From IMG/VR virus record IMGVR_UViG_3300047311_000725: a stretch of DNA of 64,000 nt. One strand, given 5' to 3'. The position numbers were made by a program, and so were the translations under genes. This stretch comes from a virus. Position 1 is the stretch's first letter. Each line of letters opens with the position of its first letter. The notes below the pieces were generated by a model. It was not told the DNA's origin, made no database searches, and worked only from the letters and a program-made list of their open reading frames with translations. This document shows, piece after piece, positions 1-64,000 of the stretch.

Positions 1-109
1 GGTAGTCGTTCCTATGGATCCGGAACGGGACCTGCTGGATGTTCTTCTCCTTCTCGGAGAGGGCCACCGGGTTCTTGAGGCGTTCGAGATCCTTGTTCTT
101 GTCGTCCAC
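1..109 (-). CDS. partial CDS (N-terminal ~36 aa; gene continues beyond window start), hypothetical
   Basis: Protein-like minus-strand frame (..VDDKNKDLERLKNPVALSEKEKNIQQVPFRIHRNDY) with possible GTG start at 107-109 preceded by AGAGGG RBS-like sequence. Confidence 0.3.
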   Translation of the reverse strand, partial: MDDKNKDLERLKNPVALSEKEKNIQQVPFRIHRNDY

Positions 110-118
110 GGATCCCTC

Positions 119-595
119 TTACGCCTGGCTTGAGTAGGTTCCGAGGAAGGGAAGGTTCCCGATGCCGCCGCCCGCCACGACCGACGGCTTGATGCCGGCG
201 TCGAGCATGGGCTGCAGGTCGACCTTGTCCGAGGTCCAGCTGATGGTGTGCTGGCCGGGGAGCGGGTCACCGACGTACGGCAGGATGGGATCGATCCACG
301 GCTGGACCGGGGCGATCCAGATCGGGTGGGTGTAGCGCCACGGCTGGCAGACGGCGCATCCCACGCACATGCTGTGGAACTCGTACCGGACCGGCTGCTT
401 CTGGATCTCGTCCCGCATCAGCTGGCGGAACTGCTCCTTCTGCTCCTCGGTCAGGAGGATCTTCCTCTTGGACTTCGGGGCCGGGGACTCGTTGGCCGTG
501 TCGTGCTTCCTGGCCTTCTCGTAGCTGGCGATCTCTTCGGCGGTTCCCTCGACTACCTCTACGGATCCGTCGGGGAGAGTGATTGTCTTCTTCAT
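119..595 (-). CDS. hypothetical protein (Cys-rich segment CVGCAVCQPW)
   Basis: 158-aa ORF, balanced composition, ATG preceded by GAGGAG; no recognisable family. Confidence 0.55.
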   Translation of the reverse strand: MKKTITLPDGSVEVVEGTAEEIASYEKARKHDTANESPAPKSKRKILLTEEQKEQFRQLMRDEIQKQPVRYEFHSMCVGCAVCQPWRYTHPIWIAPVQPWIDPILPYVGDPLPGQHTISWTSDKVDLQPMLDAGIKPSVVAGGGIGNLPFLGTYSSQA

Positions 596-615
596 GGCTT
601 GCGATGCTCCTCAGG

Positions 616-623
616 TCTAAATA
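616..623 (-). promoter_or_regulatory. copy of recurring CTATTTAGA (plus-strand TCTAAATA) motif upstream of gene 119..595
   Basis: Same 8-9 nt motif recurs upstream of several structural genes (48106, 52997, 59080, 62192, 63098). Confidence 0.35.
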
Positions 624-640
624 GGAAGCTGCAGCCGGTT

Positions 641-1060
641 TTACCCGTCCAGCTTACGGATTTTGATACCTGCTGTGGCAAGCAGTTCCAGACCGTCCGT
701 CAGCCGGTACGGCTTCTGGTAGACGACCTCGGAGATGTTCGCGTTGACGATGGCCACGGCGCACTGGTAGCAGGGCTGGGTGGTCACGTACATCTTCTTC
801 TTCGCGACGCTGGTGTAGTTGGCCTTGATGAGGGCGTTCACCTCGGCGTGGAGATGGCCACAGAGGCCGGGTTCCAGGCTGAGGCAGTCGTTGGAGATCC
901 CCTTGGGACCTCCGTTGTAGCCGACCCCGAGGACCTGCTGGTTGTCCTCGGTGACGATCACGCAGCCGACCTGAAGCCGGGAGCAGGTGGACCGCTGGGA
1001 CAGCGTGAGAGCCAGCCCCATCCAGACGTCGTCCCAGGTGGGCCGATCAGTTGGACTCAT
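641..1060 (-). CDS. dCMP deaminase (cytidine/deoxycytidylate deaminase family)
   Basis: CGHLHAEVNA zinc-binding motif and PCYQC motif typical of dCMP/cytidine deaminases; 139 aa. Confidence 0.8.
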   Translation of the reverse strand: MSPTDRPTWDDVWMGLALTLSQRSTCSRLQVGCVIVTEDNQQVLGVGYNGGPKGISNDCLSLEPGLCGHLHAEVNALIKANYTSVAKKKMYVTTQPCYQCAVAIVNANISEVVYQKPYRLTDGLELLATAGIKIRKLDG

Positions 1061-1151
1061 AGAAGCGAACCTGTCTCCGGGTCCGTCTACGAACGTAGAA
1101 GGTACCGGCGATGGGCAGGGCGATGAGGGCCATGATCACGAAGAACTCCAT
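1047..1151 (-). CDS. small hydrophobic peptide (34 aa, MEFFVIMALIALPIAGTFYVRRRTRRQVRFYESN)
   Basis: ATG at 1149-1151 overlaps stop of the upstream small ORF (ATGA); single predicted TM helix plus basic tail; ends overlapping dCMP deaminase start. Confidence 0.3.
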   Translation of the reverse strand: MEFFVIMALIALPIAGTFYVRRRTRRQVRFYESN

Positions 1152-1225
1152 CAGGGTCTCCACTGTCTGTAGTTGATCGCCAGTAGCCAGACGATCAGCA
1201 GCACGACGACTGCCCAGGTCGGCAT
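1151..1225 (-). CDS. small hydrophobic peptide (24 aa, MPTWAVVVLLIVWLLAINYRQWRP)
   Basis: ATG 1223-1225 overlaps stop codon of dUTPase-like gene by 1 nt (TGATG); one TM helix. Confidence 0.25.
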   Translation of the reverse strand: MPTWAVVVLLIVWLLAINYRQWRP

Positions 1226-1581
1226 CACTCCAGCTCGAGGTCGTTGTTGTCCAGCACGAAGGCGCGGGCCAGGACGTCGCTCTGCTCGATGAGCTGGGTC
1301 TCCTTGCCCGTGTTCTTCACGATGAGGACCAGGTCCGTGTCGGCGTCCAACGTCGGACCGTTCGGCTCCAGCACCGTCAGACCCCTCTGCAGACACCCAC
1401 GGGTCCCGAAGACCTGGAGGGGGTAGTTGCAGCTTACCCCGAGAGGGACCCTCACCGACGCCCCCGCAGGGATGTTCAGGACGATGGGCGCCTTCAGATT
1501 GAAGACGCGGGCGGGTCCTACGCGGTTCGGCTTCACACCGTCGGTGACGAGGAAGCGAACGGATTCTTTCTTACGTGCCAT
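1225..1581 (-). CDS. dUTPase / dCTP deaminase superfamily protein (putative)
   Basis: 118 aa starting MARKKESVRF; segment TLDADTDLVLIVKNTG resembles dUTPase motif III pattern D.D..G...V...N.G; weak. Confidence 0.45.
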   Translation of the reverse strand: MARKKESVRFLVTDGVKPNRVGPARVFNLKAPIVLNIPAGASVRVPLGVSCNYPLQVFGTRGCLQRGLTVLEPNGPTLDADTDLVLIVKNTGKETQLIEQSDVLARAFVLDNNDLELE

Positions 1582-1582
1582 G

Positions 1583-2794
1583 TCAGGCTCCTTCTTTCTC
1601 GATAAGTAGGTCTTCACCCATGTCCACCACATCATTGGCCACGTCCTCGATTCTGTCGACGAAGTACCGGGCGTCCATGTGCTCGATCTGTTCGACGTTC
1701 TCTCTGCGGATGCGGTCCCGCTCCTTGAGGGGAAGTCCGGTCAGGGTCTTCACCACCTCGATCATGTCCCACCCGTCGCCGGCGATGAGGCCCGGCTGGA
1801 CGTAGGAAGAGATGCCGAGGTGAGAGCCGAGCCCCACCGGGATCGTACCGAACATGAGCGCCTCCCACGGACGCGGGGTGATGAACCCTGTCTCGAGGTA
1901 GCTCTGCTTCGCCAGGATCGGACAGGCCACCGCCGACCCGTAGACCCGGCGGAAGTCCGCCATGGTGATCCGGTCGTTGTAGCTCACGTTCGGCCAGAGC
2001 TTCTTGCACTCTTCGACCGTCCGCATCCAGTTGCCCCAGAACTCCACCTGCCCCGGGAAAGAGTCCGAGACGGGCTTCAGCCACTTGGTGATGACGTCGT
2101 CCCGCTCGTACCGGCTGCCGATGTAGACCAGCTTCCGGTTCTCGTCCGCCTCGAGGGTCGGGTGCTGCATGAGGTCCGCCACGATGGTGGGGAACTCCAC
2201 GCTGGTCCGCCTGGTGACCAGGTGCAGCGGCTTCTTCGAAGTCTCGAAGACCGCGTCTGGAGACCAGGTGATCTCGTCGTGGCCCAGGAGCTTGTGGTCC
2301 AGGTCCCAGAAGATGAGCTTGGTGCCCCGCTCCTTATAGTACCGCAGGATCTCGTACTGCCTGAAGAGGTCGGGCTGGAGCTCGATCTTCTTGTCGGCGT
2401 ACCCCGAGGCCATCATGGGCTGGCCGCTCTTCGCGTCGCTGGGGAAGCAGGGCGCGCCCTCCCACGAGCAGCAGTTCCGTCCGAAGATCGGGAACCTCCA
2501 CTCGACCAGCAGGACGTCCAGCTCGGGGAGGTCCACCCCGTTGGTCCGCTCGATGCCGAGGTAGGCCTCGGTCCGCTTCTCCTCACTGAACGAGGCGAAG
2601 AGGTCCCGGCCATACTTCATCCAGCCCTCGCGGTCGCGATCCTTCTGCATCGTGTAGACCGTGTAGTCCCGTTGCAGAAGCTCCCAGATGATGCTCCAGG
2701 AGTATGCGGCGTTCCCGTCCGGTGTGGAGACGGCCTCACCGCCCTCGCGTTTGTGATCTCCGAGGAAGCCCCAGTAGGAATATCCGATTCGCAT
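1583..2794 (-). CDS. T4 beta-glucosyltransferase (BGT, GT63)-like DNA hydroxymethyl-pyrimidine glucosyltransferase
   Basis: Collinear similarity to T4 BGT as remembered: MRIGYSYWGFLGD vs MKIAIINMGNNV; KLVYIGSRYERDDV vs LDVIYGGSFRSGQRE; FITPRPWEALMFGTIPV vs FITLRVWETMASDAVML. Confidence 0.75.
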   Translation of the reverse strand: MRIGYSYWGFLGDHKREGGEAVSTPDGNAAYSWSIIWELLQRDYTVYTMQKDRDREGWMKYGRDLFASFSEEKRTEAYLGIERTNGVDLPELDVLLVEWRFPIFGRNCCSWEGAPCFPSDAKSGQPMMASGYADKKIELQPDLFRQYEILRYYKERGTKLIFWDLDHKLLGHDEITWSPDAVFETSKKPLHLVTRRTSVEFPTIVADLMQHPTLEADENRKLVYIGSRYERDDVITKWLKPVSDSFPGQVEFWGNWMRTVEECKKLWPNVSYNDRITMADFRRVYGSAVACPILAKQSYLETGFITPRPWEALMFGTIPVGLGSHLGISSYVQPGLIAGDGWDMIEVVKTLTGLPLKERDRIRRENVEQIEHMDARYFVDRIEDVANDVVDMGEDLLIEKEGA

Positions 2795-2800
2795 AGACCT

Positions 2801-2811
2801 ATTATACCACA
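2801..2811 (-). promoter_or_regulatory. extended -10 promoter element TGTGGTATAAT, 6 nt upstream of ATG of BGT-like gene (leaderless transcript likely)
   Basis: Plus-strand attataccaca; same element recurs at 16877, 47474 and variants at 11391, 7238, 36712, 63913. Confidence 0.5.
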
Positions 2812-2812
2812 G

Positions 2813-3025
2813 TTAGCAGCGCATGAGAAGGTCTTTGCCAGGACCGTGGTGCGCCTGGTTGAGCTTGTCCTGCTCCTTCTTGCCGCCCATGGACGGGTCG
2901 ATCTCGTGGATGAACACGAGAGAGAGATGCTTCTTCACGGCCTCGAGCTGCTTCTCGTCCAGGGTCTTGGGATCCTGGATCTCGAAGAACCCCTGCAGCC
3001 AGAAACAGAAATCCCTAGAAGTCAT
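2813..3025 (-). CDS. hypothetical protein (~70 aa, MTSRDFCFWLQGFFEIQDPK..)
   Basis: ATG at 3023-3025; earlier part of the listed ORF overlaps upstream gene and is Ser/Arg-rich. Confidence 0.45.
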   Translation of the reverse strand: MTSRDFCFWLQGFFEIQDPKTLDEKQLEAVKKHLSLVFIHEIDPSMGGKKEQDKLNQAHHGPGKDLLMRC

Positions 3026-3494
3026 TTTGCCACTCCTCTTCTGCTTTGCGTCGTTCAAGAGCGTACGCAAGCGCTGCCTCACCGATGAGCCGCTTGAGTT
3101 CTTCCTCATTTTCCTCCGACCTTTCCGTGCGGAAGTCCGCGAGAGAGCGAACCTCGATGGGCCGCCCGTCGACGACGGCGTTCTTGATCCCGAGCTTCAT
3201 GCCTGACGAGATGCCCTTGTCGACGAAGAAGATCGAAGCCGAGGCCTGGGTGTTCCAGGCGAACCCTGCCTCGATGCCGAGGGTCCGCTCCGCGGGGACC
3301 TGGTCGTCGAGGACGCCGGGCTGGGTGTAGAGGGCGTGGCTGGCGTACGGCGCTTCTCCCTTGATCAGGCAGTCGTGCATGGCAGCCCGCAGGTAGCGGA
3401 GGTTCTCCTCCACCCCCTCGGGATCCCAGCTGCCGTCCGGCTTGCGGGCCGCGAACGGTGACTCGACGATGACCAGTCTTAGACGCTTCATCAT
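3015..3494 (-). CDS. hypothetical protein, possibly nucleoside 2-deoxyribosyltransferase-like fold (DUF1937-like)
   Basis: 160 aa from MMKRLRLVIVESPFAA..; N-terminal VIVESPF..H motif reminiscent of deoxyribosyltransferase-like phage proteins; uncertain. Confidence 0.4.
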   Translation of the reverse strand: MMKRLRLVIVESPFAARKPDGSWDPEGVEENLRYLRAAMHDCLIKGEAPYASHALYTQPGVLDDQVPAERTLGIEAGFAWNTQASASIFFVDKGISSGMKLGIKNAVVDGRPIEVRSLADFRTERSEENEEELKRLIGEAALAYALERRKAEEEWQNDF

Positions 3495-3499
3495 GTCTC

Positions 3500-4018
3500 C
3501 TATCTCATGAGGAGCGGGATGATGTAGTCCAGCTCCGACTTGGTGTCGTTCTTGTAGTAGTCCACGTTCACTGGAACGACGTCGCAGTTCGTCCACTCCA
3601 TGAAGTCGAAGTAGGCGTCGTGGATCTCTTTGAGCTTGTTCTTCGGGACCAGCTCGTCCTCCCGGTTCTTCGTGTAGTCTTCACGCCACGGGATGATGAT
3701 GCGGGCGCCGAGCTCACTCCACTCCCGGTCCAGCTGAGAGAGGACCGAGAAGTTCGTCTCCCTCTTGAAGACCATGGAGTATACCCACTCGCTCGGCCAG
3801 GCGCGGTCGATGATGACCGAGCACCCGGTCTGCTTGAGGAATTGGGTGAGGTACGTCTGGTCGAACTCCAGCGCCTCCTTGAACTTCCCCTTGCGCCAGT
3901 TGTCGTGCTCCGAGTTCATCTTGAAGTACGGGACGCCGATCTCTTTGGAGAGAGCCTTGGCGATGGTGGTCTTCCCCACGCCGTCCGGTCCTTCGAAGAG
4001 GATGATGTCTTGCTTCAT
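3500..4018 (-). CDS. deoxynucleoside monophosphate kinase / thymidylate-kinase-like P-loop kinase
   Basis: Walker A GPDGVGKTT near N-terminus, ~172 aa, start ATG verified at 4016-4018. Confidence 0.65.
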   Translation of the reverse strand: MKQDIILFEGPDGVGKTTIAKALSKEIGVPYFKMNSEHDNWRKGKFKEALEFDQTYLTQFLKQTGCSVIIDRAWPSEWVYSMVFKRETNFSVLSQLDREWSELGARIIIPWREDYTKNREDELVPKNKLKEIHDAYFDFMEWTNCDVVPVNVDYYKNDTKSELDYIIPLLMR

Positions 4019-4019
4019 G

Positions 4020-5153
4020 TCAGACTCCCGAAGTTCCGCCGCCGTGGCGCCGGAAGAGCTTGGACCAGATGACCATCGCTTCCCCCAGCCGCCTGAAGTA
4101 CTGGGCGTGTTCTGGGTACTCCGAATAGGCTCCGATGTGTTGCCCCATCTCGCCATAGCAGCCATCCAGGTCGAGCCCCGGAGAGATCTGAGCCTTGTCG
4201 ACGTGCTCCCAGAACTTCTCGTTGACCTCGATGCCGTTCGCTTCCTTCTTCAGGTTGGCGAACGGGTTGCTGGCCCGTTCGTGCCGGATGTAGGGCATGC
4301 CTGTCGAGACCTGAAGACGCTTCACGTCCGCGATCTTCTTCATCAGGATGCCGCACCAGATGTCGCCGAACCTGTCGAAGGCCAACTTCTCCAGCGCCAG
4401 GCCCGGAGAGTCCGGGACCGTGAGGAGAGTCCCCAGGGGCGGGGTGTAGATCTTGCTGTTCTCTCTGGAGTGGAGGACCTGGCCCATGAGCAGGTGGTAC
4501 ATGAGGACCGTCGCGTCCCGGCGCCACATGACGTTCATGCCGCACATCGGGAAGTACGAGCCGTTGGGCACGATCCGGTTGTCGAAGCTGAACTCCTCGG
4601 GGATCGGGTTGGCCAGCTGGAACGGGGCGTCGTAGTCCAGCACGTTGGTCCAGAGCCCGTGATTGACGATCACCTTGTCGTTGCGACCGAGGTTGTAGAA
4701 CGGGATGCCACGTGGCTTCACCTTGTTCAGGGTGTTGAACCACCGGGTCCGCTTCTCCAGGTACTGGAGGTGGGAGGCGACGAACGACTCCCCGTCCTCG
4801 TACTGAAGTCCATCCACATCCCTCGACGGCGGGTAGCAGTCGTCGTCGAGGGTGAGGATGAAATCGTAACCCATCTTCCAGGCGTAGTAGTACGCGTAGC
4901 TCCTGACCGTGTCCGAACGCCGGGGGATGATCCAGCTGTCTTTCCCGAGGTCAGCCTCGATGTCTTCCCAGCAGAGGTGGACCGCTCCCCACCGCTTGTC
5001 GACGCTGGAAACGTCGAAGGTCTTCTTCGGGTTGTCCTCCATCACGATCAGGTCGACTGCCTGATAGAGACCGAGGGCTTCCCACCGGGAGATGAAGTCC
5101 TTGAAGGAGTTCTCCCGGATGGTCGGAATGACGAGAGCGACGCGCATGGACAT
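4020..5153 (-). CDS. GT75-family protein, homolog of plant reversibly glycosylated polypeptide / UDP-arabinopyranose mutase
   Basis: Strong collinear matches to Arabidopsis RGP1 as remembered: LVIPTIREN, FILTLDDDCY (DxD), HGLWTNVLDYDAPFQL, FPMCGMN, MPYIRHERASNPFANLKKE. Confidence 0.85.
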   Translation of the reverse strand: MSMRVALVIPTIRENSFKDFISRWEALGLYQAVDLIVMEDNPKKTFDVSSVDKRWGAVHLCWEDIEADLGKDSWIIPRRSDTVRSYAYYYAWKMGYDFILTLDDDCYPPSRDVDGLQYEDGESFVASHLQYLEKRTRWFNTLNKVKPRGIPFYNLGRNDKVIVNHGLWTNVLDYDAPFQLANPIPEEFSFDNRIVPNGSYFPMCGMNVMWRRDATVLMYHLLMGQVLHSRENSKIYTPPLGTLLTVPDSPGLALEKLAFDRFGDIWCGILMKKIADVKRLQVSTGMPYIRHERASNPFANLKKEANGIEVNEKFWEHVDKAQISPGLDLDGCYGEMGQHIGAYSEYPEHAQYFRRLGEAMVIWSKLFRRHGGGTSGV

Positions 5154-5155
5154 AC

Positions 5156-5380
5156 CTAGATGTACTCCCCATCGACGATCTTGAGAGCTGCTCGGCGAAC
5201 TTCCGCCATCGAACCGTAGGGACCGTGCGGCTTCTGGACTCCCGCCTGGACGAAGAACCACTCGTCCTCGATGCGGGTGATGTGGCCAAGATAACTGTCC
5301 TTGGCCATCTTGGGACCGTTCTCGTGGATGCTATCGACGCCTGCTCCGTCACTCATCCAGGTGATCTTGATCTTGGCCAT
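5156..5380 (-). CDS. hypothetical protein (74 aa)
   Basis: ORF with balanced composition between GT75 gene and flotillin gene. Confidence 0.45.
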   Translation of the reverse strand: MAKIKITWMSDGAGVDSIHENGPKMAKDSYLGHITRIEDEWFFVQAGVQKPHGPYGSMAEVRRAALKIVDGEYI

Positions 5381-5389
5381 GTTGGCTCC

Positions 5390-7219
5390 TTAGTGGGACT
5401 CGGGAGTGCCGCCGCCGTTGCTGCCGTTCTTCGAGAGGCCGTCCTTGATGAGGCCGGCCAGGAGGACGTTCACCAGGCCGCCCTGGTTGTTGCCGTCGAG
5501 ACCGCCACCGGCCATGATCTCCGGGACCAGGGCGTGACCGGACGAGGAGAGGGCGCGTGCCACCTCGATGAGGGCGTAGTTGGCCTTGCCGTTCGCGTCG
5601 GTCTTCTTCTGGATGACCTCGGCCTCGGCCGTGCCGACCGCCGTGATCTTCTTGCCCTCGGCGTCACCGATGGCCACGAGCACCTCGGCATCCGCCTTGG
5701 CGTTGATGGTCTTGGACTGGGCGTCGCCTTCCGCCTTCTTGACCGCCGACTGGGCGTCGAACTCGGCGATCTGGACCTTCCGCTGGGACTCGACGACGTT
5801 GGCCTGGGTGGCCGCCATCGCCTTGGCCTGCTCGAACTCCTTGCGGGTCTCCTCGGCCATGCGCTGGGTGTCGAACGTGATCTTCTCCTGCTCGGCGATC
5901 TTCCGCTTCGTCAGGGTCTCCATGAGGGCGTCCGGCGGGGTGATGTCACCGATGAGGGTGTCCACCGCTCCGACGTTGTACTCCTTCAGGGCGTTGTTGA
6001 TGGAAGCCCGGGCGTCCTGCTGGCGCTTCTCGCGCTCCTTGAGGAAGGCGATGGCGTCCGAGCCCTGGGCCGCGTTCCTGAAGTAGTTGCCGATGGTCGG
6101 CTCCAGGACCTGGGTGACCAGGTTGGCCACGCTGCCAAAGCGGGCGATGACCTTGGGGGCGTCGGTCCGGGGGATGTGGATGATCTGGCTCACGTCCAGA
6201 TTGAACTTGAAGCCGTCGGAGCTACGCACCGTGATGGTGGACAGGTTGGCGTCCAGCTTGTGCGCCTCGGTCTTGCCGGTCGCCCAGTTGAGGACGACGT
6301 TGGCCGTCGGCACGACCTCGACCTTGTGGGTGTACGGGTTGATCGGGTACTTGCCCGGGTCCAGCGGCTCGACCCACACACCCTTCTGCCCACGGACCAC
6401 GAGGTTGCCGTGCTTGAAGGACTCACCCGTGACGTCCACACCGACCCCACCGACGTAGGCGATGACCACGCCAGCATTGGCGATGGGCACCTCGGTCATC
6501 GGCTTCACTTCCACGGTGGCGAAGAGCGGGTTGATGTAGTACAGGCCGGCCAGGATGACCTGCTCCTGCAGGCCCTTGTAGCCACCGGCGGTGATGAAGG
6601 CCTCGCCGTCCTGGTACATGTTGTGGCCGGGGAACTCTCCGCCGGCGATGTCACCGGTCGAGAGGGGCTTGCCGTCCTTGGTGGTGACCACGCCGACCAT
6701 GTTGTCGGGGATCTCGAGAGCCTCCACGATCCTCAGGGAGAAGAGGACCGTGTTGATGCGGTAGGTGCCGGGGGTGATGATGGCGATCTGGGGACCACGT
6801 TCTCCGCCTGCCTCGAGGAAGGCGCGGGCGTTCTGGAACGAGTCACACTCGACCTTTCGCGCGAGGACTCGACCGTTCACCGGAACCTGGCCACCTCGCG
6901 ACTCGATGAGCCCGACGTGGTTCTCCGGGATGTTCACGAACTTCTGGAGGGTGACCGCGTACTGCCACGGCCAGAGGCCGAAGTGGACGCCAGGGGCCAG
7001 CGTGTCCGCCTGGAAGCCGGCCTCACCCTTCAGGGCGATGACGGCACCGTCGGGCAGGGTCTTCGCGCCGAAGAGGGCGAACTTCTTGTCGACGATGCCG
7101 ACCTCGTCCTTCGAGACGGAGACCATCCCGAAGCAGAGCCGGAGCACGAACTTGTAGAGCACGAGGGTCAGGACGATGGGTACGACCCACCAGAACGCGA
7201 GCACGGTTGCGATGGTCAT
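5390..7219 (-). CDS. flotillin / SPFH (band-7) domain membrane protein
   Basis: N-terminal TM helix, SPFH-like core, long Ala/Lys/Glu/Gln coiled-coil (KAEGDAQSKTINAKADAEV..), Gly-rich C-terminus; 609 aa. Confidence 0.75.
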   Translation of the reverse strand: MTIATVLAFWWVVPIVLTLVLYKFVLRLCFGMVSVSKDEVGIVDKKFALFGAKTLPDGAVIALKGEAGFQADTLAPGVHFGLWPWQYAVTLQKFVNIPENHVGLIESRGGQVPVNGRVLARKVECDSFQNARAFLEAGGERGPQIAIITPGTYRINTVLFSLRIVEALEIPDNMVGVVTTKDGKPLSTGDIAGGEFPGHNMYQDGEAFITAGGYKGLQEQVILAGLYYINPLFATVEVKPMTEVPIANAGVVIAYVGGVGVDVTGESFKHGNLVVRGQKGVWVEPLDPGKYPINPYTHKVEVVPTANVVLNWATGKTEAHKLDANLSTITVRSSDGFKFNLDVSQIIHIPRTDAPKVIARFGSVANLVTQVLEPTIGNYFRNAAQGSDAIAFLKEREKRQQDARASINNALKEYNVGAVDTLIGDITPPDALMETLTKRKIAEQEKITFDTQRMAEETRKEFEQAKAMAATQANVVESQRKVQIAEFDAQSAVKKAEGDAQSKTINAKADAEVLVAIGDAEGKKITAVGTAEAEVIQKKTDANGKANYALIEVARALSSSGHALVPEIMAGGGLDGNNQGGLVNVLLAGLIKDGLSKNGSNGGGTPESH

Positions 7220-7237
7220 TGTTGCCTCCAGGATTGT

Positions 7238-7249
7238 TATTGTATCACA
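7238..7249 (-). promoter_or_regulatory. promoter-like CTGTGATACAAT (-10 TACAAT) followed by GGAGG RBS upstream of flotillin gene
   Basis: Resembles CTGTGATATAAT upstream of DnaE gene. Confidence 0.4.
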
Positions 7250-7547
7250 GTTTGCTGCCGTTGTGCCATTCTTTGAAGCGTTCCTTCTTCATCTGGTAGC
7301 GGGTGTACACGAACCCCGCGTCCAGCTGGCACTCCTCGATCACGAAAGAGCAGGCCGCCATCACGTCGGCGATCTCCTCCTCTAGGGCGCGTTTGAGGTC
7401 GGGGACGTTCCAGTGCTTGGTCTCTCCCCCGGTGCCAAGCAACTTGCCCACCACCTGGACGACCTCGCCGCACTCCTCGACGAGCTTCGAGAGCCCAGGC
7501 CAGAACGTCGACCCGATGCTGTACGGGCCGTTGTTGTCCTTGGTCAT
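7245..7547 (-). CDS. MazG-like nucleoside triphosphate pyrophosphohydrolase (paralog 1)
   Basis: EECGEVVQV ... EEEIADVMAA pattern (EExxE...ExxD) of all-alpha NTP-PPase fold; 100 aa. Confidence 0.65.
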   Translation of the reverse strand: MTKDNNGPYSIGSTFWPGLSKLVEECGEVVQVVGKLLGTGGETKHWNVPDLKRALEEEIADVMAACSFVIEECQLDAGFVYTRYQMKKERFKEWHNGSKL

Positions 7548-7844
7548 CTACTTCCTCGACCAGGTCATGATGAAACAGTGAGGCGCGGAGGCGTACTCCC
7601 GAGGGTCGCAGATGTCCACCTGAAGGCGGGTGTGCGGGTCCATGTCCAGCTCGGGGGCATCGACGTCGGCACCACAGCTGAAGGTGAGAGTGACCTTGGC
7701 CGGGACGCGGTTCTCGATCACGAACTGGGAGCAGGAGGCGACCTGCTTCTCCGAGATGATCGTCGGCTCTTCCTTCGGCTTGAGCTTGAGGGTGACGCCG
7801 CTCACGGCGAGGATCGAGGCGAGGAGTGCGATGAAGATCTTCAT
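7548..7844 (-). CDS. secreted small protein with N-terminal signal peptide and 4+ Cys
   Basis: MKIFIALLASILAVSGVT signal-like N-terminus; 98 aa. Confidence 0.5.
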   Translation of the reverse strand: MKIFIALLASILAVSGVTLKLKPKEEPTIISEKQVASCSQFVIENRVPAKVTLTFSCGADVDAPELDMDPHTRLQVDICDPREYASAPHCFIMTWSRK

Positions 7845-7856
7845 GGTGTTTTCTCC

Positions 7857-10800
7857 CTAGAGACTTATGTCGTCCACATTGATGAAGGCCTGCATCGTCG
7901 AATGCTGGCTCTGCGCCCACCCCGGCCGGCCGAGCTTCAGGCGCTCGGGGTCATCGTCGATGTCTCTGTTGAAGGTGGCGATGTAGACCGAGCCTTTGCG
8001 GATGACGGGTGAGATCCACTTCCACATGTTCGCGAAGGCCGGGACGTCGAACGTCTCCCCGTCTTCCGTGGCGAACTTGATGAAGGCGAACATCTGCCCG
8101 TTGCGCTGGGGCTTCTCCTTCCACTCCTTCACCACGACCGGGAGCATCGTCATCTCTTCCTCGCCGCCGAGGAACTCCTCCATCGTGGAGACCACCCCAT
8201 CGAACATGGCGGTGATCTTCTTCTTCCGGTCGAGGATCTCGAAGGGAGTACCCGCGAGGCTGAACTCCATGAGCTCGTTCTCGAGGAAGACCTTCTCGTG
8301 GAGCTTGAAGTCTTCGATCTTCTCATCCGTCATGATCCGGGAGTAGAGCTCGTCCCAGCGTGGACGGCCCTTGACCGACTGGACTCGGGCCAGCTTCGGA
8401 CCGCCTGACACCTTCTCGTCGACGATCTTCAGCTCCCCGTCGAGGGTGACGAGGACGTTGTCGGTCCACTTCCGGTATGCCTCCCAGAGCCGCTTGATGT
8501 TGCCGCAGCCGGGGAGAGACCCGAAGGCTCCCACCTGGATGAGCGCCTCGACCGCCGTCTTGTTGGCCTTGGACCTGTCGAGGAAGTCCTGGAACGAGGT
8601 GTATGGTTGGTTGGCCACGATCTTTTCGATCACGGACGGACCCACGCCGAGGACACGTCCGAGGGCCAGCCGGATGCACAGGCCCTCGATGATGTTGGCC
8701 GCCCGGCTCTTGTTGATGTCCACCGGGAGGATCTTGATCCCCGTCTTCTGGATGTCTGCCACCAGAGTCTGGATCGCGTTGGCCTGCGCCTTCGTCAGGG
8801 CCGCCGTGTAGAACTCCAGCGGGTAGTAGGTCGCCAGGTGCGCCGTCTGCATCGTGGTGAGGGAGTAGGCATCCGAGTGGCTCTTGTTGAAGGCGTAGCC
8901 GCCGAAGGCCTTGATGTCTTCCCAGAGCTTCAGGGTCTTGTCTTCGGGGAAGCCGTGCTCCATGCAGCCCTTGTGGAAGCTGGCGTAGAGGACGTCGTTC
9001 TCCTGCTTCAAGAACTCTTCCGTCTTGCTCTTGTCCTTCTTCAGCAGGACCTTGCGGACGCGGTTGACTTCCTTGCCCGTCATCTTGCCGAAGACGGAGC
9101 AGACCTTCATGAGCTGCTCCTGGAAGACGAGGCAGCCCTTGGTCGAACCGAGGATCTCGTCCAGCACCGGGTGACCGAGGGAGGCGATCTCCCCGTGCTT
9201 CGCCGTGACGTAGACCTTGTCATACCCACCCTTGAGCGGGCCGGGGCGGTAGAGAGAGCAGATGGCCGAGACGTCGACGAAGCTGTCCGGCTTGACCCGC
9301 TTGGCCAGCGCCCGGATGCCCGGGTTCGAGAACTGGAAGATGGCTCCGAAGTTCCCGTCCCAGAAGATGTTCTTCATGACCTTGATGTCATCGAGGTCCA
9401 TGTTGTGCGAACGCAGTCCCTCGTAGAGTTCGTCGAAGCTCTTGCCGGTCCGTGAGCTGATGTGTTCCAGGGCGCACCGGATGACGCGCAGGTTGGCCAG
9501 CCCGAGGATGTCCATCTTGACGAAGCCCATGGCCGAGAGGTTCTTGTTGACGATGCCCTCGGTGAACGAGCACTGGACGACCATCTCGCCTTCTTCGGCC
9601 AGTGTGTCGTCCTCCCCGTCTTCGTTGTCCTTGGTCTTCTTGCCCTTGGCCTTGGCGACGAAGCAGCTGGTCTCCGCCGGCAGGTTGTCGCCGATGATGA
9701 CACCAGCCGCGTGCCGGGTGACGTGCCTGATCCGGCCGTAGAGAGTCTTGATCTTGCTGCCCAGGTCGGGGTTCTCTTCCACGAAGGTGTTGAACGACGG
9801 GCTGACCCGGATGATGTCGTCCAGCTTGACCACGAGGGTGCTCTTGTCCTGGTCCACGTAGAGGACCTTGAGCTCCTTGTCGATCTGCCGGTTGAGCTTG
9901 TTGATGAGGTTGTGGTCGACGCCGTACACACGCCCCAGGTCCTTCAGCAGTCCCTTGATCTGGAACGTGCCGTACGAGCTGAGGGAGGCGACGTTGTCGT
10001 CCCCGAACATCTTCTGAAGCATCCGCTTGGCGGCCTTGGGATCCTCGAAGTCCGTGTCGATGTCGGGGAGCTCGGCGCGGTCGATGTCGAGGAAGCGTTC
10101 GAAGAGCAGGTCTCTCTTGATCGGGTCGAGGTCCGTGATGCCCAGGCACCAGCACACGAGGGAGCCGGCGGCTGAGCCGCGGCCTGGACCGACAAGCATG
10201 TACTTCTTGGCTTCCTCGATGATCTGCTGGCAGACGAGGAAGTAGTTCGAGATCCCCTTCTGCTTGATGACCCCGAGCTCGAAGAGGAGGCGGTCCTTGT
10301 AGATCTCGTTCTCCGCCAGTCCCAGCTTCTTCAGGCCGGCGATGGCCCGCATGCCCATCTCCTTGTAGGGATTGGCGAAGGGGAGGGTGGGCAGGCGCTG
10401 GTGAGTGTCGGGCTCGAAGTCCTCGATGAGGCTGTCGATGAGGAGCGTCCCCTGGAACGCCTCCATCGCGGTCTTCGGATCGATGCAGTGACCGGCCAGC
10501 TTCTCGTAGGTGAGCCACATCTCCTCGGGAGACTTCACAAAGAGCTGCTTGACCTGTGAGTCGAGCTTCTGTTCCGGCAGGTCGGCGACCGTCTTCTTGC
10601 TCCAGCCCATGAGGTGGAGAAGCTCTCGTGGCTCCCACTCCGCCTGGGTGGCGTAGTGTGAGTCCGTGGTCACCGTCAGCGGGACGCCCGTCTCCTTGTG
10701 GAGCTGGACGAGGGAGGTGTTGATGTAGTTCTGCTCCTTGTCCATCTCGTTGAACTGGAGCTCGAGGTAGAACCGGCCACGGCCGAAGATCCGGTCGTAG

Positions 10801-11384
10801 TCGAGGACCTCGTTCTTGACGTCCTCCCAGGTGCAGGACCCTTCCTTCAGGTCCCACAGCCGCTTGGAGATGACGCCGCCCATGCAGGCCGAGGTCGCGA
10901 TCAGGCCCTTGGCGTGCTCCTGGAGCATCACCTTATCCATGCGTGGCTTCTGGTAGAAGCCAAACTTGTGGGCCTTGAACGTGAGCTGGTAGAGGTTGCT
11001 GAGACCCTCCCGGTTGCTGGCGAGGATGACGAGGTGGCCCTTGCGTCGAAGGGCCTTGGGATCGACGACGTCACCGTCGGCGGTGTACTCGTTGTCTTCC
11101 TTCTTGGCGCCCTTCCGCTTCTGGGAGTCGATCTCCCCCTTCAGCGCCTTCCACTCCTTGAGGTCGTGGATGACGTAGGCTTCCACGCCGAAGACGGTCT
11201 TCACGCCCATCTTCTTCCCCATCAGGTACCAGTCGGCGTGACCGTGTGTCACACCGTGATCGGTGAGGGCGATGGACTTGAGACCCTTCTCCTTCGCGGC
11301 CTTCAGCAGCTCTTCCGGGAGGGAGAGGCCGTCGAAGACCGAGAAGTGAGAATGGTTGTGAAAGGAGGCGAACTCCTTGAGCAT
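7857..11384 (-). CDS. dnaE: DNA polymerase III alpha subunit (DnaE-type, PHP domain)
   Basis: N-terminal PHP motif FHNHSHFSVFDG..LTDHG, 1175 aa C-family polymerase architecture. Confidence 0.9.
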   Translation of the reverse strand: MLKEFASFHNHSHFSVFDGLSLPEELLKAAKEKGLKSIALTDHGVTHGHADWYLMGKKMGVKTVFGVEAYVIHDLKEWKALKGEIDSQKRKGAKKEDNEYTADGDVVDPKALRRKGHLVILASNREGLSNLYQLTFKAHKFGFYQKPRMDKVMLQEHAKGLIATSACMGGVISKRLWDLKEGSCTWEDVKNEVLDYDRIFGRGRFYLELQFNEMDKEQNYINTSLVQLHKETGVPLTVTTDSHYATQAEWEPRELLHLMGWSKKTVADLPEQKLDSQVKQLFVKSPEEMWLTYEKLAGHCIDPKTAMEAFQGTLLIDSLIEDFEPDTHQRLPTLPFANPYKEMGMRAIAGLKKLGLAENEIYKDRLLFELGVIKQKGISNYFLVCQQIIEEAKKYMLVGPGRGSAAGSLVCWCLGITDLDPIKRDLLFERFLDIDRAELPDIDTDFEDPKAAKRMLQKMFGDDNVASLSSYGTFQIKGLLKDLGRVYGVDHNLINKLNRQIDKELKVLYVDQDKSTLVVKLDDIIRVSPSFNTFVEENPDLGSKIKTLYGRIRHVTRHAAGVIIGDNLPAETSCFVAKAKGKKTKDNEDGEDDTLAEEGEMVVQCSFTEGIVNKNLSAMGFVKMDILGLANLRVIRCALEHISSRTGKSFDELYEGLRSHNMDLDDIKVMKNIFWDGNFGAIFQFSNPGIRALAKRVKPDSFVDVSAICSLYRPGPLKGGYDKVYVTAKHGEIASLGHPVLDEILGSTKGCLVFQEQLMKVCSVFGKMTGKEVNRVRKVLLKKDKSKTEEFLKQENDVLYASFHKGCMEHGFPEDKTLKLWEDIKAFGGYAFNKSHSDAYSLTTMQTAHLATYYPLEFYTAALTKAQANAIQTLVADIQKTGIKILPVDINKSRAANIIEGLCIRLALGRVLGVGPSVIEKIVANQPYTSFQDFLDRSKANKTAVEALIQVGAFGSLPGCGNIKRLWEAYRKWTDNVLVTLDGELKIVDEKVSGGPKLARVQSVKGRPRWDELYSRIMTDEKIEDFKLHEKVFLENELMEFSLAGTPFEILDRKKKITAMFDGVVSTMEEFLGGEEEMTMLPVVVKEWKEKPQRNGQMFAFIKFATEDGETFDVPAFANMWKWISPVIRKGSVYIATFNRDIDDDPERLKLGRPGWAQSQHSTMQAFINVDDISL

Positions 11385-11390
11385 AGGAGT

Positions 11391-11401
11391 ATTATATCAC
11401 A
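11391..11401 (-). promoter_or_regulatory. extended -10 promoter CTGTGATATAAT 6 nt upstream of dnaE ATG
   Basis: Plus-strand attatatcaca; no SD between element and ATG (leaderless configuration). Confidence 0.45.
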
Positions 11402-11405
11402 GCTG

Positions 11406-11606
11406 CTACTTCGCGTCCAGGTTTCTGTCGATCATCTCCTTGACGTCGTCGACCGCCTTGTCCGGTCTCGTGTTGAACGCCGTGCCTACCCGGCTGCTCG
11501 CCTTGTAGACCACCTTGCCATTCCCGTCGACGGTGTAGCCTTCTTCCTTGAAGCGGGGAGCCTCGTCGACCGAGATGTCTTCCCCGCGGTGCTTGAAGGC
11601 GCTCAC
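11406..11606 (-). CDS. hypothetical protein (66 aa)
   Basis: Small ORF overlapping GroES gene stop by 4 nt. Confidence 0.45.
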   Translation of the reverse strand: MSAFKHRGEDISVDEAPRFKEEGYTVDGNGKVVYKASSRVGTAFNTRPDKAVDDVKEMIDRNLDAK

Positions 11607-11908
11607 GCTTCCTCCGGCAGGTAGCGGCCGAGGATGTCCTCGTTCCGCACGACGAGGTACTCACGACGGTTGATGGTCGCCTTCATGCCGCCGAGGGCGT
11701 CGATGAGGACCGCGTCTCCGGGCTTGAACTTGCTGGTCACCGTCGCCCCGTTCACGAGGTAGGTCTCGCTGACCGCGACCACCTTGCCCTTCTTCGGGCC
11801 CTCCTGAGAGACGGTCTGCGGGACGTAGAGGCCGCTCTCCGTCTGGTCACCCACCTCGTCGAGGTCGATGGCGACGCGGTTGCCGTTCAGTTCGAGATTG
11901 AATCCCAT
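11603..11908 (-). CDS. groES: co-chaperonin GroES (Hsp10)
   Basis: GLYVP, GKVVAVSE, PGDAVLI motifs characteristic of GroES; 101 aa. Confidence 0.8.
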   Translation of the reverse strand: MGFNLELNGNRVAIDLDEVGDQTESGLYVPQTVSQEGPKKGKVVAVSETYLVNGATVTSKFKPGDAVLIDALGGMKATINRREYLVVRNEDILGRYLPEEA

Positions 11909-11921
11909 GTGCTGCTCCTTT

Positions 11922-12986
11922 TTAGAAAATCCACCAGAGGTTCTTACGGCTTTCCCGTCCGCTCGGCATCCCGAGGAACGTGCGCCAGATCCGAGTCGAA
12001 GACTCCACGAAGTCGTTCAGGGCTTCCTGCTGCACCTTGACCGTCTTGTGGCTGCTCTCCAGTGCGCGGATGGCCTCGGTTGCCGCCTCCGAGGTGTCGT
12101 CGATGTTGGACTGGTACCTTTCCGGCACCCAGCTGACGGCCTCTCCGACGATCACTGGCACCCCGCTGGACACGGCGTCCGCGGCCACCAGGCAGAAGGT
12201 CTCGGTGGCGGACAGCTGGAAGACCAGGTCCATCTCAGCGATGGTCTCCCGGAAGGTGGCCGCGTCCTGCCAGCTCACCTCGATCAGCTTCGCCCAGGGG
12301 AGACCAGCGAAGAGGTTCCGCATCGTGTTCCGGACGCTGTGACCTCCCGGGGTATTGTCGGTATTGACGTAGAACTCCAGCTGCCGGTCGAGGCGGACGG
12401 CGACCTGAAGGGCCGCCAGTGCCGCGGAAGAGTGGAGCTTCAGGAGCCGGGTGGCACCGAAAGAAGCCAGCCTGAGGATGCGATCGTGGCTGTGCTTCTT
12501 CGGGGGAGACCCGTCCCAGTCGAAGAGGTTCGGCAGGTAGAGCACGTCGCCGTAGACTTCCCCGAGAGAGTTGCAGAACTCCTGGTTGTTGCTGGAGAAA
12601 GAGATGTTCGGGTACTCTTCCCCGAGGTCGATGAGGGCCCGGATGACCGGGATGGCCTCGGGCTCGACCTGGAGGAACCCGATCTTGGAGTGCGCCCGCA
12701 CCACGATCTTGAGGTGGGGGTGGGCGTGGGACAGGAGGACGACCTCGGACGCCTTGACCCAGACCGCCTCGATGACGGCGTGGGTGATGTCCGGGTTGGC
12801 CCGAAGGTAGGCCGCCAGCTCGTCGAAGCTGGACACGGCGACGAGGTCTACGTCTACACCCTCCCGACGGAGGACGCCGACGGTGTGCAGCGCGTTCGCC
12901 GCCAGTCCGCCCGTGTGGTAGGGATTGTGACCCTGTCCTGAGGACTTGGACTTGTAGAAGATCCTGAGCTTTGTCGTGCGCTTCAT
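11922..12986 (-). CDS. GT-B fold glycosyltransferase, GT4-like
   Basis: C-terminal ETFCLVAADAVSSGVPVI matches GT4 E-x7-E donor-binding motif; 354 aa. Confidence 0.7.
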   Translation of the reverse strand: MKRTTKLRIFYKSKSSGQGHNPYHTGGLAANALHTVGVLRREGVDVDLVAVSSFDELAAYLRANPDITHAVIEAVWVKASEVVLLSHAHPHLKIVVRAHSKIGFLQVEPEAIPVIRALIDLGEEYPNISFSSNNQEFCNSLGEVYGDVLYLPNLFDWDGSPPKKHSHDRILRLASFGATRLLKLHSSAALAALQVAVRLDRQLEFYVNTDNTPGGHSVRNTMRNLFAGLPWAKLIEVSWQDAATFRETIAEMDLVFQLSATETFCLVAADAVSSGVPVIVGEAVSWVPERYQSNIDDTSEAATEAIRALESSHKTVKVQQEALNDFVESSTRIWRTFLGMPSGRESRKNLWWIF

Positions 12987-13002
12987 CGCGAGAGTCTCCA
13001 GG

Positions 13003-13557
13003 CTAAGCCTTGGGGTTGTTTACCTTCAGAGTGGTAAGTAGCTCGTCTAGATCTTCTCTTTGCGTCCCGCATCGGACAAGCGGGATCCGCAGGTCGGACA
13101 GCATCCCATAGACGCCGTTGTCGATCTGCTTGGCCTGCTCCTCGTTCTGGAACCGACCCTCCTGCTTGTACGGCTTGGTGCGCTCCAGGAAGACGTGGTG
13201 GTGCTGGTGGCCGTCCTCGGCCGCCTGCCGGTAGTAGGCGAGGGTCATGGCCCGGACTCCCTCACTGACCGAGAGGGGAGAGAACTTGCTGGCGTAGTAG
13301 ATGCCCAGCATGATCGGGGCGTCGGTGACGATCATGTCCACCTTCCCGTAGAGGAAGCTCTCCCGACGGACCTGCTTGCCGAGCAGGTAGATCTGGTCGT
13401 AGGTGGAGATCGTGCGACCCTCCCACGCCCAGTCCTTGACGTACTCCCGCACGAGCTCGGCGTTCTTCCCCTGCGACTTCAGCAGGTAGAAGAGGTAGGC
13501 CGCCGAGGTGGACTTGCCGGTGCCCGGTCCACCGTAGAGATTGATGACTACGCTCAT
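13003..13557 (-). CDS. P-loop NTPase/kinase (AAA_33 / polynucleotide-kinase-like)
   Basis: Walker A GGPGTGKST at N-terminus (MSVVINLYGGPGTGKST), ~184 aa. Confidence 0.6.
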   Translation of the reverse strand: MSVVINLYGGPGTGKSTSAAYLFYLLKSQGKNAELVREYVKDWAWEGRTISTYDQIYLLGKQVRRESFLYGKVDMIVTDAPIMLGIYYASKFSPLSVSEGVRAMTLAYYRQAAEDGHQHHHVFLERTKPYKQEGRFQNEEQAKQIDNGVYGMLSDLRIPLVRCGTQREDLDELLTTLKVNNPKA

Positions 13558-13823
13558 TAGTACCTCTGGTCGTAGATGATGTGTTCGATCTTCGCCCTGA
13601 CCAGGGGGAGACCGTTGCGATTGGCCAGTCTGATGGCGCCGCGCATCTCGTCTTCGATCACTCCCTGCGACCCGTGCCACGCCGTCCAGTAGCAGTAGAG
13701 TCGTTGGCCGAGGACGGGATCGCCCTCGATCCGGCTGAACTTCCAGCCGTAGGGACACGACGCCTCGGCGAGCTTCGCCTGTTCAGCGTCGAACGTCAGG
13801 TGGCACTCGTACCCTCTATCCAT
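13557..13823 (-). CDS. hypothetical protein (88 aa)
   Basis: ORF with protein-like composition, ATGA overlap with downstream P-loop gene. Confidence 0.5.
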   Translation of the reverse strand: MDRGYECHLTFDAEQAKLAEASCPYGWKFSRIEGDPVLGQRLYCYWTAWHGSQGVIEDEMRGAIRLANRNGLPLVRAKIEHIIYDQRY

Positions 13824-14034
13824 CCACCACCTTCTTCAGCTCTTCCAGTTCCCGCTCCATCTCCGGGATCGCCGCCGCCCGTTCCTTGGCGTGCTGGATC
13901 TGGCAGGTCAGGACGCAGACCTTGCAGTACATCTGGTACGCGCCGTGGATGTAGGCCATCGTACCCTCCGTCCAGATCTCCGTCCCCTGACGGGTCAGGC
14001 ACCTGGCGCAGATGTCTCCCGGCAACCGGCCCAT
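13816..14034 (-). CDS. small zinc-ribbon-like protein (72 aa, CARC...CKVC)
   Basis: Start ATG 14032-14034 overlaps MazG stop (TGATG); two CxxC pairs. Confidence 0.35.
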   Translation of the reverse strand: MGRLPGDICARCLTRQGTEIWTEGTMAYIHGAYQMYCKVCVLTCQIQHAKERAAAIPEMERELEELKKVVDG

Positions 14035-14411
14035 CAGTAGCCCTTGGCCAGTCTTTCCTTGACGGTCTTGTTCTTGCGGCAGTACTCCTCGTAGAGGTCG
14101 TCCGCCCCGATCCCGCTGAGGAGACAGATCTCGAGGAAGAACGCGAAGGCGTCCCCGAGCTCTTCCTTGTAGTGACCGAAGTCGAGGGTGCGATCGTCGG
14201 TCAGCCGGTGCATCTTGTTCTTGAGGGTGGCCATCGCCTCGTGGAGTTCGTCGGAGAGGTTGAAGGCCGTCTCCTTGATGAGGCGTTGGCCGGGCTTGGT
14301 GGTGAGGTCCACCGGCCACTCGGGAAGCTTGTCGTTCACGCGCAGGAGTTCCATGAACTCCTCTTGACGCTTGAAGACGTCGTACAACATGTCGGGGGGA
14401 AGTGCGCTCAT
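14034..14411 (-). CDS. MazG-like NTP pyrophosphohydrolase (paralog 2; candidate dCTPase/dUTPase as in T4 gp56)
   Basis: KEELGDAFAFFLEI and upstream ELHEAMATL acidic helices typical of MazG/dimeric dUTPase fold; 125 aa. Confidence 0.7.
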   Translation of the reverse strand: MSALPPDMLYDVFKRQEEFMELLRVNDKLPEWPVDLTTKPGQRLIKETAFNLSDELHEAMATLKNKMHRLTDDRTLDFGHYKEELGDAFAFFLEICLLSGIGADDLYEEYCRKNKTVKERLAKGY

Positions 14412-14413
14412 TC

Positions 14414-14454
14414 TGTGATCCTCCGCTGATTAAATATGGGAGCGGAGGTCACAG
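14414..14454 (-). promoter_or_regulatory. RNA hairpin (14/15-bp inverted repeat) whose 3' arm contains the GGAGG RBS of the MazG-like gene
   Basis: Plus-strand ctgtgatcctccgct ... agcggaggtcacag separated by 12 nt loop; SD 8 nt before AUG lies inside stem. Confidence 0.4.
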
Positions 14455-14460
14455 GGACAA

Positions 14461-14940
14461 TCAATCCTGGTAGGACGGATTGCCCTTGGCGTCGGTCATG
14501 ACGAGCGGACCGACGTTGGACTTGCAGTTCCACGACTGGGCCGTCGGGTAGTTCTTCTCGACGATCTCGTGGAACCCGGCGCGCAGCCCCTCGTCTTCCG
14601 AGAAGAAGCACACCAGTCCGTTGGCCGCGGTGAGCTGCACCGCCGCCGTGACCAACCGCTCGTCCAGGACGTTCTCCCGGGCGATGAAGATGCGGTCGAA
14701 GACCCGCTCCGCCGACAGGAGCTTCTCGAGCTCCCGCTTGTTCTTGACGGTCGTGATGGTGCGAACGTTGCGCTTCACCGAGGGGAAGTACGCGTTCGAC
14801 CCGATGTAGAGCAGATCCTGACCGCGTCGCAGGTCGGTGACCCGGGTGAAGTCGTCGAACCTCGAGTACTCCTTGGGCGGGTAGCTCGGGGCGACCTCGA
14901 TCTCGAGGTCCTTGATCTGATCGCGGATGTTCTGTCCCAT
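14461..14940 (-). CDS. hypothetical protein (159 aa, starts MGQNIRDQIKD)
   Basis: Upstream 120 codons of listed ORF are Arg/Pro/Gly-rich read-through into the TS-like gene; ATG verified at 14938-14940. Confidence 0.55.
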   Translation of the reverse strand: MGQNIRDQIKDLEIEVAPSYPPKEYSRFDDFTRVTDLRRGQDLLYIGSNAYFPSVKRNVRTITTVKNKRELEKLLSAERVFDRIFIARENVLDERLVTAAVQLTAANGLVCFFSEDEGLRAGFHEIVEKNYPTAQSWNCKSNVGPLVMTDAKGNPSYQD

Positions 14941-14942
14941 GT

Positions 14943-15896
14943 TCAGCCTGCTTTCTTGTCTCCCTTGAGGGACTCTTCGGCGTCCCTCTTTTGCCGGTGT
15001 ACATTCAACTCGTCGGCCAGCCACAGCTCCCCGCCCTCGTACTTGGAGAGCTGGATCTGGTCGATGTAACGCTTGCGAAGCTCTTCCTCGTCGTAGCCCA
15101 GCTTGTCCAGAGACTCGAGGCTGGTGAGGGCCGGCATGGCGTCGTAGCACCTGAAGCCCTCGTCGTAGAGCTTGATGACCTCTTCGGCCATCTCGAAGTG
15201 GCGCTCGTACAGGTGGAGCGAGCCGGCCGTGTGGTAGTACTGGCCGAGGCGCAGGTCCGCGAACTTCGGGTTCTGCCGCTTCAGGTCCAGGAACATGCAC
15301 TCCTGGAAGAGCGTGAAGCTGAAGAGGTCATTCGTCAGGCCCCAGATGGCGTCGTTGGACCGCATGTGGACGTGCAGGTGGAGCGCGCCGTCACGGATGA
15401 AGAACTGGAGCGAGAGGGTGCAGGGCACGTCCTTCGATCCCTGGTGCACCGCCACGTCCGCGTCGATCGGGGCGAAGATGGTCATGACCGCCCGTCGACT
15501 GTCCGAGTCCCCCGACAGGGTGGCGATGCAGTTGTTCCACTGGCTGTCCATGTCCAGCAGGTCGGACCCCGCCCGGAGCCGGTAGCCGTACGCCGAGTTC
15601 AGCGTGTGGCCGTCGTCCGAGAAGTCCTTCATCCGCCGGTTGTAGTAGAGCATCATCTCCAGATCCCGGCGACCCTGCCAGTACCAGAGGAACTCCCCGG
15701 CCGCGAACCCGTAGTTCGACTTCCGGGCCGGGTTGTGGATGAAGCGGGACCGCGGGTCCGTCAGGACGAGCGTGAGGGCCAGGTCTTCCTTGATCTTCTG
15801 TCCACGCGGGGCGCAGACGAAGTCGGGGTTCCGGCTCAGCTTCCGAAGGAGCTTGACGAAGATGTCGTCGAACGAGACTCCGAGGATATCAGCCAT
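14943..15896 (-). CDS. thymidylate synthase-family dNMP hydroxymethylase (candidate dCMP hydroxymethylase; canonical ThyA not excluded)
   Basis: DVPCTLSLQFF (catalytic Cys, PC motif) and HMRSNDAIWGLTNDLFSF aligning to E. coli ThyA QRSCDVFLGLPFNIASY; Asp aligns at the Asn177 specificity position. Confidence 0.7.
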   Translation of the reverse strand: MADILGVSFDDIFVKLLRKLSRNPDFVCAPRGQKIKEDLALTLVLTDPRSRFIHNPARKSNYGFAAGEFLWYWQGRRDLEMMLYYNRRMKDFSDDGHTLNSAYGYRLRAGSDLLDMDSQWNNCIATLSGDSDSRRAVMTIFAPIDADVAVHQGSKDVPCTLSLQFFIRDGALHLHVHMRSNDAIWGLTNDLFSFTLFQECMFLDLKRQNPKFADLRLGQYYHTAGSLHLYERHFEMAEEVIKLYDEGFRCYDAMPALTSLESLDKLGYDEEELRKRYIDQIQLSKYEGGELWLADELNVHRQKRDAEESLKGDKKAG

Positions 15897-16866
15897 AGAT
15901 GTGCTCCAGGATTACTTCGCTCAGATCCTGCGGAAGCCTGTGCCCCGCGGCGCCTTTGTGGCCGCCACCACCAAGTAGGCCGGCTATCCGGCCAACGTCC
16001 AGCTCGCCGGCACGTGAGCGGATCCCGACCGCCCCCTTCTCGATGCAGACGCTGACAGCCATCTGCACCTGGGGGTAGACTTCCAGGAGCCGGTTGAGGA
16101 GGAGAGAGATGTTGGGCTCGTTGGTGACGACGAACCCTCCGATCACCTGGGTCCCGTCGGAGAGCTTGATCTCCTTCACCGTGACCTTCTTCATGGCCTC
16201 CTCGATCGCCTCATCTCGACGCCTGTCGAGGATGTTGATGATGTCGTCCTCGAACTGCGTGAAGTAGACCTTGCCACGACCGAGCGCGATGTTCTGACAG
16301 ATCCGGTCCTTCGGGTCGGCGAAGCGGGTGATGAAGTCCTGCTGGCCGACGAAGACCATGAAGGTCGCCAGGTCCTCCGAGAACGGGAGCTTCTGGCGTA
16401 GCCAGCGGTCGTGGTCGTCGATGGACTCGGCGAAAATCCGGTAGCTCGTGCTCTTGAGCCGCCGCCCGAATCCGACCTTGTTCTCGTCGTCGATCCTGAT
16501 CAGGTAGTCCCTGAGCATCATCGTGCCGCAGCGCTGGTTCTTCTCTTCGATCTCCGCCCAGTGACGGCCCAGCAGGTGGAGCGACGTGTCGTGGTGGTCG
16601 ATGAGGACCAGGTTGCCACGACGCTCGAGGACCTCGGCGTACTTCGGGGTGTTGAGCCCGACGTCCGCGAAGATCAGGAACTTGTTCGACTGGAAGACGG
16701 GATCCTTCTTGACGAACCTCTCGACCATGCCGGCGGCGACGTAGTGGATGTTCTCACGCTTCCCGCCCGCCAACATGAACATGATCGCGCATCCCGCGCC
16801 GTCCATGCAACCCTTGTGGGTCACGAGGGCAGCGTCTTCCAGATTCTCTGGTACCGGGAGTGCCAT
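15889..16866 (-). CDS. DHH-family phosphoesterase (NrnA/RecJ-like, DHH + DHHA1)
   Basis: LIDHHD motif and C-terminal GGGGHKGAAG (DHHA1). First in-frame ATG (16876-16878) overlaps the TATAAT box, so start at second ATG (MALPVPE) proposed. Confidence 0.7.
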   Translation of the reverse strand: MALPVPENLEDAALVTHKGCMDGAGCAIMFMLAGGKRENIHYVAAGMVERFVKKDPVFQSNKFLIFADVGLNTPKYAEVLERRGNLVLIDHHDTSLHLLGRHWAEIEEKNQRCGTMMLRDYLIRIDDENKVGFGRRLKSTSYRIFAESIDDHDRWLRQKLPFSEDLATFMVFVGQQDFITRFADPKDRICQNIALGRGKVYFTQFEDDIINILDRRRDEAIEEAMKKVTVKEIKLSDGTQVIGGFVVTNEPNISLLLNRLLEVYPQVQMAVSVCIEKGAVGIRSRAGELDVGRIAGLLGGGGHKGAAGHRLPQDLSEVILEHIYG

Positions 16867-16876
16867 TGTGAAATCC

Positions 16877-16887
16877 ATTATACCACG
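16877..16887 (-). promoter_or_regulatory. extended -10 promoter CGTGGTATAAT overlapping first ATG of DHH gene
   Basis: Plus-strand attataccacg; identical core to elements at 2801 and 47474. Confidence 0.45.
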
Positions 16888-16907
16888 ACTTTCTGCCTGA
16901 GTACAGG

Positions 16908-18662
16908 CTAGATGTCACACGAACCGTCCTTGCACGCGTCCTTTGAATATGACATGAGGATCTTGTCCCCCTTCCCCTTGAGGGCCGCCAAGGCTTCCTC
17001 GATGGAGAGCGGGGTGAGGGGCTGGTCTTCTCGGCTCCCCTCGGGGTAGATGGTCACGCCCTTGAGCTCCGGGAAGTACTCCATGTAGAGGTCACTGAGC
17101 TCCTCTGCCGAGGTCCCGGGCATGACGTTGATGGTCTTGCTGACCGCGTTGTCGATGTGCTTCTGACAGGCCCGCTGCACCTCGAAGTGGTCCCGGAGCT
17201 TGAGGTCATACGCTCCTTGGAAGTGCTTCGTGCTCTTCCCCTCTTCGACGAACTGCTTGAAGAGCGGGTGGATGACGATCTCCTGGGCCAACAGGTCGCC
17301 CTTCCGGAACTTCCGGATGTGGGCCGGGGCAAAGAGCGGCTCGATCCCTGAGGAGCAGTCGCAGACCAGGGCCGTGGTCCCGGTTGGCGGGATGGTGAGG
17401 AGGGCGCAGTTCCGGATCCCGTGCTCCCGGATGAGAGCGCGGAGACTCGGCTTCAGAGTCTTGGCGAAGCCGCCCTTCAGGTACTTCTCCGCGTCGAAGG
17501 CGGGGAACGGTCCCTTCTCCTTGGCCAGCTCGATCGAGGCCTCGTAGGCGGAGACCTTGATGAAGTTCATGACCTTGTCGATCATCTCCAGCCCATGGGC
17601 CGAGGCGTACTTCAGCCCGAGGAGGAGGAGCATGTCGTGGAGACCGAGCACACCCAGGCCGATGCGCCGGATGTTCGAGCACATCTCCTTGATCTCCTGG
17701 AGCGGGTAGTTGTTCACCGTCAGGACGTTGTCCAGGAAGCGGACCGAGGTGGCCACCGACTTCTTCAGCAGGTCCCAGTCCACCTTCCCGTCCTTCACGA
17801 ACCGGGGGAGGACCATCGACCCGAGGCAGCAGCAGTCGTAGGCCGTCAGCCAGATCTCGCCGCAGGGGTTGGTGCTGAGCAGCTCGGCGTAGTAGCCGAT
17901 GTTGCTCATCTTGTTGGCGAGGTAGCCGTTGAGGATGCCGGGCTCACCGCCGTGGAGAGCGTTGGAGATCAGGCGCTCCCAGAGCTTGTCGGCCGGGATC
18001 TTTCCGTAGAGCTTGCCGCCGTGACGGAGCTCGACGTCTTCCTTGGCCTTCACCTTCTTGAAGAAGAGCTCCGGGTCCTCGTTAAAGTTCACCGAGACGT
18101 TGGCGTTGTTGAGCTGCTTGAGGTCGAGCTTCTTGTCGAGGAACTCGAGGATGTCCGGGTGGTTCAGGTTGAGGCAGAACATGAGGGCGACCCGTCGACC
18201 GCCCCCGCCCTTGATGACATTGCCCCAGGCGTTCTGCCCTTCCATCGGGCTGCAGGCTCCCGTGGCCTGACCGCGGTGGCCAGCGATGTCGGCGCCGTTC
18301 GGCCTGACCGGGGAGAAGTTCGTCCCGATGCCACCTCCCTTGGAGGAGATGACGATCATGTCGTTGGCGTTCTTGCCCCAGCCTTCCGAGCTGTCGGTGA
18401 TGGGGATGACGAAGCAGTTGAGGAGCTGCCCCTTGGGACGGCCCGCTCCGTACCAGATGCGGCCACCCGGCATGAAGTAGTTGTGCTTCAGGAGCTCCGA
18501 GAACTCCGCCCGGTACTTGACTACGTTGCCGTTGGTCTCGGCACCGGCCACCACGGTGGCGAGCCGGTCGCAGCCCTCGTGGAAGGTCTCCTCCCCGTGA
18601 AGGGCATAGCGATCCTTATAGATCTCCAAGGCAAAGCCTTGGGGCTCGTAGTAAGCGCTCAT
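16908..18662 (-). CDS. ribonucleotide reductase catalytic subunit, class II (NrdJ)-like
   Basis: STNPCGE catalytic cysteine motif, C-terminal redox CKDGSCDI pair, 584 aa, no adjacent beta subunit. Confidence 0.75.
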   Translation of the reverse strand: MSAYYEPQGFALEIYKDRYALHGEETFHEGCDRLATVVAGAETNGNVVKYRAEFSELLKHNYFMPGGRIWYGAGRPKGQLLNCFVIPITDSSEGWGKNANDMIVISSKGGGIGTNFSPVRPNGADIAGHRGQATGACSPMEGQNAWGNVIKGGGGRRVALMFCLNLNHPDILEFLDKKLDLKQLNNANVSVNFNEDPELFFKKVKAKEDVELRHGGKLYGKIPADKLWERLISNALHGGEPGILNGYLANKMSNIGYYAELLSTNPCGEIWLTAYDCCCLGSMVLPRFVKDGKVDWDLLKKSVATSVRFLDNVLTVNNYPLQEIKEMCSNIRRIGLGVLGLHDMLLLLGLKYASAHGLEMIDKVMNFIKVSAYEASIELAKEKGPFPAFDAEKYLKGGFAKTLKPSLRALIREHGIRNCALLTIPPTGTTALVCDCSSGIEPLFAPAHIRKFRKGDLLAQEIVIHPLFKQFVEEGKSTKHFQGAYDLKLRDHFEVQRACQKHIDNAVSKTINVMPGTSAEELSDLYMEYFPELKGVTIYPEGSREDQPLTPLSIEEALAALKGKGDKILMSYSKDACKDGSCDI

Positions 18663-18676
18663 GTCTGAGGATCTCC

Positions 18677-20074
18677 CTAGTTGGAGTCGGGCTTCTTGTT
18701 GTCGACCATGCCGAGCTTCTTGAAGCGTTCGGCCGTCTTCTTCTTCAGGTTGTCGTTGTTCTCCAGGAAGATCGCGAGCGGATCCTCGCCCTGGTTGAGC
18801 ACCGAGACCTTGACCGTCGCCGTGTTGAGCGTGAAGGGATAGACCACGCCGTCACGGCCGAGTCGGGACTTGGCGATGAAGAGGCGTCCGCAGTTCATCT
18901 GCTTGTCCTCCGTACGCCGGCTGATCGTCATGATGACGTCGCACACGGTGGCCTTGGCGTAGGCCTCGCCGATCTGACCGATGGAGACGACCTCCATGTC
19001 GAGACCCGCGCGGTTCGTCTGGTCCGCCGTGATGAGGACGACCTTGAACTCCTGGGCCATCGCCCGGAGCTCCTCGTACACGCCCTCGAGCTCGAACCGC
19101 TTCTGCTCGAACCCGCGGCTCGAACGGAGGAGGTCGGCGTAGTCGATGATGATCATGTCCGGGATGAAGTTCTTGGTGGCCGTCAGGCGCTGGATGTACG
19201 CCCTGATGGTCTGGACCGTGGCCGTCTTGGTCGGGAACTCCTTGATGAAGAGCCCTCCCTTCGCCTTGTCCTTGACTTCCGCCCGCACCTTCTCCTGCTC
19301 GTTGGGCACGTCATTGATGGCGACGCCCGAGTAGTAGGAGTCGAAACGGAGACCGATCTTGTAGTCCGCCATTTCGCAGGTGACGTACAGGACGTTGAGC
19401 CCCTGCGCCACCGCGGCCGCCCCGCAGTTCACCAGGAACATGGACTTGCCGGCGCCGGTGGGAGCGATGAAGGTCACCAGGATGCCGCGCTCCCAGCCGC
19501 CGTTCAGCTCCTTGTCGATGATCTGCCAGCCGGTCGGGATGGGCTTCCGGATGCTCGCCTTGGAGCGGGCCGCGAATCCCGAGTCGTCCATGTACTCGTG
19601 GCCGAGGTCACGGGTCGCGCCCTTGTTGAGGGCGTCCTTGATGATGGTGGAGATCGACTCGTAGTCGTTCTGTTCGATCTTGTCGATCGCACAGACCATC
19701 GCCTCCTTCAGCGTCTGACGACGGCAGAAGTCCAGGGACGTTCCTTCGACGTAGCCGATGTCCCCGCCGAGCGGGTTCTCCTTGGCACGCTTCAGGAACT
19801 CCTTGCACTGCTGGGCGACCAGGTCGTTGTCCAGCTCCTTCTGCACCATGATCTCGATGAGGTCCGGCGACGGGAAGGTCTTGAACTCCAGGCGGTGACG
19901 GAAGACCAGCTTGGCGATCTCTTCCAGGTACTTGAGATCGAAGAACTTCGGGTCCAGGACGTCGATCACTTGCTCTGCGAAGAGCGGGTCCTGGATGACG
20001 GCCTGAACCACCTTCTCTTGATAGGAGCGCCCCATCGGTCCGAAGGTGTCGTTGGCCGGTAGCTGGTCAGACAT
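18677..20074 (-). CDS. DnaB-like replicative DNA helicase
   Basis: Walker A FIAPTGAGKS, RecA-like C-terminal domain with IIIDYADLL; start at MSDQLPAND (ATG 20072-20074). Confidence 0.8.
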   Translation of the reverse strand: MSDQLPANDTFGPMGRSYQEKVVQAVIQDPLFAEQVIDVLDPKFFDLKYLEEIAKLVFRHRLEFKTFPSPDLIEIMVQKELDNDLVAQQCKEFLKRAKENPLGGDIGYVEGTSLDFCRRQTLKEAMVCAIDKIEQNDYESISTIIKDALNKGATRDLGHEYMDDSGFAARSKASIRKPIPTGWQIIDKELNGGWERGILVTFIAPTGAGKSMFLVNCGAAAVAQGLNVLYVTCEMADYKIGLRFDSYYSGVAINDVPNEQEKVRAEVKDKAKGGLFIKEFPTKTATVQTIRAYIQRLTATKNFIPDMIIIDYADLLRSSRGFEQKRFELEGVYEELRAMAQEFKVVLITADQTNRAGLDMEVVSIGQIGEAYAKATVCDVIMTISRRTEDKQMNCGRLFIAKSRLGRDGVVYPFTLNTATVKVSVLNQGEDPLAIFLENNDNLKKKTAERFKKLGMVDNKKPDSN

Positions 20075-21059
20075 TCTGGGAATCCTCTCTGGTATCCGCC
20101 GTGAAGCGACCGCGGTACTCGTTGAAGACCATGAAGAAATCTTGGTCGTGTATCTGGATGTTGTCCCGAAGGAGCGCCAGCTTGATGGCACTGACGTTCA
20201 CCGACCCCACGTCTTTCCCCACCTGGTGGCGGATCGAGTGCGTGGACTGCGGCGAGATGATCGGGTTGGCGAGCTGCATGAGACGAACGTTGGTGATAAT
20301 TACCTCCCACTGCTCCAAAAGCGCCTTCAGGAGCTCTTTCTCGCGCTTCCCTGTCGGTACCAAGGCTTGCGCAGCCGCCTTGATTTCCTCGAGATTGCTC
20401 TCGTGATCCGCCAAAAACGGGAAGAATTTGACGACCGTCTTGGGACCCAGGTTCGCGATACCCTGGATGTTGTCCGACTTGTCGCCGCTGATCGCCTTGA
20501 TATAGATGTAGTTGATGGGGAGGACGCCCGTCTCTTCCTTGATCTCGCCCGGACTGTAGTACACCTTGCGGGTGGGAGAGTACACGATCGTGTTCTTGTT
20601 GACGAGCTGCCAGAAGTCACGATCCGTCGAGACGATGACCTTCTGCACGTCGTGGTACATGCTGTAGCAGAGGTAGCTGATGACGTCATCCGCCTCGCAG
20701 TCCTCCACCTCCACCTGACAGACGCCCAGCATTTCGAGATACTTCCGGGTAAGAGCGTGCTGCTCCCACAGATTCTTCTGGCTTTCCTCGACGTTGTCCA
20801 TGTCGAGGTGCCGGTTCACCCGAGGCTTGCGCCCCGCCTTGTACTCCTTGTAGATGCCACGGCGCTTTCGGGACCCGCCCTTGCCGTCCCAGGCGATGAC
20901 CGCCCTGGTGCACTTGGTGTCTCTGACGAGGTTCTTGATGGAACGCAGACAGCCGATCATGCCGCCGACGTGACCGCCGTTCCCGTCCATGGTGGGATTG
21001 ACGCACCAGTTCCGGATGAAGGTATTGAGCCCGTCGATGATGAGAACCCTAGAGGGCAT
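20067..21059 (-). CDS. 5'-3' exonuclease / flap endonuclease (FEN, T4 RNase H / T5 D15-like)
   Basis: LIIDGLN, CEADDVI, ISGDKSDNIQG motifs of PIN-like 5' nuclease domain plus H3TH region. Confidence 0.8.
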   Translation of the reverse strand: MPSRVLIIDGLNTFIRNWCVNPTMDGNGGHVGGMIGCLRSIKNLVRDTKCTRAVIAWDGKGGSRKRRGIYKEYKAGRKPRVNRHLDMDNVEESQKNLWEQHALTRKYLEMLGVCQVEVEDCEADDVISYLCYSMYHDVQKVIVSTDRDFWQLVNKNTIVYSPTRKVYYSPGEIKEETGVLPINYIYIKAISGDKSDNIQGIANLGPKTVVKFFPFLADHESNLEEIKAAAQALVPTGKREKELLKALLEQWEVIITNVRLMQLANPIISPQSTHSIRHQVGKDVGSVNVSAIKLALLRDNIQIHDQDFFMVFNEYRGRFTADTREDSQNV

Positions 21060-21252
21060 TGTCCTTCTTCTCTCCGTCCCGCAAGCGGAACTTCTTCATG
21101 ACCCCACACCAGTCACACTTGAACGTGCCTGTCGGAGTACAGCCCCAGCTCCAGTTCTCTGGGTCGGGCGGAGGAGGAGACTTGATCCTCTGGGAGAATG
21201 TTCCGCCGCAGGAGTGGAGCCGGTCGTCAGCCATTGTGGGATACGTACCCAA
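21049..21252 (-). CDS. small Cys-rich protein (hypothetical)
   Basis: 67-aa ORF with C..C...CDWC pattern; start uncertain. Confidence 0.3.
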   Translation of the reverse strand: MGTYPTMADDRLHSCGGTFSQRIKSPPPPDPENWSWGCTPTGTFKCDWCGVMKKFRLRDGEKKDNAL

Positions 21253-21276
21253 TCCTTTGGGTCAGATCCCCAACGG

Positions 21277-21840
21277 TTACTTCTTGGCTTGCGCGCGCTG
21301 ACGAATGAGGTCCAGTCGGCTCTGGCCCTGCTTCGGCGCGGTCGGCTGGGTGGGAGCGGTCGGCTGCTTGGGCGGCGAGGGCTTGGACTCCACGCCGTGA
21401 AAGAGCGGCTTCGGGTTGGTGATCCGGCCACGGACGTCGGATTGCTTGACGATCGTGACGGCGGACATCTTGACCGGCGTGTAGGTCCGGTAGGCGTCCT
21501 TGTTCTTGAGGAAGACCTTCACGAACCGGGTGTAGAATCCGACCGGGTTCTTGATCTCCTGAAGAGGATCCATGCGCCGGAGGATGTCGTTCACCAGCGG
21601 GAACTTGTGGGGCTTCTTGCCGGCCTTGGCGGCGGCGACCTGCTTCTCGTCCAGGATGGCGTAGAGGACGTCCCGCTCCGCCTCGGTCAGCCTCTTCAGG
21701 TCGATCCCGTGGAGACGGCCGTGCCAGTGCGGGTGGAGGACCAGGACTTCCTTGTAGCGGTCACCCGTGTCCTCGTCCACTCCCTCTGGCGGGTGCTGGT
21801 ACGTGAACCTTATGATCTCACCTGGATCGATCTTGATCAC
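21277..21840 (-). CDS. hypothetical protein (187 aa, Pro/Thr/Gln-rich C-terminus)
   Basis: ORF with protein-like composition. Confidence 0.5.
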   Translation of the reverse strand: MIKIDPGEIIRFTYQHPPEGVDEDTGDRYKEVLVLHPHWHGRLHGIDLKRLTEAERDVLYAILDEKQVAAAKAGKKPHKFPLVNDILRRMDPLQEIKNPVGFYTRFVKVFLKNKDAYRTYTPVKMSAVTIVKQSDVRGRITNPKPLFHGVESKPSPPKQPTAPTQPTAPKQGQSRLDLIRQRAQAKK

Positions 21841-22316
21841 TTCGGAGCCCTCCGCAGGGATTCGAGGAAGCCTGCCAGGGTCTGACAGGGGACCGCCGTG
21901 CTGAAAGTGCAGAACGGACCGAACTCCCCGTCCCTCGCCTCCGCCCCGTTCTTCACGGTCTTGGAGGTGTGGACCCTGATATCTACGTAGGAGCGGGCCT
22001 CGAAATTGTCACAGAACGAGGTCACGTAAAACTTGTGGGGTCCGCTGAAGCAGGCGAGAGGGCGCGGCTTGATGACCACGCTGTCCCGCCACTTGTCCGA
22101 GGTCTTGCACTCCAGGAAGACGTGGTAGGCCGGAAGGAAGATGTCTCCTTCCAGCTGCTCCATGTCGTTGGCGTCCCGATCGGAGTAGCCCCGGTCGAGC
22201 AGGTGCGTCCGGAAGTCCCGGGCGTCCTCTCCCGCCTCTAGGAGGAGAGAGAGGACCCGGTCCTTGAAGCCGTCTCCGAGGAGAGCGTTCTTCGATCCTG
22301 CGACGTACTTACCCAC
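21837..22316 (-). CDS. putative PD-(D/E)xK nuclease
   Basis: GDIFLPAYHVFLECKT matches D-x(n)-E-x-K nuclease core; 159 aa. Confidence 0.4.
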   Translation of the reverse strand: MGKYVAGSKNALLGDGFKDRVLSLLLEAGEDARDFRTHLLDRGYSDRDANDMEQLEGDIFLPAYHVFLECKTSDKWRDSVVIKPRPLACFSGPHKFYVTSFCDNFEARSYVDIRVHTSKTVKNGAEARDGEFGPFCTFSTAVPCQTLAGFLESLRRAPK

Positions 22317-23601
22317 CCTGGGCGACTTCCAGCGCCGCCTCGACGTCCAGCAGGCTGTCGGAGTCTCCCCCGAAGTCCGCCGGCGTCTCGCCGTACTTCA
22401 CGATGAGGTGCTTCTCGAGGTCGTTCTGGACGTGGGTCTTGAAGTCGGGGAAGTCCTTGAGGGCCTTCTTCCACTCCTTCTCCCGGAACATGAGGCCGCG
22501 ATCGTACTCGACCTCCTTCTTCGGGTTGGTCGGGTCTTCCTTGAGGGACATCTTCCCCGACGGGTACTTCGAGTAGTAGCACCACCCCTTCTGCTTTTCG
22601 ATCTCGCCCCGCTCATGGAGCAGGGTGAACCAGCTCTCCTCGTCGTCGATGCCCGAGGAGAACGTGATGTCGAACCGGCACTGGCGGAGCGGGGGACCGA
22701 GGCGGCACTTGATCACCTTGGCGATTGTGTTGATGCCGTAGACCGCGCCCTTGGCCTCCTTCTTGCCTTCTCCCTCCGACGCGCCCTCCGTCCCCTCTTC
22801 CTTCTCCTCGCCCTTCTTCGGCTTGCCCTGGACGAGCTGGGTGGAGCGAGTGAGGCGGATGCGGAGGCTGGCCGCGTAGGGGACCGCCTTTCCTCCGGGG
22901 GTCGTCATCGGGTCGCCGTACATGACGCCGATCTTCGTCTTCAGCTGGTTCGTGAAGACGACGCAGATCCTTTCCTTGCCGAGCGTGTCCACCAGCTTCC
23001 TCATCATCTTGCTGAGGACCTTGGACTTCTCCAGCTGGAGGTTCATGTTCAGGTCGTAGCTCCCCTCGAGCTCCGCCTTGGTCGGGCAGTTCGCGATGGA
23101 GTCCCAGACGATGAGGACCAGCTTGTTCGGCGCCTTGGCCCGAGCCGTGAGGATGGTCTTGTCGATCGCCTCGCCCACCGCCTCGCAGCAGCCGGGCTGG
23201 AGGTAGACGAGCTCGTTGATGTTCACCCCGAGCTGCACGAGGAACTCCGGACTGGCCGCGTTCTCCGTATCGATGTAGACCGCGATGCCGCCCCGCTTCT
23301 GGCATTCCGCGATCAGGTGGGCCGCCAGGAGCGACTTGCCCGAGGCTTCCTCACCCACGATCTCCGTGATCTTGCCCACGGGTGCACCCCCGTTGCGTCG
23401 GTTGGTGCAGATGTAGTTGAGGAGGGTGGAACCAAAGGAGATGAACTCCTTCACCTCGGTGGGGTTGTCATGATCGGTCCCGAGGTTCCAGGCGATCTTG
23501 TCTTCCCCGTCGTTGAACTGCTTGACGAGGAGCTTGCTGAGCTTGAGGGAATCCGCCTCGTCCTTGGTCGACGGGGCTTCGTCCTTGTCCTTCTTTGCCA
23601 T
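22309..23601 (-). CDS. UvsX/RecA-family recombinase
   Basis: Walker A GEEASGKS, RecA-like core, 430 aa with acidic C-terminus as in UvsX. Confidence 0.8.
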   Translation of the reverse strand: MAKKDKDEAPSTKDEADSLKLSKLLVKQFNDGEDKIAWNLGTDHDNPTEVKEFISFGSTLLNYICTNRRNGGAPVGKITEIVGEEASGKSLLAAHLIAECQKRGGIAVYIDTENAASPEFLVQLGVNINELVYLQPGCCEAVGEAIDKTILTARAKAPNKLVLIVWDSIANCPTKAELEGSYDLNMNLQLEKSKVLSKMMRKLVDTLGKERICVVFTNQLKTKIGVMYGDPMTTPGGKAVPYAASLRIRLTRSTQLVQGKPKKGEEKEEGTEGASEGEGKKEAKGAVYGINTIAKVIKCRLGPPLRQCRFDITFSSGIDDEESWFTLLHERGEIEKQKGWCYYSKYPSGKMSLKEDPTNPKKEVEYDRGLMFREKEWKKALKDFPDFKTHVQNDLEKHLIVKYGETPADFGGDSDSLLDVEAALEVAQGG

Positions 23602-23604
23602 GGT

Positions 23605-24141
23605 CTATTCCTCTGCCCCAGCGTCCGGGACGAACTCGATCTCCTTCAGCTTCCTGAGATGGAAGATGAGGTCGTCGAGGTCGCCCATGCGGATCTCGTT
23701 CTCGATCAGGGTCTTCACCGTGTCGAGCCGATCCTTGAAACTCTGGGTGTAGCGGGTGTGGACGATGTCCCGCCCGCGGGTGTCGTTGTACTTTCCGTCT
23801 TCGTGCAAGTGTTCGAGCACGGAGACTGTCAGGCAACGCTCGTACTCTGCGACCACGACTTCGAGCTCGTGGCGCCGGTGGCGACTCTCGCAGACGAACT
23901 TGCCGTTCGGGTTCGTGGAATCGTACTCGCGGAGCTCTTCGTCGTAGGGCTCGAGGCACTCTTCGTTGATGAAGAGACAGCGCTCCGGCACCGGGAACGA
24001 GACATTCCGGTCACCGAAGACGGCGTTGTGGTTGATGATGCGGACGACCTCGTGGAGGCCGTTGGTGATGACGTGGCTGGACTCGATGACGAGGCCATCG
24101 AACCCACGCCCCATTCCCTTGATACGATAGAGAGAGCTCAT
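23605..24141 (-). CDS. hypothetical protein (178 aa); position between recombinase and SSB is where T4 places helicase loader gp59
   Basis: No motif match; synteny argument only. Confidence 0.45.
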   Translation of the reverse strand: MSSLYRIKGMGRGFDGLVIESSHVITNGLHEVVRIINHNAVFGDRNVSFPVPERCLFINEECLEPYDEELREYDSTNPNGKFVCESRHRRHELEVVVAEYERCLTVSVLEHLHEDGKYNDTRGRDIVHTRYTQSFKDRLDTVKTLIENEIRMGDLDDLIFHLRKLKEIEFVPDAGAEE

Positions 24142-24237
24142 GTGACTCCTTTAGAAAAAGAGTCCATCGGCCTGACAGTTGACAGACCGTACCGGACCAA
24201 ACCCGGTAGCGACGGACAAGCTAACTAGGGAGTCGGA

Positions 24238-25140
24238 TTACGAGGCGGCGTTCTCGTCGACGGTTTCGCCGAAGGCCTCGTCGATGGACTTGCCACCCTT
24301 GAGACCGCCGGTGTCCTCGCCGGAGTTCGCTTCGTACTTCTCGGTGCCGCCCTCCGACTTCGCCTCGGCCGAACCACCGCCGATGAACTTGTCGAGCAGG
24401 ATGGCGACTTCCTCGGAGCTCTGCTCCGGGTAGACCTCACCGATCGGCTTGATGGACGTGAGGAGCTTCTTGAGCTCTTCCTTGTCCTTCGTGACCGGAC
24501 GGCCCTTCATGCTGGCCTCGGTGATCTCGGTCATCGGGCGGTTCTTCTTGTTGCCCTTCGCCAGCGGCTTGCCCGCGGCGTCCGAGAAGCGGATGTGGAT
24601 GTCGAAGGCCTTGTTCATGTCGAACAGGACCTTGAACCCCGACGCGTCGTCGGTCGGATCGAGATCGAGCATCTCCATCCGCTCCGTGTTGCTCATCAGG
24701 TCGATGAGCTTGTTGTTGTTGGTGAAGCCCGGCGACCACCACTTGGGGCCGTCCGGAGAGAGGGTGCCGTCCTTCATGCGCTCGACCAGACGGACGAACG
24801 CCTTCTCGGTCGGCTGGATCTTCTTGAAGATCTCGAAGTCGGCCTTGCGATCTCCCTCGGCCTTGTCTTCGCCATCCGGGCCCTTCCAGGCGCGGAGCTT
24901 CTCGCAGAAGTCGCAAACCTTGCAGGGCTTGCCGAAGTTCTTCAGCGGGCAGAGACAGCTGGCCCCACCGAGCTCGTAGTGGAACACGAGGATCACGAAC
25001 GGGTCGTGCTCCGGTCCACGCGGATCGGGGAGAAGACGAACGTCGTGCTCGTCCTTTGCCTTCCAGATGTCGTTTTGCTTCTTGCCCGTGCGCTGATTCA
25101 GTTGCTGGAGACGGGCTCTCATTTCGGCGAGTGATGCCAT
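24238..25140 (-). CDS. single-stranded DNA-binding protein, T4 gp32-like
   Basis: N-terminal LAEMRARLQQLN..WKAK...VRLLPDPRG..PFVILVFHYE resembles gp32 N-terminus; Cys cluster CLCPLKNFGKPCKVCDFC; acidic C-terminal tail. Confidence 0.6.
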   Translation of the reverse strand: MASLAEMRARLQQLNQRTGKKQNDIWKAKDEHDVRLLPDPRGPEHDPFVILVFHYELGGASCLCPLKNFGKPCKVCDFCEKLRAWKGPDGEDKAEGDRKADFEIFKKIQPTEKAFVRLVERMKDGTLSPDGPKWWSPGFTNNNKLIDLMSNTERMEMLDLDPTDDASGFKVLFDMNKAFDIHIRFSDAAGKPLAKGNKKNRPMTEITEASMKGRPVTKDKEELKKLLTSIKPIGEVYPEQSSEEVAILLDKFIGGGSAEAKSEGGTEKYEANSGEDTGGLKGGKSIDEAFGETVDENAAS

Positions 25141-25272
25141 GGCGGGTGTTGCTCCTTTCGGTTGTGAGACTCTAAAGTTGTTGGCGCCTTTCGCGCGCCG
25201 TGTGTGCACCGGTCTCTAAATGTGCACCTAATACATAGGCGTCTCAGGACGCTGTCAACCCTAAAAAGGAGC
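25141..25272 (-). promoter_or_regulatory. 132-nt 5' leader of SSB gene with two TCTAAA(G/T) motif copies, a GGCGCGCGAAAGGCGCC hairpin and AGGAGC RBS
   Basis: Unusually long structured leader in a genome where most genes have <20 nt spacers. Confidence 0.3.
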
Positions 25273-25797
25273 TCAACGCGCTCGGTACTTTCGGTGAAGG
25301 TATCTAATTGCGCCAAAGAGCCGCGGGTTGCACCGCTTCATCTTGCGCTTCTGTTCGGGAGTGCCGCAGTAGTACGTCTCGAATCCGATCGCGATGTACT
25401 CGTCGACGTTCTTCCGGGCGTAGGTGTCGGGGAGGTAGCGGGCCTTCTTCTTCTTCTCGGTGATGATGTCGTCTCGTTCAGACAGACCTTCTTCATCGTC
25501 GATGTTGTGGGCCAGCTCGTGGATGAGGATGCGGGCGAGGATCTCTCGGGACTGGTTCGTGAAGCTGATGCGGATGAGACCGTTGAGGTGGTCTCCGTGG
25601 TCGGGCATCAGGGTGAAGTAGATCTCCTTGACCTTGTCGGCGTAGGAGAACGGGACGTTCAGCTCCTCCATCTCAGACATGAGCTGGGCGATGTCAGGCT
25701 GGCACCTTTCACTGAACCTGATGAGGGTGCGAGAAGCGTTCTTGAGAATGTAGTCCCCCTCGTCGGTGGGGCACCGGGCAGCGATCCAAGACTCCAT
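25273..25797 (-). CDS. putative zinc metallopeptidase (HExxH)
   Basis: ILIHELAHNID motif; 174 aa. Confidence 0.5.
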   Translation of the reverse strand: MESWIAARCPTDEGDYILKNASRTLIRFSERCQPDIAQLMSEMEELNVPFSYADKVKEIYFTLMPDHGDHLNGLIRISFTNQSREILARILIHELAHNIDDEEGLSERDDIITEKKKKARYLPDTYARKNVDEYIAIGFETYYCGTPEQKRKMKRCNPRLFGAIRYLHRKYRAR

Positions 25798-25819
25798 GCC
25801 ATGAGTCCCTCCCTGCTGG

Positions 25820-28800
25820 TTACTTCTGCTTCTTGAATGGGAACTTCTTCTTCGGATCGACCAGGCTGTAGGGAGAGGGAGTGACCTTCAGGGCCTTCAG
25901 CTCGGGGATGATCTCGTAACGACCGGTCCTGGATGCTACACGTACCCCCTTCCGTCCCGAGGTCACTTCGAACTGGGGGACGGGCGGATTGAGCTTGGAG
26001 AGACCGAACGGGTCCTCGTCTCCAAGAAGATAGAAGTCGTTGCCGAACTGCATGTACGGGGCGTTCTTGTACTTGTAGTGGGCGGCCACCAGCTGCTGCA
26101 CGTCCCCCGCCCCGACGTTCAGGTAGATGTAGCGGTTGCCCTTGCCTGCCGACTTCTTGTTGTCGATGAAGGCGTTGATCTCGTCCGGGGTCACGGCGTT
26201 CGGACTACGCTTCATGATGTCGGCGGGCTTCCCCTGCGACGGCATGGAGAGGACCTTGGGCACCGGAAGACCCTGCTCCTTGCGGCTCTTGGCCACGAAG
26301 GCGTGCAGTTCCTTCAGGAACTTCTGGGCGTCGGGGTTCGTCTCCAGGTCCTTGGCGATCCCGGCCGTGAAGCCGGTCTGCTCGCCCGATCCCTGCCACT
26401 TCCCGTCCACCAGCTTCATGCGGGCCGAGACGAGGTTGGCGCCGCCGGCCTCGGTGTACTTGGCCTCGATGTAGGCGCTCTTCCCGCCGATGGTCACCTC
26501 GACGTCCGCCTTCTTCGGATCGTTGCCACCGACGGCCTTGGCGTCGATGCCCTGGCTCTGGAGGGACTTGGCCACCAGGTGCTCGAACTGGTTGGAGGCG
26601 CGGTCAGACGTCTTGGCCTGAGTCTTCTCAAGGAGCCGCATGATCTCTTCCCCGATGGCCTTGGCCGTGTCGACACCCTTCAGCTTGTCGGACCAGAGCT
26701 CGAACTCTTCCGGCGCTTCCTGGTAGGCCGCGACGTCCTCGTCGGTGAACATGTTCTGCGGGCTGGACCAGCCGGAGCTTCCCGCCCTGAGACCTGCCTG
26801 AGTTCCGCCGGGGCCGCTTCCCGGGGTCATGGTGATGCCGATCTCGGAGATGATGGTCTCCATGATCTTCTCGAGCACGGGCGGTTCGCCGCCGTTGGTA
26901 CGGCCGCCCGGGTCAGAGAGCACGTACTCCCCGCCACGCTTCATGATGTTGTCGCCCTTGTAGTCGGCGAACATGATGTTGGCCTGCTTGAGCTCCGCCA
27001 TCATCTGGTCGATCTGGTACTTCTTCAGACCGCGCTCGATGTAGTCGATCTTCTGGTCGATCATCCGCTGGATCCGCTCGCGGTTCTTGGCGCCGGCAGA
27101 CACCAGGTCGCGAGAGAGCTCGTCACGGATCTTCTTCATGACCGTGTCGTAGTCCACGATGTGGGGCGCCCCGCCCGTGACTTCGGAGGAGCGGAGGTCA
27201 TCGACCAGGTCATCGACCTCGGTCTTCTCGGCCGGAGACAGGGGGTGTAGCTTCTCCCGGATGATTCCGTAGAGGGGCTTGTCGGGGTTTCGACGGTCGA
27301 TCATCCGGAAGACGTCATCGATCTTGACGACGTGCGGAAGGGTCTTTCCCTTGAGGGCGAGGCAGGACTTCGCCTCGTTGGGAGAGGTCGTCGCCTTGAA
27401 GACCTTGTTGTTGCCCATGTCGTAGGCCACGCCGACCTGTCCCGCTCCGAGGCGATGGAGCTGGTCGGCGTTGATGCCCTTGGCACGGAGCTTCTCCCCG
27501 TTGTTCTTGATGACGGCCATGATGGCGTTCTCGCCACCGAAGTCGGCGATGTCTTCCCGGAGCGGACCCTCGTTCTTGGCCAGCTCGTCCTTCAGATCCT
27601 TGTAGATGGACTCGAAGGTCGCCTGGTTCGAGGTGACATGCGGGTCGAGCATGCTCTTGACGGCGTTCCGGTCGTCCTTGGCCAGAGCCTGACGTAGACG
27701 GGTGCCGCTGATCCGGTCGGTGTCGTCGTCGTTCTTGACGCCCGGAAGCATCTTGACGACGGCCAGATCGGGATCGAAGTTGCTGTCTGCCGCCTTCCCC
27801 TGGGCCTTGTACTCCTTGGACCGGTCGATCTGCTGCTTCATCTGCTCGAAACGGTCGGGTCCGACCAGGATCTCGCAGGCCGTGTCGCCCTTCAGGGCGC
27901 TGCCCTTCCCGGCCACGTCGGAGAGGATGCCCGGGACGAAGCCGCTGTTCTTGCCGCCCGAGGTCGCCTTGTAGACCTCCAGCTTCCTCCAGACGTCCGG
28001 GAGGGACGCCTTCATGAGCTTGAGCCGGGTCTCGTAGGAGAACGGGTTCTTCTTGTCCGGCGTGTTGCCGGCCACCAGGACGATGGTCTTGGTGTGGGTA
28101 TTGGCGAGCTTCCGAATCACTTCGGCGTGACCCCGGTGGAACGGCTGGTAACGTCCTATGGTCACGCCCACCGTGTCAGCCTGGGCCTCCTCGATGTTTC
28201 GAGCGTACTTGTCGACCGTGCCGTCCTCGGTGTGATTCACGAGGCCGCCGTCTACGCCGACGTACTCCTGCTTGTCGTCCGTGTAGTCCGGCTTGCTCCG
28301 CTCTTCCAGGTCGTCGGCACGTCCCACCGGACCCTGGCCCTTGAGGCGCTGGGTACCGGAGAACTCCCGCATCAGGGTGTGGACGATCCGCTCGAGGACA
28401 GGGGGAGCCGCGCCCGGGCTCTGGCTGAGACCGAGGTCGATGACGACGTAGTCGTTGCCCCGCATCATCAGGTTCCCCTCGTGGTAGTCGAGGAACTCGA
28501 TACGCTGGCCCGCCAGCTCCTTGATGATCTCCGGAAGCTGGAACTCCTTCATCTGGGAGTCCATCAGCTTCTGGACGTCCTTGTCCTTGATGTGGAGCCG
28601 GACCTGGTCCATCACCTTGCCGTAGTCGCCCGAGAGGATGGCCTCGCCAGCCTTGCAGGCCTGCAGCAGGTCCGTCACCAGCTCGAACTCCTTCTTGTCG
28701 TAGGCCGACATCTGGGCGAGCTTTTCCTCGACGATGCCATAGAACTCCGACCCAGGGAGCTGGAAGACGTCGAAGATGTGGACCACGTGCTTGAGCTTCT

Positions 28801-31800
28801 TGTCCTTCAGATGGTTGGAGGACTTGGCTTCAAGGATGTCGTCCGTCACCTTCAGGACCCGACCTGCTCCGATGTCGAAGGCGATGCCGTGCGCCCCGTG
28901 TCCGAGCGGCTTGAGCGGTCCCTTCACGATCCCCTTCTTCTTGAGGAGAGGGAGCACGTCCCGGACCACGTCCATCATGGGACGGTCCTTCTGGGCCTTC
29001 TTACCGGCCTGAGCGGCCTTGAGGGCGGCCAGCCTGTTCGGCGGACCTTCGTCGAGGTACGGGACCTTGTTCTCCAGGACGGGCGGTTCCTTCCCGCCGG
29101 CGACCTTGGAGTAGCCGATGTCGATGAGAACGTAGACCCCGCCCTGGCGGACCATGATGTTGCCCGCGTGGTAGTCGTGGAACTTGATCCCCTTCGAGTT
29201 CAGCTCCTGCACCATCTCGTCGATATGCACCTTCTTCGTGATGATGTCCCACTGGACGTTCATCTTCTTGGCGTAGGCGATGGCGTACTTGTTGTCGATC
29301 TCGTCCGTCTTCCAGGTCGGGTACTTCTCGGCGATCTTCTTGAAAACGCCCTCCTGGCAGGCTTCCTTGGTCTTGTCCCAGTTGTAGCCCGAACGGTAGA
29401 TCGTCTCCTGAAGGTTGAAAGCGAGGATGGCGCGGTTCAGATCAGCCGCCTCTCCGCTGGCGTCCAGACCGCTGGGGTCCTTGCCCATGCCCGGGAACGG
29501 GGCGAGCTTCTCCTGGAGGATGCCGTAAACGGCGCCGACCAGTTCCTCGTCCTCACGGAAGCGGAAGACGTCCGAGAAGCGGGCGACGTGCTTCAGGTTG
29601 ACGTCCATCAGCTTGTAGGAAGCGACCGCCTCCTGCTCGTCGTTGGTGATCTTGAGGACCTTCCCTCCGACGTCGAACGCGACTCCACGTGTTCCCTTCC
29701 CGAGCGGGTGGGCCCCACGGACGTTGATCCCCCGCTTCGCCAGCTGGGGGATGTTCTTCTTGAGGATCTGCTGGGCCATCTCGGTCGTGACGCCGGTGGT
29801 GGCCTTGGGCGCGCCCTTGGTCTTGGTCTGGGCGACGCTGGTCTTGTCGAACCCCGAGGTCGGCTTCTGGCCGGTCTGCGGCTGGGTGGCCCCGTACGAA
29901 TCCACTCCGGGTGCTTCACGCATGACGGATTCCTCGGCCTCTTCCTCGCCGCCGCCCTGGAGCCTCTCCAGACGGTGCTGGCCGAGGAAGAGCTTCATGA
30001 TGGCTACCTTCTTGGTCAGGTCGCCCTTGAGCCCACCGATCGCCTCGGCGGCCTTCTGGAGCTCGTCCAGCGACTGGTGGGCCTGCTGGAAGTCCGTGTC
30101 CGTCCGCTGCATCACGAGCGGGTCCATCTTCCGGGTCTGCCCCTTGAGCTGGACGGTCGGCCCCTTCTTCTTCTCGGCGGCCCACTCGGCCTCGAGCTGC
30201 TTCATCTCGTTCTGAGCCTTGGTGATCTCGGCCTTGAAGGTCGCGACCGGGTCCTTTCCGCCGAAGGCCTTGTTCTTCTTCACCCACTGTCCGAGCAGGT
30301 AGTCGTTCTTCTTCTCGGGGGTGTCGGCTTCCTTCGGGTACTCTGTCTCGGAGTTCAGGGAAGAGAGCTGCCGGCCGAAGGCGGTGCTGGCCGCCTCAGG
30401 CTTCCCGATGACGTCGGTGGCCACCCGCTTCCTGAAGTCGGAGATGACGCCGTTCCGCCAGATGTTGTCGACCTTGGTCCCCTTGCCGATGAGACCGCGG
30501 TACTTCCAGTTGAACTGGTTGAGCTTCGTGAAGAGGTCCTTGTCGACGAGCTTGGTGAGCGCGCCGTTCTCCAGGTCACGGAAGACGATGCCTTCCACGT
30601 CCCCGCCTTCGGGACCGTAGGAGGACTTCTGCTTCCGGAGCTGTCCGACCAGCTTCTCCTTGACCGCCTTCTGGATCGCCGAGAAGCGCTCCATGGCCGC
30701 CTTGTACGGGCCCTTGCCCGCCGCCTTCAGCTTGTCCGGCTCGAGCTTCTTCAGCTCCTGGTAGATCTGTCCGAGGGAGGTGAACTCCTCCTTGACGTCC
30801 ACCATCACGTCTTCCGGGCTGATGACCCGCTTGTACTCGAACTTCCACGGGTCCTTGCCGTCCGTGAGCTGGCCGCCCGACTTCTTGATGAGGTCGTTGG
30901 CCACCTTCTTGGAGGCCTCGTCGGACAGGACCGCGTCGCCCTTGTGGACGCCGTGGATCATGATGACGTTCGGACCGTACTCGATGGAGTTCGGGATCTT
31001 GGTGTACAGGACCTCGGCCGTGAAGACGGTGTTCGGCGGGATGTTCTGTCCCACCGGCTTGGACTCGAGCGCCTTGTGGGCGTTCTTGAGAGCCGCGAAC
31101 ATCGGCTTGTCCGGCCACTCCTTCGAAGACTTCTTCGGAGTCCCGTTCTTGCTCTTGGTCCAGAGCTTTCCGTTCTCGGCACCGAACTCCATGCGGGCGG
31201 AGCCGTCCACCTTCTCGGAGACCTCGAGCCCGCCCTTGAGCGGCAGGTCCTTGTACTTCGCCAGGAACTGCAGGAACTCCTGGGGCTTCATGTCCTCGAG
31301 GTGAGAGATGCCGCCGCCCTCGTCGAGCTTGGCCGCCTTCAGCTGGCCCGGATCCGTCGACCACCAGATCTTGTCGATCCGGGTCTCGTGGGTGCCGGGG
31401 TTGAGCGCCTTGGCCGAACCCTTGGTCGCGGCGTCCGAACGCCCGCGGAGGATCGCCATGATGTTGCCCTTCCGTTCCGCAGTGGCCGCGGTGGTGGCAT
31501 AGACCATGGCCAGCTTCGGATTGGCGGACCAGTAGCCCTTCTTGTCGACCTTGCTGATCACCGCCGAGCCGTTCGGCTGGGACGGATTGCCGCCGAGCTT
31601 GGCGAGCTCCTGGGGAGTGAGACCACGGAGACCGCGGAAGACGACGCCCTCGGGCTCGTTCGCTTCACCGAGCTCCGACGGCTCGTCGTGCTTGGCTCCC
31701 TTGAGGAAGCCCTTCAGGTAGCCCTTGACCTTCTCCAGCTTCTTCGGATCCATGGTGGACTTGGCCTTGGCCCACACCTGCTCGAACGGCGCAGCCAGGT

Positions 31801-32725
31801 CCTTCACGGACCACGGCGTGCCGGTGCCCTTGGAGATGAGCTTGGCCACTTCCTCGGGATCACTGATGCTGGTGGCGTCCACACGGTCCGACTTGAACTC
31901 TTCCTCGCCCTTCTTGTTCTTGACCTTCCGACCGACCTTCTGGAAGACTCCCTTGGCCGGGCTGATGGACCAGAACTTGACCGAGCCGTCCGGCTGCGGT
32001 TCCTCGGTGGCGTACCGGAGGAGACCGAGGACGAGACCTGTGCGGGGAAGCGCCTTGTACTTAGACTCGCTCTCGCCAGGTCCATAATAGGAGAACTGGG
32101 TCCACGCCTCCGGACCGACCATCAGGTCGACCTGGGCGGAGAGCTTGGTGGGCTTGCCATCAGGGGTGTACTGCGGGAACTTGGAGTTGATCTCGCCCAG
32201 TCCCTTGGCGACCTTGTGCTCGATCCCCAGCTTCTTCAGGATGGCCGAGATCTCTTCGAGGGACAGTTCGGTGTCCAGGCCGAGGTCGATGTCCCCGCTG
32301 GACGCCTTCTTGCCGGTGGAACCCACGGGCTTCACGGACTTGTGCTTGACCTTGGAGAGGACCTGCTTCTTGTAGGCCTCGATCGTCGGTCCGACGTTCT
32401 CACGGGGGACACGGTCGGTCCCCATGGCGTTGCCGCCTTCGGTGAGATCGCTCTGGTCGGAGTAGGTGACGGTCGGCTCCTGTGCGGCGCCGGCATCGTC
32501 GGGGATGGGGGACTTGGCCAAGGGTGCCTCGCCTTCCTTCATGAAGGGGAACCGCTGCTCTTCGTCGTCCTCGAGACCGTCCGGCACCGGGTACCCGGGC
32601 TTGCCCGCACCACCGCCATGCCGGTTGTCGCCGGTCCCGCCGGCTGCACGCCCTGAGTAGTTTGGTTGAGACGCCCCGTAGATTGATCGGAGCGACTCTC
32701 GGATGATGTCGTCGAGCCGGGACAA
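25820..32725 (-). CDS. 2301-aa multidomain protein: ligase/capping-enzyme-like nucleotidyltransferase region + three tandem protein-kinase-like domains + HxGH (cytidylyltransferase-fold) nucleotidyltransferase domain
   Basis: KxDG motif SEKVDGSAR (~nt 31205-31225), later EGIVFR; three repeats each with Gly-loop/VxK (LGKGTRGVAFDVGGKVLK; LGHGAHGIAFDIGAGRVLK; LGAGQVGVAYDMGNNKVFK), catalytic D-x4-N (HDYHAGNIM; LDYHEGNLM; ADYKGDNIM) and DxG (DIG; DLG; DPG); TIGRYQPFHRGH HxGH motif (~nt 28130-28165). Confidence 0.85.
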   Translation of the reverse strand: MSRLDDIIRESLRSIYGASQPNYSGRAAGGTGDNRHGGGAGKPGYPVPDGLEDDEEQRFPFMKEGEAPLAKSPIPDDAGAAQEPTVTYSDQSDLTEGGNAMGTDRVPRENVGPTIEAYKKQVLSKVKHKSVKPVGSTGKKASSGDIDLGLDTELSLEEISAILKKLGIEHKVAKGLGEINSKFPQYTPDGKPTKLSAQVDLMVGPEAWTQFSYYGPGESESKYKALPRTGLVLGLLRYATEEPQPDGSVKFWSISPAKGVFQKVGRKVKNKKGEEEFKSDRVDATSISDPEEVAKLISKGTGTPWSVKDLAAPFEQVWAKAKSTMDPKKLEKVKGYLKGFLKGAKHDEPSELGEANEPEGVVFRGLRGLTPQELAKLGGNPSQPNGSAVISKVDKKGYWSANPKLAMVYATTAATAERKGNIMAILRGRSDAATKGSAKALNPGTHETRIDKIWWSTDPGQLKAAKLDEGGGISHLEDMKPQEFLQFLAKYKDLPLKGGLEVSEKVDGSARMEFGAENGKLWTKSKNGTPKKSSKEWPDKPMFAALKNAHKALESKPVGQNIPPNTVFTAEVLYTKIPNSIEYGPNVIMIHGVHKGDAVLSDEASKKVANDLIKKSGGQLTDGKDPWKFEYKRVISPEDVMVDVKEEFTSLGQIYQELKKLEPDKLKAAGKGPYKAAMERFSAIQKAVKEKLVGQLRKQKSSYGPEGGDVEGIVFRDLENGALTKLVDKDLFTKLNQFNWKYRGLIGKGTKVDNIWRNGVISDFRKRVATDVIGKPEAASTAFGRQLSSLNSETEYPKEADTPEKKNDYLLGQWVKKNKAFGGKDPVATFKAEITKAQNEMKQLEAEWAAEKKKGPTVQLKGQTRKMDPLVMQRTDTDFQQAHQSLDELQKAAEAIGGLKGDLTKKVAIMKLFLGQHRLERLQGGGEEEAEESVMREAPGVDSYGATQPQTGQKPTSGFDKTSVAQTKTKGAPKATTGVTTEMAQQILKKNIPQLAKRGINVRGAHPLGKGTRGVAFDVGGKVLKITNDEQEAVASYKLMDVNLKHVARFSDVFRFREDEELVGAVYGILQEKLAPFPGMGKDPSGLDASGEAADLNRAILAFNLQETIYRSGYNWDKTKEACQEGVFKKIAEKYPTWKTDEIDNKYAIAYAKKMNVQWDIITKKVHIDEMVQELNSKGIKFHDYHAGNIMVRQGGVYVLIDIGYSKVAGGKEPPVLENKVPYLDEGPPNRLAALKAAQAGKKAQKDRPMMDVVRDVLPLLKKKGIVKGPLKPLGHGAHGIAFDIGAGRVLKVTDDILEAKSSNHLKDKKLKHVVHIFDVFQLPGSEFYGIVEEKLAQMSAYDKKEFELVTDLLQACKAGEAILSGDYGKVMDQVRLHIKDKDVQKLMDSQMKEFQLPEIIKELAGQRIEFLDYHEGNLMMRGNDYVVIDLGLSQSPGAAPPVLERIVHTLMREFSGTQRLKGQGPVGRADDLEERSKPDYTDDKQEYVGVDGGLVNHTEDGTVDKYARNIEEAQADTVGVTIGRYQPFHRGHAEVIRKLANTHTKTIVLVAGNTPDKKNPFSYETRLKLMKASLPDVWRKLEVYKATSGGKNSGFVPGILSDVAGKGSALKGDTACEILVGPDRFEQMKQQIDRSKEYKAQGKAADSNFDPDLAVVKMLPGVKNDDDTDRISGTRLRQALAKDDRNAVKSMLDPHVTSNQATFESIYKDLKDELAKNEGPLREDIADFGGENAIMAVIKNNGEKLRAKGINADQLHRLGAGQVGVAYDMGNNKVFKATTSPNEAKSCLALKGKTLPHVVKIDDVFRMIDRRNPDKPLYGIIREKLHPLSPAEKTEVDDLVDDLRSSEVTGGAPHIVDYDTVMKKIRDELSRDLVSAGAKNRERIQRMIDQKIDYIERGLKKYQIDQMMAELKQANIMFADYKGDNIMKRGGEYVLSDPGGRTNGGEPPVLEKIMETIISEIGITMTPGSGPGGTQAGLRAGSSGWSSPQNMFTDEDVAAYQEAPEEFELWSDKLKGVDTAKAIGEEIMRLLEKTQAKTSDRASNQFEHLVAKSLQSQGIDAKAVGGNDPKKADVEVTIGGKSAYIEAKYTEAGGANLVSARMKLVDGKWQGSGEQTGFTAGIAKDLETNPDAQKFLKELHAFVAKSRKEQGLPVPKVLSMPSQGKPADIMKRSPNAVTPDEINAFIDNKKSAGKGNRYIYLNVGAGDVQQLVAAHYKYKNAPYMQFGNDFYLLGDEDPFGLSKLNPPVPQFEVTSGRKGVRVASRTGRYEIIPELKALKVTPSPYSLVDPKKKFPFKKQK

Positions 32726-32737
32726 GGAAGACCCTCC

Positions 32738-33133
32738 TTAGACCCGCGTCTTCTTGATTTCGGCGAGGACCTCGTCGATCTTCCTGGAGAGCTCTTCGGA
32801 GCTGGAGACGTTGTCCTTGCTCATGTCACGGAGAGCCTCGGCCATCTTCAGCTGGTTCTCCAGGGAGGAGCGGGGTGTGTAGACCATGGGGATGCCGTCG
32901 TTGTCCCGGATGCTGACGATCTCGTCCGTGTGCTTGGACTGCTCGTAGGTCTCCCGGATCATGCGCGACGGCTCGTCACCGAGCTCCACCTTTGTCGCGC
33001 CGTCCTTGCCGCCGCTGACCCTCTTGGTCACCCAGTCGAAGCACTTCTCGAGGACCTTGACGAGGACCAGGGCGATGGCCATGGCGGACGTAAACAACGC
33101 GTGGTCTGATGCGTTCATGGATCCGGGCTCCAT
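32738..33133 (-). CDS. small membrane protein (one N-terminal TM helix)
   Basis: ALFTSAMAIALVLVKVL hydrophobic segment followed by charged coiled region; 131 aa. Confidence 0.5.
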   Translation of the reverse strand: MEPGSMNASDHALFTSAMAIALVLVKVLEKCFDWVTKRVSGGKDGATKVELGDEPSRMIRETYEQSKHTDEIVSIRDNDGIPMVYTPRSSLENQLKMAEALRDMSKDNVSSSEELSRKIDEVLAEIKKTRV

Positions 33134-33499
33134 CTACTTCTTGAAGAGAGCGCCGCCGCCGTAGCCACCACCGGCCGGCGCGGACTCCTTCTCCATCGGT
33201 GCGGGCGGAAGCTTGACCTTCGCCAGCTCGCTCTTGAGCTGCTCGACGGCGGCTGCCACCTTGTCGAGAGCCGTGCCGAACCGGGGGTTCGTACGGGGCA
33301 CCTCGTGGTGGTGCGAGAAGTCCTGGAGCGCCTTGACGTGTGCCGAGGTCTCCGTGATGAACTCCCCGACTTCCTTGAGGTAGTCCTCGGGGTCGTGCAT
33401 CTTCTCGACGTCCAGGTCTTCCTTCAGGAGCTTGCCGTTGAGGCGCTCCTCTTGACCGAGCTGGAAGTCCTGCCATGCCTTGAACGGATCGTAGCTCAT
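33134..33499 (-). CDS. hypothetical protein (121 aa)
   Basis: ORF, ATGA overlap with upstream gene. Confidence 0.5.
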   Translation of the reverse strand: MSYDPFKAWQDFQLGQEERLNGKLLKEDLDVEKMHDPEDYLKEVGEFITETSAHVKALQDFSHHHEVPRTNPRFGTALDKVAAAVEQLKSELAKVKLPPAPMEKESAPAGGGYGGGALFKK

Positions 33500-34101
33500 G
33501 ATGCCTTCTTCCCGAAGACCCGGTTCAGGAACCCGGGCTTCTTCTGTGCCGGCATCTGGGCCGTCGGCCTGTTGGCCTCCGGTCCCTTGCCCTGAGTGCC
33601 GGACTGTTGCGACGCCTCTCCGGCTGCCCGGCTGAGCTCGTCGGCGAACTTGTTGAGCATCTTGAGGGGAAAGTCCATCTTGCCGAACGCCGCCTTCTGT
33701 GTGTCGTCGAGCTTGGTGGACTGCTTGTAGGTGCTGGCGAAGTGCTGGATCTGACCGGCGTCCTTCTTCACGTCACCGATGAACTTCTCGACGCCCTGGA
33801 CGAACTTGGCCGGGTCCCTGAGGAGGGCCATGTCGACCGTCTCGGTCATGTCGTCGTGGACGTTGTTGTCCTGGTACTCGTCGTTCCAGCAGGGGCTCGG
33901 AACGCAGTCGACCTTGGAGGGAGTCCCCGGCCCGTCGTGCTTCTCACCCTTCTTCTCGAAGACCTTCTTCATCTCGGGCATGTTCTCTGACTCCTTCTTG
34001 TCGGGGAGCTTCCCCTTCGGCGTTTCCTTCTCCCAGCGCTTCGCGATCTTCGGATGCTGGGAGTACATGAAGCGCCGCTGCGCCTGGCTCTTGAACGGCA
34101 T
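33496..34101 (-). CDS. hypothetical protein (201 aa, Lys-rich)
   Basis: ORF with protein-like composition. Confidence 0.5.
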   Translation of the reverse strand: MPFKSQAQRRFMYSQHPKIAKRWEKETPKGKLPDKKESENMPEMKKVFEKKGEKHDGPGTPSKVDCVPSPCWNDEYQDNNVHDDMTETVDMALLRDPAKFVQGVEKFIGDVKKDAGQIQHFASTYKQSTKLDDTQKAAFGKMDFPLKMLNKFADELSRAAGEASQQSGTQGKGPEANRPTAQMPAQKKPGFLNRVFGKKAS

Positions 34102-34104
34102 CGG

Positions 34105-34623
34105 CTAGATCTCGTTGTGCAGACCCTTGAAATAGTACTTCACCTGGCCACTCTTCGTGACCAGGATCTTCAGGGGGTCCGGCATCTGGTCGAACTGGAT
34201 GACGATCTCCATGGCGCCGGGCATCATCTTCGACTTCGGGTTGGCCGAGATGGACTGGATGGTCTTGCCGACCAGCTCGTCGGACACCTTCTCGGTGTCT
34301 TCCGGACCGGCCTCGTCGTCCTCTTCCTCGTCCGGGGCGCCCTCGTCGCCGACGGCCTGCTTCTCCAGGTCGTTGTCGGCCGGCTCGTCGCCGATGGGCT
34401 TCTCTTCGTCATCACCCGCCGGGGCCGCGTCCTGCTTGCCATGCGGCTTTCCCGCGGTGTTGTCGGGCTGCTTCTCGGAGGCCGAGGACATGTCGTCTTC
34501 GGTGCCACCTTCGGCGTCTTCCAGGTCGGGATGCTCCCCTTCCTTCTCCCGAAGCAGACCACCGACGTGGCGAGCGAGCTCCTCGCGGATGATCTTTTCC
34601 AGCTGCGCCTTCTTCATCTTCAT
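34105..34623 (-). CDS. hypothetical acidic protein (172 aa)
   Basis: Long Asp/Glu-rich low-complexity middle, structured termini. Confidence 0.5.
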   Translation of the reverse strand: MKMKKAQLEKIIREELARHVGGLLREKEGEHPDLEDAEGGTEDDMSSASEKQPDNTAGKPHGKQDAAPAGDDEEKPIGDEPADNDLEKQAVGDEGAPDEEEDDEAGPEDTEKVSDELVGKTIQSISANPKSKMMPGAMEIVIQFDQMPDPLKILVTKSGQVKYYFKGLHNEI

Positions 34624-34686
34624 TGGATCGTCTCCATCTGAGCGTAGATCTACAGATTAAGTAAGGAGACTCTCCGTCTTTGGACC

Positions 34687-35286
34687 CTAATCGAGCTTTT
34701 CCTGACGTGCCGACCAGTAGTCCGCCGTGTGGAGCAGGAACGCCAGTTCCGGTTCTCGCCCCCTGTAGGGCTTGTTCTCGTCTACGTACTGGCCATCGTT
34801 CAGACGGATTGCCAAATATTCGTCACTGGTTACCTTGATTTCGTGGTCCTGGAGGATGTACAGGCCACGTTCGGAGGTGGGCATCCACGGGCAGGCCTTG
34901 TTGATCTCGTAGAGACGGCCCCGGTTCCGCTGCCACGCGTCCTGGTTCGGGAGGTAAGATTCCTTTTCCCCGTCCCCGACCTTCCCGAGGTCGTGGAAGA
35001 GACCGACGAAGGCGAGCTGGTGGTCGGGGTATCTTCCCTTGCAGAGGGCGTCCGCGACCTTCTTCAGGTTCCGGACCACGTTGAGAGAGTGTTGGGCGAG
35101 ACCGCCCGGGTAGCAGGAGTGGTACTCCTCGTGGCTGGAGGCCGGAGCCGTGAAGTAGGTCAGTCCGACCGGCCCGTCCATCATCTTCAGGACCTGGTCT
35201 CGCCGGTCGTCCGGCATCAGCTCGATCAGCTTCTCTACCCGCTCGTGGTTCTTGAGGAGTTCCTCTTCAGTCGGTCGCGTCGCCAT
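34687..35286 (-). CDS. HD-domain phosphohydrolase
   Basis: H..(HSLNV), LFHDLGK, LLHTADY residues fit H...HD...H...D metal-binding pattern; 199 aa. Confidence 0.7.
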   Translation of the reverse strand: MATRPTEEELLKNHERVEKLIELMPDDRRDQVLKMMDGPVGLTYFTAPASSHEEYHSCYPGGLAQHSLNVVRNLKKVADALCKGRYPDHQLAFVGLFHDLGKVGDGEKESYLPNQDAWQRNRGRLYEINKACPWMPTSERGLYILQDHEIKVTSDEYLAIRLNDGQYVDENKPYRGREPELAFLLHTADYWSARQEKLD

Positions 35287-36706
35287 ACGTCCTGCCTCTC
35301 TTCAGGTTCGCCCTGAACGTGAATCCTTCTACTGGCGCCTCCATGAGAGACTTCACGACCAGCATCTCCTTCCCCTCTTCGGGGTGCATGTCGATGTCCA
35401 GCTCGTCGTGGACCGTGAAGATGACCTTGCTCCGCTTCTCGCGGAGGTAGGCCACCACCCGGACCAACGCCTGCTCGAAGACCCAGGAGCTGAACCCCTG
35501 GGCGTAGAGCCCGATGATCTTGCCGTCGTGGTCGTCCCCGGCCACCGGGATCTTCCGACCGCTCGGCAGCATGACGAACCCGTCCACCCGGGCCTGCACG
35601 GCCAGCTTCCGGCGGAAGTCCGCGATGGGACGGAGCTTCCGGTCCATCACCTGCTTCACCTGCTGGACCTTCATCATGCTCAGTCTGGTCTTCGAAGCGA
35701 GGGTCTCGTCCGACCCTCCATAGATGTACACGTAGGAGAAGTACTTGATGATGTCTCGACGGAGCTTCTCGGGCGGACCCGAGAGGATCATCTCGCAGGT
35801 CTTCACGTGGAAGTCGTCCACCCCGTCGTAGATCTTCCGGAAGTCCTTGTCGTCGAGCGAGGCCACGATGCTCCGGTAGTCGATGGCGTTGTAGTCGAAG
35901 GCCACGATCTCCCCGCCCTCGTGCCGGCTGACGATCCCCTTGCGGACCGTGCCGTGCGGGATGCCCATGCAGTTGAACCCCTCTTCGACCTTGATGCGGC
36001 CGGTCTTCCCGCCTGCCGGGTTGAAGAGGGTACGGACGTAACCGTCCGACTGCGCCATCTGAGAGATGAACTTGTGCTCGTGCTTCGGGAGGTCTTCCCG
36101 GAGCTTCTCCTTCGCGTAGCCCACGTCGACCTTGATGCCGACGACCTCGATCTGCCGGAGAGCCAGGGCGAACGGCCAGGTGTCCCTCTCATACTCTCCG
36201 AGGTCGCAGGACTCACCCCGGAGGGCCTTCTCAAACAACGCCATAGTTGCTATGGCCCGGACCTTGAGGAGTGACTGGACAGCCCTGGCGGGCATCAGCT
36301 TGAGAAGGGAGTGACGGGTGACGTCGATCCCCGCCGTCTTGCAGGCCTTGACGTGGGCGGTGTAGTTCTGTTCCCGGTCCAGGACGTTCCGGGCCATGTC
36401 CGGGTCGAGGTAGTCACGGGCCAGGTCGAAGAGCTTCCGCTCCCCGCCATAGAGGATCTTCACGTCATAGACCGTCTTGCCCGAGGTGCAGATGTCCTCG
36501 AGGTTCCGGTGCTCGAAGCAGACGACGTGGCTGGCTTCCCGGGCGACCTCGTTCACGAAGCCGACTGCCGGATCCAACACGAACTCGAACACCGTGCCGG
36601 CCAACATGGCCACGGCGCGCCCTCCGGCCTGATCCTTGAAAGGAACCAGGACGACCGGCTTCCCGTGAACCGCGTCGAGAACAGAGCTCAGGTCGAGTTC
36701 CTCCAT
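35267..36706 (-). CDS. family A (Pol I-like) DNA polymerase domain protein without recognisable 3'-5' exonuclease
   Basis: Motif A DYNAIDYR, motif B RRDIIKYFSYVYIYGG, motif C TVHDELDID; 480 aa starting MEELDLSSV (ATG 36704-36706). Confidence 0.6.
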   Translation of the reverse strand: MEELDLSSVLDAVHGKPVVLVPFKDQAGGRAVAMLAGTVFEFVLDPAVGFVNEVAREASHVVCFEHRNLEDICTSGKTVYDVKILYGGERKLFDLARDYLDPDMARNVLDREQNYTAHVKACKTAGIDVTRHSLLKLMPARAVQSLLKVRAIATMALFEKALRGESCDLGEYERDTWPFALALRQIEVVGIKVDVGYAKEKLREDLPKHEHKFISQMAQSDGYVRTLFNPAGGKTGRIKVEEGFNCMGIPHGTVRKGIVSRHEGGEIVAFDYNAIDYRSIVASLDDKDFRKIYDGVDDFHVKTCEMILSGPPEKLRRDIIKYFSYVYIYGGSDETLASKTRLSMMKVQQVKQVMDRKLRPIADFRRKLAVQARVDGFVMLPSGRKIPVAGDDHDGKIIGLYAQGFSSWVFEQALVRVVAYLREKRSKVIFTVHDELDIDMHPEEGKEMLVVKSLMEAPVEGFTFRANLKRGRTYGDATD

Positions 36707-36711
36707 TGCAT

Positions 36712-36722
36712 ATAATATCATG
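36712..36722 (-). promoter_or_regulatory. promoter-like CATGATATTAT element 5 nt upstream of family-A polymerase ATG
   Basis: Variant of TGnTATAAT family. Confidence 0.3.
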
Positions 36723-36747
36723 TGCAGGAGGAAAAGGGAAGGAAAAC

Positions 36748-38607
36748 TTACACTGGATTTGTGTTGCGATGCTGGGTGTCCTTGAGAACACCCTGGGTGT
36801 TGAGCGGATCCGTGCCGGTGGCGCGGACAGAGACGGTCGTGATGAAGTTGGAGGCGTCGATGGTGTCTTCCCGTTCCATCATGTGGAACGGTCCGTCCCA
36901 ACGCTTGACTCCGAACTCGAGCCAGATCCGGAGGAACGTGTCCCACACGAAGTTCCCGATCATGGTGATCCGGCCCGTGATGTTCGACGAGAGGAAGAGC
37001 TTACGGGGATCGATGCCGTCGGCAGCCTGGGCGGCGTGGGTCACGCCGACGGTCTGGTAGCGGTTGGGATCGACAGCACGTTCGATGGCGATGTGTTGCA
37101 TGTTCGCATCTTGTTCCATGCTGAAGTTGGCTTCCTGGATGTAGGAGAGCCCGTTCTTGAAGCTGACCAACGGGATGTTGTACTTCTTGAGCTTCTTGTG
37201 GATCTCGTCGACCTTGACGGACGGGTCCAGCCGGTCATCGAAGTCGATGCTGGCCGACAGCTGCTTCATGTCGTAGATGTACAGGCTGTAGACCAGCTTT
37301 CCCTTGTCCCGGGTGGTGGCCGTCTTCACCATGAGTTCCGGCGGGCTCTGGCGCTTCCTGAGGATCCTGGCCTCCTCCGTCGCCTGGAGCTTCTTGTTGA
37401 CCTGCCCGTTCTCGGTGGCCGCCTTCTCCGCCTGCTGCTTCTCGGCGTCCGTCAGGCCAGCTCCGGCCCAGTTCTCCTGGCGCTGGATGTAGTTGAGCAG
37501 GTTCTTGAAGACGGCCATGAGGTTCAGCTGCTGGCCGCTGGCCCGCTTGAACCCGAGGAGGTCCTTGAACCAGGACTCGGGGACCAGGAAGTCCCCGATG
37601 CTCTTGCCCTGCATCACGCCGCCGCAGTCCTTCCGAGCCGCTCCGATGTCGTGGTTGAACATCCCGAGGAAGAGCTGCACGTCGTCGTAGCCGACGGCCT
37701 TCACGGCGCTCGTCATCAGCGGGGCGAAGACCTTGTTCAGGATCTCGCTGAACGGGACCGCACGTCCGCCCTTCCCGCCGGGGGTTCCCTGTCCTCCACC
37801 GGACGGATTGTACAGGTCGTGGATGGTGTTCTGGAGCTTCTTGATGATCGCCTGGCCGTCGGGAGACCTGGTCTCCTTGATGGTGTTCTTCGTACCGACG
37901 GTGTAGGAAGTGCTGTTCTCCTGTCCCTGCGGGGCGGGGGAAGAGAAGTAGTCGAGGTCCGACAGGTGGACCTGGGCCAGGATGTTGTCTCCCGAGTCGA
38001 TCGCCTGGATGACAAAGGAAAGAGAACCGTCCGGGTTGATGCTGAAGTTCCAGGTGGTGGTCTGGAAGAGGACGTCGTGCTGGCCCTCGACGAAGTTGTT
38101 CTTGTCGACGATCCCGTTGCCGTTGAGCAGGTCGTTGCTGGACTGCCCGGTCCAGCCGTAGCGCAGGATGAAGTACGTCCCGGGACGGACGAGCGCCCAC
38201 CACTCGTCAAAGTCTTCGTTGGACTCGTCGAAGACCCGTTCGGGCTGGAAGACGGTGAACGTGAGCGTGATGAAGCGGTGGAGGATCGCACCCGTCTTCG
38301 TCAGGGCCCGCTTGACCACCACCCTCTCCAGCGCCACCGGGGCGCGCTCGGAGAACCTGTCCACCGAGGACCCGAAGGTCGGGGGCTGGATCAGAAGGTT
38401 GGTGATCGACTTCGAAGGATCGGGAGCGTTCTTGTTGTTCGGGTCCGGATGCACGGGCTTCCCGGCGTTGGTGACCTGCCAGATCTTGATGTACGGGACG
38501 GCCAACGCCTTGTCGGTGGCGGTGATCGTCTCGAGCAGGGCGAACGAGTCCTGGTTCCGGTCTCTCCAGGGAAGGTCCGTCTCCTGCATCTGCTTGAAAT
38601 CTGCCAC
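36748..38607 (-). CDS. hypothetical virion/baseplate-region protein (619 aa)
   Basis: Large ORF downstream of tape measure module. Confidence 0.5.
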   Translation of the reverse strand: MADFKQMQETDLPWRDRNQDSFALLETITATDKALAVPYIKIWQVTNAGKPVHPDPNNKNAPDPSKSITNLLIQPPTFGSSVDRFSERAPVALERVVVKRALTKTGAILHRFITLTFTVFQPERVFDESNEDFDEWWALVRPGTYFILRYGWTGQSSNDLLNGNGIVDKNNFVEGQHDVLFQTTTWNFSINPDGSLSFVIQAIDSGDNILAQVHLSDLDYFSSPAPQGQENSTSYTVGTKNTIKETRSPDGQAIIKKLQNTIHDLYNPSGGGQGTPGGKGGRAVPFSEILNKVFAPLMTSAVKAVGYDDVQLFLGMFNHDIGAARKDCGGVMQGKSIGDFLVPESWFKDLLGFKRASGQQLNLMAVFKNLLNYIQRQENWAGAGLTDAEKQQAEKAATENGQVNKKLQATEEARILRKRQSPPELMVKTATTRDKGKLVYSLYIYDMKQLSASIDFDDRLDPSVKVDEIHKKLKKYNIPLVSFKNGLSYIQEANFSMEQDANMQHIAIERAVDPNRYQTVGVTHAAQAADGIDPRKLFLSSNITGRITMIGNFVWDTFLRIWLEFGVKRWDGPFHMMEREDTIDASNFITTVSVRATGTDPLNTQGVLKDTQHRNTNPV

Positions 38608-38610
38608 GTG

Positions 38611-38925
38611 CTACCTCACGACCTTGTCGACAACGTCCTTTGGATCTAGCGGGATCTTGATGGTTCGTCCGGGAGCGAAGCCACCGGAGGCGAACGGGTA
38701 GATGATGCCGTTCCCCAGCGCGATCACCCACCAGAGGTTTTCGTCGTTGAGGTAGCGGGCGGCGAGATGGTCGATCCGGTCGCCGACCTTGATCGTGTAT
38801 TCGAACGTCCGGACGCCTTCCAGGAGCTTCTGCTCGCGGTAACCCTTCGAGAGGACCGGAAGCGAGAAGGTCCCGTAGTGGTGGTTGTTGATGATCGGTG
38901 TGGAAGCGTACCTGCTCTTGGACAT
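38611..38925 (-). CDS. hypothetical protein, possibly LysM-like tail protein X-type
   Basis: 104 aa; DRIDHLAARYLNDENLWWVIALGN weakly LysM-like. Confidence 0.35.
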   Translation of the reverse strand: MSKSRYASTPIINNHHYGTFSLPVLSKGYREQKLLEGVRTFEYTIKVGDRIDHLAARYLNDENLWWVIALGNGIIYPFASGGFAPGRTIKIPLDPKDVVDKVVR

Positions 38926-38934
38926 GGGTACCTC

Positions 38935-41565
38935 TTACTTCTTGGCGTAGGTGTTCAGCTTGTTTCCGGTGCCGCCGGAGTAGCTGTCGATGGAGTGCTC
39001 GTCCATGTCGGGAGCGTTCTGAGAACTGCCGCCCGATGACTGGGAGCTCTGGTTGCTCTGCGGTGGGCTCCACTTGCCGGTGCCCGGGTCGATCCGCCCG
39101 ATTCCTCCGAACTGGCCATCCACACCGATGCCGAGCGGCTTCTCGTGGAGGACCAGGAAAGACATGGAGACCTTGAAGCCCATGGGGACCTTGTTCCCCT
39201 TCTGGAGCTCCCACACCACGTCGTTGTAGTCGAACGACAGGCTCTCGATGATCCCGGGCAGACCGAAGCCGCCGGTCGTCTTCAGGAGGTCACCCACCCG
39301 GAGGCGGACGATCGGTCCCGACTTGAAGAGCATGTCCTTGTCGTAGCTCGGGTAGCACATGGAGACCAGCCAGTTCTTCTTCTGGTAGATCAGTTCCAGG
39401 TCCTCGGGAGCGAAGGCGTGCACGCTGAAGCCGAGGTTGATCGTGCGGCCGGTCGCCATGTAGGTAGCGATCGCGTCCGTACGTCCGTAGAAGTTCTGCT
39501 TGTTCCACTCCGGGGTGATCTCTTCGGTCAGGCTCGAGATGAACGGCCGGAAGTAGACCGTCCTGACTTCGTTCGAGCCGTTCATGGGCCTGAGGTCCAT
39601 GAAGGAGAGCGGGACGTAGGCGTCGTCGTCGTCCACCTTCGTGGACGGGTCGTCACGCCGGATCACCGTCTTGATGAAGCCGTTCGTCTCCCCGTCGAAC
39701 CCCGACGGGACGATGCCCGAGGAGTAGTAGGCACGGGCCAGCTTGTCTCCCGTCCCCGGCAGGGTCTCGTCGGTGGCGATCCTGGTGTTCGTCGGAGGGT
39801 TGAACTTCGCGCCCTTCGGTGTCAGGGAGACCATGTTCGGAGAGTAGAGGCCGGCGATGTTCGACTTCTGGATGGGAAGCGTGACGACCTGGGTCGCGTC
39901 GGTGACTGGAGCATCGAGGTCGCTGTCCTTCAGCATCCGGATGGAGGCCGGGTCGTTTCCCTTCCCGGTGGCGAAGTCCACCATGCCGCCGATGCTGAAG
40001 AAGGTTCCCGCGTTGTCGGCGTTGTACGGATTGTCCGCCGTGTACGGGTTCGCCGAGGTCTGCTCCCCGAAGGACGCCAGCTGTTCGATCTTGGCGATGG
40101 CATCTCCCTGGGTGGTCCCGGCGGCGACCAGGTCCTCGTGGGTGACGAAGTCGTCGATACCGATCGGAGCCCATCCGGCTGAACCGGGAGGCGGAGCGAT
40201 GGTAAGAGGATTCCAGATCCTTCCGTTGACGTTCATCGCCATCAGGGTGAACTGGAGGGCGGAGAACTGGCTGATCCCGAAGGGTCCGACCTGGATGGCC
40301 AACCGCTTCAGGTTCTTGGCGTAGAGCAACGGGTCAAAGGCGTGGCTACCCGGCGCCCCTCCGCCGTTCTCTCCGAACGGGATGAGAAGCCGCAGGGACT
40401 CCTTGACGGCGTCGTCCACCAGGTTCAGACGTCCGAGGACGTCCTTCGAGGCTGGGACCTGTCCACCCGGAGCGTACTCCTGCGGGGTGACGAAGTTCGG
40501 AGGCGCAGGCAGCACGGCGTTCGGTTGCGGACTGAAGTCCGGCGGTGCCGGAAGCTTCGCGTTCGGCTGCGAAGGAGGAGCCGGCATCGGAGGCAGCACT
40601 GCGGGAGACCCCGGAGGCGGAGCCGGCATCGGAGGAAGCGACGCGTTCACGTTCGGGACGAACGCCGGCGGAGGCGGAAGGGTAGCGTTCACGCCCGGCG
40701 GAGGCGCGGGCATGGGCGGCAACACCGCGTTCACTCCCGGAGGGGGAGCTGGCATCGGCGGGAGAACGGCGTTCACTCCCGGCGGAGGCGCGGGCATGGG
40801 CGGCAGGATCGCGTTCGGCGCGGGCGGGGGAGCCGGCATCGGAGGTAGCACGGCATTCGGCTGCGGAGGAGGAGCCGGCATCGGTGGGAGGACCGACGGC
40901 TGTCCCAGTGTCACGGCCGGAGGAGCCGGCAGGGTGGCCGGCAGGGACGGGACGACCGGGACATCCTGGAACTTGGCCGGCTGGGTCTCGACCGTCTGGA
41001 CCTCCGGCGGAGGCGGGAGGACAGACGGGCCGTTGAGCGTCACGACCGGAGGAGCCGGAAGCTCGGCTGGCGCAACCGGAGTAAAGACCGGAGGATCGGG
41101 CAGCACCGCGTTCGCCTTCGGCGTGAACTCCGGAGGAGGCGGGAGGACGGCCGGGGTCGACAGCTGCGGCGGCGGCATGTCCGGCAACGTGGCCGGAGCC
41201 TGCGGGGCGAAGCCCGTGTCTACCGGTTCGGCCGGCGGCTTGGAAGTCTGGATGGAGACCGGCTGCGGTTCGAACGGCGGAGCGGGAGTCCCGGGAGTCT
41301 GGGACGGCTGCTGGGCCGCTACCTTGGTCTCCTGTGGGGAGAAGGTCACCACCGGTTCTGCCGGAGGGGCGCTCGGGTTCACCGCCTGTGACGGTTGGGG
41401 CGCAGCTTCCTTGGTGGTAGAGATAGGTGGGGCCGGCTGCTCAGGAAGGTCGGAGGGCTTCGAGAGCACGGGCGCGGGCTGGAGCTCTTCTTCCGGCTCG
41501 TGTGGTGGCTGCAGCTGGACGTTGTCCTCTACCTGCAGCTTGTCCTTGTCTTCCTTGTTTGCCAT
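38935..41565 (-). CDS. proline-rich repeat-containing tail/baseplate-region protein (876 aa)
   Basis: N-terminal ~350 aa extremely Pro-rich with ~10 tandem 14-aa repeats (AVLPPMPAPPPGVN); globular C-terminal half. Confidence 0.55.
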   Translation of the reverse strand: MANKEDKDKLQVEDNVQLQPPHEPEEELQPAPVLSKPSDLPEQPAPPISTTKEAAPQPSQAVNPSAPPAEPVVTFSPQETKVAAQQPSQTPGTPAPPFEPQPVSIQTSKPPAEPVDTGFAPQAPATLPDMPPPQLSTPAVLPPPPEFTPKANAVLPDPPVFTPVAPAELPAPPVVTLNGPSVLPPPPEVQTVETQPAKFQDVPVVPSLPATLPAPPAVTLGQPSVLPPMPAPPPQPNAVLPPMPAPPPAPNAILPPMPAPPPGVNAVLPPMPAPPPGVNAVLPPMPAPPPGVNATLPPPPAFVPNVNASLPPMPAPPPGSPAVLPPMPAPPSQPNAKLPAPPDFSPQPNAVLPAPPNFVTPQEYAPGGQVPASKDVLGRLNLVDDAVKESLRLLIPFGENGGGAPGSHAFDPLLYAKNLKRLAIQVGPFGISQFSALQFTLMAMNVNGRIWNPLTIAPPPGSAGWAPIGIDDFVTHEDLVAAGTTQGDAIAKIEQLASFGEQTSANPYTADNPYNADNAGTFFSIGGMVDFATGKGNDPASIRMLKDSDLDAPVTDATQVVTLPIQKSNIAGLYSPNMVSLTPKGAKFNPPTNTRIATDETLPGTGDKLARAYYSSGIVPSGFDGETNGFIKTVIRRDDPSTKVDDDDAYVPLSFMDLRPMNGSNEVRTVYFRPFISSLTEEITPEWNKQNFYGRTDAIATYMATGRTINLGFSVHAFAPEDLELIYQKKNWLVSMCYPSYDKDMLFKSGPIVRLRVGDLLKTTGGFGLPGIIESLSFDYNDVVWELQKGNKVPMGFKVSMSFLVLHEKPLGIGVDGQFGGIGRIDPGTGKWSPPQSNQSSQSSGGSSQNAPDMDEHSIDSYSGGTGNKLNTYAKK
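40530..40905 (-). repeat. ~42-nt imperfect tandem repeat (approx. 9 copies) encoding PAPPP repeats
   Basis: Repeating ggcggaggcgcgggcatgggcggca-like units visible on plus strand. Confidence 0.7.
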
Positions 41566-44500
41566 TTACGGTTGGACCATGCCCTTTACGGTGGCGCGGC
41601 CGAGGACGTCTCCGTCCGGAGTCAGAACTGTCACGTGGGTGTCTCCGCTCTTGCCGCCCTTCCCGGCTCCGCCCGACCCGGCCTGAGGCTGGGCGACAGG
41701 CGAGGTGTCGGCGGCTCCGATGGCCTTGGAACTGCGGGCCTGCGCCTTGACGTAACCGAGGGTCTCGGAAGAGACCTTGCCGCCTTCCGCGCCGTACTTG
41801 TCCAGCGCCTTGACGTAGTCGCCGCCGGCGTCCTTGAGGATCGCCTGGAAGCCAGAGTTGTACTTCTCCAGGCTCTCCAGCTCGAGGCGGGCCTGCGTCT
41901 GCTTGTTCTGCTCGATGCCGATCTTGAGTGCGTCCGTCTCCACGTTGTTGCGCTTCGCCTGAAGCTGCTGCAGCTTGGACTCGGCCAGGTCAGAGGCGTA
42001 CTTCGTGTCCGCCAGGGACTTCTGCCAGGCCTTGGAGTTCTCGTTCGCCAGACCGACGGAGTCGACGAGCTCTGCCGTCGAGCCGAGGACCGAGTCGTAC
42101 CAGTGAGCCTGGTCCTGCGCGTTCTTCTGCTGCTTCTCGGCGAGCTGGACCTCGGCGTCGATCTGGGCCTTCGCGGCGTCTGCCTTCTTCTTCTCGATGT
42201 CCAGCTGGTTCGTCTGGAACAGGTTGTCGAGGTACTTCTTGGACTCTGCGTCGAGGCTGCTGATCGTCTTCTGATAGACGTCTCCAGCTTCCTTCAGCTT
42301 CTGGAACTGGTCCTTGGTCAGCTTGATCGGACCTGCGGAAGGGTCTCCGAGCTTGGCGAGGGTGTCCGCGCTGAGGTTGGTCTGGATGCCGAGGTTGGAG
42401 TAGTCCTTGAGCCGCTCCTGGACCGAGAGCTTCTCTTCCCCGTCCAGCTGGATCGTGCCCTTCTTCCCCTGCCGGATGACCTTGTTCATGGCCTCATCGG
42501 CCCGGTCGTGTCTGTCCTTCAGGGCGGCGTTCTTGACCCGCTGGAGGTTGAGGGCCGCCTCGGACTCCTCGAACTTGTCCTGGGTCTGTGAGAGGCGCTT
42601 CATGGACGCCTCGAGCTCCTTGGACTCCGGGGTCTCGAGGAGCTTCTGGACGCCGATTCCGATGGCGGTGCCGAGGGCCGTGCCAACCGCGGTCCCGATC
42701 GGACCAAAGAGCGAACCGATCGCGCCACCAGCTCCACCGCCGATGCCGCCGCCGGCCGTCGCTCCGAAGAGCGAACCCACACCGGCGCCGACACCAGCGC
42801 CGACCGCGCCGCCCATGGCCATCTTTCCCATGGCTCCCATGCCACCGCCGCCGGCCTGCGCCGAGTAGCCAGGTCCGCCCTGCATCGAGTTGGCGATGCC
42901 GCCCTTGGCGTTGGCGATGGTCCCGCCGATCCCGCCGAGAGACTTGAGGTTCTTGTACAGCTCCACTCCGCCGGCGACACCCTGTCCGACCTTCATGAGG
43001 CCCCAGATGCCGACGATGCTGGCCGAGATCACGGCGAACTTCTTCAGGGCGTCGATGATCTTCTGGATGTTGCGGCCGAGGTTGTTCGGCGAGAAGAAGT
43101 CCGCGATCTTGGAGGCCACCTCCTTGACGAACTTCGCTCCCATCTTCATGAAGTTCTGGAAGTCCTCGTTCTTTCCGAGGGCCTCGAAGAAGGCGATGAT
43201 CTTCTTGGTGATGCCTTCCATCACCTGACCAAAGCTCTTCCATTCCTTGTCACTGGACTTGGTCAGCCCGAGCAGGTCGGTGAACGGCTTGATCGCCTTG
43301 GCGATCGCGACCGTGATGCGGTCAGCCGCGGCTCCGAAGTTGTACAGCGTCTTCGCCGTCGCCTGAAGCTGCTGCTTCATCATCTTGTCGGCGTCGATGG
43401 CCTTCCGCTTGTTCTTCTCATCCTCCTTCATGAAGTCCTGGTAGGTCTTACCAGCGTCCGCCGCCTTGAGGAGGGCGGCCGACTGCTCTTCCGTGAGGTC
43501 CAGCGTCTGGGACACCACCTTGCGTTCCTGCCGGGAGAGGTGTTCCCAGTCCTTGCCCTGGTCGAGGAGCGAGCCGCGGATCGTTTCGAACCGCTTGGCC
43601 GGGTCCTGCTCTAGCATCATGTTGAGGGCGTCGACGGACGTACCGAAGACCGAGTTGAACTTGCCGATGCTGGTGGCCGCGTCCTCGAAGCTGTCGAACT
43701 TGTCCATCATCTTCTCCGTGTCCTTCAGAGAGATGTTGAACGACTTCAGGTAGGCTGCCGACTTGACGAGGGCCTTGGCGCCCTCCTTGCCGAACTGGGT
43801 GATGAAGCCCGTGGCCTCGGAGAAGTCCTTGGCCAGCGCGTTGGTAGAGACACCGGCGGTCTGGGCACCGACGACGATCTCCTTCATGTACTCGGAGACT
43901 TCCTTCTTGTGTTCGTCGAACCCGAGGTTGTCGAGGGAACGGGTGAACTTTCCGGCCGCCTCCCCGCCCATGTCAAAACCCTGGGCGAGTGTCACACCGA
44001 TCTTGGCGAGCCCCTTGACGTCCATCTTGCCGAAGCCCTGGACGAAGTCGGCAAACATCTTGGTGCCTTCACCGAGCTCTCCGCCGAGTCCACGGATGGC
44101 AGACTCAGCCTGACGGGACTCCTTCCAGAAAGTCTTCATGCTCGGGCTAAGCTTGCCGAGCTTCTGGTTCACCTCGCCCGTGACCTTGGCCCACCGCTCC
44201 TCCAGGTCGTACACCCGCTGGATGCCCTCGACAAGGAGGTTGATGCCCTTGGCTGCCCCCGTACCCCAGATCTTGAGCAGGCCCTTGCCCACCTTGTCCA
44301 GGGTGTCTCCCATCTTTCCCCAGATGCTGGTGAGCTTGTTCGCCTGGATCGCCAGCTTCTCCATCTTCCTGACCATGTCGTTGGCCAGGTCGACGTCCTT
44401 CTGGTCGATGATCTGCATGTTGGCCTTGGCCGACTGCATCTTCTGGACCTGAGCGTCCAGGTCTCGGGCCAGGTCCTTGTAGCTGTCGTTGGTGTCCCGG

Positions 44501-44613
44501 ACGTTGTCGGCGTACTTCTTTGAAGACGCAACTATGGCGTCCAGCTTGTTGGCGATGTCGTCAAGCCGGCCCTGCTGGTCCTTTAGATCGTCGAGTCCAG
44601 GTATCCTAGGCAA
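41566..44613 (-). CDS. tail tape measure protein
   Basis: 1015 aa, long coiled-coil stretches, central Gly/Ala-rich hydrophobic segment, position between chaperone-like gene and baseplate-region genes. Confidence 0.8.
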   Translation of the reverse strand: MPRIPGLDDLKDQQGRLDDIANKLDAIVASSKKYADNVRDTNDSYKDLARDLDAQVQKMQSAKANMQIIDQKDVDLANDMVRKMEKLAIQANKLTSIWGKMGDTLDKVGKGLLKIWGTGAAKGINLLVEGIQRVYDLEERWAKVTGEVNQKLGKLSPSMKTFWKESRQAESAIRGLGGELGEGTKMFADFVQGFGKMDVKGLAKIGVTLAQGFDMGGEAAGKFTRSLDNLGFDEHKKEVSEYMKEIVVGAQTAGVSTNALAKDFSEATGFITQFGKEGAKALVKSAAYLKSFNISLKDTEKMMDKFDSFEDAATSIGKFNSVFGTSVDALNMMLEQDPAKRFETIRGSLLDQGKDWEHLSRQERKVVSQTLDLTEEQSAALLKAADAGKTYQDFMKEDEKNKRKAIDADKMMKQQLQATAKTLYNFGAAADRITVAIAKAIKPFTDLLGLTKSSDKEWKSFGQVMEGITKKIIAFFEALGKNEDFQNFMKMGAKFVKEVASKIADFFSPNNLGRNIQKIIDALKKFAVISASIVGIWGLMKVGQGVAGGVELYKNLKSLGGIGGTIANAKGGIANSMQGGPGYSAQAGGGGMGAMGKMAMGGAVGAGVGAGVGSLFGATAGGGIGGGAGGAIGSLFGPIGTAVGTALGTAIGIGVQKLLETPESKELEASMKRLSQTQDKFEESEAALNLQRVKNAALKDRHDRADEAMNKVIRQGKKGTIQLDGEEKLSVQERLKDYSNLGIQTNLSADTLAKLGDPSAGPIKLTKDQFQKLKEAGDVYQKTISSLDAESKKYLDNLFQTNQLDIEKKKADAAKAQIDAEVQLAEKQQKNAQDQAHWYDSVLGSTAELVDSVGLANENSKAWQKSLADTKYASDLAESKLQQLQAKRNNVETDALKIGIEQNKQTQARLELESLEKYNSGFQAILKDAGGDYVKALDKYGAEGGKVSSETLGYVKAQARSSKAIGAADTSPVAQPQAGSGGAGKGGKSGDTHVTVLTPDGDVLGRATVKGMVQP

Positions 44614-44624
44614 CTAGGGAGTCC

Positions 44625-44835
44625 TCACTTGTGCTGGCGGCCGAAGGGGTCGGTGTGTCCGGGTCCCGTCGGGGTGTTCGCCTTCTTATGGTCCTCTCTC
44701 ATCTTCTCGACTTGCTGGAACCACCAGTGCCTCATGAACACCGGCATGTCCCATGCTTCCGTGAAATCGATCCGGCAGTGCTGAACGAGTGAGAAGATCT
44801 CGCCCCAGACTACCTCCTTGAAGGCGCCGGTCGTA
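44625..44835 (-). CDS. possible frameshift extension of upstream chaperone-like gene, or short independent ORF
   Basis: Protein-like 70 codons in the +1 frame immediately after stop of 44836..45675; AAGGAGGT present nearby; no ATG/GTG start. Confidence 0.25.
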
Positions 44836-53064: not shown

Positions 53065-53919
53065 CTATTCTGGCTCGTCCGGGAACATCTTCTTGAACTC
53101 TGCCCGGGATACCAGCTTCTCCTTGAAACCGACGGAGTAGGCCGTCTTGGTGATCTTGACGGAGGGCTTTTCCCCTTCCGTATCAAGGGTCAGGTTGGCC
53201 GGGACCCTGAAAGACGTGCTGTACCGGACGATCCTCTCCTGGTCCGTGAACTCCTCGAAGTTGGAGGAGTCCGACATGGAAGAATCGAAGAACCCGACAA
53301 AGTACCCTCCCTTGAAGGGCTTGCGATCTTCGAACTCTTCCCCGTTTTCGGAGTGTCGTCCGTCGTTGATGATGGGAGCCACGAAGGTCTTCCGGATGTC
53401 CAGCTCCCGGAAGAGCTTCTCGAGGACCCGGTTCATCTGCTTCGTGTAGCTCGTCTGGATGACTAGCTCGTAGTTGAAGATGTTCCGGTCGGGGAAGGGG
53501 ACCTGCGTCACCTGGTAGACCGCCCCGGGCCCGGGACCCATGATCGGGATGCCTGCCGAGGTGACCCGCTGGATGTTGTTCTTGAGCTGGTTGGTCTTCG
53601 GATCGATCCTCTTGGCGATCGTCAGGTTTCCCGTCTGAGTACCGAGGGCCTGCATGCTCGGGTCGGCGTCCATGCCGGTACGCCGGATCGAGATGAGAGG
53701 GAGGATGAGGACGCCCGCCTGGTCCCGGATGCCCTTCCTCTTGATGGCGTAGCGTTCTCCGGAGCTGAAGATGACGGGGACCTTGGCGCGCTCAGAGGTC
53801 GGCGTTTCGACGGCGACGTCGACGGTACGGTCGAACCAGTCACGCACGGCGCGGTCCACCGTCTCGATCGTGATCGGCTCGAACTCTACTTCCTGACGTG
53901 CGTCGTCGTACTTGTTCAC
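53065..53919 (-). CDS. hypothetical tail/neck-region protein (284 aa)
   Basis: ORF directly upstream of sheath. Confidence 0.5.
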   Translation of the reverse strand: MNKYDDARQEVEFEPITIETVDRAVRDWFDRTVDVAVETPTSERAKVPVIFSSGERYAIKRKGIRDQAGVLILPLISIRRTGMDADPSMQALGTQTGNLTIAKRIDPKTNQLKNNIQRVTSAGIPIMGPGPGAVYQVTQVPFPDRNIFNYELVIQTSYTKQMNRVLEKLFRELDIRKTFVAPIINDGRHSENGEEFEDRKPFKGGYFVGFFDSSMSDSSNFEEFTDQERIVRYSTSFRVPANLTLDTEGEKPSVKITKTAYSVGFKEKLVSRAEFKKMFPDEPE

Positions 53920-54728
53920 GGCTTCCAGAGGCTCCTTGCCTTCTTGATGGCGTCCCTGAGCGGGGCGTCTCCTTCAATTATGACGATCTCCTGGAACTCT
54001 TCTCGGATCCTTGACATGACCCCGAAGAGCTTGCCCCGGTAGAACACCCCACCGCCGGAGCACCCGTGCGTCCCTGGAAGGGCCACGGTGTCCGAGTGGG
54101 GATGGTCCTTGTACTGCTGGGCGCCGACGTACCGACCGTCCGTGACGAAGGCTCGGTGATAGTTCAGGAAGCCATGGGGGCTGCCGACGGCCGTGACTCT
54201 CGCTCCGATGGGCGGGTCCTGGGTCGCCACTTCCACCACGTCTCCCGGAACCCCGAGGACCCGCATGACGCAGACGTCGTTCAGCTCGTCGATGACCAGC
54301 GCCTGGGCGGCCATCTGGTCGAGCTCCATGTTCCAGATCAAAAAGTCTTCCCCGAGGACCGGAGCGTCCACCCCGACTTCCTTGGTCAGCTGGACGTGGA
54401 CGGTGTCCTGGGGCTTGCAGACGTGGGCCGCCGTGACGATGAGGCTTTCCTTGCCCCTCACGGCGACGACCACTCCCGTTCCCTGGGCGACCATCGCGGC
54501 CGGCTTCAGCTTCAGTCCGTCCTTCTCGTTGGACTTCTCCATGTCGGGGATGAGGGTGATCATCCGGTGGTCGATCTGGACCGTGGCCCGCATGAGGTGC
54601 TGGGCGTAGGCCGCGTCATCGTCCCCCATGGTGTCCCACAGCTTCGGCTTCGTGTGCGCGCAGGACGTACAACCGAACGAGAAGAGAGAGATCAGAAGCA
54701 AGGCGTAGATCGTCGGAAAAATTTTCAT
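53916..54728 (-). CDS. trypsin-like serine protease with lipoprotein-type signal peptide
   Basis: MKIFPTIYALLLISLFSFGCTSC (signal + lipobox), TAAHV (His), GCSGGGV (GxSGG Ser); start ATG 54726-54728. Confidence 0.65.
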   Translation of the reverse strand: MKIFPTIYALLLISLFSFGCTSCAHTKPKLWDTMGDDDAAYAQHLMRATVQIDHRMITLIPDMEKSNEKDGLKLKPAAMVAQGTGVVVAVRGKESLIVTAAHVCKPQDTVHVQLTKEVGVDAPVLGEDFLIWNMELDQMAAQALVIDELNDVCVMRVLGVPGDVVEVATQDPPIGARVTAVGSPHGFLNYHRAFVTDGRYVGAQQYKDHPHSDTVALPGTHGCSGGGVFYRGKLFGVMSRIREEFQEIVIIEGDAPLRDAIKKARSLWKP

Positions 54729-54744
54729 CGCATGTTCCTTCCTT

Positions 54745-56406
54745 TTAGAATATCTGTAGCGAGGCGAATGCCCCGCCTTCCCAATTTTCGTTGACGCTTT
54801 CCCAGATCCGCATGGGGATCTGTACCCCGAAGTGATTCGTGACCGTGATCGTAGCCACGATGTGGACCGGCTGCTGGTTGAAGTCAAACTGGAAAAACGG
54901 GGTCCCGTACGAGATGGGGATCGCGTAGTAGTACCTGAACCCGGCCGGGACCTGGATGAAACCGGGATTGATCTGCCTGCTGCTCTCGAGCAGAGATCCG
55001 GGAAGAGCGAGGACGAAGGCCTCATCGAAGACGAGAGGGTTCGAGGCCACGTTCGACCCCTGAATGACTTGGACCTGGTCTACCACTACGCAGATGGGGT
55101 CGATGCCGATCCGATCGTCGACCACCTGGAAGTAGACCCGGCAGACCGTCCCGATGTACGGGGTCAGGTCGAGGTCGAACTGCTGGTAGGGACCGGGAGA
55201 GTTCACCGAGAACAGCGTCTGCAACAGCTGGTCCGGCATGTTCATGCTGCTGGCGTCCTGCGCGTAGACGTTGAAGTTGACGAACTTGATAGTGTCGTTC
55301 GTCGCCCCGTTCGCGATGAACTGGAGGTGGACTCCCTTGTCAGGAGGGACCAACGTCAGGTCGAAGTCCCGGTAGACGAGACAGAACCCGCTGTACCCGG
55401 GGAGCGTGTTGCTCGACGGCGGAGCCTGGTACGGTCCGGGAAGCGATCCCAGGAACATCTGGAAGCTTCCGCTGGGGGTGGCCAGGTCAAAGAAGCCGTT
55501 CCCGTCGCATGTCCCCTGGATCTCCCCGATGCGTTGGGGACCCGTCCCGCCGGGACCGAGGGGTGGATTGATGATGTTCCAGGCCGGGTCGAGGCCCATG
55601 TTGGTCATGCTGTCCGTCTCGAAGTCATCCGAGTAGAGGACAGTCTCTGGAGTGAAAACGAACGTCTGCTGTTGGACGGCACCGAAGTACACCCGGGGAT
55701 TGAAGGCGATCCCGGAAATCTGTGTCGCCGGGGCGGGAGAGGCCGCGTCCTGGACGATGAGCTCGAACCCGACCGACGTCGGGCCGGATCCCTGGGAAGT
55801 GAACGCCCCAGTGACGGTCGCCACTCCGAAGGTGCTGGGGTTCGGGACGTTCGTCGTCGTGAAGTCCTGGCTGTTCACGATCGCGAAGGTCCCGGGAACG
55901 AAGCCCGAGAACCCCCGCGCCCCGAACGGAAGTCGGGTGACATCGTAGAAGAACTGCGGATCGACGATCTGGTCCCCCAGCTCGAGGCTGGCCGGACCGT
56001 TGAGCTCGAAGTCAAAGATCTGGATGTCCTGGGCCAGGACGTCGGACGTCAGCTTGGTCCAGATGAACTCCCCGACGGGGTGCTCGATGAGCAGGGCGCC
56101 ATCCTCTCCCAGGGGTGGGGGAACATAGGGGGGAGTTCCCAGGAGGGCGCCGAGGGGTTCGGGGATGCCGTAGGTGGGTGTCAGTGGCCGACAGTCGAAG
56201 TTGATCACCCCGCTCCACACGTAGCCCAGCGAAGACGAGAGCCGCTGCTGCTCCATCTGGTAGAAGTCCTGGACGGTGGAGCCGCCCAGGTAGCTGGTCA
56301 CGTTGAAGTAGAGGAGGCTGGACGTCGACGGGCTCGGGGGCACCGTGACGGGGATCCCGAAGATCTTGATCGGCGAGCTGCCGGTATTGAACGCGAGAAG
56401 AGGCAT
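54745..56406 (-). CDS. hypothetical structural protein (553 aa)
   Basis: Pro/Gly/Ser/Thr-rich beta-type composition. Confidence 0.5.
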   Translation of the reverse strand: MPLLAFNTGSSPIKIFGIPVTVPPSPSTSSLLYFNVTSYLGGSTVQDFYQMEQQRLSSSLGYVWSGVINFDCRPLTPTYGIPEPLGALLGTPPYVPPPLGEDGALLIEHPVGEFIWTKLTSDVLAQDIQIFDFELNGPASLELGDQIVDPQFFYDVTRLPFGARGFSGFVPGTFAIVNSQDFTTTNVPNPSTFGVATVTGAFTSQGSGPTSVGFELIVQDAASPAPATQISGIAFNPRVYFGAVQQQTFVFTPETVLYSDDFETDSMTNMGLDPAWNIINPPLGPGGTGPQRIGEIQGTCDGNGFFDLATPSGSFQMFLGSLPGPYQAPPSSNTLPGYSGFCLVYRDFDLTLVPPDKGVHLQFIANGATNDTIKFVNFNVYAQDASSMNMPDQLLQTLFSVNSPGPYQQFDLDLTPYIGTVCRVYFQVVDDRIGIDPICVVVDQVQVIQGSNVASNPLVFDEAFVLALPGSLLESSRQINPGFIQVPAGFRYYYAIPISYGTPFFQFDFNQQPVHIVATITVTNHFGVQIPMRIWESVNENWEGGAFASLQIF

Positions 56407-57149
56407 TAGCCCACGATGTTCCCCTGCTCGTCCCTCCAGTACAGGCCGTCAGAGACCTGTTCCTGGCTGGCGTCGGAGTTGAAGATCTCCAGACCCTTGA
56501 CCTTGTTCGCCGGCGGGCGCGTCACGTTGGAATAGATAGGAAGTTCTTCCCGTCCAGGTTGCGTCCCAGGTTCGTCCACGAAGGCGGGAACCGACAGGCT
56601 CCCTGAGTGGTAGGTGGACCTGGTCTGTTCCGGAAGCTGACGGGTGAAGCTCGGCTTGTTGTCCAACGGGTGGGTGCGGTCCACGTTCTGGTTGGAGTTC
56701 GCCCCGTTGGAGAACTGCTGCTCCCGGGCGACGACCAGCTTGCACTTGGTCATGAGCTTGTTGTTGACCTGCCCGAAGATGAGCTGGGGCTTGGTCACCG
56801 AGGTGATCTCGTAGTACTGCTGGCCGTACTCGATGAAGTCGCCTTCCCTCGGCTTGAGGTTCCGCTCGTTCAGCTCCTGAGTGTGGAAGTACACCTCGCT
56901 GGCGTAGTCGCTGTCCGACCCCCAGAGGCCGCTCTTGGTCGTGGGGTTGTCGTAGAGGACCCGGGCGGTGCAGCGGACGGGGGCGGCCCACGTCTTCTTG
57001 ATGGCCTCGTTGTAGAGGTCGTCGGTCTTCGTCTTGTCCAGGAGCACCGCGTAGTACATCACCTCCTCGTCCACGACGTGCTGATGCAGCTCGCGGATGA
57101 TCGAGTTGACGAAGGCGATCTCTCTGGTGCCGACGAACTTGCGTGCCAT
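56406..57149 (-). CDS. hypothetical structural protein (247 aa)
   Basis: ORF, start overlaps upstream gene stop. Confidence 0.5.
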   Translation of the reverse strand: MARKFVGTREIAFVNSIIRELHQHVVDEEVMYYAVLLDKTKTDDLYNEAIKKTWAAPVRCTARVLYDNPTTKSGLWGSDSDYASEVYFHTQELNERNLKPREGDFIEYGQQYYEITSVTKPQLIFGQVNNKLMTKCKLVVAREQQFSNGANSNQNVDRTHPLDNKPSFTRQLPEQTRSTYHSGSLSVPAFVDEPGTQPGREELPIYSNVTRPPANKVKGLEIFNSDASQEQVSDGLYWRDEQGNIVG

Positions 57150-58324
57150 TAGCCGATGTAGATCCCGAGGGGAACGTTCTTGATGACGTTGTCGAGGTCA
57201 GCCGCCATCTGAGCTTCCCGGGCGATGAGCTTGTCGTAGGTGGTGTCTTCCAGGATCTCCTTGAGCTCCGCGCGCAGGCTGTCCTGCTCCGCCTTGGAGT
57301 CGGTGAGGAGCTCGTTGCCGTCCAGCTGCAGGTCCCCGTTCGGGATCGGGATGGTCTGCATCTTTCCACGGACGCGGCCGAGGACCTCCTTCGAGAGGGC
57401 CACGGTCATCTTCCTGATCCACTGCTTGCCGATGGAGTTCAGCTCGGAGTACTTGATGTTGTCGAACGGGACGTTCGACATGTTCGCCACGCCGTCGACC
57501 GTCTTGTCCCCCTCCACCGACGGGGCATAGGGATCCTGCGCCACGGTGTAGGTGAAGAACAGCGGGATGTTCGTCTGCGGGTGCGGGTAGAGGGTCAGCT
57601 CGTTGTGGTGCAGGTCGTAGCTGTAGTTCGACCGGCGGACCTTGTTGCTCATCTTGAACTGCATGCCACGGAGGACGTCCTCCCAGATGGGCAGCAGGTA
57701 GAAGATGGTCTCCGGGGTGAACGACTCGAAGCTGAACTCGTTGTTCAGGTAGTTGATGGCGGAGGTCGTGCCGAAGAACCGGTAGGCCGACAGCGGGTCC
57801 GGGTGGAAGATCTCCTTGATGTAGAGACGCATGGGCTTGCCGTCGGAGCCGGTCGGGAAGACGGCCGGGACCTGCGGGCTGCCGCCGCCGGTGAAGGAGC
57901 CTGTGCCCACCACGAGCGGGTTCAGGTCGTACTTGGAGACGCCGGCCTGGGTCATGATGGAGGCCGACATGATGTTCGCGTCGCCTACACCGACCTCGTT
58001 CGAGAACGGCGCGGACAGCCGCTTGGCCAGCTCCAGGCTCCGGTTCGGGTACTGGTTCTCCCGACCCGTGAGCGATCCCGTGGGGGTGCCGAGGAGCGTG
58101 CTGAGGACGCTCTTGGCCTGGTACATGTTGATGATGGCGGAGTACTCGAGGACGGCTTCCTCGAACGACTCATAGACGTTGTCCGGCGTGAGCTCCACCT
58201 GCATGACAGGGTCGCCCAGCTTCCTGAACACGAAGTCCAGCATCTTGTCGGCATCGATCTGGAACTGCGGGTCCTGATCGTAGATGCCGAAGGCGGTCTG
58301 CCCGGTGTTCGGAACGAACGGCAT
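57149..58324 (-). CDS. hypothetical structural protein (391 aa; neck/connector-region by position)
   Basis: ORF between capsid module and tail module. Confidence 0.5.
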   Translation of the reverse strand: MPFVPNTGQTAFGIYDQDPQFQIDADKMLDFVFRKLGDPVMQVELTPDNVYESFEEAVLEYSAIINMYQAKSVLSTLLGTPTGSLTGRENQYPNRSLELAKRLSAPFSNEVGVGDANIMSASIMTQAGVSKYDLNPLVVGTGSFTGGGSPQVPAVFPTGSDGKPMRLYIKEIFHPDPLSAYRFFGTTSAINYLNNEFSFESFTPETIFYLLPIWEDVLRGMQFKMSNKVRRSNYSYDLHHNELTLYPHPQTNIPLFFTYTVAQDPYAPSVEGDKTVDGVANMSNVPFDNIKYSELNSIGKQWIRKMTVALSKEVLGRVRGKMQTIPIPNGDLQLDGNELLTDSKAEQDSLRAELKEILEDTTYDKLIAREAQMAADLDNVIKNVPLGIYIG

Positions 58325-58327
58325 CGC

Positions 58328-58687
58328 TTACTTCTCCCCGGTGCTTCCCGCGGGCGGTCCTCCCGCGTCGAGCTCGGCCGGGTCTTCTCCCTCGGCCTTC
58401 TCCATGTCGTGGCTGAACTTGCGGAGGATGTCTTCGACTTCGTCCAGTCCGACCCCACGCTTGGAGACGATCTCCTGGGCGTACTGCTGGACGATCTTGT
58501 CGAGCTCCGGCTTCATGGCCTCGGACATCTTGCCCTTGCCGATGTTCGAGCCGTATTGGCGCGGACCGAGGTTCTGCTTGTTGGGGAACCCGCCTTCACG
58601 CTTGAGGCTGTAGGCCGACCCGACGTTGATCGGGCGGCCGCCGGAGCTGATGAAGACTTCGTTGAGGGTGGGGAGCTTCTTGGCCAT
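58328..58687 (-). CDS. hypothetical protein (119 aa)
   Basis: ORF. Confidence 0.45.
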   Translation of the reverse strand: MAKKLPTLNEVFISSGGRPINVGSAYSLKREGGFPNKQNLGPRQYGSNIGKGKMSEAMKPELDKIVQQYAQEIVSKRGVGLDEVEDILRKFSHDMEKAEGEDPAELDAGGPPAGSTGEK

Positions 58688-58767
58688 CTTTCTGGTCTCC
58701 TAGGTAAGGCTCTACCAGATAGGTATGCGCGTCCAGGAAGACGCGTCCCCAGAAAGAGGAACTGAGA

Positions 58768-59076
58768 CTAGTGGAGGATGGAGCCGGTCAGGAGGAAGAC
58801 CATGTTCGCCAGACGGTCGAGGGCCTGCTTGACCGTCGTGGGAGCGGGGGCCTGCCATTGGCTGGCGCTGATCGGGGTGTAGACCGACGACCCGCTGACC
58901 GCCGAGGCGACGGATCCGCTGAGGGTTCCTGCCGAGGCGTCGACCAGCGCGAAGGCGGCGTCGATCTCTCTCCGAAGCCGGATGTCACCGTCGGCCGAGA
59001 GCTCCGCCTGGCTACGCGGGTCGTGGGCCGCGTCGATGTTGTCGAAGATCTGGATTCCGATGTTCTTTGTGGCCAT
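58768..59076 (-). CDS. hypothetical protein (102 aa), possible head decoration/completion protein
   Basis: First ORF after capsid terminator; CTATTTAGA motif 3 nt upstream of ATG. Confidence 0.45.
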   Translation of the reverse strand: MATKNIGIQIFDNIDAAHDPRSQAELSADGDIRLRREIDAAFALVDASAGTLSGSVASAVSGSSVYTPISASQWQAPAPTTVKQALDRLANMVFLLTGSILH

Positions 59077-59079
59077 GGT

Positions 59080-59087
59080 TCTAAATA
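59080..59087 (-). promoter_or_regulatory. CTATTTAGA motif copy immediately upstream of gene 58768..59076
   Basis: ccatggttctaaatagcagg. Confidence 0.35.
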
Positions 59088-59094
59088 GCAGGCC

Positions 59095-59122
59095 AAAAAG
59101 AAAAGGGGGCCGTTTGGCCCCC
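59095..59122 (-). terminator. rho-independent terminator downstream of major capsid gene
   Basis: Hairpin gggggcc-gttt-ggccccc followed on minus strand by UUUUCUUUUU. Confidence 0.6.
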
Positions 59123-59153
59123 TTCTCATCTTAGCTTAGGCTAAGGTCTTGGG

Positions 59154-60860
59154 TTAGATGACGTTCATGTCCTCGACGGTCACGGTCCCGTAGAAGTCGC
59201 TGCGGACCAGCTTCTTCGCGTACCGGGTCATGACGCCCTTCCGAGGAGTGAAGTCCTCCGGGGCGTAGATCGTCGGGGTGACGATGAGCGGCACGTACGG
59301 GGCGTACACGTAGCCGGTCTCGAGGAAGCTACCACCCTTGAACCCGATGAGGACTCGGTTGCGGGGGAAGTAGGGGTCCTTGTAGACCGTGAACCGGTTG
59401 TTCAGGGTCCCGACCTTCTCGGTGCCGACCGTGAACATGGTCTCCTTCGGATCCATCGAGAGGATCGGCTTGTAGAGCACCGAGGCCTCGAGGATGGTGG
59501 CCACGTCCGGGCTGGTCACCATGAAGTTGGCCGCGCCACGCAGCGTCTTGCGGTGGATGTTGTTCGCCACATCGATGCAGGTCTCGATGAGGGTCTCGTA
59601 CCACTCGCGGACGGTGCCGGTGAAGCTTGCTCCCGAGACGCCCAGGCCCGTGGTCTTGTCCACGAAGTTGCCCGGCTTGCGGCTCCAGAAGAAGTTCGCG
59701 CCGGTCGCGAAGTAGAGCAGGTCGCTCAGGATCTCGCGGTCGATCTCGAGTGCGATCGCCTCCGAGAGGACCTGGGTGAGCTCCACCTCGGCGTCCAGGT
59801 TCTGGTACGCGGCCAGATCCTGAGCGAGCTCCGGCGTCCACTTGGCGCGCAGCTTGCGGGTGTTGGTGACAACCGCGGTGCTCTGGATCTTGAGGTTGAT
59901 CTCCGGGATGACCGGGGTCGGGGTCGCGCCGAAGTCCGACTCGAAGTTCGGCAGGACGAGGGTGCCCGTGGTCGACGCCACGATCGTCGAACCGACCGTG
60001 TAGCTGACCTTCGCCTGCGGAACCGCATCGACGGTGCCCGAGACGATGAAGACCAGGTCCTGGCCGTTCGGCGCCACCTTGGTGTGCCGGCGGTAGACGA
60101 TCAGCGCGTTGCCGGTGCCCTGGCCGCTGCCGTCAGCAACCGGGACGCCGTCCGTGGTCGCAGCCCACGAAGTCGAGGAGCCCGAGAGCGGCATCCACTG
60201 CTTGATCGCCGCGATGTCCGACGCCGCTTCGCCGAGGGCGGAGAGGGTCGTGTACGCGCCGGTCAGGGTCAGCTTGGTGAGCTGGCCTGCAGCGATGGTG
60301 CCCGAGAGGTCCGGGTCGTAGGCCACGTCAGCCAGGGTGGCCGCCGAGAGTCCCTGCGCGAAGGTCTGGGTCGAGACCTTTTCACGCATGGAGTACGACG
60401 TACCCAGGTTGTACATACCCTTGGTCGCAAGGTTCTGCGTGCCCGGGGCCGTCTGGTCACCGAAGAGCGAACCGCCCGACGAGAAGTCGTCGTTCTTGTT
60501 GCCCGCCTTGACGTTGGCGTACTGGTAGTCGAGGTAGAACAGGAGGCCCGACGGCAGCGAGAGCGGCTGCACCGAGACGAGCTCGTTGGCGATGAGGCCA
60601 CCGAACACGCGCCGGACGATCGGGAATGCCACGTTCTGGAAGCCCTGGAGGTCGCCACCGACCGAGTTGGACTCGGTGAGCAGCTGGGCCGCCTGGGACT
60701 CCAGGAGGCGCGCCATGTTCGACTTCGCCTTGTTGCGCGGCGAGTCGGCCAGGCCCTCGAGGAGGCCGGTGCGCTCCCACTTCTTGACGAGACGGGCGGA
60801 CTCCTTCAGCATGTCCTGCCGGGAGATGCCCTCCGTCAGTTCCTTCATATCGAATGCCAT
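59154..60860 (-). CDS. major capsid protein, T4 gp23-like
   Basis: FPIVRRVFGGLIANELVSVQPLSLPSG resembles gp23 MVRRAIPNLIAFDICGVQPMNSPTG; 568 aa; followed by strong terminator. Confidence 0.75.
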   Translation of the reverse strand: MAFDMKELTEGISRQDMLKESARLVKKWERTGLLEGLADSPRNKAKSNMARLLESQAAQLLTESNSVGGDLQGFQNVAFPIVRRVFGGLIANELVSVQPLSLPSGLLFYLDYQYANVKAGNKNDDFSSGGSLFGDQTAPGTQNLATKGMYNLGTSYSMREKVSTQTFAQGLSAATLADVAYDPDLSGTIAAGQLTKLTLTGAYTTLSALGEAASDIAAIKQWMPLSGSSTSWAATTDGVPVADGSGQGTGNALIVYRRHTKVAPNGQDLVFIVSGTVDAVPQAKVSYTVGSTIVASTTGTLVLPNFESDFGATPTPVIPEINLKIQSTAVVTNTRKLRAKWTPELAQDLAAYQNLDAEVELTQVLSEAIALEIDREILSDLLYFATGANFFWSRKPGNFVDKTTGLGVSGASFTGTVREWYETLIETCIDVANNIHRKTLRGAANFMVTSPDVATILEASVLYKPILSMDPKETMFTVGTEKVGTLNNRFTVYKDPYFPRNRVLIGFKGGSFLETGYVYAPYVPLIVTPTIYAPEDFTPRKGVMTRYAKKLVRSDFYGTVTVEDMNVI

Positions 60861-60894
60861 TTTTCGTTTCTCCTAGTTCGTCTTTGGGTCTGGG

Positions 60895-62157
60895 TTACTT
60901 GAGCAGGCCCGCAAGCTGACGCATGCGGTCGTACTTGCCCTGCCCCTCTGCCCGATCCACCGACTCACGGAGGATTTCCGGCTTGGGCGCTCCCGACGTG
61001 CGGGGGCGCTGGGCGTTGCCTGTCGGCTTGCGAGACTTGGACTCGCTGAGCGGACCGGCCGATGCCTTGAAGGAGCTCACGATGGCCTCGTAGACCATCT
61101 TCACCTGGGCGACCGACTTTGCCTTGTCGATCGATTCGAGGACGACCTGCTTCTGCTCCTTCGTGAGCCGGCCGTGGGTGTTCAGGATGCGGTTGACGTG
61201 CAGGACCTTGCTGTTGAACAGGTTGGTCTCGTGCAGCGTCTGGCCGAGGCGCTTGATCAGGGTGACCGCTTCCTTGAGCTTGCCGCGGAGCATCTTGTTC
61301 TCCGCGAGGCCAGCCTTGAGCGCCTCCTTGATCTGGTAGTCGACGTGGTCCGGCGGGACCTCGGTCTCCCAGTGCTTCTCGCCCGTCTTCTTGTCGGCGA
61401 TGCCGGTTTCCTTGGACGCCTGGTCGAGCTCGCCTCCACCGACGATGTCCTTGAAGCCCTTCGACACCTGGGCCTCGGTCTGGAGGGCAGCCTCGTAGAC
61501 CTTGTGGAGCTCCGATTCGGAGATCTCGACTTCCTCGTCCATTTCGTCCTTCTCCTTGTCCTTGCCCTCCTTCATGTCGGGCTCGGCTTCGGCATCTTCG
61601 CCGAGGTGAGGAATGGACATGCCGCCCATCCCCTCGTCTTCCATACCTTCGGCGCCTTCGGCACCGTCACCACCGGCTTCCATCTCGTGGCCGCACTTGG
61701 GGCACTCGAGGTGTTCGCCTTCTTCGACGCCGTGCTCGTGGGCACCGGTCGCACTCTCGGGATTCTCATCCTCGCCGTGCTCACCCGGAAGCTCCATGTG
61801 CTCCTCGCCGTCTTCGGAAAGCTGCGGGAAGAACCCTGACAGCGACTCGAGGTCGAGCTCCTTCTCCTTGTCGTCCTTCGCTTCGGCCATGTCCTTGTCT
61901 CCCATGTTCTTGCCTTCCTGGTACTTCTTTTCCTTCTCCCGCTTCGCCGGAGAGTAGTAGTCAGCTCCCTGGTCGTTCACGCGGTCGACGCTCTCGCCGG
62001 CAAGGGCGGAGCGGATCTGCTTCTCGAGGAGTGCCTTCACGCCGGGAGCCATCTGCTCCACGATCTCGTTCTTGGCGGCTTCGAGCGCGGCGGCCTTCAG
62101 GGCCTTCGCGTCCTTTACTGCCTCCTTCACGAGCTCTCGTCCTTCCTTTGCGGCCAT
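60895..62157 (-). CDS. prohead scaffolding protein (gp22-like)
   Basis: 420 aa, highly acidic, coiled-coil, immediately upstream of major capsid gene. Confidence 0.6.
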   Translation of the reverse strand: MAAKEGRELVKEAVKDAKALKAAALEAAKNEIVEQMAPGVKALLEKQIRSALAGESVDRVNDQGADYYSPAKREKEKKYQEGKNMGDKDMAEAKDDKEKELDLESLSGFFPQLSEDGEEHMELPGEHGEDENPESATGAHEHGVEEGEHLECPKCGHEMEAGGDGAEGAEGMEDEGMGGMSIPHLGEDAEAEPDMKEGKDKEKDEMDEEVEISESELHKVYEAALQTEAQVSKGFKDIVGGGELDQASKETGIADKKTGEKHWETEVPPDHVDYQIKEALKAGLAENKMLRGKLKEAVTLIKRLGQTLHETNLFNSKVLHVNRILNTHGRLTKEQKQVVLESIDKAKSVAQVKMVYEAIVSSFKASAGPLSESKSRKPTGNAQRPRTSGAPKPEILRESVDRAEGQGKYDRMRQLAGLLK

Positions 62158-62191
62158 GTCGTCCTTTCCTCTCCGGGCGGAAACTTCTACA

Positions 62192-62199
62192 TCTAAATA
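62192..62199 (-). promoter_or_regulatory. CTATTTAGA motif copy 35 nt upstream of scaffold ATG
   Basis: ctacatctaaataaagac. Confidence 0.35.
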
Positions 62200-62229
62200 A
62201 AGACGCCCAGAATAATTTCGCTCTTTTTT

Positions 62230-62481
62230 TTAGTTTCTCGATTCTCCGCGCTTGAGTTCCAAGCGTCGGTTGAAGTCTGCCCTTGCGCGCTTCCTCCGGT
62301 TCTTTACCGAAGGCTTCTCGTAGCCTCTACGCTGGTAGACTTCCTGTATGATGCCCTCATTCCTCACCTTCTTCATGAACCGCTTGATCATTCTTTCCGG
62401 CGATTCGTCCTTCCGGGGAGCCACCTCTACGTGTCTTGCCCGAACAGGTTCGTGCGAGGAATCCTTGCCCTTCTTCATCAA
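62230..62481 (-). CDS. rpsU: ribosomal protein bS21 homolog
   Basis: MIKRFMKKVRNEGIIQEVYQRRGYEKPSVKNRRKRARA aligns with E. coli S21 [36 protein letters not shown]. Confidence 0.8.
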   Translation of the reverse strand: MMKKGKDSSHEPVRARHVEVAPRKDESPERMIKRFMKKVRNEGIIQEVYQRRGYEKPSVKNRRKRARADFNRRLELKRGESRN

Positions 62482-62486
62482 ATCAC

Positions 62487-64000: not shown

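Follow-up and report, generated by a model that had tools for sequence, protein, structure and literature searches.

Paralogous minimal kinase-like modules flank an NMNAT-like domain in a giant viral protein with an RNA-ligase-type domain

In NadR, RibF, HldE, PAPS synthase and CoA synthase, a kinase is fused to a HIGH-superfamily nucleotidyltransferase, and the two domains perform successive steps on one metabolite. Each of these enzymes has a single kinase of P-loop, ribokinase or other fold, never a protein-kinase-like one, unlike the giant viral protein described here. Fungal and plant Trl1, and T4 Pnkp together with Rnl1, resemble it in joining an Rnl-type ligase domain to one or more kinase domains. 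The Trl1 and T4 kinases, however, are P-loop polynucleotide kinases, none of which was found in the giant protein, and Trl1 has no counterpart of its HIGH, Pol-β-like and nuclease domains. In two homologues of the giant protein (P0002 and P0012), a 2H phosphoesterase is joined to these domains as well.

Protein-kinase-like enzymes of phages form another point of comparison. T7 gp0.7 (T7K) is phage-encoded and divergent, with DPV in place of DFG, comparable with the DPG of our third kinase module (K3). In contrast to the protein studied here, its one kinase domain of ~240 aa precedes a shut-off/DNA-binding domain, and it has no ligase, HIGH domain or tandem copies; modules K1 and K2 have DIG and DLG. 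The C-lobe-less kinases of polyvalent proteins (Iyer et al. 2017, PMC5512222) are likewise parts of giant phage proteins with many domains; the C-subdomain is missing from them, but the ATP-binding and phosphotransfer residues are kept. Gln is frequent in their last N-lobe strand, as in GIVQEKL of the protein studied here, and they accompany 2H, InPase, lysozyme/transglycosylase, Pol-β NTase and zincin peptidase domains. Compared by its published description, that family differs in that an insert separates its conserved His from the Asp and in that it occurs mainly in Verrucomicrobia-Chlamydiae and Bacteroidetes prophages. Its 2H domains are said never to associate with RNA ligases, and the words "adenylyltransferase" and "cytidylyltransferase" are both absent from the text of PMC5512222. 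The archaeal tRNA U47 2'-kinase ArkI and the RIO and Bud32 minimal kinases are also among the closest known systems.

Layout of the giant protein

The window, the whole 64,000-nt stretch of viral DNA that was analysed, contains a giant ORF with the domain order NT-X-LIG-LIGC-K1-K2-HIGH-K3-NUC (Table 1), which lies in the replication module and has a GC3 of 0.90. Public data hold a near-identical protein and 14 full-length or partial homologues, and no BLAST-detectable relatives of the kinase modules were found among deposited phage genomes. This arrangement of three minimal kinases around an NMNAT-like enzyme, joined to an RNA ligase, is uncharacterised and widespread. The giant protein probably aids the phage in the repair or rewiring of the infected cell.

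Table 1 Positions and sequence features of the giant ORF, its domains and the adjoining peptidase gene
Feature	Residues	Coordinates	Strand	Sequence features
Giant ORF	2,301 aa	25820..32725	-	TTG start; N-terminus agrees with homologues P0002, P0003 and P0012
NT, Pol-β-type nucleotidyltransferase-like domain	96-365	31631..32440	-	motif GSTGKKASSGDIDLGLD and third Asp; motif-level assignment
X, insert	366-472	31310..31630	-	common to P0006 only
LIG, RNA-ligase-type nucleotidyltransferase domain	473-720	30566..31309	-	motif I EKVDGS (Lys505), EGIVFRD, KLVDK
LIGC, helical region C-terminal to LIG	721-960	29846..30565	-	accompanies LIG in all homologues; modelled part helical
K1, kinase module	985-1222	29060..29773	-	G-loop GKGTRG, Lys1025, Glu1032, Asp1184, Asn1189, Asp1202 (DIG), tail PPVLE
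K2, kinase module	1251-1450	28376..28975	-	G-loop GHGAHG, Lys1292, Glu1299, Asp1413, Asn1418, Asp1430 (DLG), tail PPVLE
HIGH, HIGH-superfamily nucleotidyltransferase, NMNAT-like	1510-1725	27551..28198	-	GRYQPFHRGH, NPFSYETR, ISGTRLR
K3, kinase module, post-HIGH clade	1736-1957	26855..27520	-	G-loop GAGQVG, Lys1777, Glu1784, Asp1921 (DYK), Asn1926, Asp1938 (DPG), tail PPVLE
NUC, probable PD-(D/E)xK (restriction-endonuclease-like) domain	about 2040-2301	25823..26608	-	C-terminal
Zincin-type metallopeptidase gene, adjoining the giant ORF downstream	174 aa	25273..25797	-	HExxH motif (HELAH)

The fold predicted for LIG supports its assignment as an Rnl-type RNA ligase. In a Foldseek search of the PDB with the AF2 model (pLDDT 81), the top matches were nearly all RNA ligases (Rnl3, 2vug, E 2e-5; T4 Rnl2; the Trl1 ligase domain; T4 Rnl1). 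The ligase motifs are invariant in alignment A3. Pfam RNA_lig_T4_1 gave no more than a sub-threshold match, in P0004, and hhalign of the domain against T4 Rnl1 gave no match. In the NT domain, G40, S41, G43, K45, S48, G49, D50, D52 and D105 are invariant (alignment A4), and neither Pfam, RlaP (PF10127) included, nor the PDB profiles yielded a match. The same NT family adjoins distant HIGH genes in L037, L040, L051 and L066. In other viral contigs, distant HIGH genes either have an NT-family neighbour or are fused to a domain of the LIG family.

The C-terminal domain shows E...E-x-K invariants (alignment A5), weak matches to Pfam Mrr_cat (E 0.054 here, 0.0014 in P0004) and a weak PDB match to a Holliday junction resolvase (E 0.034). 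Region X matched no family in Pfam. The neighbouring zincin gene scores 24.9 bits with Pfam ATLF (E 2e-5), below the cut-off of 27.4, and a gene at the equivalent position in L002 has a recorded ATLF match. The product of the zincin gene may process the giant protein proteolytically. Some members of the family have SLT, 2H or InPase domains or a zincin peptidase, the latter adjacent or internal.

Kinase modules and the K(n)-HIGH-K cassette

The original prediction described three kinase-like segments with internal similarity, and pairwise BLASTP bears this out: K1 and K2 share 34% identity over 239 columns (E 1e-29), K1 and K3 33% over 243 columns (E 3e-24), and K2 and K3 35% over 226 columns (E 5e-35), far beyond the level of short motifs or chance. 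The peptides quoted as evidence all occur in the translated ORF, at aa 1003, 1272 and 1756 (nt 29719-29639, 28912-28838 and 27460-27383). The modules were placed correctly and drawn too short: the HMM envelopes that we use as boundaries (modules of ~200-240 aa) are slightly wider and take in an N-terminal helix of ~18 aa and the C-terminal PPVLE tail. At the DNA level, in-register similarity of 60-78% over 30-48 nt occurs at conserved motifs only.

Each module starts with an N-terminal helix and a canonical N-lobe (glycine loop, β3 Lys, αC Glu). Past the hinge, a variable insert of helices, longest in K1, leads to the catalytic loop (D-x-[HK]-x-x-N), which is followed by DxG, the metal-binding motif. 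The module ends in a short PPxLE tail ~20 residues further on, with no activation segment or helices αF to αI. This truncation is genuine, since 28 complete stand-alone proteins of 217-263 aa end 15-25 aa past the DxG. The 17-residue spacing between the catalytic Asp and the DxG Asp is that of canonical kinases, the D-x-H-x-G-N loop is similar to the APH/ABC1/Bud32 type, and K2 is modelled by AF2 with a pLDDT of 95.9 and a pTM of 0.90. K42, D163, N168 and D180 are invariant across a 37-module alignment, and these residues, together with the glycine loop and the αC Glu, are invariant or almost so in 321 modules, 88 of them post-HIGH. Judged by these residues, K1, K2 and K3 each retain everything required for ATP-Mg binding and γ-phosphate transfer, and the three segments are paralogues of a predicted minimal protein-kinase-like phosphotransferase domain.

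An HxGH domain was correctly placed between copies 2 and 3, with the motif GRYQPFHRGH at aa 1524. It matches Pfam CTP_transf_like (PF01467; aa 1522-1679, E 2.8e-8, 34.5 bits against a cut-off of 21) and TIGR00125 (36.7 bits against 27.7); its best PDB profiles are NadM and archaeal NMNAT (6e-12 and 2e-11), followed by PPAT. The view that this domain interrupts the kinase module does not hold, since comparison of the homologues identifies a HIGH domain flanked by kinases, K(n)-HIGH-K, as a conserved core architecture. It is the prevailing order among the best 150 of 3,568 profile matches, a set in which many shorter architectures may be contig fragments (P0091 certainly is one). In the family, the HIGH domain is accompanied by two to five flanking kinase-like modules, and one complete stand-alone gene encodes K-K-HIGH-K, with the nuclease as a separate gene nearby. 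The core can do without the kinases, as P0015 combines NT, ligase, HIGH and nuclease domains but lacks any kinase. The K-HIGH-K order could stem from shared descent of one phage clade, not from metabolic coupling.

The best cross-protein match is another post-HIGH module for 69 of 71 post-HIGH modules and a pre-HIGH module for 65 of the 66 modules directly before HIGH, so that the two positions hold separate, positionally orthologous clades. Between the window and P0002, same-position identity is 70% for K1, 75% for K2 and 65% for K3, against ~34% among the copies in the window. Since same-position modules are closer than copies within one protein and best matches follow position, the copies predate the family, and their duplication is ancient. 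The proposed intragenic duplication thus stands as paralogy but is not supported as an event within this gene.

Candidate substrates of the kinase modules

We consider it highly probable that the modules are active, ancient, cassette-forming minimal kinases. RNA or nucleotides, not proteins, are our tentative choice of substrate, with a chance just short of even, and this choice is favoured over host proteins. The overall proposal, ancient minimal kinases phosphorylating RNA or nucleotide-type hydroxyls within the cassette, is evenly poised. The three copies would be active kinases with differing substrates, chosen by the variable helical insert, and would phosphorylate RNA-end, RNA 2'-OH or nucleotide-type hydroxyls. 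By analogy with Trl1 (ligase-kinase-CPDase) and with NadR, RibF and HldE, they may provide the phosphorylation step for the Rnl-type ligase and the HIGH and Pol-β nucleotidyltransferases, and the outcome may be phage RNA repair or restoration of the nucleotide pool against host defences. ArkI, encoded beside a tRNA nucleotidyltransferase, is an ePK-like minimal kinase able to act on tRNA. Against RNA or nucleotide substrates stands the finding that structure and profile searches match the modules best with protein kinases rather than with kinases acting on RNA or small molecules. With a net charge of ~zero, the modules offer no obvious surface for binding RNA. Stand-alone copies in unrelated contexts, such as a T4-like structural module, also count against this explanation.

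Alternatively, the modules could be protein kinases for host takeover or anti-defence, like T7K or the C-lobe-less polyvalent-protein kinases: the giant protein, possibly injected or early, would be cut by the zincin, freeing several kinases for different host or phage proteins. We regard this as possible, at clearly less than an even chance. The modules show weak similarity to T7K (PHROG 15752, E 4e-4; hhalign probability 84%, N-lobe only, 64 columns), to whose DPV the DPG of K3 is akin, and in its DYK, K3 resembles Ser/Thr kinases with their D-x-K-x-x-N loop. Evolution is faster in the kinase modules than in the ligase and HIGH domains, as expected of effectors tracking host targets, and there are several such fast-evolving paralogues and stand-alone copies in other phages. 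Protein targets have been proposed for the C-subdomain-less kinases of polyvalent proteins (PMC5512222), hallmarks of which (SLT, 2H, InPase and zincin) occur in the family. However, the module lacks the elements with which ePKs hold peptides (activation segment, P+1 loop, αF to αG), and Pfam Pkinase does not match it. Every recognised partner domain acts on nucleic acids or nucleotides, and no further clear protein-modifying domain was found in the family. Packaged polyvalent proteins typically lie beside portal and head genes, whereas this gene is in the replication module.

A narrower nucleotide reading, which we consider unlikely, takes K-HIGH-K as an NAD(P) salvage line countering NAD+-depleting defences, in which one kinase would convert nicotinamide riboside to NMN, the HIGH domain would turn NMN into NAD+, and the resulting product would be the substrate of a further kinase. 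The HIGH domain is indeed nearest to NadM and archaeal NMNAT, with the GRxQPFHxGH and SGTxxR motifs in common, NadR-type enzymes offer a precedent for NMNAT-kinase fusions, and NAD+ salvage by phages has been documented. Nevertheless, the NMNAT equivalog models score ~31 bits against cut-offs of 127-449, none of the window genes tested proved to be NadV/Nampt, and two to five kinases exceed the needs of the pathway. The association of HIGH with the ligase and NT families where kinases are absent also points to RNA rather than cofactor chemistry.

Status of the third copy

Least probable by far is that K3, left by intragenic duplication, serves only as a scaffold or regulator and is a drifted pseudokinase, the status that the original prediction had thought possible from its motif changes and at which its slightly lower conservation between P0001 and P0002 (64%, against 70-75% for K1 and K2) might hint, since its glycine loop, Lys1777, Glu1784, Asp1921, Asn1926 and Asp1938 are all kept. 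The changes themselves are real: DPG replaces DLG/DIG and Lys replaces His, but this Lys, which the original prediction put before the catalytic Asp, follows it at a distance of two residues (DYH to DYK). Each of these variants is seen repeatedly in modules that are otherwise intact (DxK in 16 of 88 post-HIGH modules, DPG in 14 modules), stand-alone proteins included, and the highly active kinase of T7 carries DPV where K3 has DPG. Of the 88 post-HIGH modules, all have the β3 Lys, 86 the catalytic Asp, 85 the Asn and 86 the DxG Asp. By its sequence, K3 is therefore not a pseudokinase. Positional orthology shows long-term retention, and orthologue identity about equal to that of K1 and K2 indicates that K3 is under selection.

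Three related kinase-like modules in the giant protein

Since GC3 of the giant ORF is 0.90, we regard it as a genuine gene. The original prediction of three related kinase-like segments in its product holds. The three peptides named there lie at residues 1003, 1272 and 1756, in agreement with the nucleotide positions given for them, and pairwise BLASTP gave 34% identity over 239 columns for K1 and K2 (E 1e-29), 33% over 243 columns for K1 and K3 (E 3e-24), and 35% over 226 columns for K2 and K3 (E 5e-35). With these E-values, the triplication is real and well above motif-level or chance similarity. Whole-protein self-BLAST returned the identity match alone, and the paralogy is seen in the pairwise comparison of segments. 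The module limits, taken from an HMM built from K1, K2 and K3, are a little broader than those predicted; a conserved helix opens each module and a PPVLE tail closes it. The HxGH motif lies between K2 and K3, as predicted, within a Pfam cytidylyltransferase-like domain (HIGH).

Features of the giant gene, its product and the surrounding window
Feature	Window (nt)	Strand	Giant protein (aa)	Remarks
Giant ORF	25820-32725	-		2,301 codons
NT region			96-365	
Region X	31310-31630	-	366-472	insert of ~107 aa
Ligase domain			473-720	
K1 module			985-1222	HMM limits
K2 module			1251-1450	HMM limits
Cytidylyltransferase-like domain			1522-1679	Pfam, E 2.8e-8
HxGH motif			1524	
K3 module			1736-1957	HMM limits
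Zincin-type metallopeptidase gene	25273-25797	-		174 aa, HELAH; directly downstream of the giant gene
Putative DNA glycosylation/modification cluster	4020-5261, 11922-12986, 13003-13758, 14943-15896, 15889-16878	-		
SPFH/Band-7 protein	5390-7219	-		609 aa, E 2e-29
PolIII-alpha-like polymerase	7857-11384	-		PHROG 405, E 1e-241
PolA-type polymerase	35267-36946	-		
ORF preceding the PolA gene	36748-38607			619 aa, no match
ORF beside the tape-measure gene	38935-41565	-		876 aa, no PHROG match

The AlphaFold2 model of K2, built from an alignment of 37 modules, has a pLDDT of 95.9 and a pTM of 0.90. An N-terminal helix is followed by a five-stranded N-lobe with αC, five helices from the hinge to the catalytic loop, two short strands and the DxG motif, and the chain ends 20 residues further on. 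The bilobal elements of the protein-kinase-like superfamily (five-stranded N-lobe with αC, the hinge, and both the catalytic and the metal-binding loops) are thus found in the model. K1, K2 and K3 all carry the Gly-rich loop, β3 Lys, αC Glu, catalytic Asp and Asn, and DxG Asp. These residues are invariant (in K2 numbering Gly27, Lys42, Asp163, Asn168, Asp180 and Gly182) or at least 90% conserved (αC Glu49) in the 37-module alignment. They are just as conserved in a larger set of 321 modules, drawn from the family and from the best 150 database matches. Here the β3 Lys, whose conservation in homologues the original prediction named as a check together with that of the catalytic Asp, was found in 320; the catalytic Asp, Asn and DxG Asp are missing only at alignment gaps or, rarely, substituted. 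K1, K2 and K3 diverge most in the helical insert, which separates the hinge from the catalytic loop.

Foldseek matched the K2 model to ERK2, p38, CDK and aminoglycoside phosphotransferases (E ~2e-5), and the module profile matched YopO and MAPKAPK2 among PDB sequences (E 4e-4). None of the Pfam, NCBIfam or PHROG models proved to be dedicated to the module. Matches to Pfam APH and ABC1 stay below threshold in the window protein but exceed the cut-off in the homologue P0012; for APH (PF01636, cut-off 23.2 bits) the scores are 21.9 bits in the window protein and 37.2 bits in P0012, the latter without any single passing stretch. The loop D-x-H-x-G-N is like that of APH, a family defined by the Brenner motif HxDxxxxN, and the C-terminal helical substrate-binding subdomain of APH is absent. 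NCBIfam gave a weak Bud32 match, and PHROGs gave weak 'kinase' and T7 gp0.7-type matches (PHROG 15752, E 4e-4; none of the stretches passed by itself); DP(G), among the three copies, occurs in K3 alone. Alignment with T7 gp0.7 by hhalign reached a probability of 84% over 64 columns, all in the N-lobe. Pfam Pkinase (PF00069) was not reported for the window protein and scored 14 bits in P0012, against a cut-off of 31.7.

Subdomains VIII-XI of Hanks-type kinases, namely the activation segment with APE and αF to αI, are absent from the module. Since 28 complete stand-alone homologues (217-263 aa, with a Met start) also terminate 15-25 residues past DxG, this truncation is genuine. The module is therefore a member of the protein-kinase-like superfamily that lacks ePK subdomains VIII-XI and could be assigned to none of the curated families tested. 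Many of the stand-alone homologues retain the PxVLE tail. We also considered the PPxLE tail as a protease cleavage site between modules, and rejected this idea because complete stand-alone proteins carry the same tail at their C-terminus.

The K(n)-HIGH-K cassette and its partner domains

The relatives of the window protein are metagenomic giant proteins of 1,300-2,400 aa with zero to four module copies each. The module family is large yet uncharacterised: when 1.84 billion representative proteins were searched with the profile, there were 3,568 matches at E ≤ 1e-3, counted as clusters at 50% identity, 1,434 at E ≤ 1e-10 and 283 at E ≤ 1e-30. These range from stand-alone proteins to arrays of up to five modules, and the members looked up are metagenomic sequences. 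A 5,535-aa amphioxus protein (P0099) with 28 'stretches' was rejected as a low-complexity false positive. The homologue P0013 is deposited in NCBI as an archaeal protein (partial) of a Candidatus Thorarchaeota MAG; given the phage context of all other family members, it probably comes from a viral contig binned into an archaeal MAG.

Domain scanning of the best 150 of the 3,568 matches revealed a single dominant order, K(n)-HIGH-K, with or without the upstream ligase: LIG-LIGC-K-K-HIGH-K, K-K-HIGH-K and K-HIGH-K. The view of the HxGH domain as an interruption of the kinase array thus does not stand. Some of the short entries are contig fragments; one of them, P0091, lies at a contig end, and the two-domain HIGH-K protein was dropped as a minimal unit. 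The 849-aa protein P0050 (K-K-HIGH-K) is a complete gene within its own contig, where the type-B nuclease is a separate gene two genes downstream.

The best cross-protein match of a post-HIGH module is also post-HIGH in 69 of 71 cases, and that of a module directly before HIGH is pre-HIGH in 65 of 66. Since best matches follow position, the paralogues split before the family radiated and have held their positions since. Similarity among K1, K2 and K3 at the DNA level is faint, in register and restricted to the conserved motifs (60-78% over 30-48 nt); a recent duplication was rejected on this evidence together with the positional orthology. The duplication is ancient, and the HIGH domain is part of the unit.

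Among 80 IMG/VR loci with relatives of this HIGH domain, collected with the HIGH alignment, kinase modules are confined to the six close loci, and the 74 more distant HIGH genes have none. Searches of deposited phages with the giant gene gave no DNA match by megablast and six weak protein matches by tblastn, all to the NT, ligase or HIGH domains. Neither K2 (tblastn, E ≤ 1) nor one stand-alone homologue matched any deposited phage, and relatives of the module were undetected by BLAST among 50,697 deposited phage genomes. L001 encodes a stand-alone 240-aa homologue (7931-8653) within a T4-like phage structural cluster (gp23, gp13, sheath), where GIY-YIG endonuclease genes flank it.

The HIGH domain carries the motifs GRYQPFHRGH and ISGTRLR and exceeds the superfamily cut-offs (PF01467, 34.5 bits against 21; TIGR00125, 36.7 against 27.7). 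Its nearest relatives are NadM and archaeal NMN adenylyltransferases (E 6e-12 and 2e-11 for PDB profiles, with alignments spanning just the first ~57 residues), with which it shares GRxQPFHxGH and SGTxxR. Its scores of 24-33 bits are far below the NMNAT/NadM equivalog cut-offs of 127-449.

In the ligase domain, the motifs EKVDGS, EGIVFRD and KLVDK are invariant; motif I (KxDG), motifs IV and V, and the covalent nucleotidyltransferase fold of the Rnl enzymes are all found. Nearly all of the top ~26 Foldseek matches of its AlphaFold2 model (pLDDT 81) are RNA ligases (E 2e-5 to 1e-3), including Rnl3, T4 Rnl2, the Trl1 ligase domain, T4 Rnl1 and Naegleria Rnl, with low TM-scores of 0.3-0.43. Pfam RNA_lig_T4_1 reached E 7.6e-4 in the homologue P0004, under the cut-off. 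The ligase profile had no hhalign match to T4 Rnl1, and the RNA-ligase assignment therefore rests on the motifs and the fold search; a PDB profile search with this domain gave no match either.

The NT region has the classical Pol-beta nucleotidyltransferase signature at motif level, and the C-terminus is, also at motif level, a probable PD-(D/E)xK nuclease. Single-sequence and profile searches of PDB sequences with the ligase, NT and nuclease domains yielded no usable match. RlaP (PF10127) was rejected for the NT domain, as it did not match. Region X, between NT and the ligase, matched no family and is shared with the homologue P0006 alone; it carries the motifs FRGLRG and YWSANP and may have an R-S-E pattern of the ADP-ribosyltransferase kind.

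Some homologues have further, optional domains: P0002 and P0012 a 2H phosphoesterase, P0004 and P0014 an SLT transglycosylase, and P0054 an InPase. Distant HIGH genes without kinases directly adjoin genes of the same NT family in four contigs (L037, L040, L051, L066) and are fused to the same ligase family in two others (L081, L088). The association of NT, ligase and HIGH thus recurs independently in other viral contigs. In the homologue P0015, too, NT, ligase, HIGH and nuclease occur together without any kinase. The stable core thus consists of these four domains, with the kinases as a frequent addition around HIGH.

Possible substrates of the modules and the state of K3

The analysis establishes the fold, catalytic residues that are intact, an ancient paralogy, a conserved cassette, and partner domains of the nucleic-acid and nucleotide kind. 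We infer that each module would bind ATP-Mg and transfer the γ-phosphate; the divergent helical insert probably selects the substrate. We favor hydroxyl groups of RNA or nucleotides as acceptors, a reading to which we give slightly less than an even chance. All recognised partner domains act on RNA ends or nucleotides, and an Rnl-type ligase requires 5'-phosphate ends while the giant protein has no P-loop polynucleotide kinase. Fusions of a kinase with a HIGH nucleotidyltransferase, such as NadR, RibF and HldE, usually catalyse successive steps, which also argues for this reading. The archaeal tRNA U47 2'-kinase ArkI, whose gene adjoins one for a tRNA nucleotidyltransferase, proves that tRNA can be a substrate of a minimal ePK-like enzyme (2022).

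A protein substrate is somewhat improbable but a serious alternative. The nearest structures are protein kinases, and there is a weak link to the T7 protein kinase gp0.7. The modules also show faster evolution than the ligase and HIGH domains, occur alone in unrelated contexts and have no net positive charge, each of which speaks against the RNA or nucleotide reading; the net charge, computed as a proxy for RNA binding, has a median of 0 and was uninformative. However, the modules lack every peptide-binding element of protein kinases, which favors the RNA or nucleotide reading.

In its fullest form, this reading takes the modules as a new phage-specific, minimal family with the protein-kinase fold that phosphorylates hydroxyls of nucleic acids or nucleotides, e.g., the 5'-OH or 2'-OH of RNA. 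They would take the place of the P-loop polynucleotide kinase within a 'heal, activate and seal' machine for RNA repair and counter-defence, contained in a single polypeptide and composed of the ligase, Pol-beta NTase, HIGH NTase, kinases and nuclease and possibly cut apart by the adjacent zincin peptidase. We consider this complete scheme unlikely.

That K3 has drifted into a pseudokinase, as originally considered possible, is highly improbable, since it keeps the β3 Lys, catalytic Asp and DxG Asp, at least one of which a pseudokinase loses. K3 has the glycine loop GAGQVG, Lys1777 (VFK), Glu1784, Asp1921 and Asn1926 (DYKGDN) and Asp1938 (DPG). Post-HIGH modules as a group retain the β3 Lys (88/88), catalytic Asp (86/88), Asn (85/88) and DxG Asp (86/88). 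The two deviations read as drift are recurring variants of intact modules: Lys at Asp+2 is found in 16 of the 88 post-HIGH modules, and DPG in 14 modules, stand-alone proteins among them. Ser/Thr kinases also have Lys at Asp+2 (HRDLKxxN). In the hyperactive T7 kinase, DPV replaces DFG and has been proposed to lock the active conformation (PMC13645617). Identities between orthologues show that K1, K2 and K3 are under similar constraint: 70%, 75% and 64% between the window protein and P0002 (HIGH 78%, ligase 85%), and 45%, 48% and 45% between P0005 and P0007 (HIGH 60%, ligase 73%). Judged by its sequence, K3 is not a pseudokinase.

Relation to polyvalent proteins and genomic setting

The nearest published concept is that of polyvalent proteins with kinases lacking the C-lobe (Iyer et al. 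2017, PMC5512222). Like these, the giant protein combines many disparate enzymes in one polypeptide, with three kinase modules, HIGH and a fold-supported ligase in 2,301 aa in addition to the motif-level Pol-beta-like NT and nuclease; a zincin peptidase gene is adjacent, and SLT, 2H and InPase occur in relatives. Unlike in polyvalent kinases, the catalytic Asp and DxG Asp of the modules are not separated by an insert, and the ligase-HIGH core was not found in Iyer et al. 2017. Moreover, the giant gene lies in a replication module, whereas genes of polyvalent proteins, which are packaged in the virion and injected along with the DNA, are typically linked to portal, MuF or head genes. T7 gp0.7, ArkI/RIO/Bud32, APH, NadR-type enzymes and Trl1 are partial analogues, and the module could be assigned to none of these families. 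We regard it as a minimal branch of the kinase-like superfamily that is new, set in a likewise new architecture of the polyvalent type.

The module is about the smallest catalytic unit of the kinase fold seen, and since it ends right past the metal-binding loop, it offers a way to study why kinases need a C-lobe. It is constantly paired with an NMNAT-like domain and frequently fused to RNA ligase, Pol-beta-like NTase, nuclease, 2H, InPase or transglycosylase, which suggests that large environmental myoviruses use it in a weapon or repair kit of several enzymes. Phage kinases disarm bacterial defences broadly, as reported for T7 gp0.7 (2026); whether an RNA/nucleotide kinase or a new class of phage protein kinase, the module would be a new player in phage-host conflict.

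The window phage is myovirus-like, with tail sheath, major head protein and tape-measure genes, and encodes a PolIII-alpha-like polymerase, PolA, DnaB, UvsX, RNR and thymidylate synthase. The giant gene lies among PolA, SSB-like, UvsX, DnaB and RNR genes, in the same order in contigs L002 and L003; this order is kept in contigs of 96-196 kb. The zincin-type peptidase gene, which adjoins the giant gene in L002 as well, has a sub-threshold ATLF match in the window and ATLF on record for L002. The peptidase may process the giant protein.

Several further genes were observed. L003 and L004 (122-196 kb), which carry P0054, have a tubulin-family (PF00091) gene at 5762-6958, a few genes upstream of the giant gene. 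Of the two polymerase genes in the window, the PolA gene may be split, since its ORF matches the family profile in the C-terminal part alone and the preceding ORF is without a match. The ORF beside the tape-measure gene has unusually high GC (0.68 in 40-42 kb; GC2 0.50) and may encode a Gly/Ala-rich tail or fibre protein. The putative DNA glycosylation/modification cluster comprises an RGP/GT75-like glycosyltransferase-mutase, a 'GT4-conflict' glycosyltransferase, an AAA_28 P-loop kinase, a thymidylate-synthase homologue and a DHH phosphoesterase, which together suggest that the phage DNA contains a pyrimidine that is hypermodified and glycosylated. The SPFH/Band-7 protein is unusual for the surroundings of a phage replication region.

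Follow-up and report, generated by a model that had tools for sequence, protein, structure and literature searches.

A conserved bS21 gene in the head module of GC-rich T4-like metagenomic phages and its possible role in translation of structural mRNAs

Introduction

The small ribosomal protein bS21 accounts for 88% of the ribosomal proteins encoded by viruses and is thus the commonest of them; it has been found in 1310 genomes or contigs, nearly all of them lytic and mostly aquatic, and purifying selection acts on the viral genes (Mizuno et al. 2019, PMC6375957). The protein of phage HTVC008M enters E. coli 70S ribosomes, which are then nearly inactive in vitro (PMC6375957). Five clades of Bacteroidetes phages with genomes of 293-331 kb have their bS21 gene in the region that encodes TerL, portal, protease and capsid; in situ it is expressed together with structural genes, and a late-stage substitution of the phage protein into host ribosomes has been proposed (Chen et al. 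2022, PMC9723584). Despite this abundance, an effect on translation during infection has been shown for no phage.

Studies of cellular bS21 indicate that the protein can act on SD recognition in opposite ways. In F. johnsoniae it occludes the anti-SD through its C-terminal region and Tyr54 (McNutt et al. 2023, PMC9976891), while in E. coli it structurally supports the anti-SD, and leaderless mRNA is favoured when uS2 and bS21 are absent (Acosta-Reyes et al. 2023, PMC10491246). The direction of the effect of bS21 on SD use is host-dependent (PMC9976891). We describe here a bS21 gene situated among the head genes of a GC-rich phage, compare it with its relatives and weigh what the phage could gain from it.

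Results

Identification of the bS21 gene

The window that we analysed is the whole 64,000-nucleotide stretch of DNA from the IMG/VR virus record IMGVR_UViG_3300047311_000725. A short open reading frame on its minus strand (62230..62481) begins with a TTG codon (62481), which is directly followed by an ATG (62478-62476). In public assemblies, independent gene calls gave orthologues of 78-83 aa whose first Met is at the equivalent position. Because these starts coincide, the ATG is the likelier start, and we took the product to be a protein of 82 aa.

62230..62478, minus strand: bS21 coding sequence, 82 aa from the ATG at 62478; an alternative TTG start lies one codon upstream, at 62481

A first reading made from the sequence only had identified this frame as a bS21 homologue, and the profile searches bore this out. 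The protein is a bS21 homologue that scores above the curated cut-offs of both Pfam Ribosomal_S21 (PF01165; 46.5 bits, the cut-off being 27; E 3.1e-12; profile positions 2-50 of 55) and the NCBIfam equivalog TIGR00030 S21p (33.4 bits against 28.95), and it also matched PHROG 21469, 'ribosomal protein S21' (E 5.8e-7). A phmmer search of all PDB chains returned 27 distinct sequences at E<=0.01, every one of them a bS21, and the core motifs could be aligned without gaps to S. aureus-type and other bS21 chains of the PDB. BLASTP aligned 46 residues with the E. coli protein, without gaps and at 33% identity (E 2e-7). The conserved S21 core residues, for which an alignment had been suggested as a check, are present. 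The further statement that the protein aligns along its length with E. coli S21 holds for the core (residues 22-67), where the motif string that had been given is essentially right; it does not hold for the first ~15-17 residues, which have no counterpart in E. coli, or for the C-terminal tail, which diverges.

The protein is strongly basic (pI 11.1; 27 K+R against 12 D+E), and its 82 residues place it inside the range of ~55-90 aa of this small protein. An AF2 model built with 27 homologues (pLDDT 82) predicted helices at residues 27-40, 43-51 and 56-81, with low confidence for residues 1-20 (pLDDT 55-74). The two top PDB matches of this model in Foldseek were both bS21 (5mmj_u and 8fmw_U). 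The predicted fold is consistent with bS21, the matches (E 0.065 and 0.11; TM 0.38-0.48) being too weak to serve as independent proof of the fold.

The head-gene neighbourhood

The window has a GC content of ~62% (60-64% in nearly every 2-kb bin), and 55 of its 61 likely genes, as judged from third-position GC, are on the minus strand. It contains replication-type genes (DnaE-type Pol III alpha, class I ribonucleotide reductase, RecA, a DnaB-like helicase, a family A polymerase and thymidylate synthase) as well as T4-type structural genes (tail sheath, a gp13-like neck protein and a gp23-type capsid protein); a match to T4 gp15 was weak and under the cut-off. A nucleotide search with positions 59000-63000 gave no match in 50,697 phage records. 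In the same collection, tblastn with bS21 found nothing at E<=1e-3, and at E<=10 there were only weak matches, to bS21 of HTVC008M and of PA5oct-like phages. Rfam, used at gathering thresholds, revealed no RNA element near bS21, the only hits being two tRNAs at 45880-46029. The features that surround bS21 are as follows, from upstream to downstream.

63913-63918: TATAAT hexamer, directly before the GTG start of the 256-aa gene
63138..63908, minus strand: 256-aa protein of no recognised family, upstream of the 197-aa gene; its orthologue in contig L001 is 86% identical
62487..63080, minus strand: 197-aa basic protein (pI 9.7), directly upstream of bS21
60895..62157, minus strand: 420-aa acidic protein (pI 5.0; 21% D+E), a putative scaffold at the position of T4 gp22
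59154..60860, minus strand: major capsid protein of the T4 gp23 type (Pfam Gp23, E 1e-76; PHROG 138, E 3.5e-69)
59100..59127, minus strand: intrinsic-terminator-like hairpin 3' of the capsid gene, with a stem of 12 pairs (8 G-C) and a T run behind it

The 197-aa protein had no match in Pfam, PHROG, NCBIfam or the PDB, and the neighbouring proteins of 256, 420, 102 and 119 aa had none in Pfam, PHROG or NCBIfam. Orthologues of the 197-aa protein occupy the same position throughout the clade described below (32-83% identity), and their alignment revealed a conserved N-terminal (I/L)xE-A[KG]K motif, which could be a site resembling that of the T4 prohead protease. The scaffold function of the 420-aa protein is putative and is deduced from its position and composition; every related locus inspected has a gene of this type separating bS21 from the capsid gene, and in the window it is preceded by a strong SD-like sequence, GGAGAGGAAAGG. 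The closest relative of the capsid protein among 50,697 phage genomes is that of an uncultured huge phage (LR756508; 39% identity). Hairpins equivalent to the one at 59100..59127 are present 3' of the capsid gene in five related contigs (L001, L005, L009, L151 and L152), and this hairpin is likely to mark the end of the head-gene transcript.

Two IMG/VR contigs (L090 and L091) are 100% identical to the window in all four genes that were compared. In both of them an S77 prohead protease gene is found three genes upstream of bS21, just past the end of the window, and still further upstream L090 has a portal-like gene; in L001 both portal and TerL genes lie further upstream. Since the gp23 gene is two genes downstream, bS21 belongs to the structural region, taken as at most ten genes from a protease, capsid, portal or TerL gene. 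The location 'between head genes' that had been proposed from the window is thus confirmed, with the scaffold-like and gp23 genes downstream on the same strand and the protease upstream in L090 and L091.

Conservation of the locus in related phages

An initial homology search retrieved 26 proteins with 54-93% identity to the bS21 of the window. With a profile, 1197 proteins were retrieved at E<=1e-6, of which the top 120 were all metagenomic. Nine contigs were inspected, including contigs of 197, 203 and 214 kb, and all nine had one gene order on one strand: (TerL, portal, two or three genes,) S77 protease, two to four genes, a gene for ~150-230 aa, bS21, a gene for ~350-430 aa, and the gp23 capsid gene. 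Scanning IMG/VR yielded 59 loci. In nearly all of them tblastn placed an S77 protease on the strand of bS21, 0.4-3 kb upstream of it, and the gp23 gene was downstream wherever the contig extends that far. Identical or 93%-identical copies are present, for example, in the JGI samples 3300047471, 3300046529 and 3300049448. bS21 and the capsid protein are conserved to a similar degree, their identities to the window being 93% and 92%, respectively, in L001, 94% and 94% in L093, and 65% and 62% in L005; by contrast, those of the 197-aa protein went down to 34%. Thus, bS21 is long fixed in the head module of a group of ~200-kb, GC-rich, T4-like metagenomic phages. The sequence-only reading had described the gene as 'inserted' between head genes. 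This word is misleading, as is the idea of a recent insertion, because bS21 has the same position and strand across a deep phage clade.

The only homologue named after an organism was an 'Acidiferrobacterales bacterium 30S ribosomal protein S21' (P0026). We considered it as a cellular donor and rejected it, since the 197-kb contig around it encodes an S77 protease and a gp23 capsid protein; plainly, this is phage DNA that was binned with a bacterium. In a scan of cellular genomes that was pre-filtered by two peptide patterns, and which is not an exhaustive phylogeny, bS21 proteins did not exceed 52% identity to the window protein, as compared with at least 54% for clade members. The best cellular sequences came from Melainabacteria, Armatimonadota, Verrucomicrobiota and Planctomycetota. 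The verrucomicrobial C-terminal sequence 'ARFNAMLAAR' resembles 'ADFNRRLEL' and 'AAFNSRLAARQ' of the phage clade. This may be a hint, a weak one because of the pre-filtering, that the donor or the host belongs to the PVC group.

Conserved residues, selection and codon usage

Across 27 clade members, the residues P21, R22, E25, I31, R33, F34, K37, V38, R39, G42, E46, Y53, E54, K55, P56, S57, R61, R62 and K63 are invariant or nearly so, and the bS21 core motifs RFxK, G, YEKPS and RRK are invariant. The gene is under purifying selection, with dN/dS values of 0.16 in the comparison with L001 and 0.07 with L093.

The N-terminal extension of ~15 aa has its own pattern of conservation. In the close subclade, (H)EPVxAR(H/Y)xEV is kept at the amino-acid level in 14 sequences, down to 58% identity. 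A sister subclade with bS21 proteins of 68 aa has a much shorter extension and an unchanged gene position. The alignment of the relatives revealed neither a conserved (L/I)xE protease site nor a T4-type capsid-targeting sequence at the N-terminus of bS21, the residue three positions before the Glu being H, Y or G. Towards the other end of the protein, F69 aligns with Tyr54 of F. johnsoniae bS21. This position is occupied by Phe in 26 of 27 clade sequences and by Tyr in the remaining one; Phe is also found there in 26 of the 75 cellular bS21 examined, chiefly those of Verrucomicrobiota.

Codon usage of the gene differs from that of its surroundings. Its GC3 is 0.69, as compared with 0.84-0.94 in the neighbouring genes, and AGA or AGG makes up 7 of its 16 Arg codons, as compared with 8% in other genes. 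The bS21 genes of the relatives are also 5-15 points lower in GC3. Low GC3 and several AGR codons at conserved positions are common to the orthologues despite a dS of 0.36-0.92 to the two closest ones.

Expression signals around bS21

The stop codon of the 197-aa gene (62487-62489) is separated from the bS21 ATG by 8 nt, and an SD-like sequence is found at this junction.

62482..62491, minus strand: SD-like AGTAAGTGAT, overlapping the stop of the 197-aa gene and ending 3 nt before the bS21 ATG

The longest SD match at bS21 is 5 nt. L001 has exactly this stop/ATG junction, and in L005, L008, L009, L151 and L152 the SD-like junctions measure 8-34 nt. Because the gap between stop and ATG is only 8 nt, translational coupling of the 197-aa gene and bS21 is possible.

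As read from the sequence, bS21 has no promoter-like element of its own, and a scan for sigma-70 promoters and terminators around the gene disclosed nothing above shuffled expectation except the hairpin after the capsid gene. An 8-mer, TATTTAGA, was found in six copies in the window, as compared with 0.08 expected, all on the minus (coding) strand and all before genes.

63097..63104, minus strand: TATTTAGA, putative promoter-like element upstream of the pair formed by the 197-aa gene and bS21
62192..62199, minus strand: TATTTAGA, putative promoter-like element for scaffold and capsid, within the 72 nt that separate bS21 from the scaffold-like gene
59087, minus strand: TATTTAGA after the capsid terminator, 3 nt from the ATG of its gene
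53004, minus strand: TATTTAGA before the sheath gene
48113, minus strand: TATTTAGA upstream of a gene
623, minus strand: TATTTAGA upstream of a gene

The copies at 63104 and 62199 are kept in L001 and L003, and the scaffold-side copy is kept also in L151, whose bS21 is 69% identical; L005, L008 and L009 have AT-rich related strings at the scaffold-side site. The late promoter of T4 is TATAAATA. By likeness to it, we infer that TATTTAGA is a candidate late-promoter element. The location of bS21, 8 nt after the upstream gene and downstream of TATTTAGA, suggests that it is co-transcribed with the head genes, and the presence of this element would make the timing late. The gene at 59087, which would belong to the same late class, may itself give a nearly leaderless mRNA, because TATTTAGA is only 3 nt from its ATG.

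Another type of signal, the extended -10 element TGnTATAAT, is found 6-10 nt before the starts at 11399 (Pol III alpha), 2809, 16885 and 47482, which makes these genes candidates for leaderless or near-leaderless mRNAs. The plain TATAAT at 63918 could act likewise for the 256-aa gene. SD matches of at least 5 nt at -18 to -4 were observed in 31 of 52 genes (60%), as compared with 9.6% of control ATGs on the same strand; among genes that begin at the earliest possible start codon, they were observed in 20 of 31. Leaderless promoters, a separate late-promoter class and SD-led genes, on which the sequence-only reading had built its argument, are therefore all visible as candidate signals in the sequence (TGnTATAAT, the six copies of TATTTAGA and the 31 genes with SD matches, respectively).

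Discussion

Possible functions of the phage protein

With moderate confidence, we propose that the phage bS21 is functional and tops up or replaces the host protein during bulk synthesis from SD-led structural mRNAs. The gene would be transcribed with the 197-aa gene, alongside the scaffold and capsid genes, and its product would enter the host 30S subunit at the normal bS21 site, on the platform beside the 3' end of 16S rRNA. As a loosely bound, exchangeable ribosomal protein, bS21 would allow the phage copy to take the place of the host copy. It would thus supplement or displace host bS21 in the phase of mass production of structural proteins, and the anti-SD region would thereby be kept competent for SD-led phage mRNAs. 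In this reading, the best supported of those considered, binding to the 30S platform would have been retained, in view of the invariance of the bS21 core and of the purifying selection on it. Late timing, incorporation into ribosomes and any effect on mRNA choice are inferred. The proposal is in line with the family membership of the protein, its invariant core, its dN/dS, the synteny, the richness of the genes in SD sequences and the shared TATTTAGA upstream. It also agrees with the published entry of a phage bS21 into E. coli 70S ribosomes and the purifying selection on viral bS21 genes (PMC6375957), with the in situ co-expression of phage bS21 and structural genes (PMC9723584) and with the structural support that bS21 gives to the anti-SD region (PMC10491246). 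Some observations fit it less well. The TATAAT upstream of the 256-aa gene (63918) could drive earlier transcription by read-through. The sole phage bS21 tested in vitro left E. coli ribosomes ~5% active (PMC6375957), which means that incorporation need not entail stimulation. In Bacteroidia bS21 occludes the anti-SD (PMC9976891), and in the phage protein Tyr54 is replaced by Phe, so that the direction of any effect of the phage protein would be uncertain. Finally, rare codons and a GC3 of 0.69 are unexpected in a protein needed in bulk.

Other explanations share the ribosome as the target. The phage protein could displace host bS21 to form ribosomes that prefer phage transcripts, with a specificity provided by the N-terminal extension, which would lie near the mRNA exit and the SD-antiSD region. 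We consider this rather unlikely, though compatible with the data. The conservation of the ~15-aa extension in 14 sequences down to 58% identity speaks for it, as does the separation of the clade (at least 54% identity to the window protein) from the cellular bS21 found in the pre-filtered scan (at most 52%). Divergence of the N-terminal helix has been proposed to confer mRNA specificity (Chen et al., PMC9723584), and Francisella bS21 paralogues are reported to alter which mRNAs get translated (PMC12262407). However, the extension falls in the low-confidence part of the AF2 model (residues 1-20, pLDDT 55-74), the sister subclade with 68-aa proteins keeps the gene position with a much shorter extension, and no phage-specific leader motif was seen in addition to the ordinary SD sequences. 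The sequence-only reading had suggested a switch in time, in which early leaderless mRNAs would have no need of bS21 and the late phage protein would shift ribosomes to SD-led structural mRNAs. TGnTATAAT elements 6-10 nt before Pol III alpha and three other starts, the SD-containing leaders of most genes of the TATTTAGA class and the preference for leaderless mRNA of ribosomes lacking uS2 and bS21 (PMC10491246) all agree with such a switch. Yet the leaderless candidates are only 4-5 of ~52 genes, SD sequences also precede most of the genes where the window encodes replication functions, and the TATTTAGA site at 59087, 3 nt from an ATG, may itself produce a near-leaderless mRNA. Since host ribosomes already carry bS21, the switch would also require host bS21 to be limiting, and we find it improbable. 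To a combination of these ideas, in which the N-terminal extension and the Phe would reprogram the use of the anti-SD by the 30S subunit, the switch would lead from TGnTATAAT-class early mRNAs to SD-led late ones and rare codons would set the dosage, we give similarly little credence.

Explanations that dispense with the ribosome fare worse. Being basic (pI 11.1) and encoded among genes at prohead-core positions, next to a 197-aa protein with a motif resembling a T4 prohead-protease site, bS21 might be a head-internal, DNA-binding or injected protein that is packaged with the prohead-core proteins and delivered to the next cell; encapsidation has been raised as a possibility by Chen et al. (PMC9723584). 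This seems quite improbable to us, because the hallmark residues of ribosomal bS21 do not vary, which would be expected if selection still maintains rRNA binding, the N-terminus has no (L/I)xE site or T4-like capsid-targeting sequence, and cultured phages have bS21 in non-structural contexts. The atypical GC3 (0.69) and Arg codons (7 AGA/AGG of 16, as compared with 8%) could also denote a passenger gene, recently picked up from a host and without function in the phage. However, the gene has the same position in phages with capsid proteins that are just 41-70% identical, its dN/dS is 0.07-0.16, no cellular bS21 above 52% identity was found in the pre-filtered scan, and the orthologues share the low GC3 and the AGR codons in spite of a dS of 0.36-0.92. 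The synteny and selection data effectively refute this last explanation, to which we attach hardly any probability.

Significance

The hypothesis of a substitution in the late phase, to which our preferred reading belongs, is not new, since it has already been published (PMC9723584, PMC6375957); the switch from leaderless to SD-led mRNAs is a twist added by the sequence-only reading. Similarly, phage bS21 genes near protease and capsid genes have been described for many phages, and the window provides a further example. What sets this case apart is limited to the high-GC lineage, the same-strand location of bS21 within the operon, the conserved N-terminal extension of ~15 aa and the persistently atypical codon usage. 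The clade opens no new question by itself. It extends the link between bS21 and late structural genes beyond the low-GC Bacteroidetes phages, to a deep and hitherto uncharacterised clade of GC-rich, SD-using, ~200-kb T4-like phages. As an SD-using counterpart to the Bacteroidetes-phage cases it is useful comparative material: bS21 should aid SD recognition in SD-using hosts, while it blocks it in Bacteroidia.

Comparison with known systems

The closest described systems are the freshwater Bacteroidetes myophages of Chen et al. (2022), with which the window shares a large myovirus genome, a bS21 gene a few genes away from protease and capsid, and an aromatic residue at the position of F. johnsoniae Tyr54 (F69 in the window protein). 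It differs from their clades a-e in the orientation of bS21, which is on the same strand as its neighbours, as in all related loci examined, and follows the upstream gene by 8 nt. The genomes of clades a-e have 31-34% GC, while the window has 62% and abundant SD sequences. Furthermore, the bS21 of those phages is nearest to that of Flavobacteriia, Cytophagia and Saprospiria, while the window protein was nearest, in our pre-filtered scan and with at most 52% identity, to that of Verrucomicrobiota, Planctomycetota and Melainabacteria.

The Pelagibacter phage HTVC008M and the Pseudomonas phage PA5oct are likewise large lytic myoviruses with a bS21 of the same family. In these phages the context is non-structural, consisting of a CobS/ClpX-like ATPase, S21, a hypothetical gene, one more gene in PA5oct, and Hsp20; neither the ATPase nor Hsp20 is found among the genes that flank bS21 in the window. 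Their proteins are 37-40% identical to the window protein over part of its length (E>=0.07 against the phage collection).

Like cellular bS21 (rpsU), the window protein has the RF(K/M)(K/R), G, YEKPS and RRK motifs, is small and basic, and is predicted to form a helical hairpin and a long C-terminal helix. Its gene is in a phage head operon instead of a context of the rpsU-dnaG-rpoD type. Compared with E. coli bS21, it has the N-terminal extension of ~15 aa and Phe in place of Lys or Val, and its C-terminal 'FNxxL' resembles verrucomicrobial bS21.

In the head-gene cluster of T4 the order is genes 20, 67, 68, 21, 22, 23. The window and its relatives are like T4 in having portal, prohead-core genes, S77 protease, scaffold and a gp23-type capsid gene in this order. 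They differ from it in that T4 has no ribosomal protein gene there, while this clade has three to four extra small genes and bS21 between the protease and the scaffold.

A candidate late-promoter element upstream of head genes

The 8-mer TATTTAGA occurred six times in the window, as compared with 0.08 expected copies. All six were intergenic, on the coding strand, and each lay upstream of a gene:

63097-63104, minus strand, TATTTAGA
62192-62199, minus strand, TATTTAGA
59080-59087, minus strand, TATTTAGA
52997-53004, minus strand, TATTTAGA
48106-48113, minus strand, TATTTAGA
616-623, minus strand, TATTTAGA

The copy ending at 63104 preceded the pair formed by the 197-aa protein and bS21, that at 62199 the scaffold-like gene, that at 59087 a small gene located after the capsid gene, and that at 53004 the sheath gene; the last two preceded other genes. 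The motif was kept at the same positions in three contigs of related phages (L001, L003, and L151), and in the copy ending at 59087 just 3 nt separated it from the ATG. Because it recalls TATAAATA of T4, we consider it, by analogy, a candidate late-promoter-like element.

The bS21 gene and its upstream neighbor

The gene preceding bS21 was the following:

62487-63080, minus strand, 197-aa protein with an N-terminal motif in residues 1-23

This N-terminus, M(K/R)I..(E)L....V...(I/L)xE-A[KG]K, was kept in seven orthologues (32-83% identity), and a very basic C-terminal tail (GALAASIGRxKYGAKGMAKKAAAGRK) was common to the protein and its closer orthologues. As judged from sequence, the N-terminal motif is similar to the (L/I)xE site cut by the T4 prohead protease or to a capsid-targeting leader, and the 197-aa product may belong to the prohead core or be an internal head protein.

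The bS21 gene itself (62230-62478, minus strand) had a GC3 of 0.69, far below that of its neighbors (0.84-0.94), and used codons that are otherwise very rare, namely AGA (four times), AGG (three times), GTA, ATA, GCA, and TTG. The same trend was found in the orthologues of L001 (10001-10249), L093, and L151 (9001-9249), where several AGR codons occupied conserved positions, though synonymous divergence was substantial. Dosage control or a constraint at the RNA level could account for this atypical codon usage.

Another orthologue, in L008 (NCBI GCA_054637615.1, contig JBTSRE010000006.1, 197 kb), is labeled 'MAG: 30S ribosomal protein S21 [Acidiferrobacterales bacterium]'. The gene stands between those for an S77 prohead protease and a gp23 capsid protein, which marks the 197-kb contig as a phage genome sorted into a bacterial MAG. 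The Acidiferrobacterales bin could point weakly to a host, or else be a plain binning error.

Promoter-like elements near start codons and other genes

Extended -10 promoter-like elements were found 6-10 nt upstream of start codons, such as that of the DnaE-type Pol III alpha gene at 11384:

11399, 2809, 16885, and 47482, minus strand, TGnTATAAT
63918, plain TATAAT

The genes behind these elements would, on sequence grounds, be transcribed into leaderless or near-leaderless mRNAs. The opposite strand of the window held a single TATAAT.

Other genes of the window were as follows:

7857-11384, minus strand, bacterial-type DnaE Pol III alpha (PHP, NTPase, finger, and HhH domains)
35267-36607, minus strand, family A polymerase, present alongside DnaE
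5390-7219, minus strand, 609-aa SPFH/Band 7 protein
4020-5153, minus strand, relative of plant-type 'reversibly glycosylated polypeptide' glycosyltransferases
25820-32725, minus strand, giant ORF (2301 aa, TTG start, GC3 0.90)
45795-46029, minus strand, cluster of three tRNA-like genes

In the giant ORF, Pfam matched only residues 1522-1679, as a cytidylyltransferase-like domain, and, weakly, a stretch of APH-kinase type. ARAGORN gave odd anticodons for the tRNA-like cluster (Ile-AAT twice, the third gene without an assigned anticodon), and Rfam confirmed two of the three as tRNAs (58 and 41 bits).

Residue F69 of bS21 and the anti-Shine-Dalgarno sequence

In Bacteroidia, Tyr54 of F. johnsoniae bS21 stacks on the 3' tail of 16S rRNA, so that the anti-Shine-Dalgarno sequence is occluded (PMC9976891). 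The residue of the phage bS21 aligned with Tyr54 was F69 (codon 62272-62274, minus strand). This position was Phe or Tyr in 27/27 clade sequences examined, and Phe was also common at the equivalent position of verrucomicrobial bS21. Despite F69 at this site, the phage's own genes make heavy use of Shine-Dalgarno sequences.
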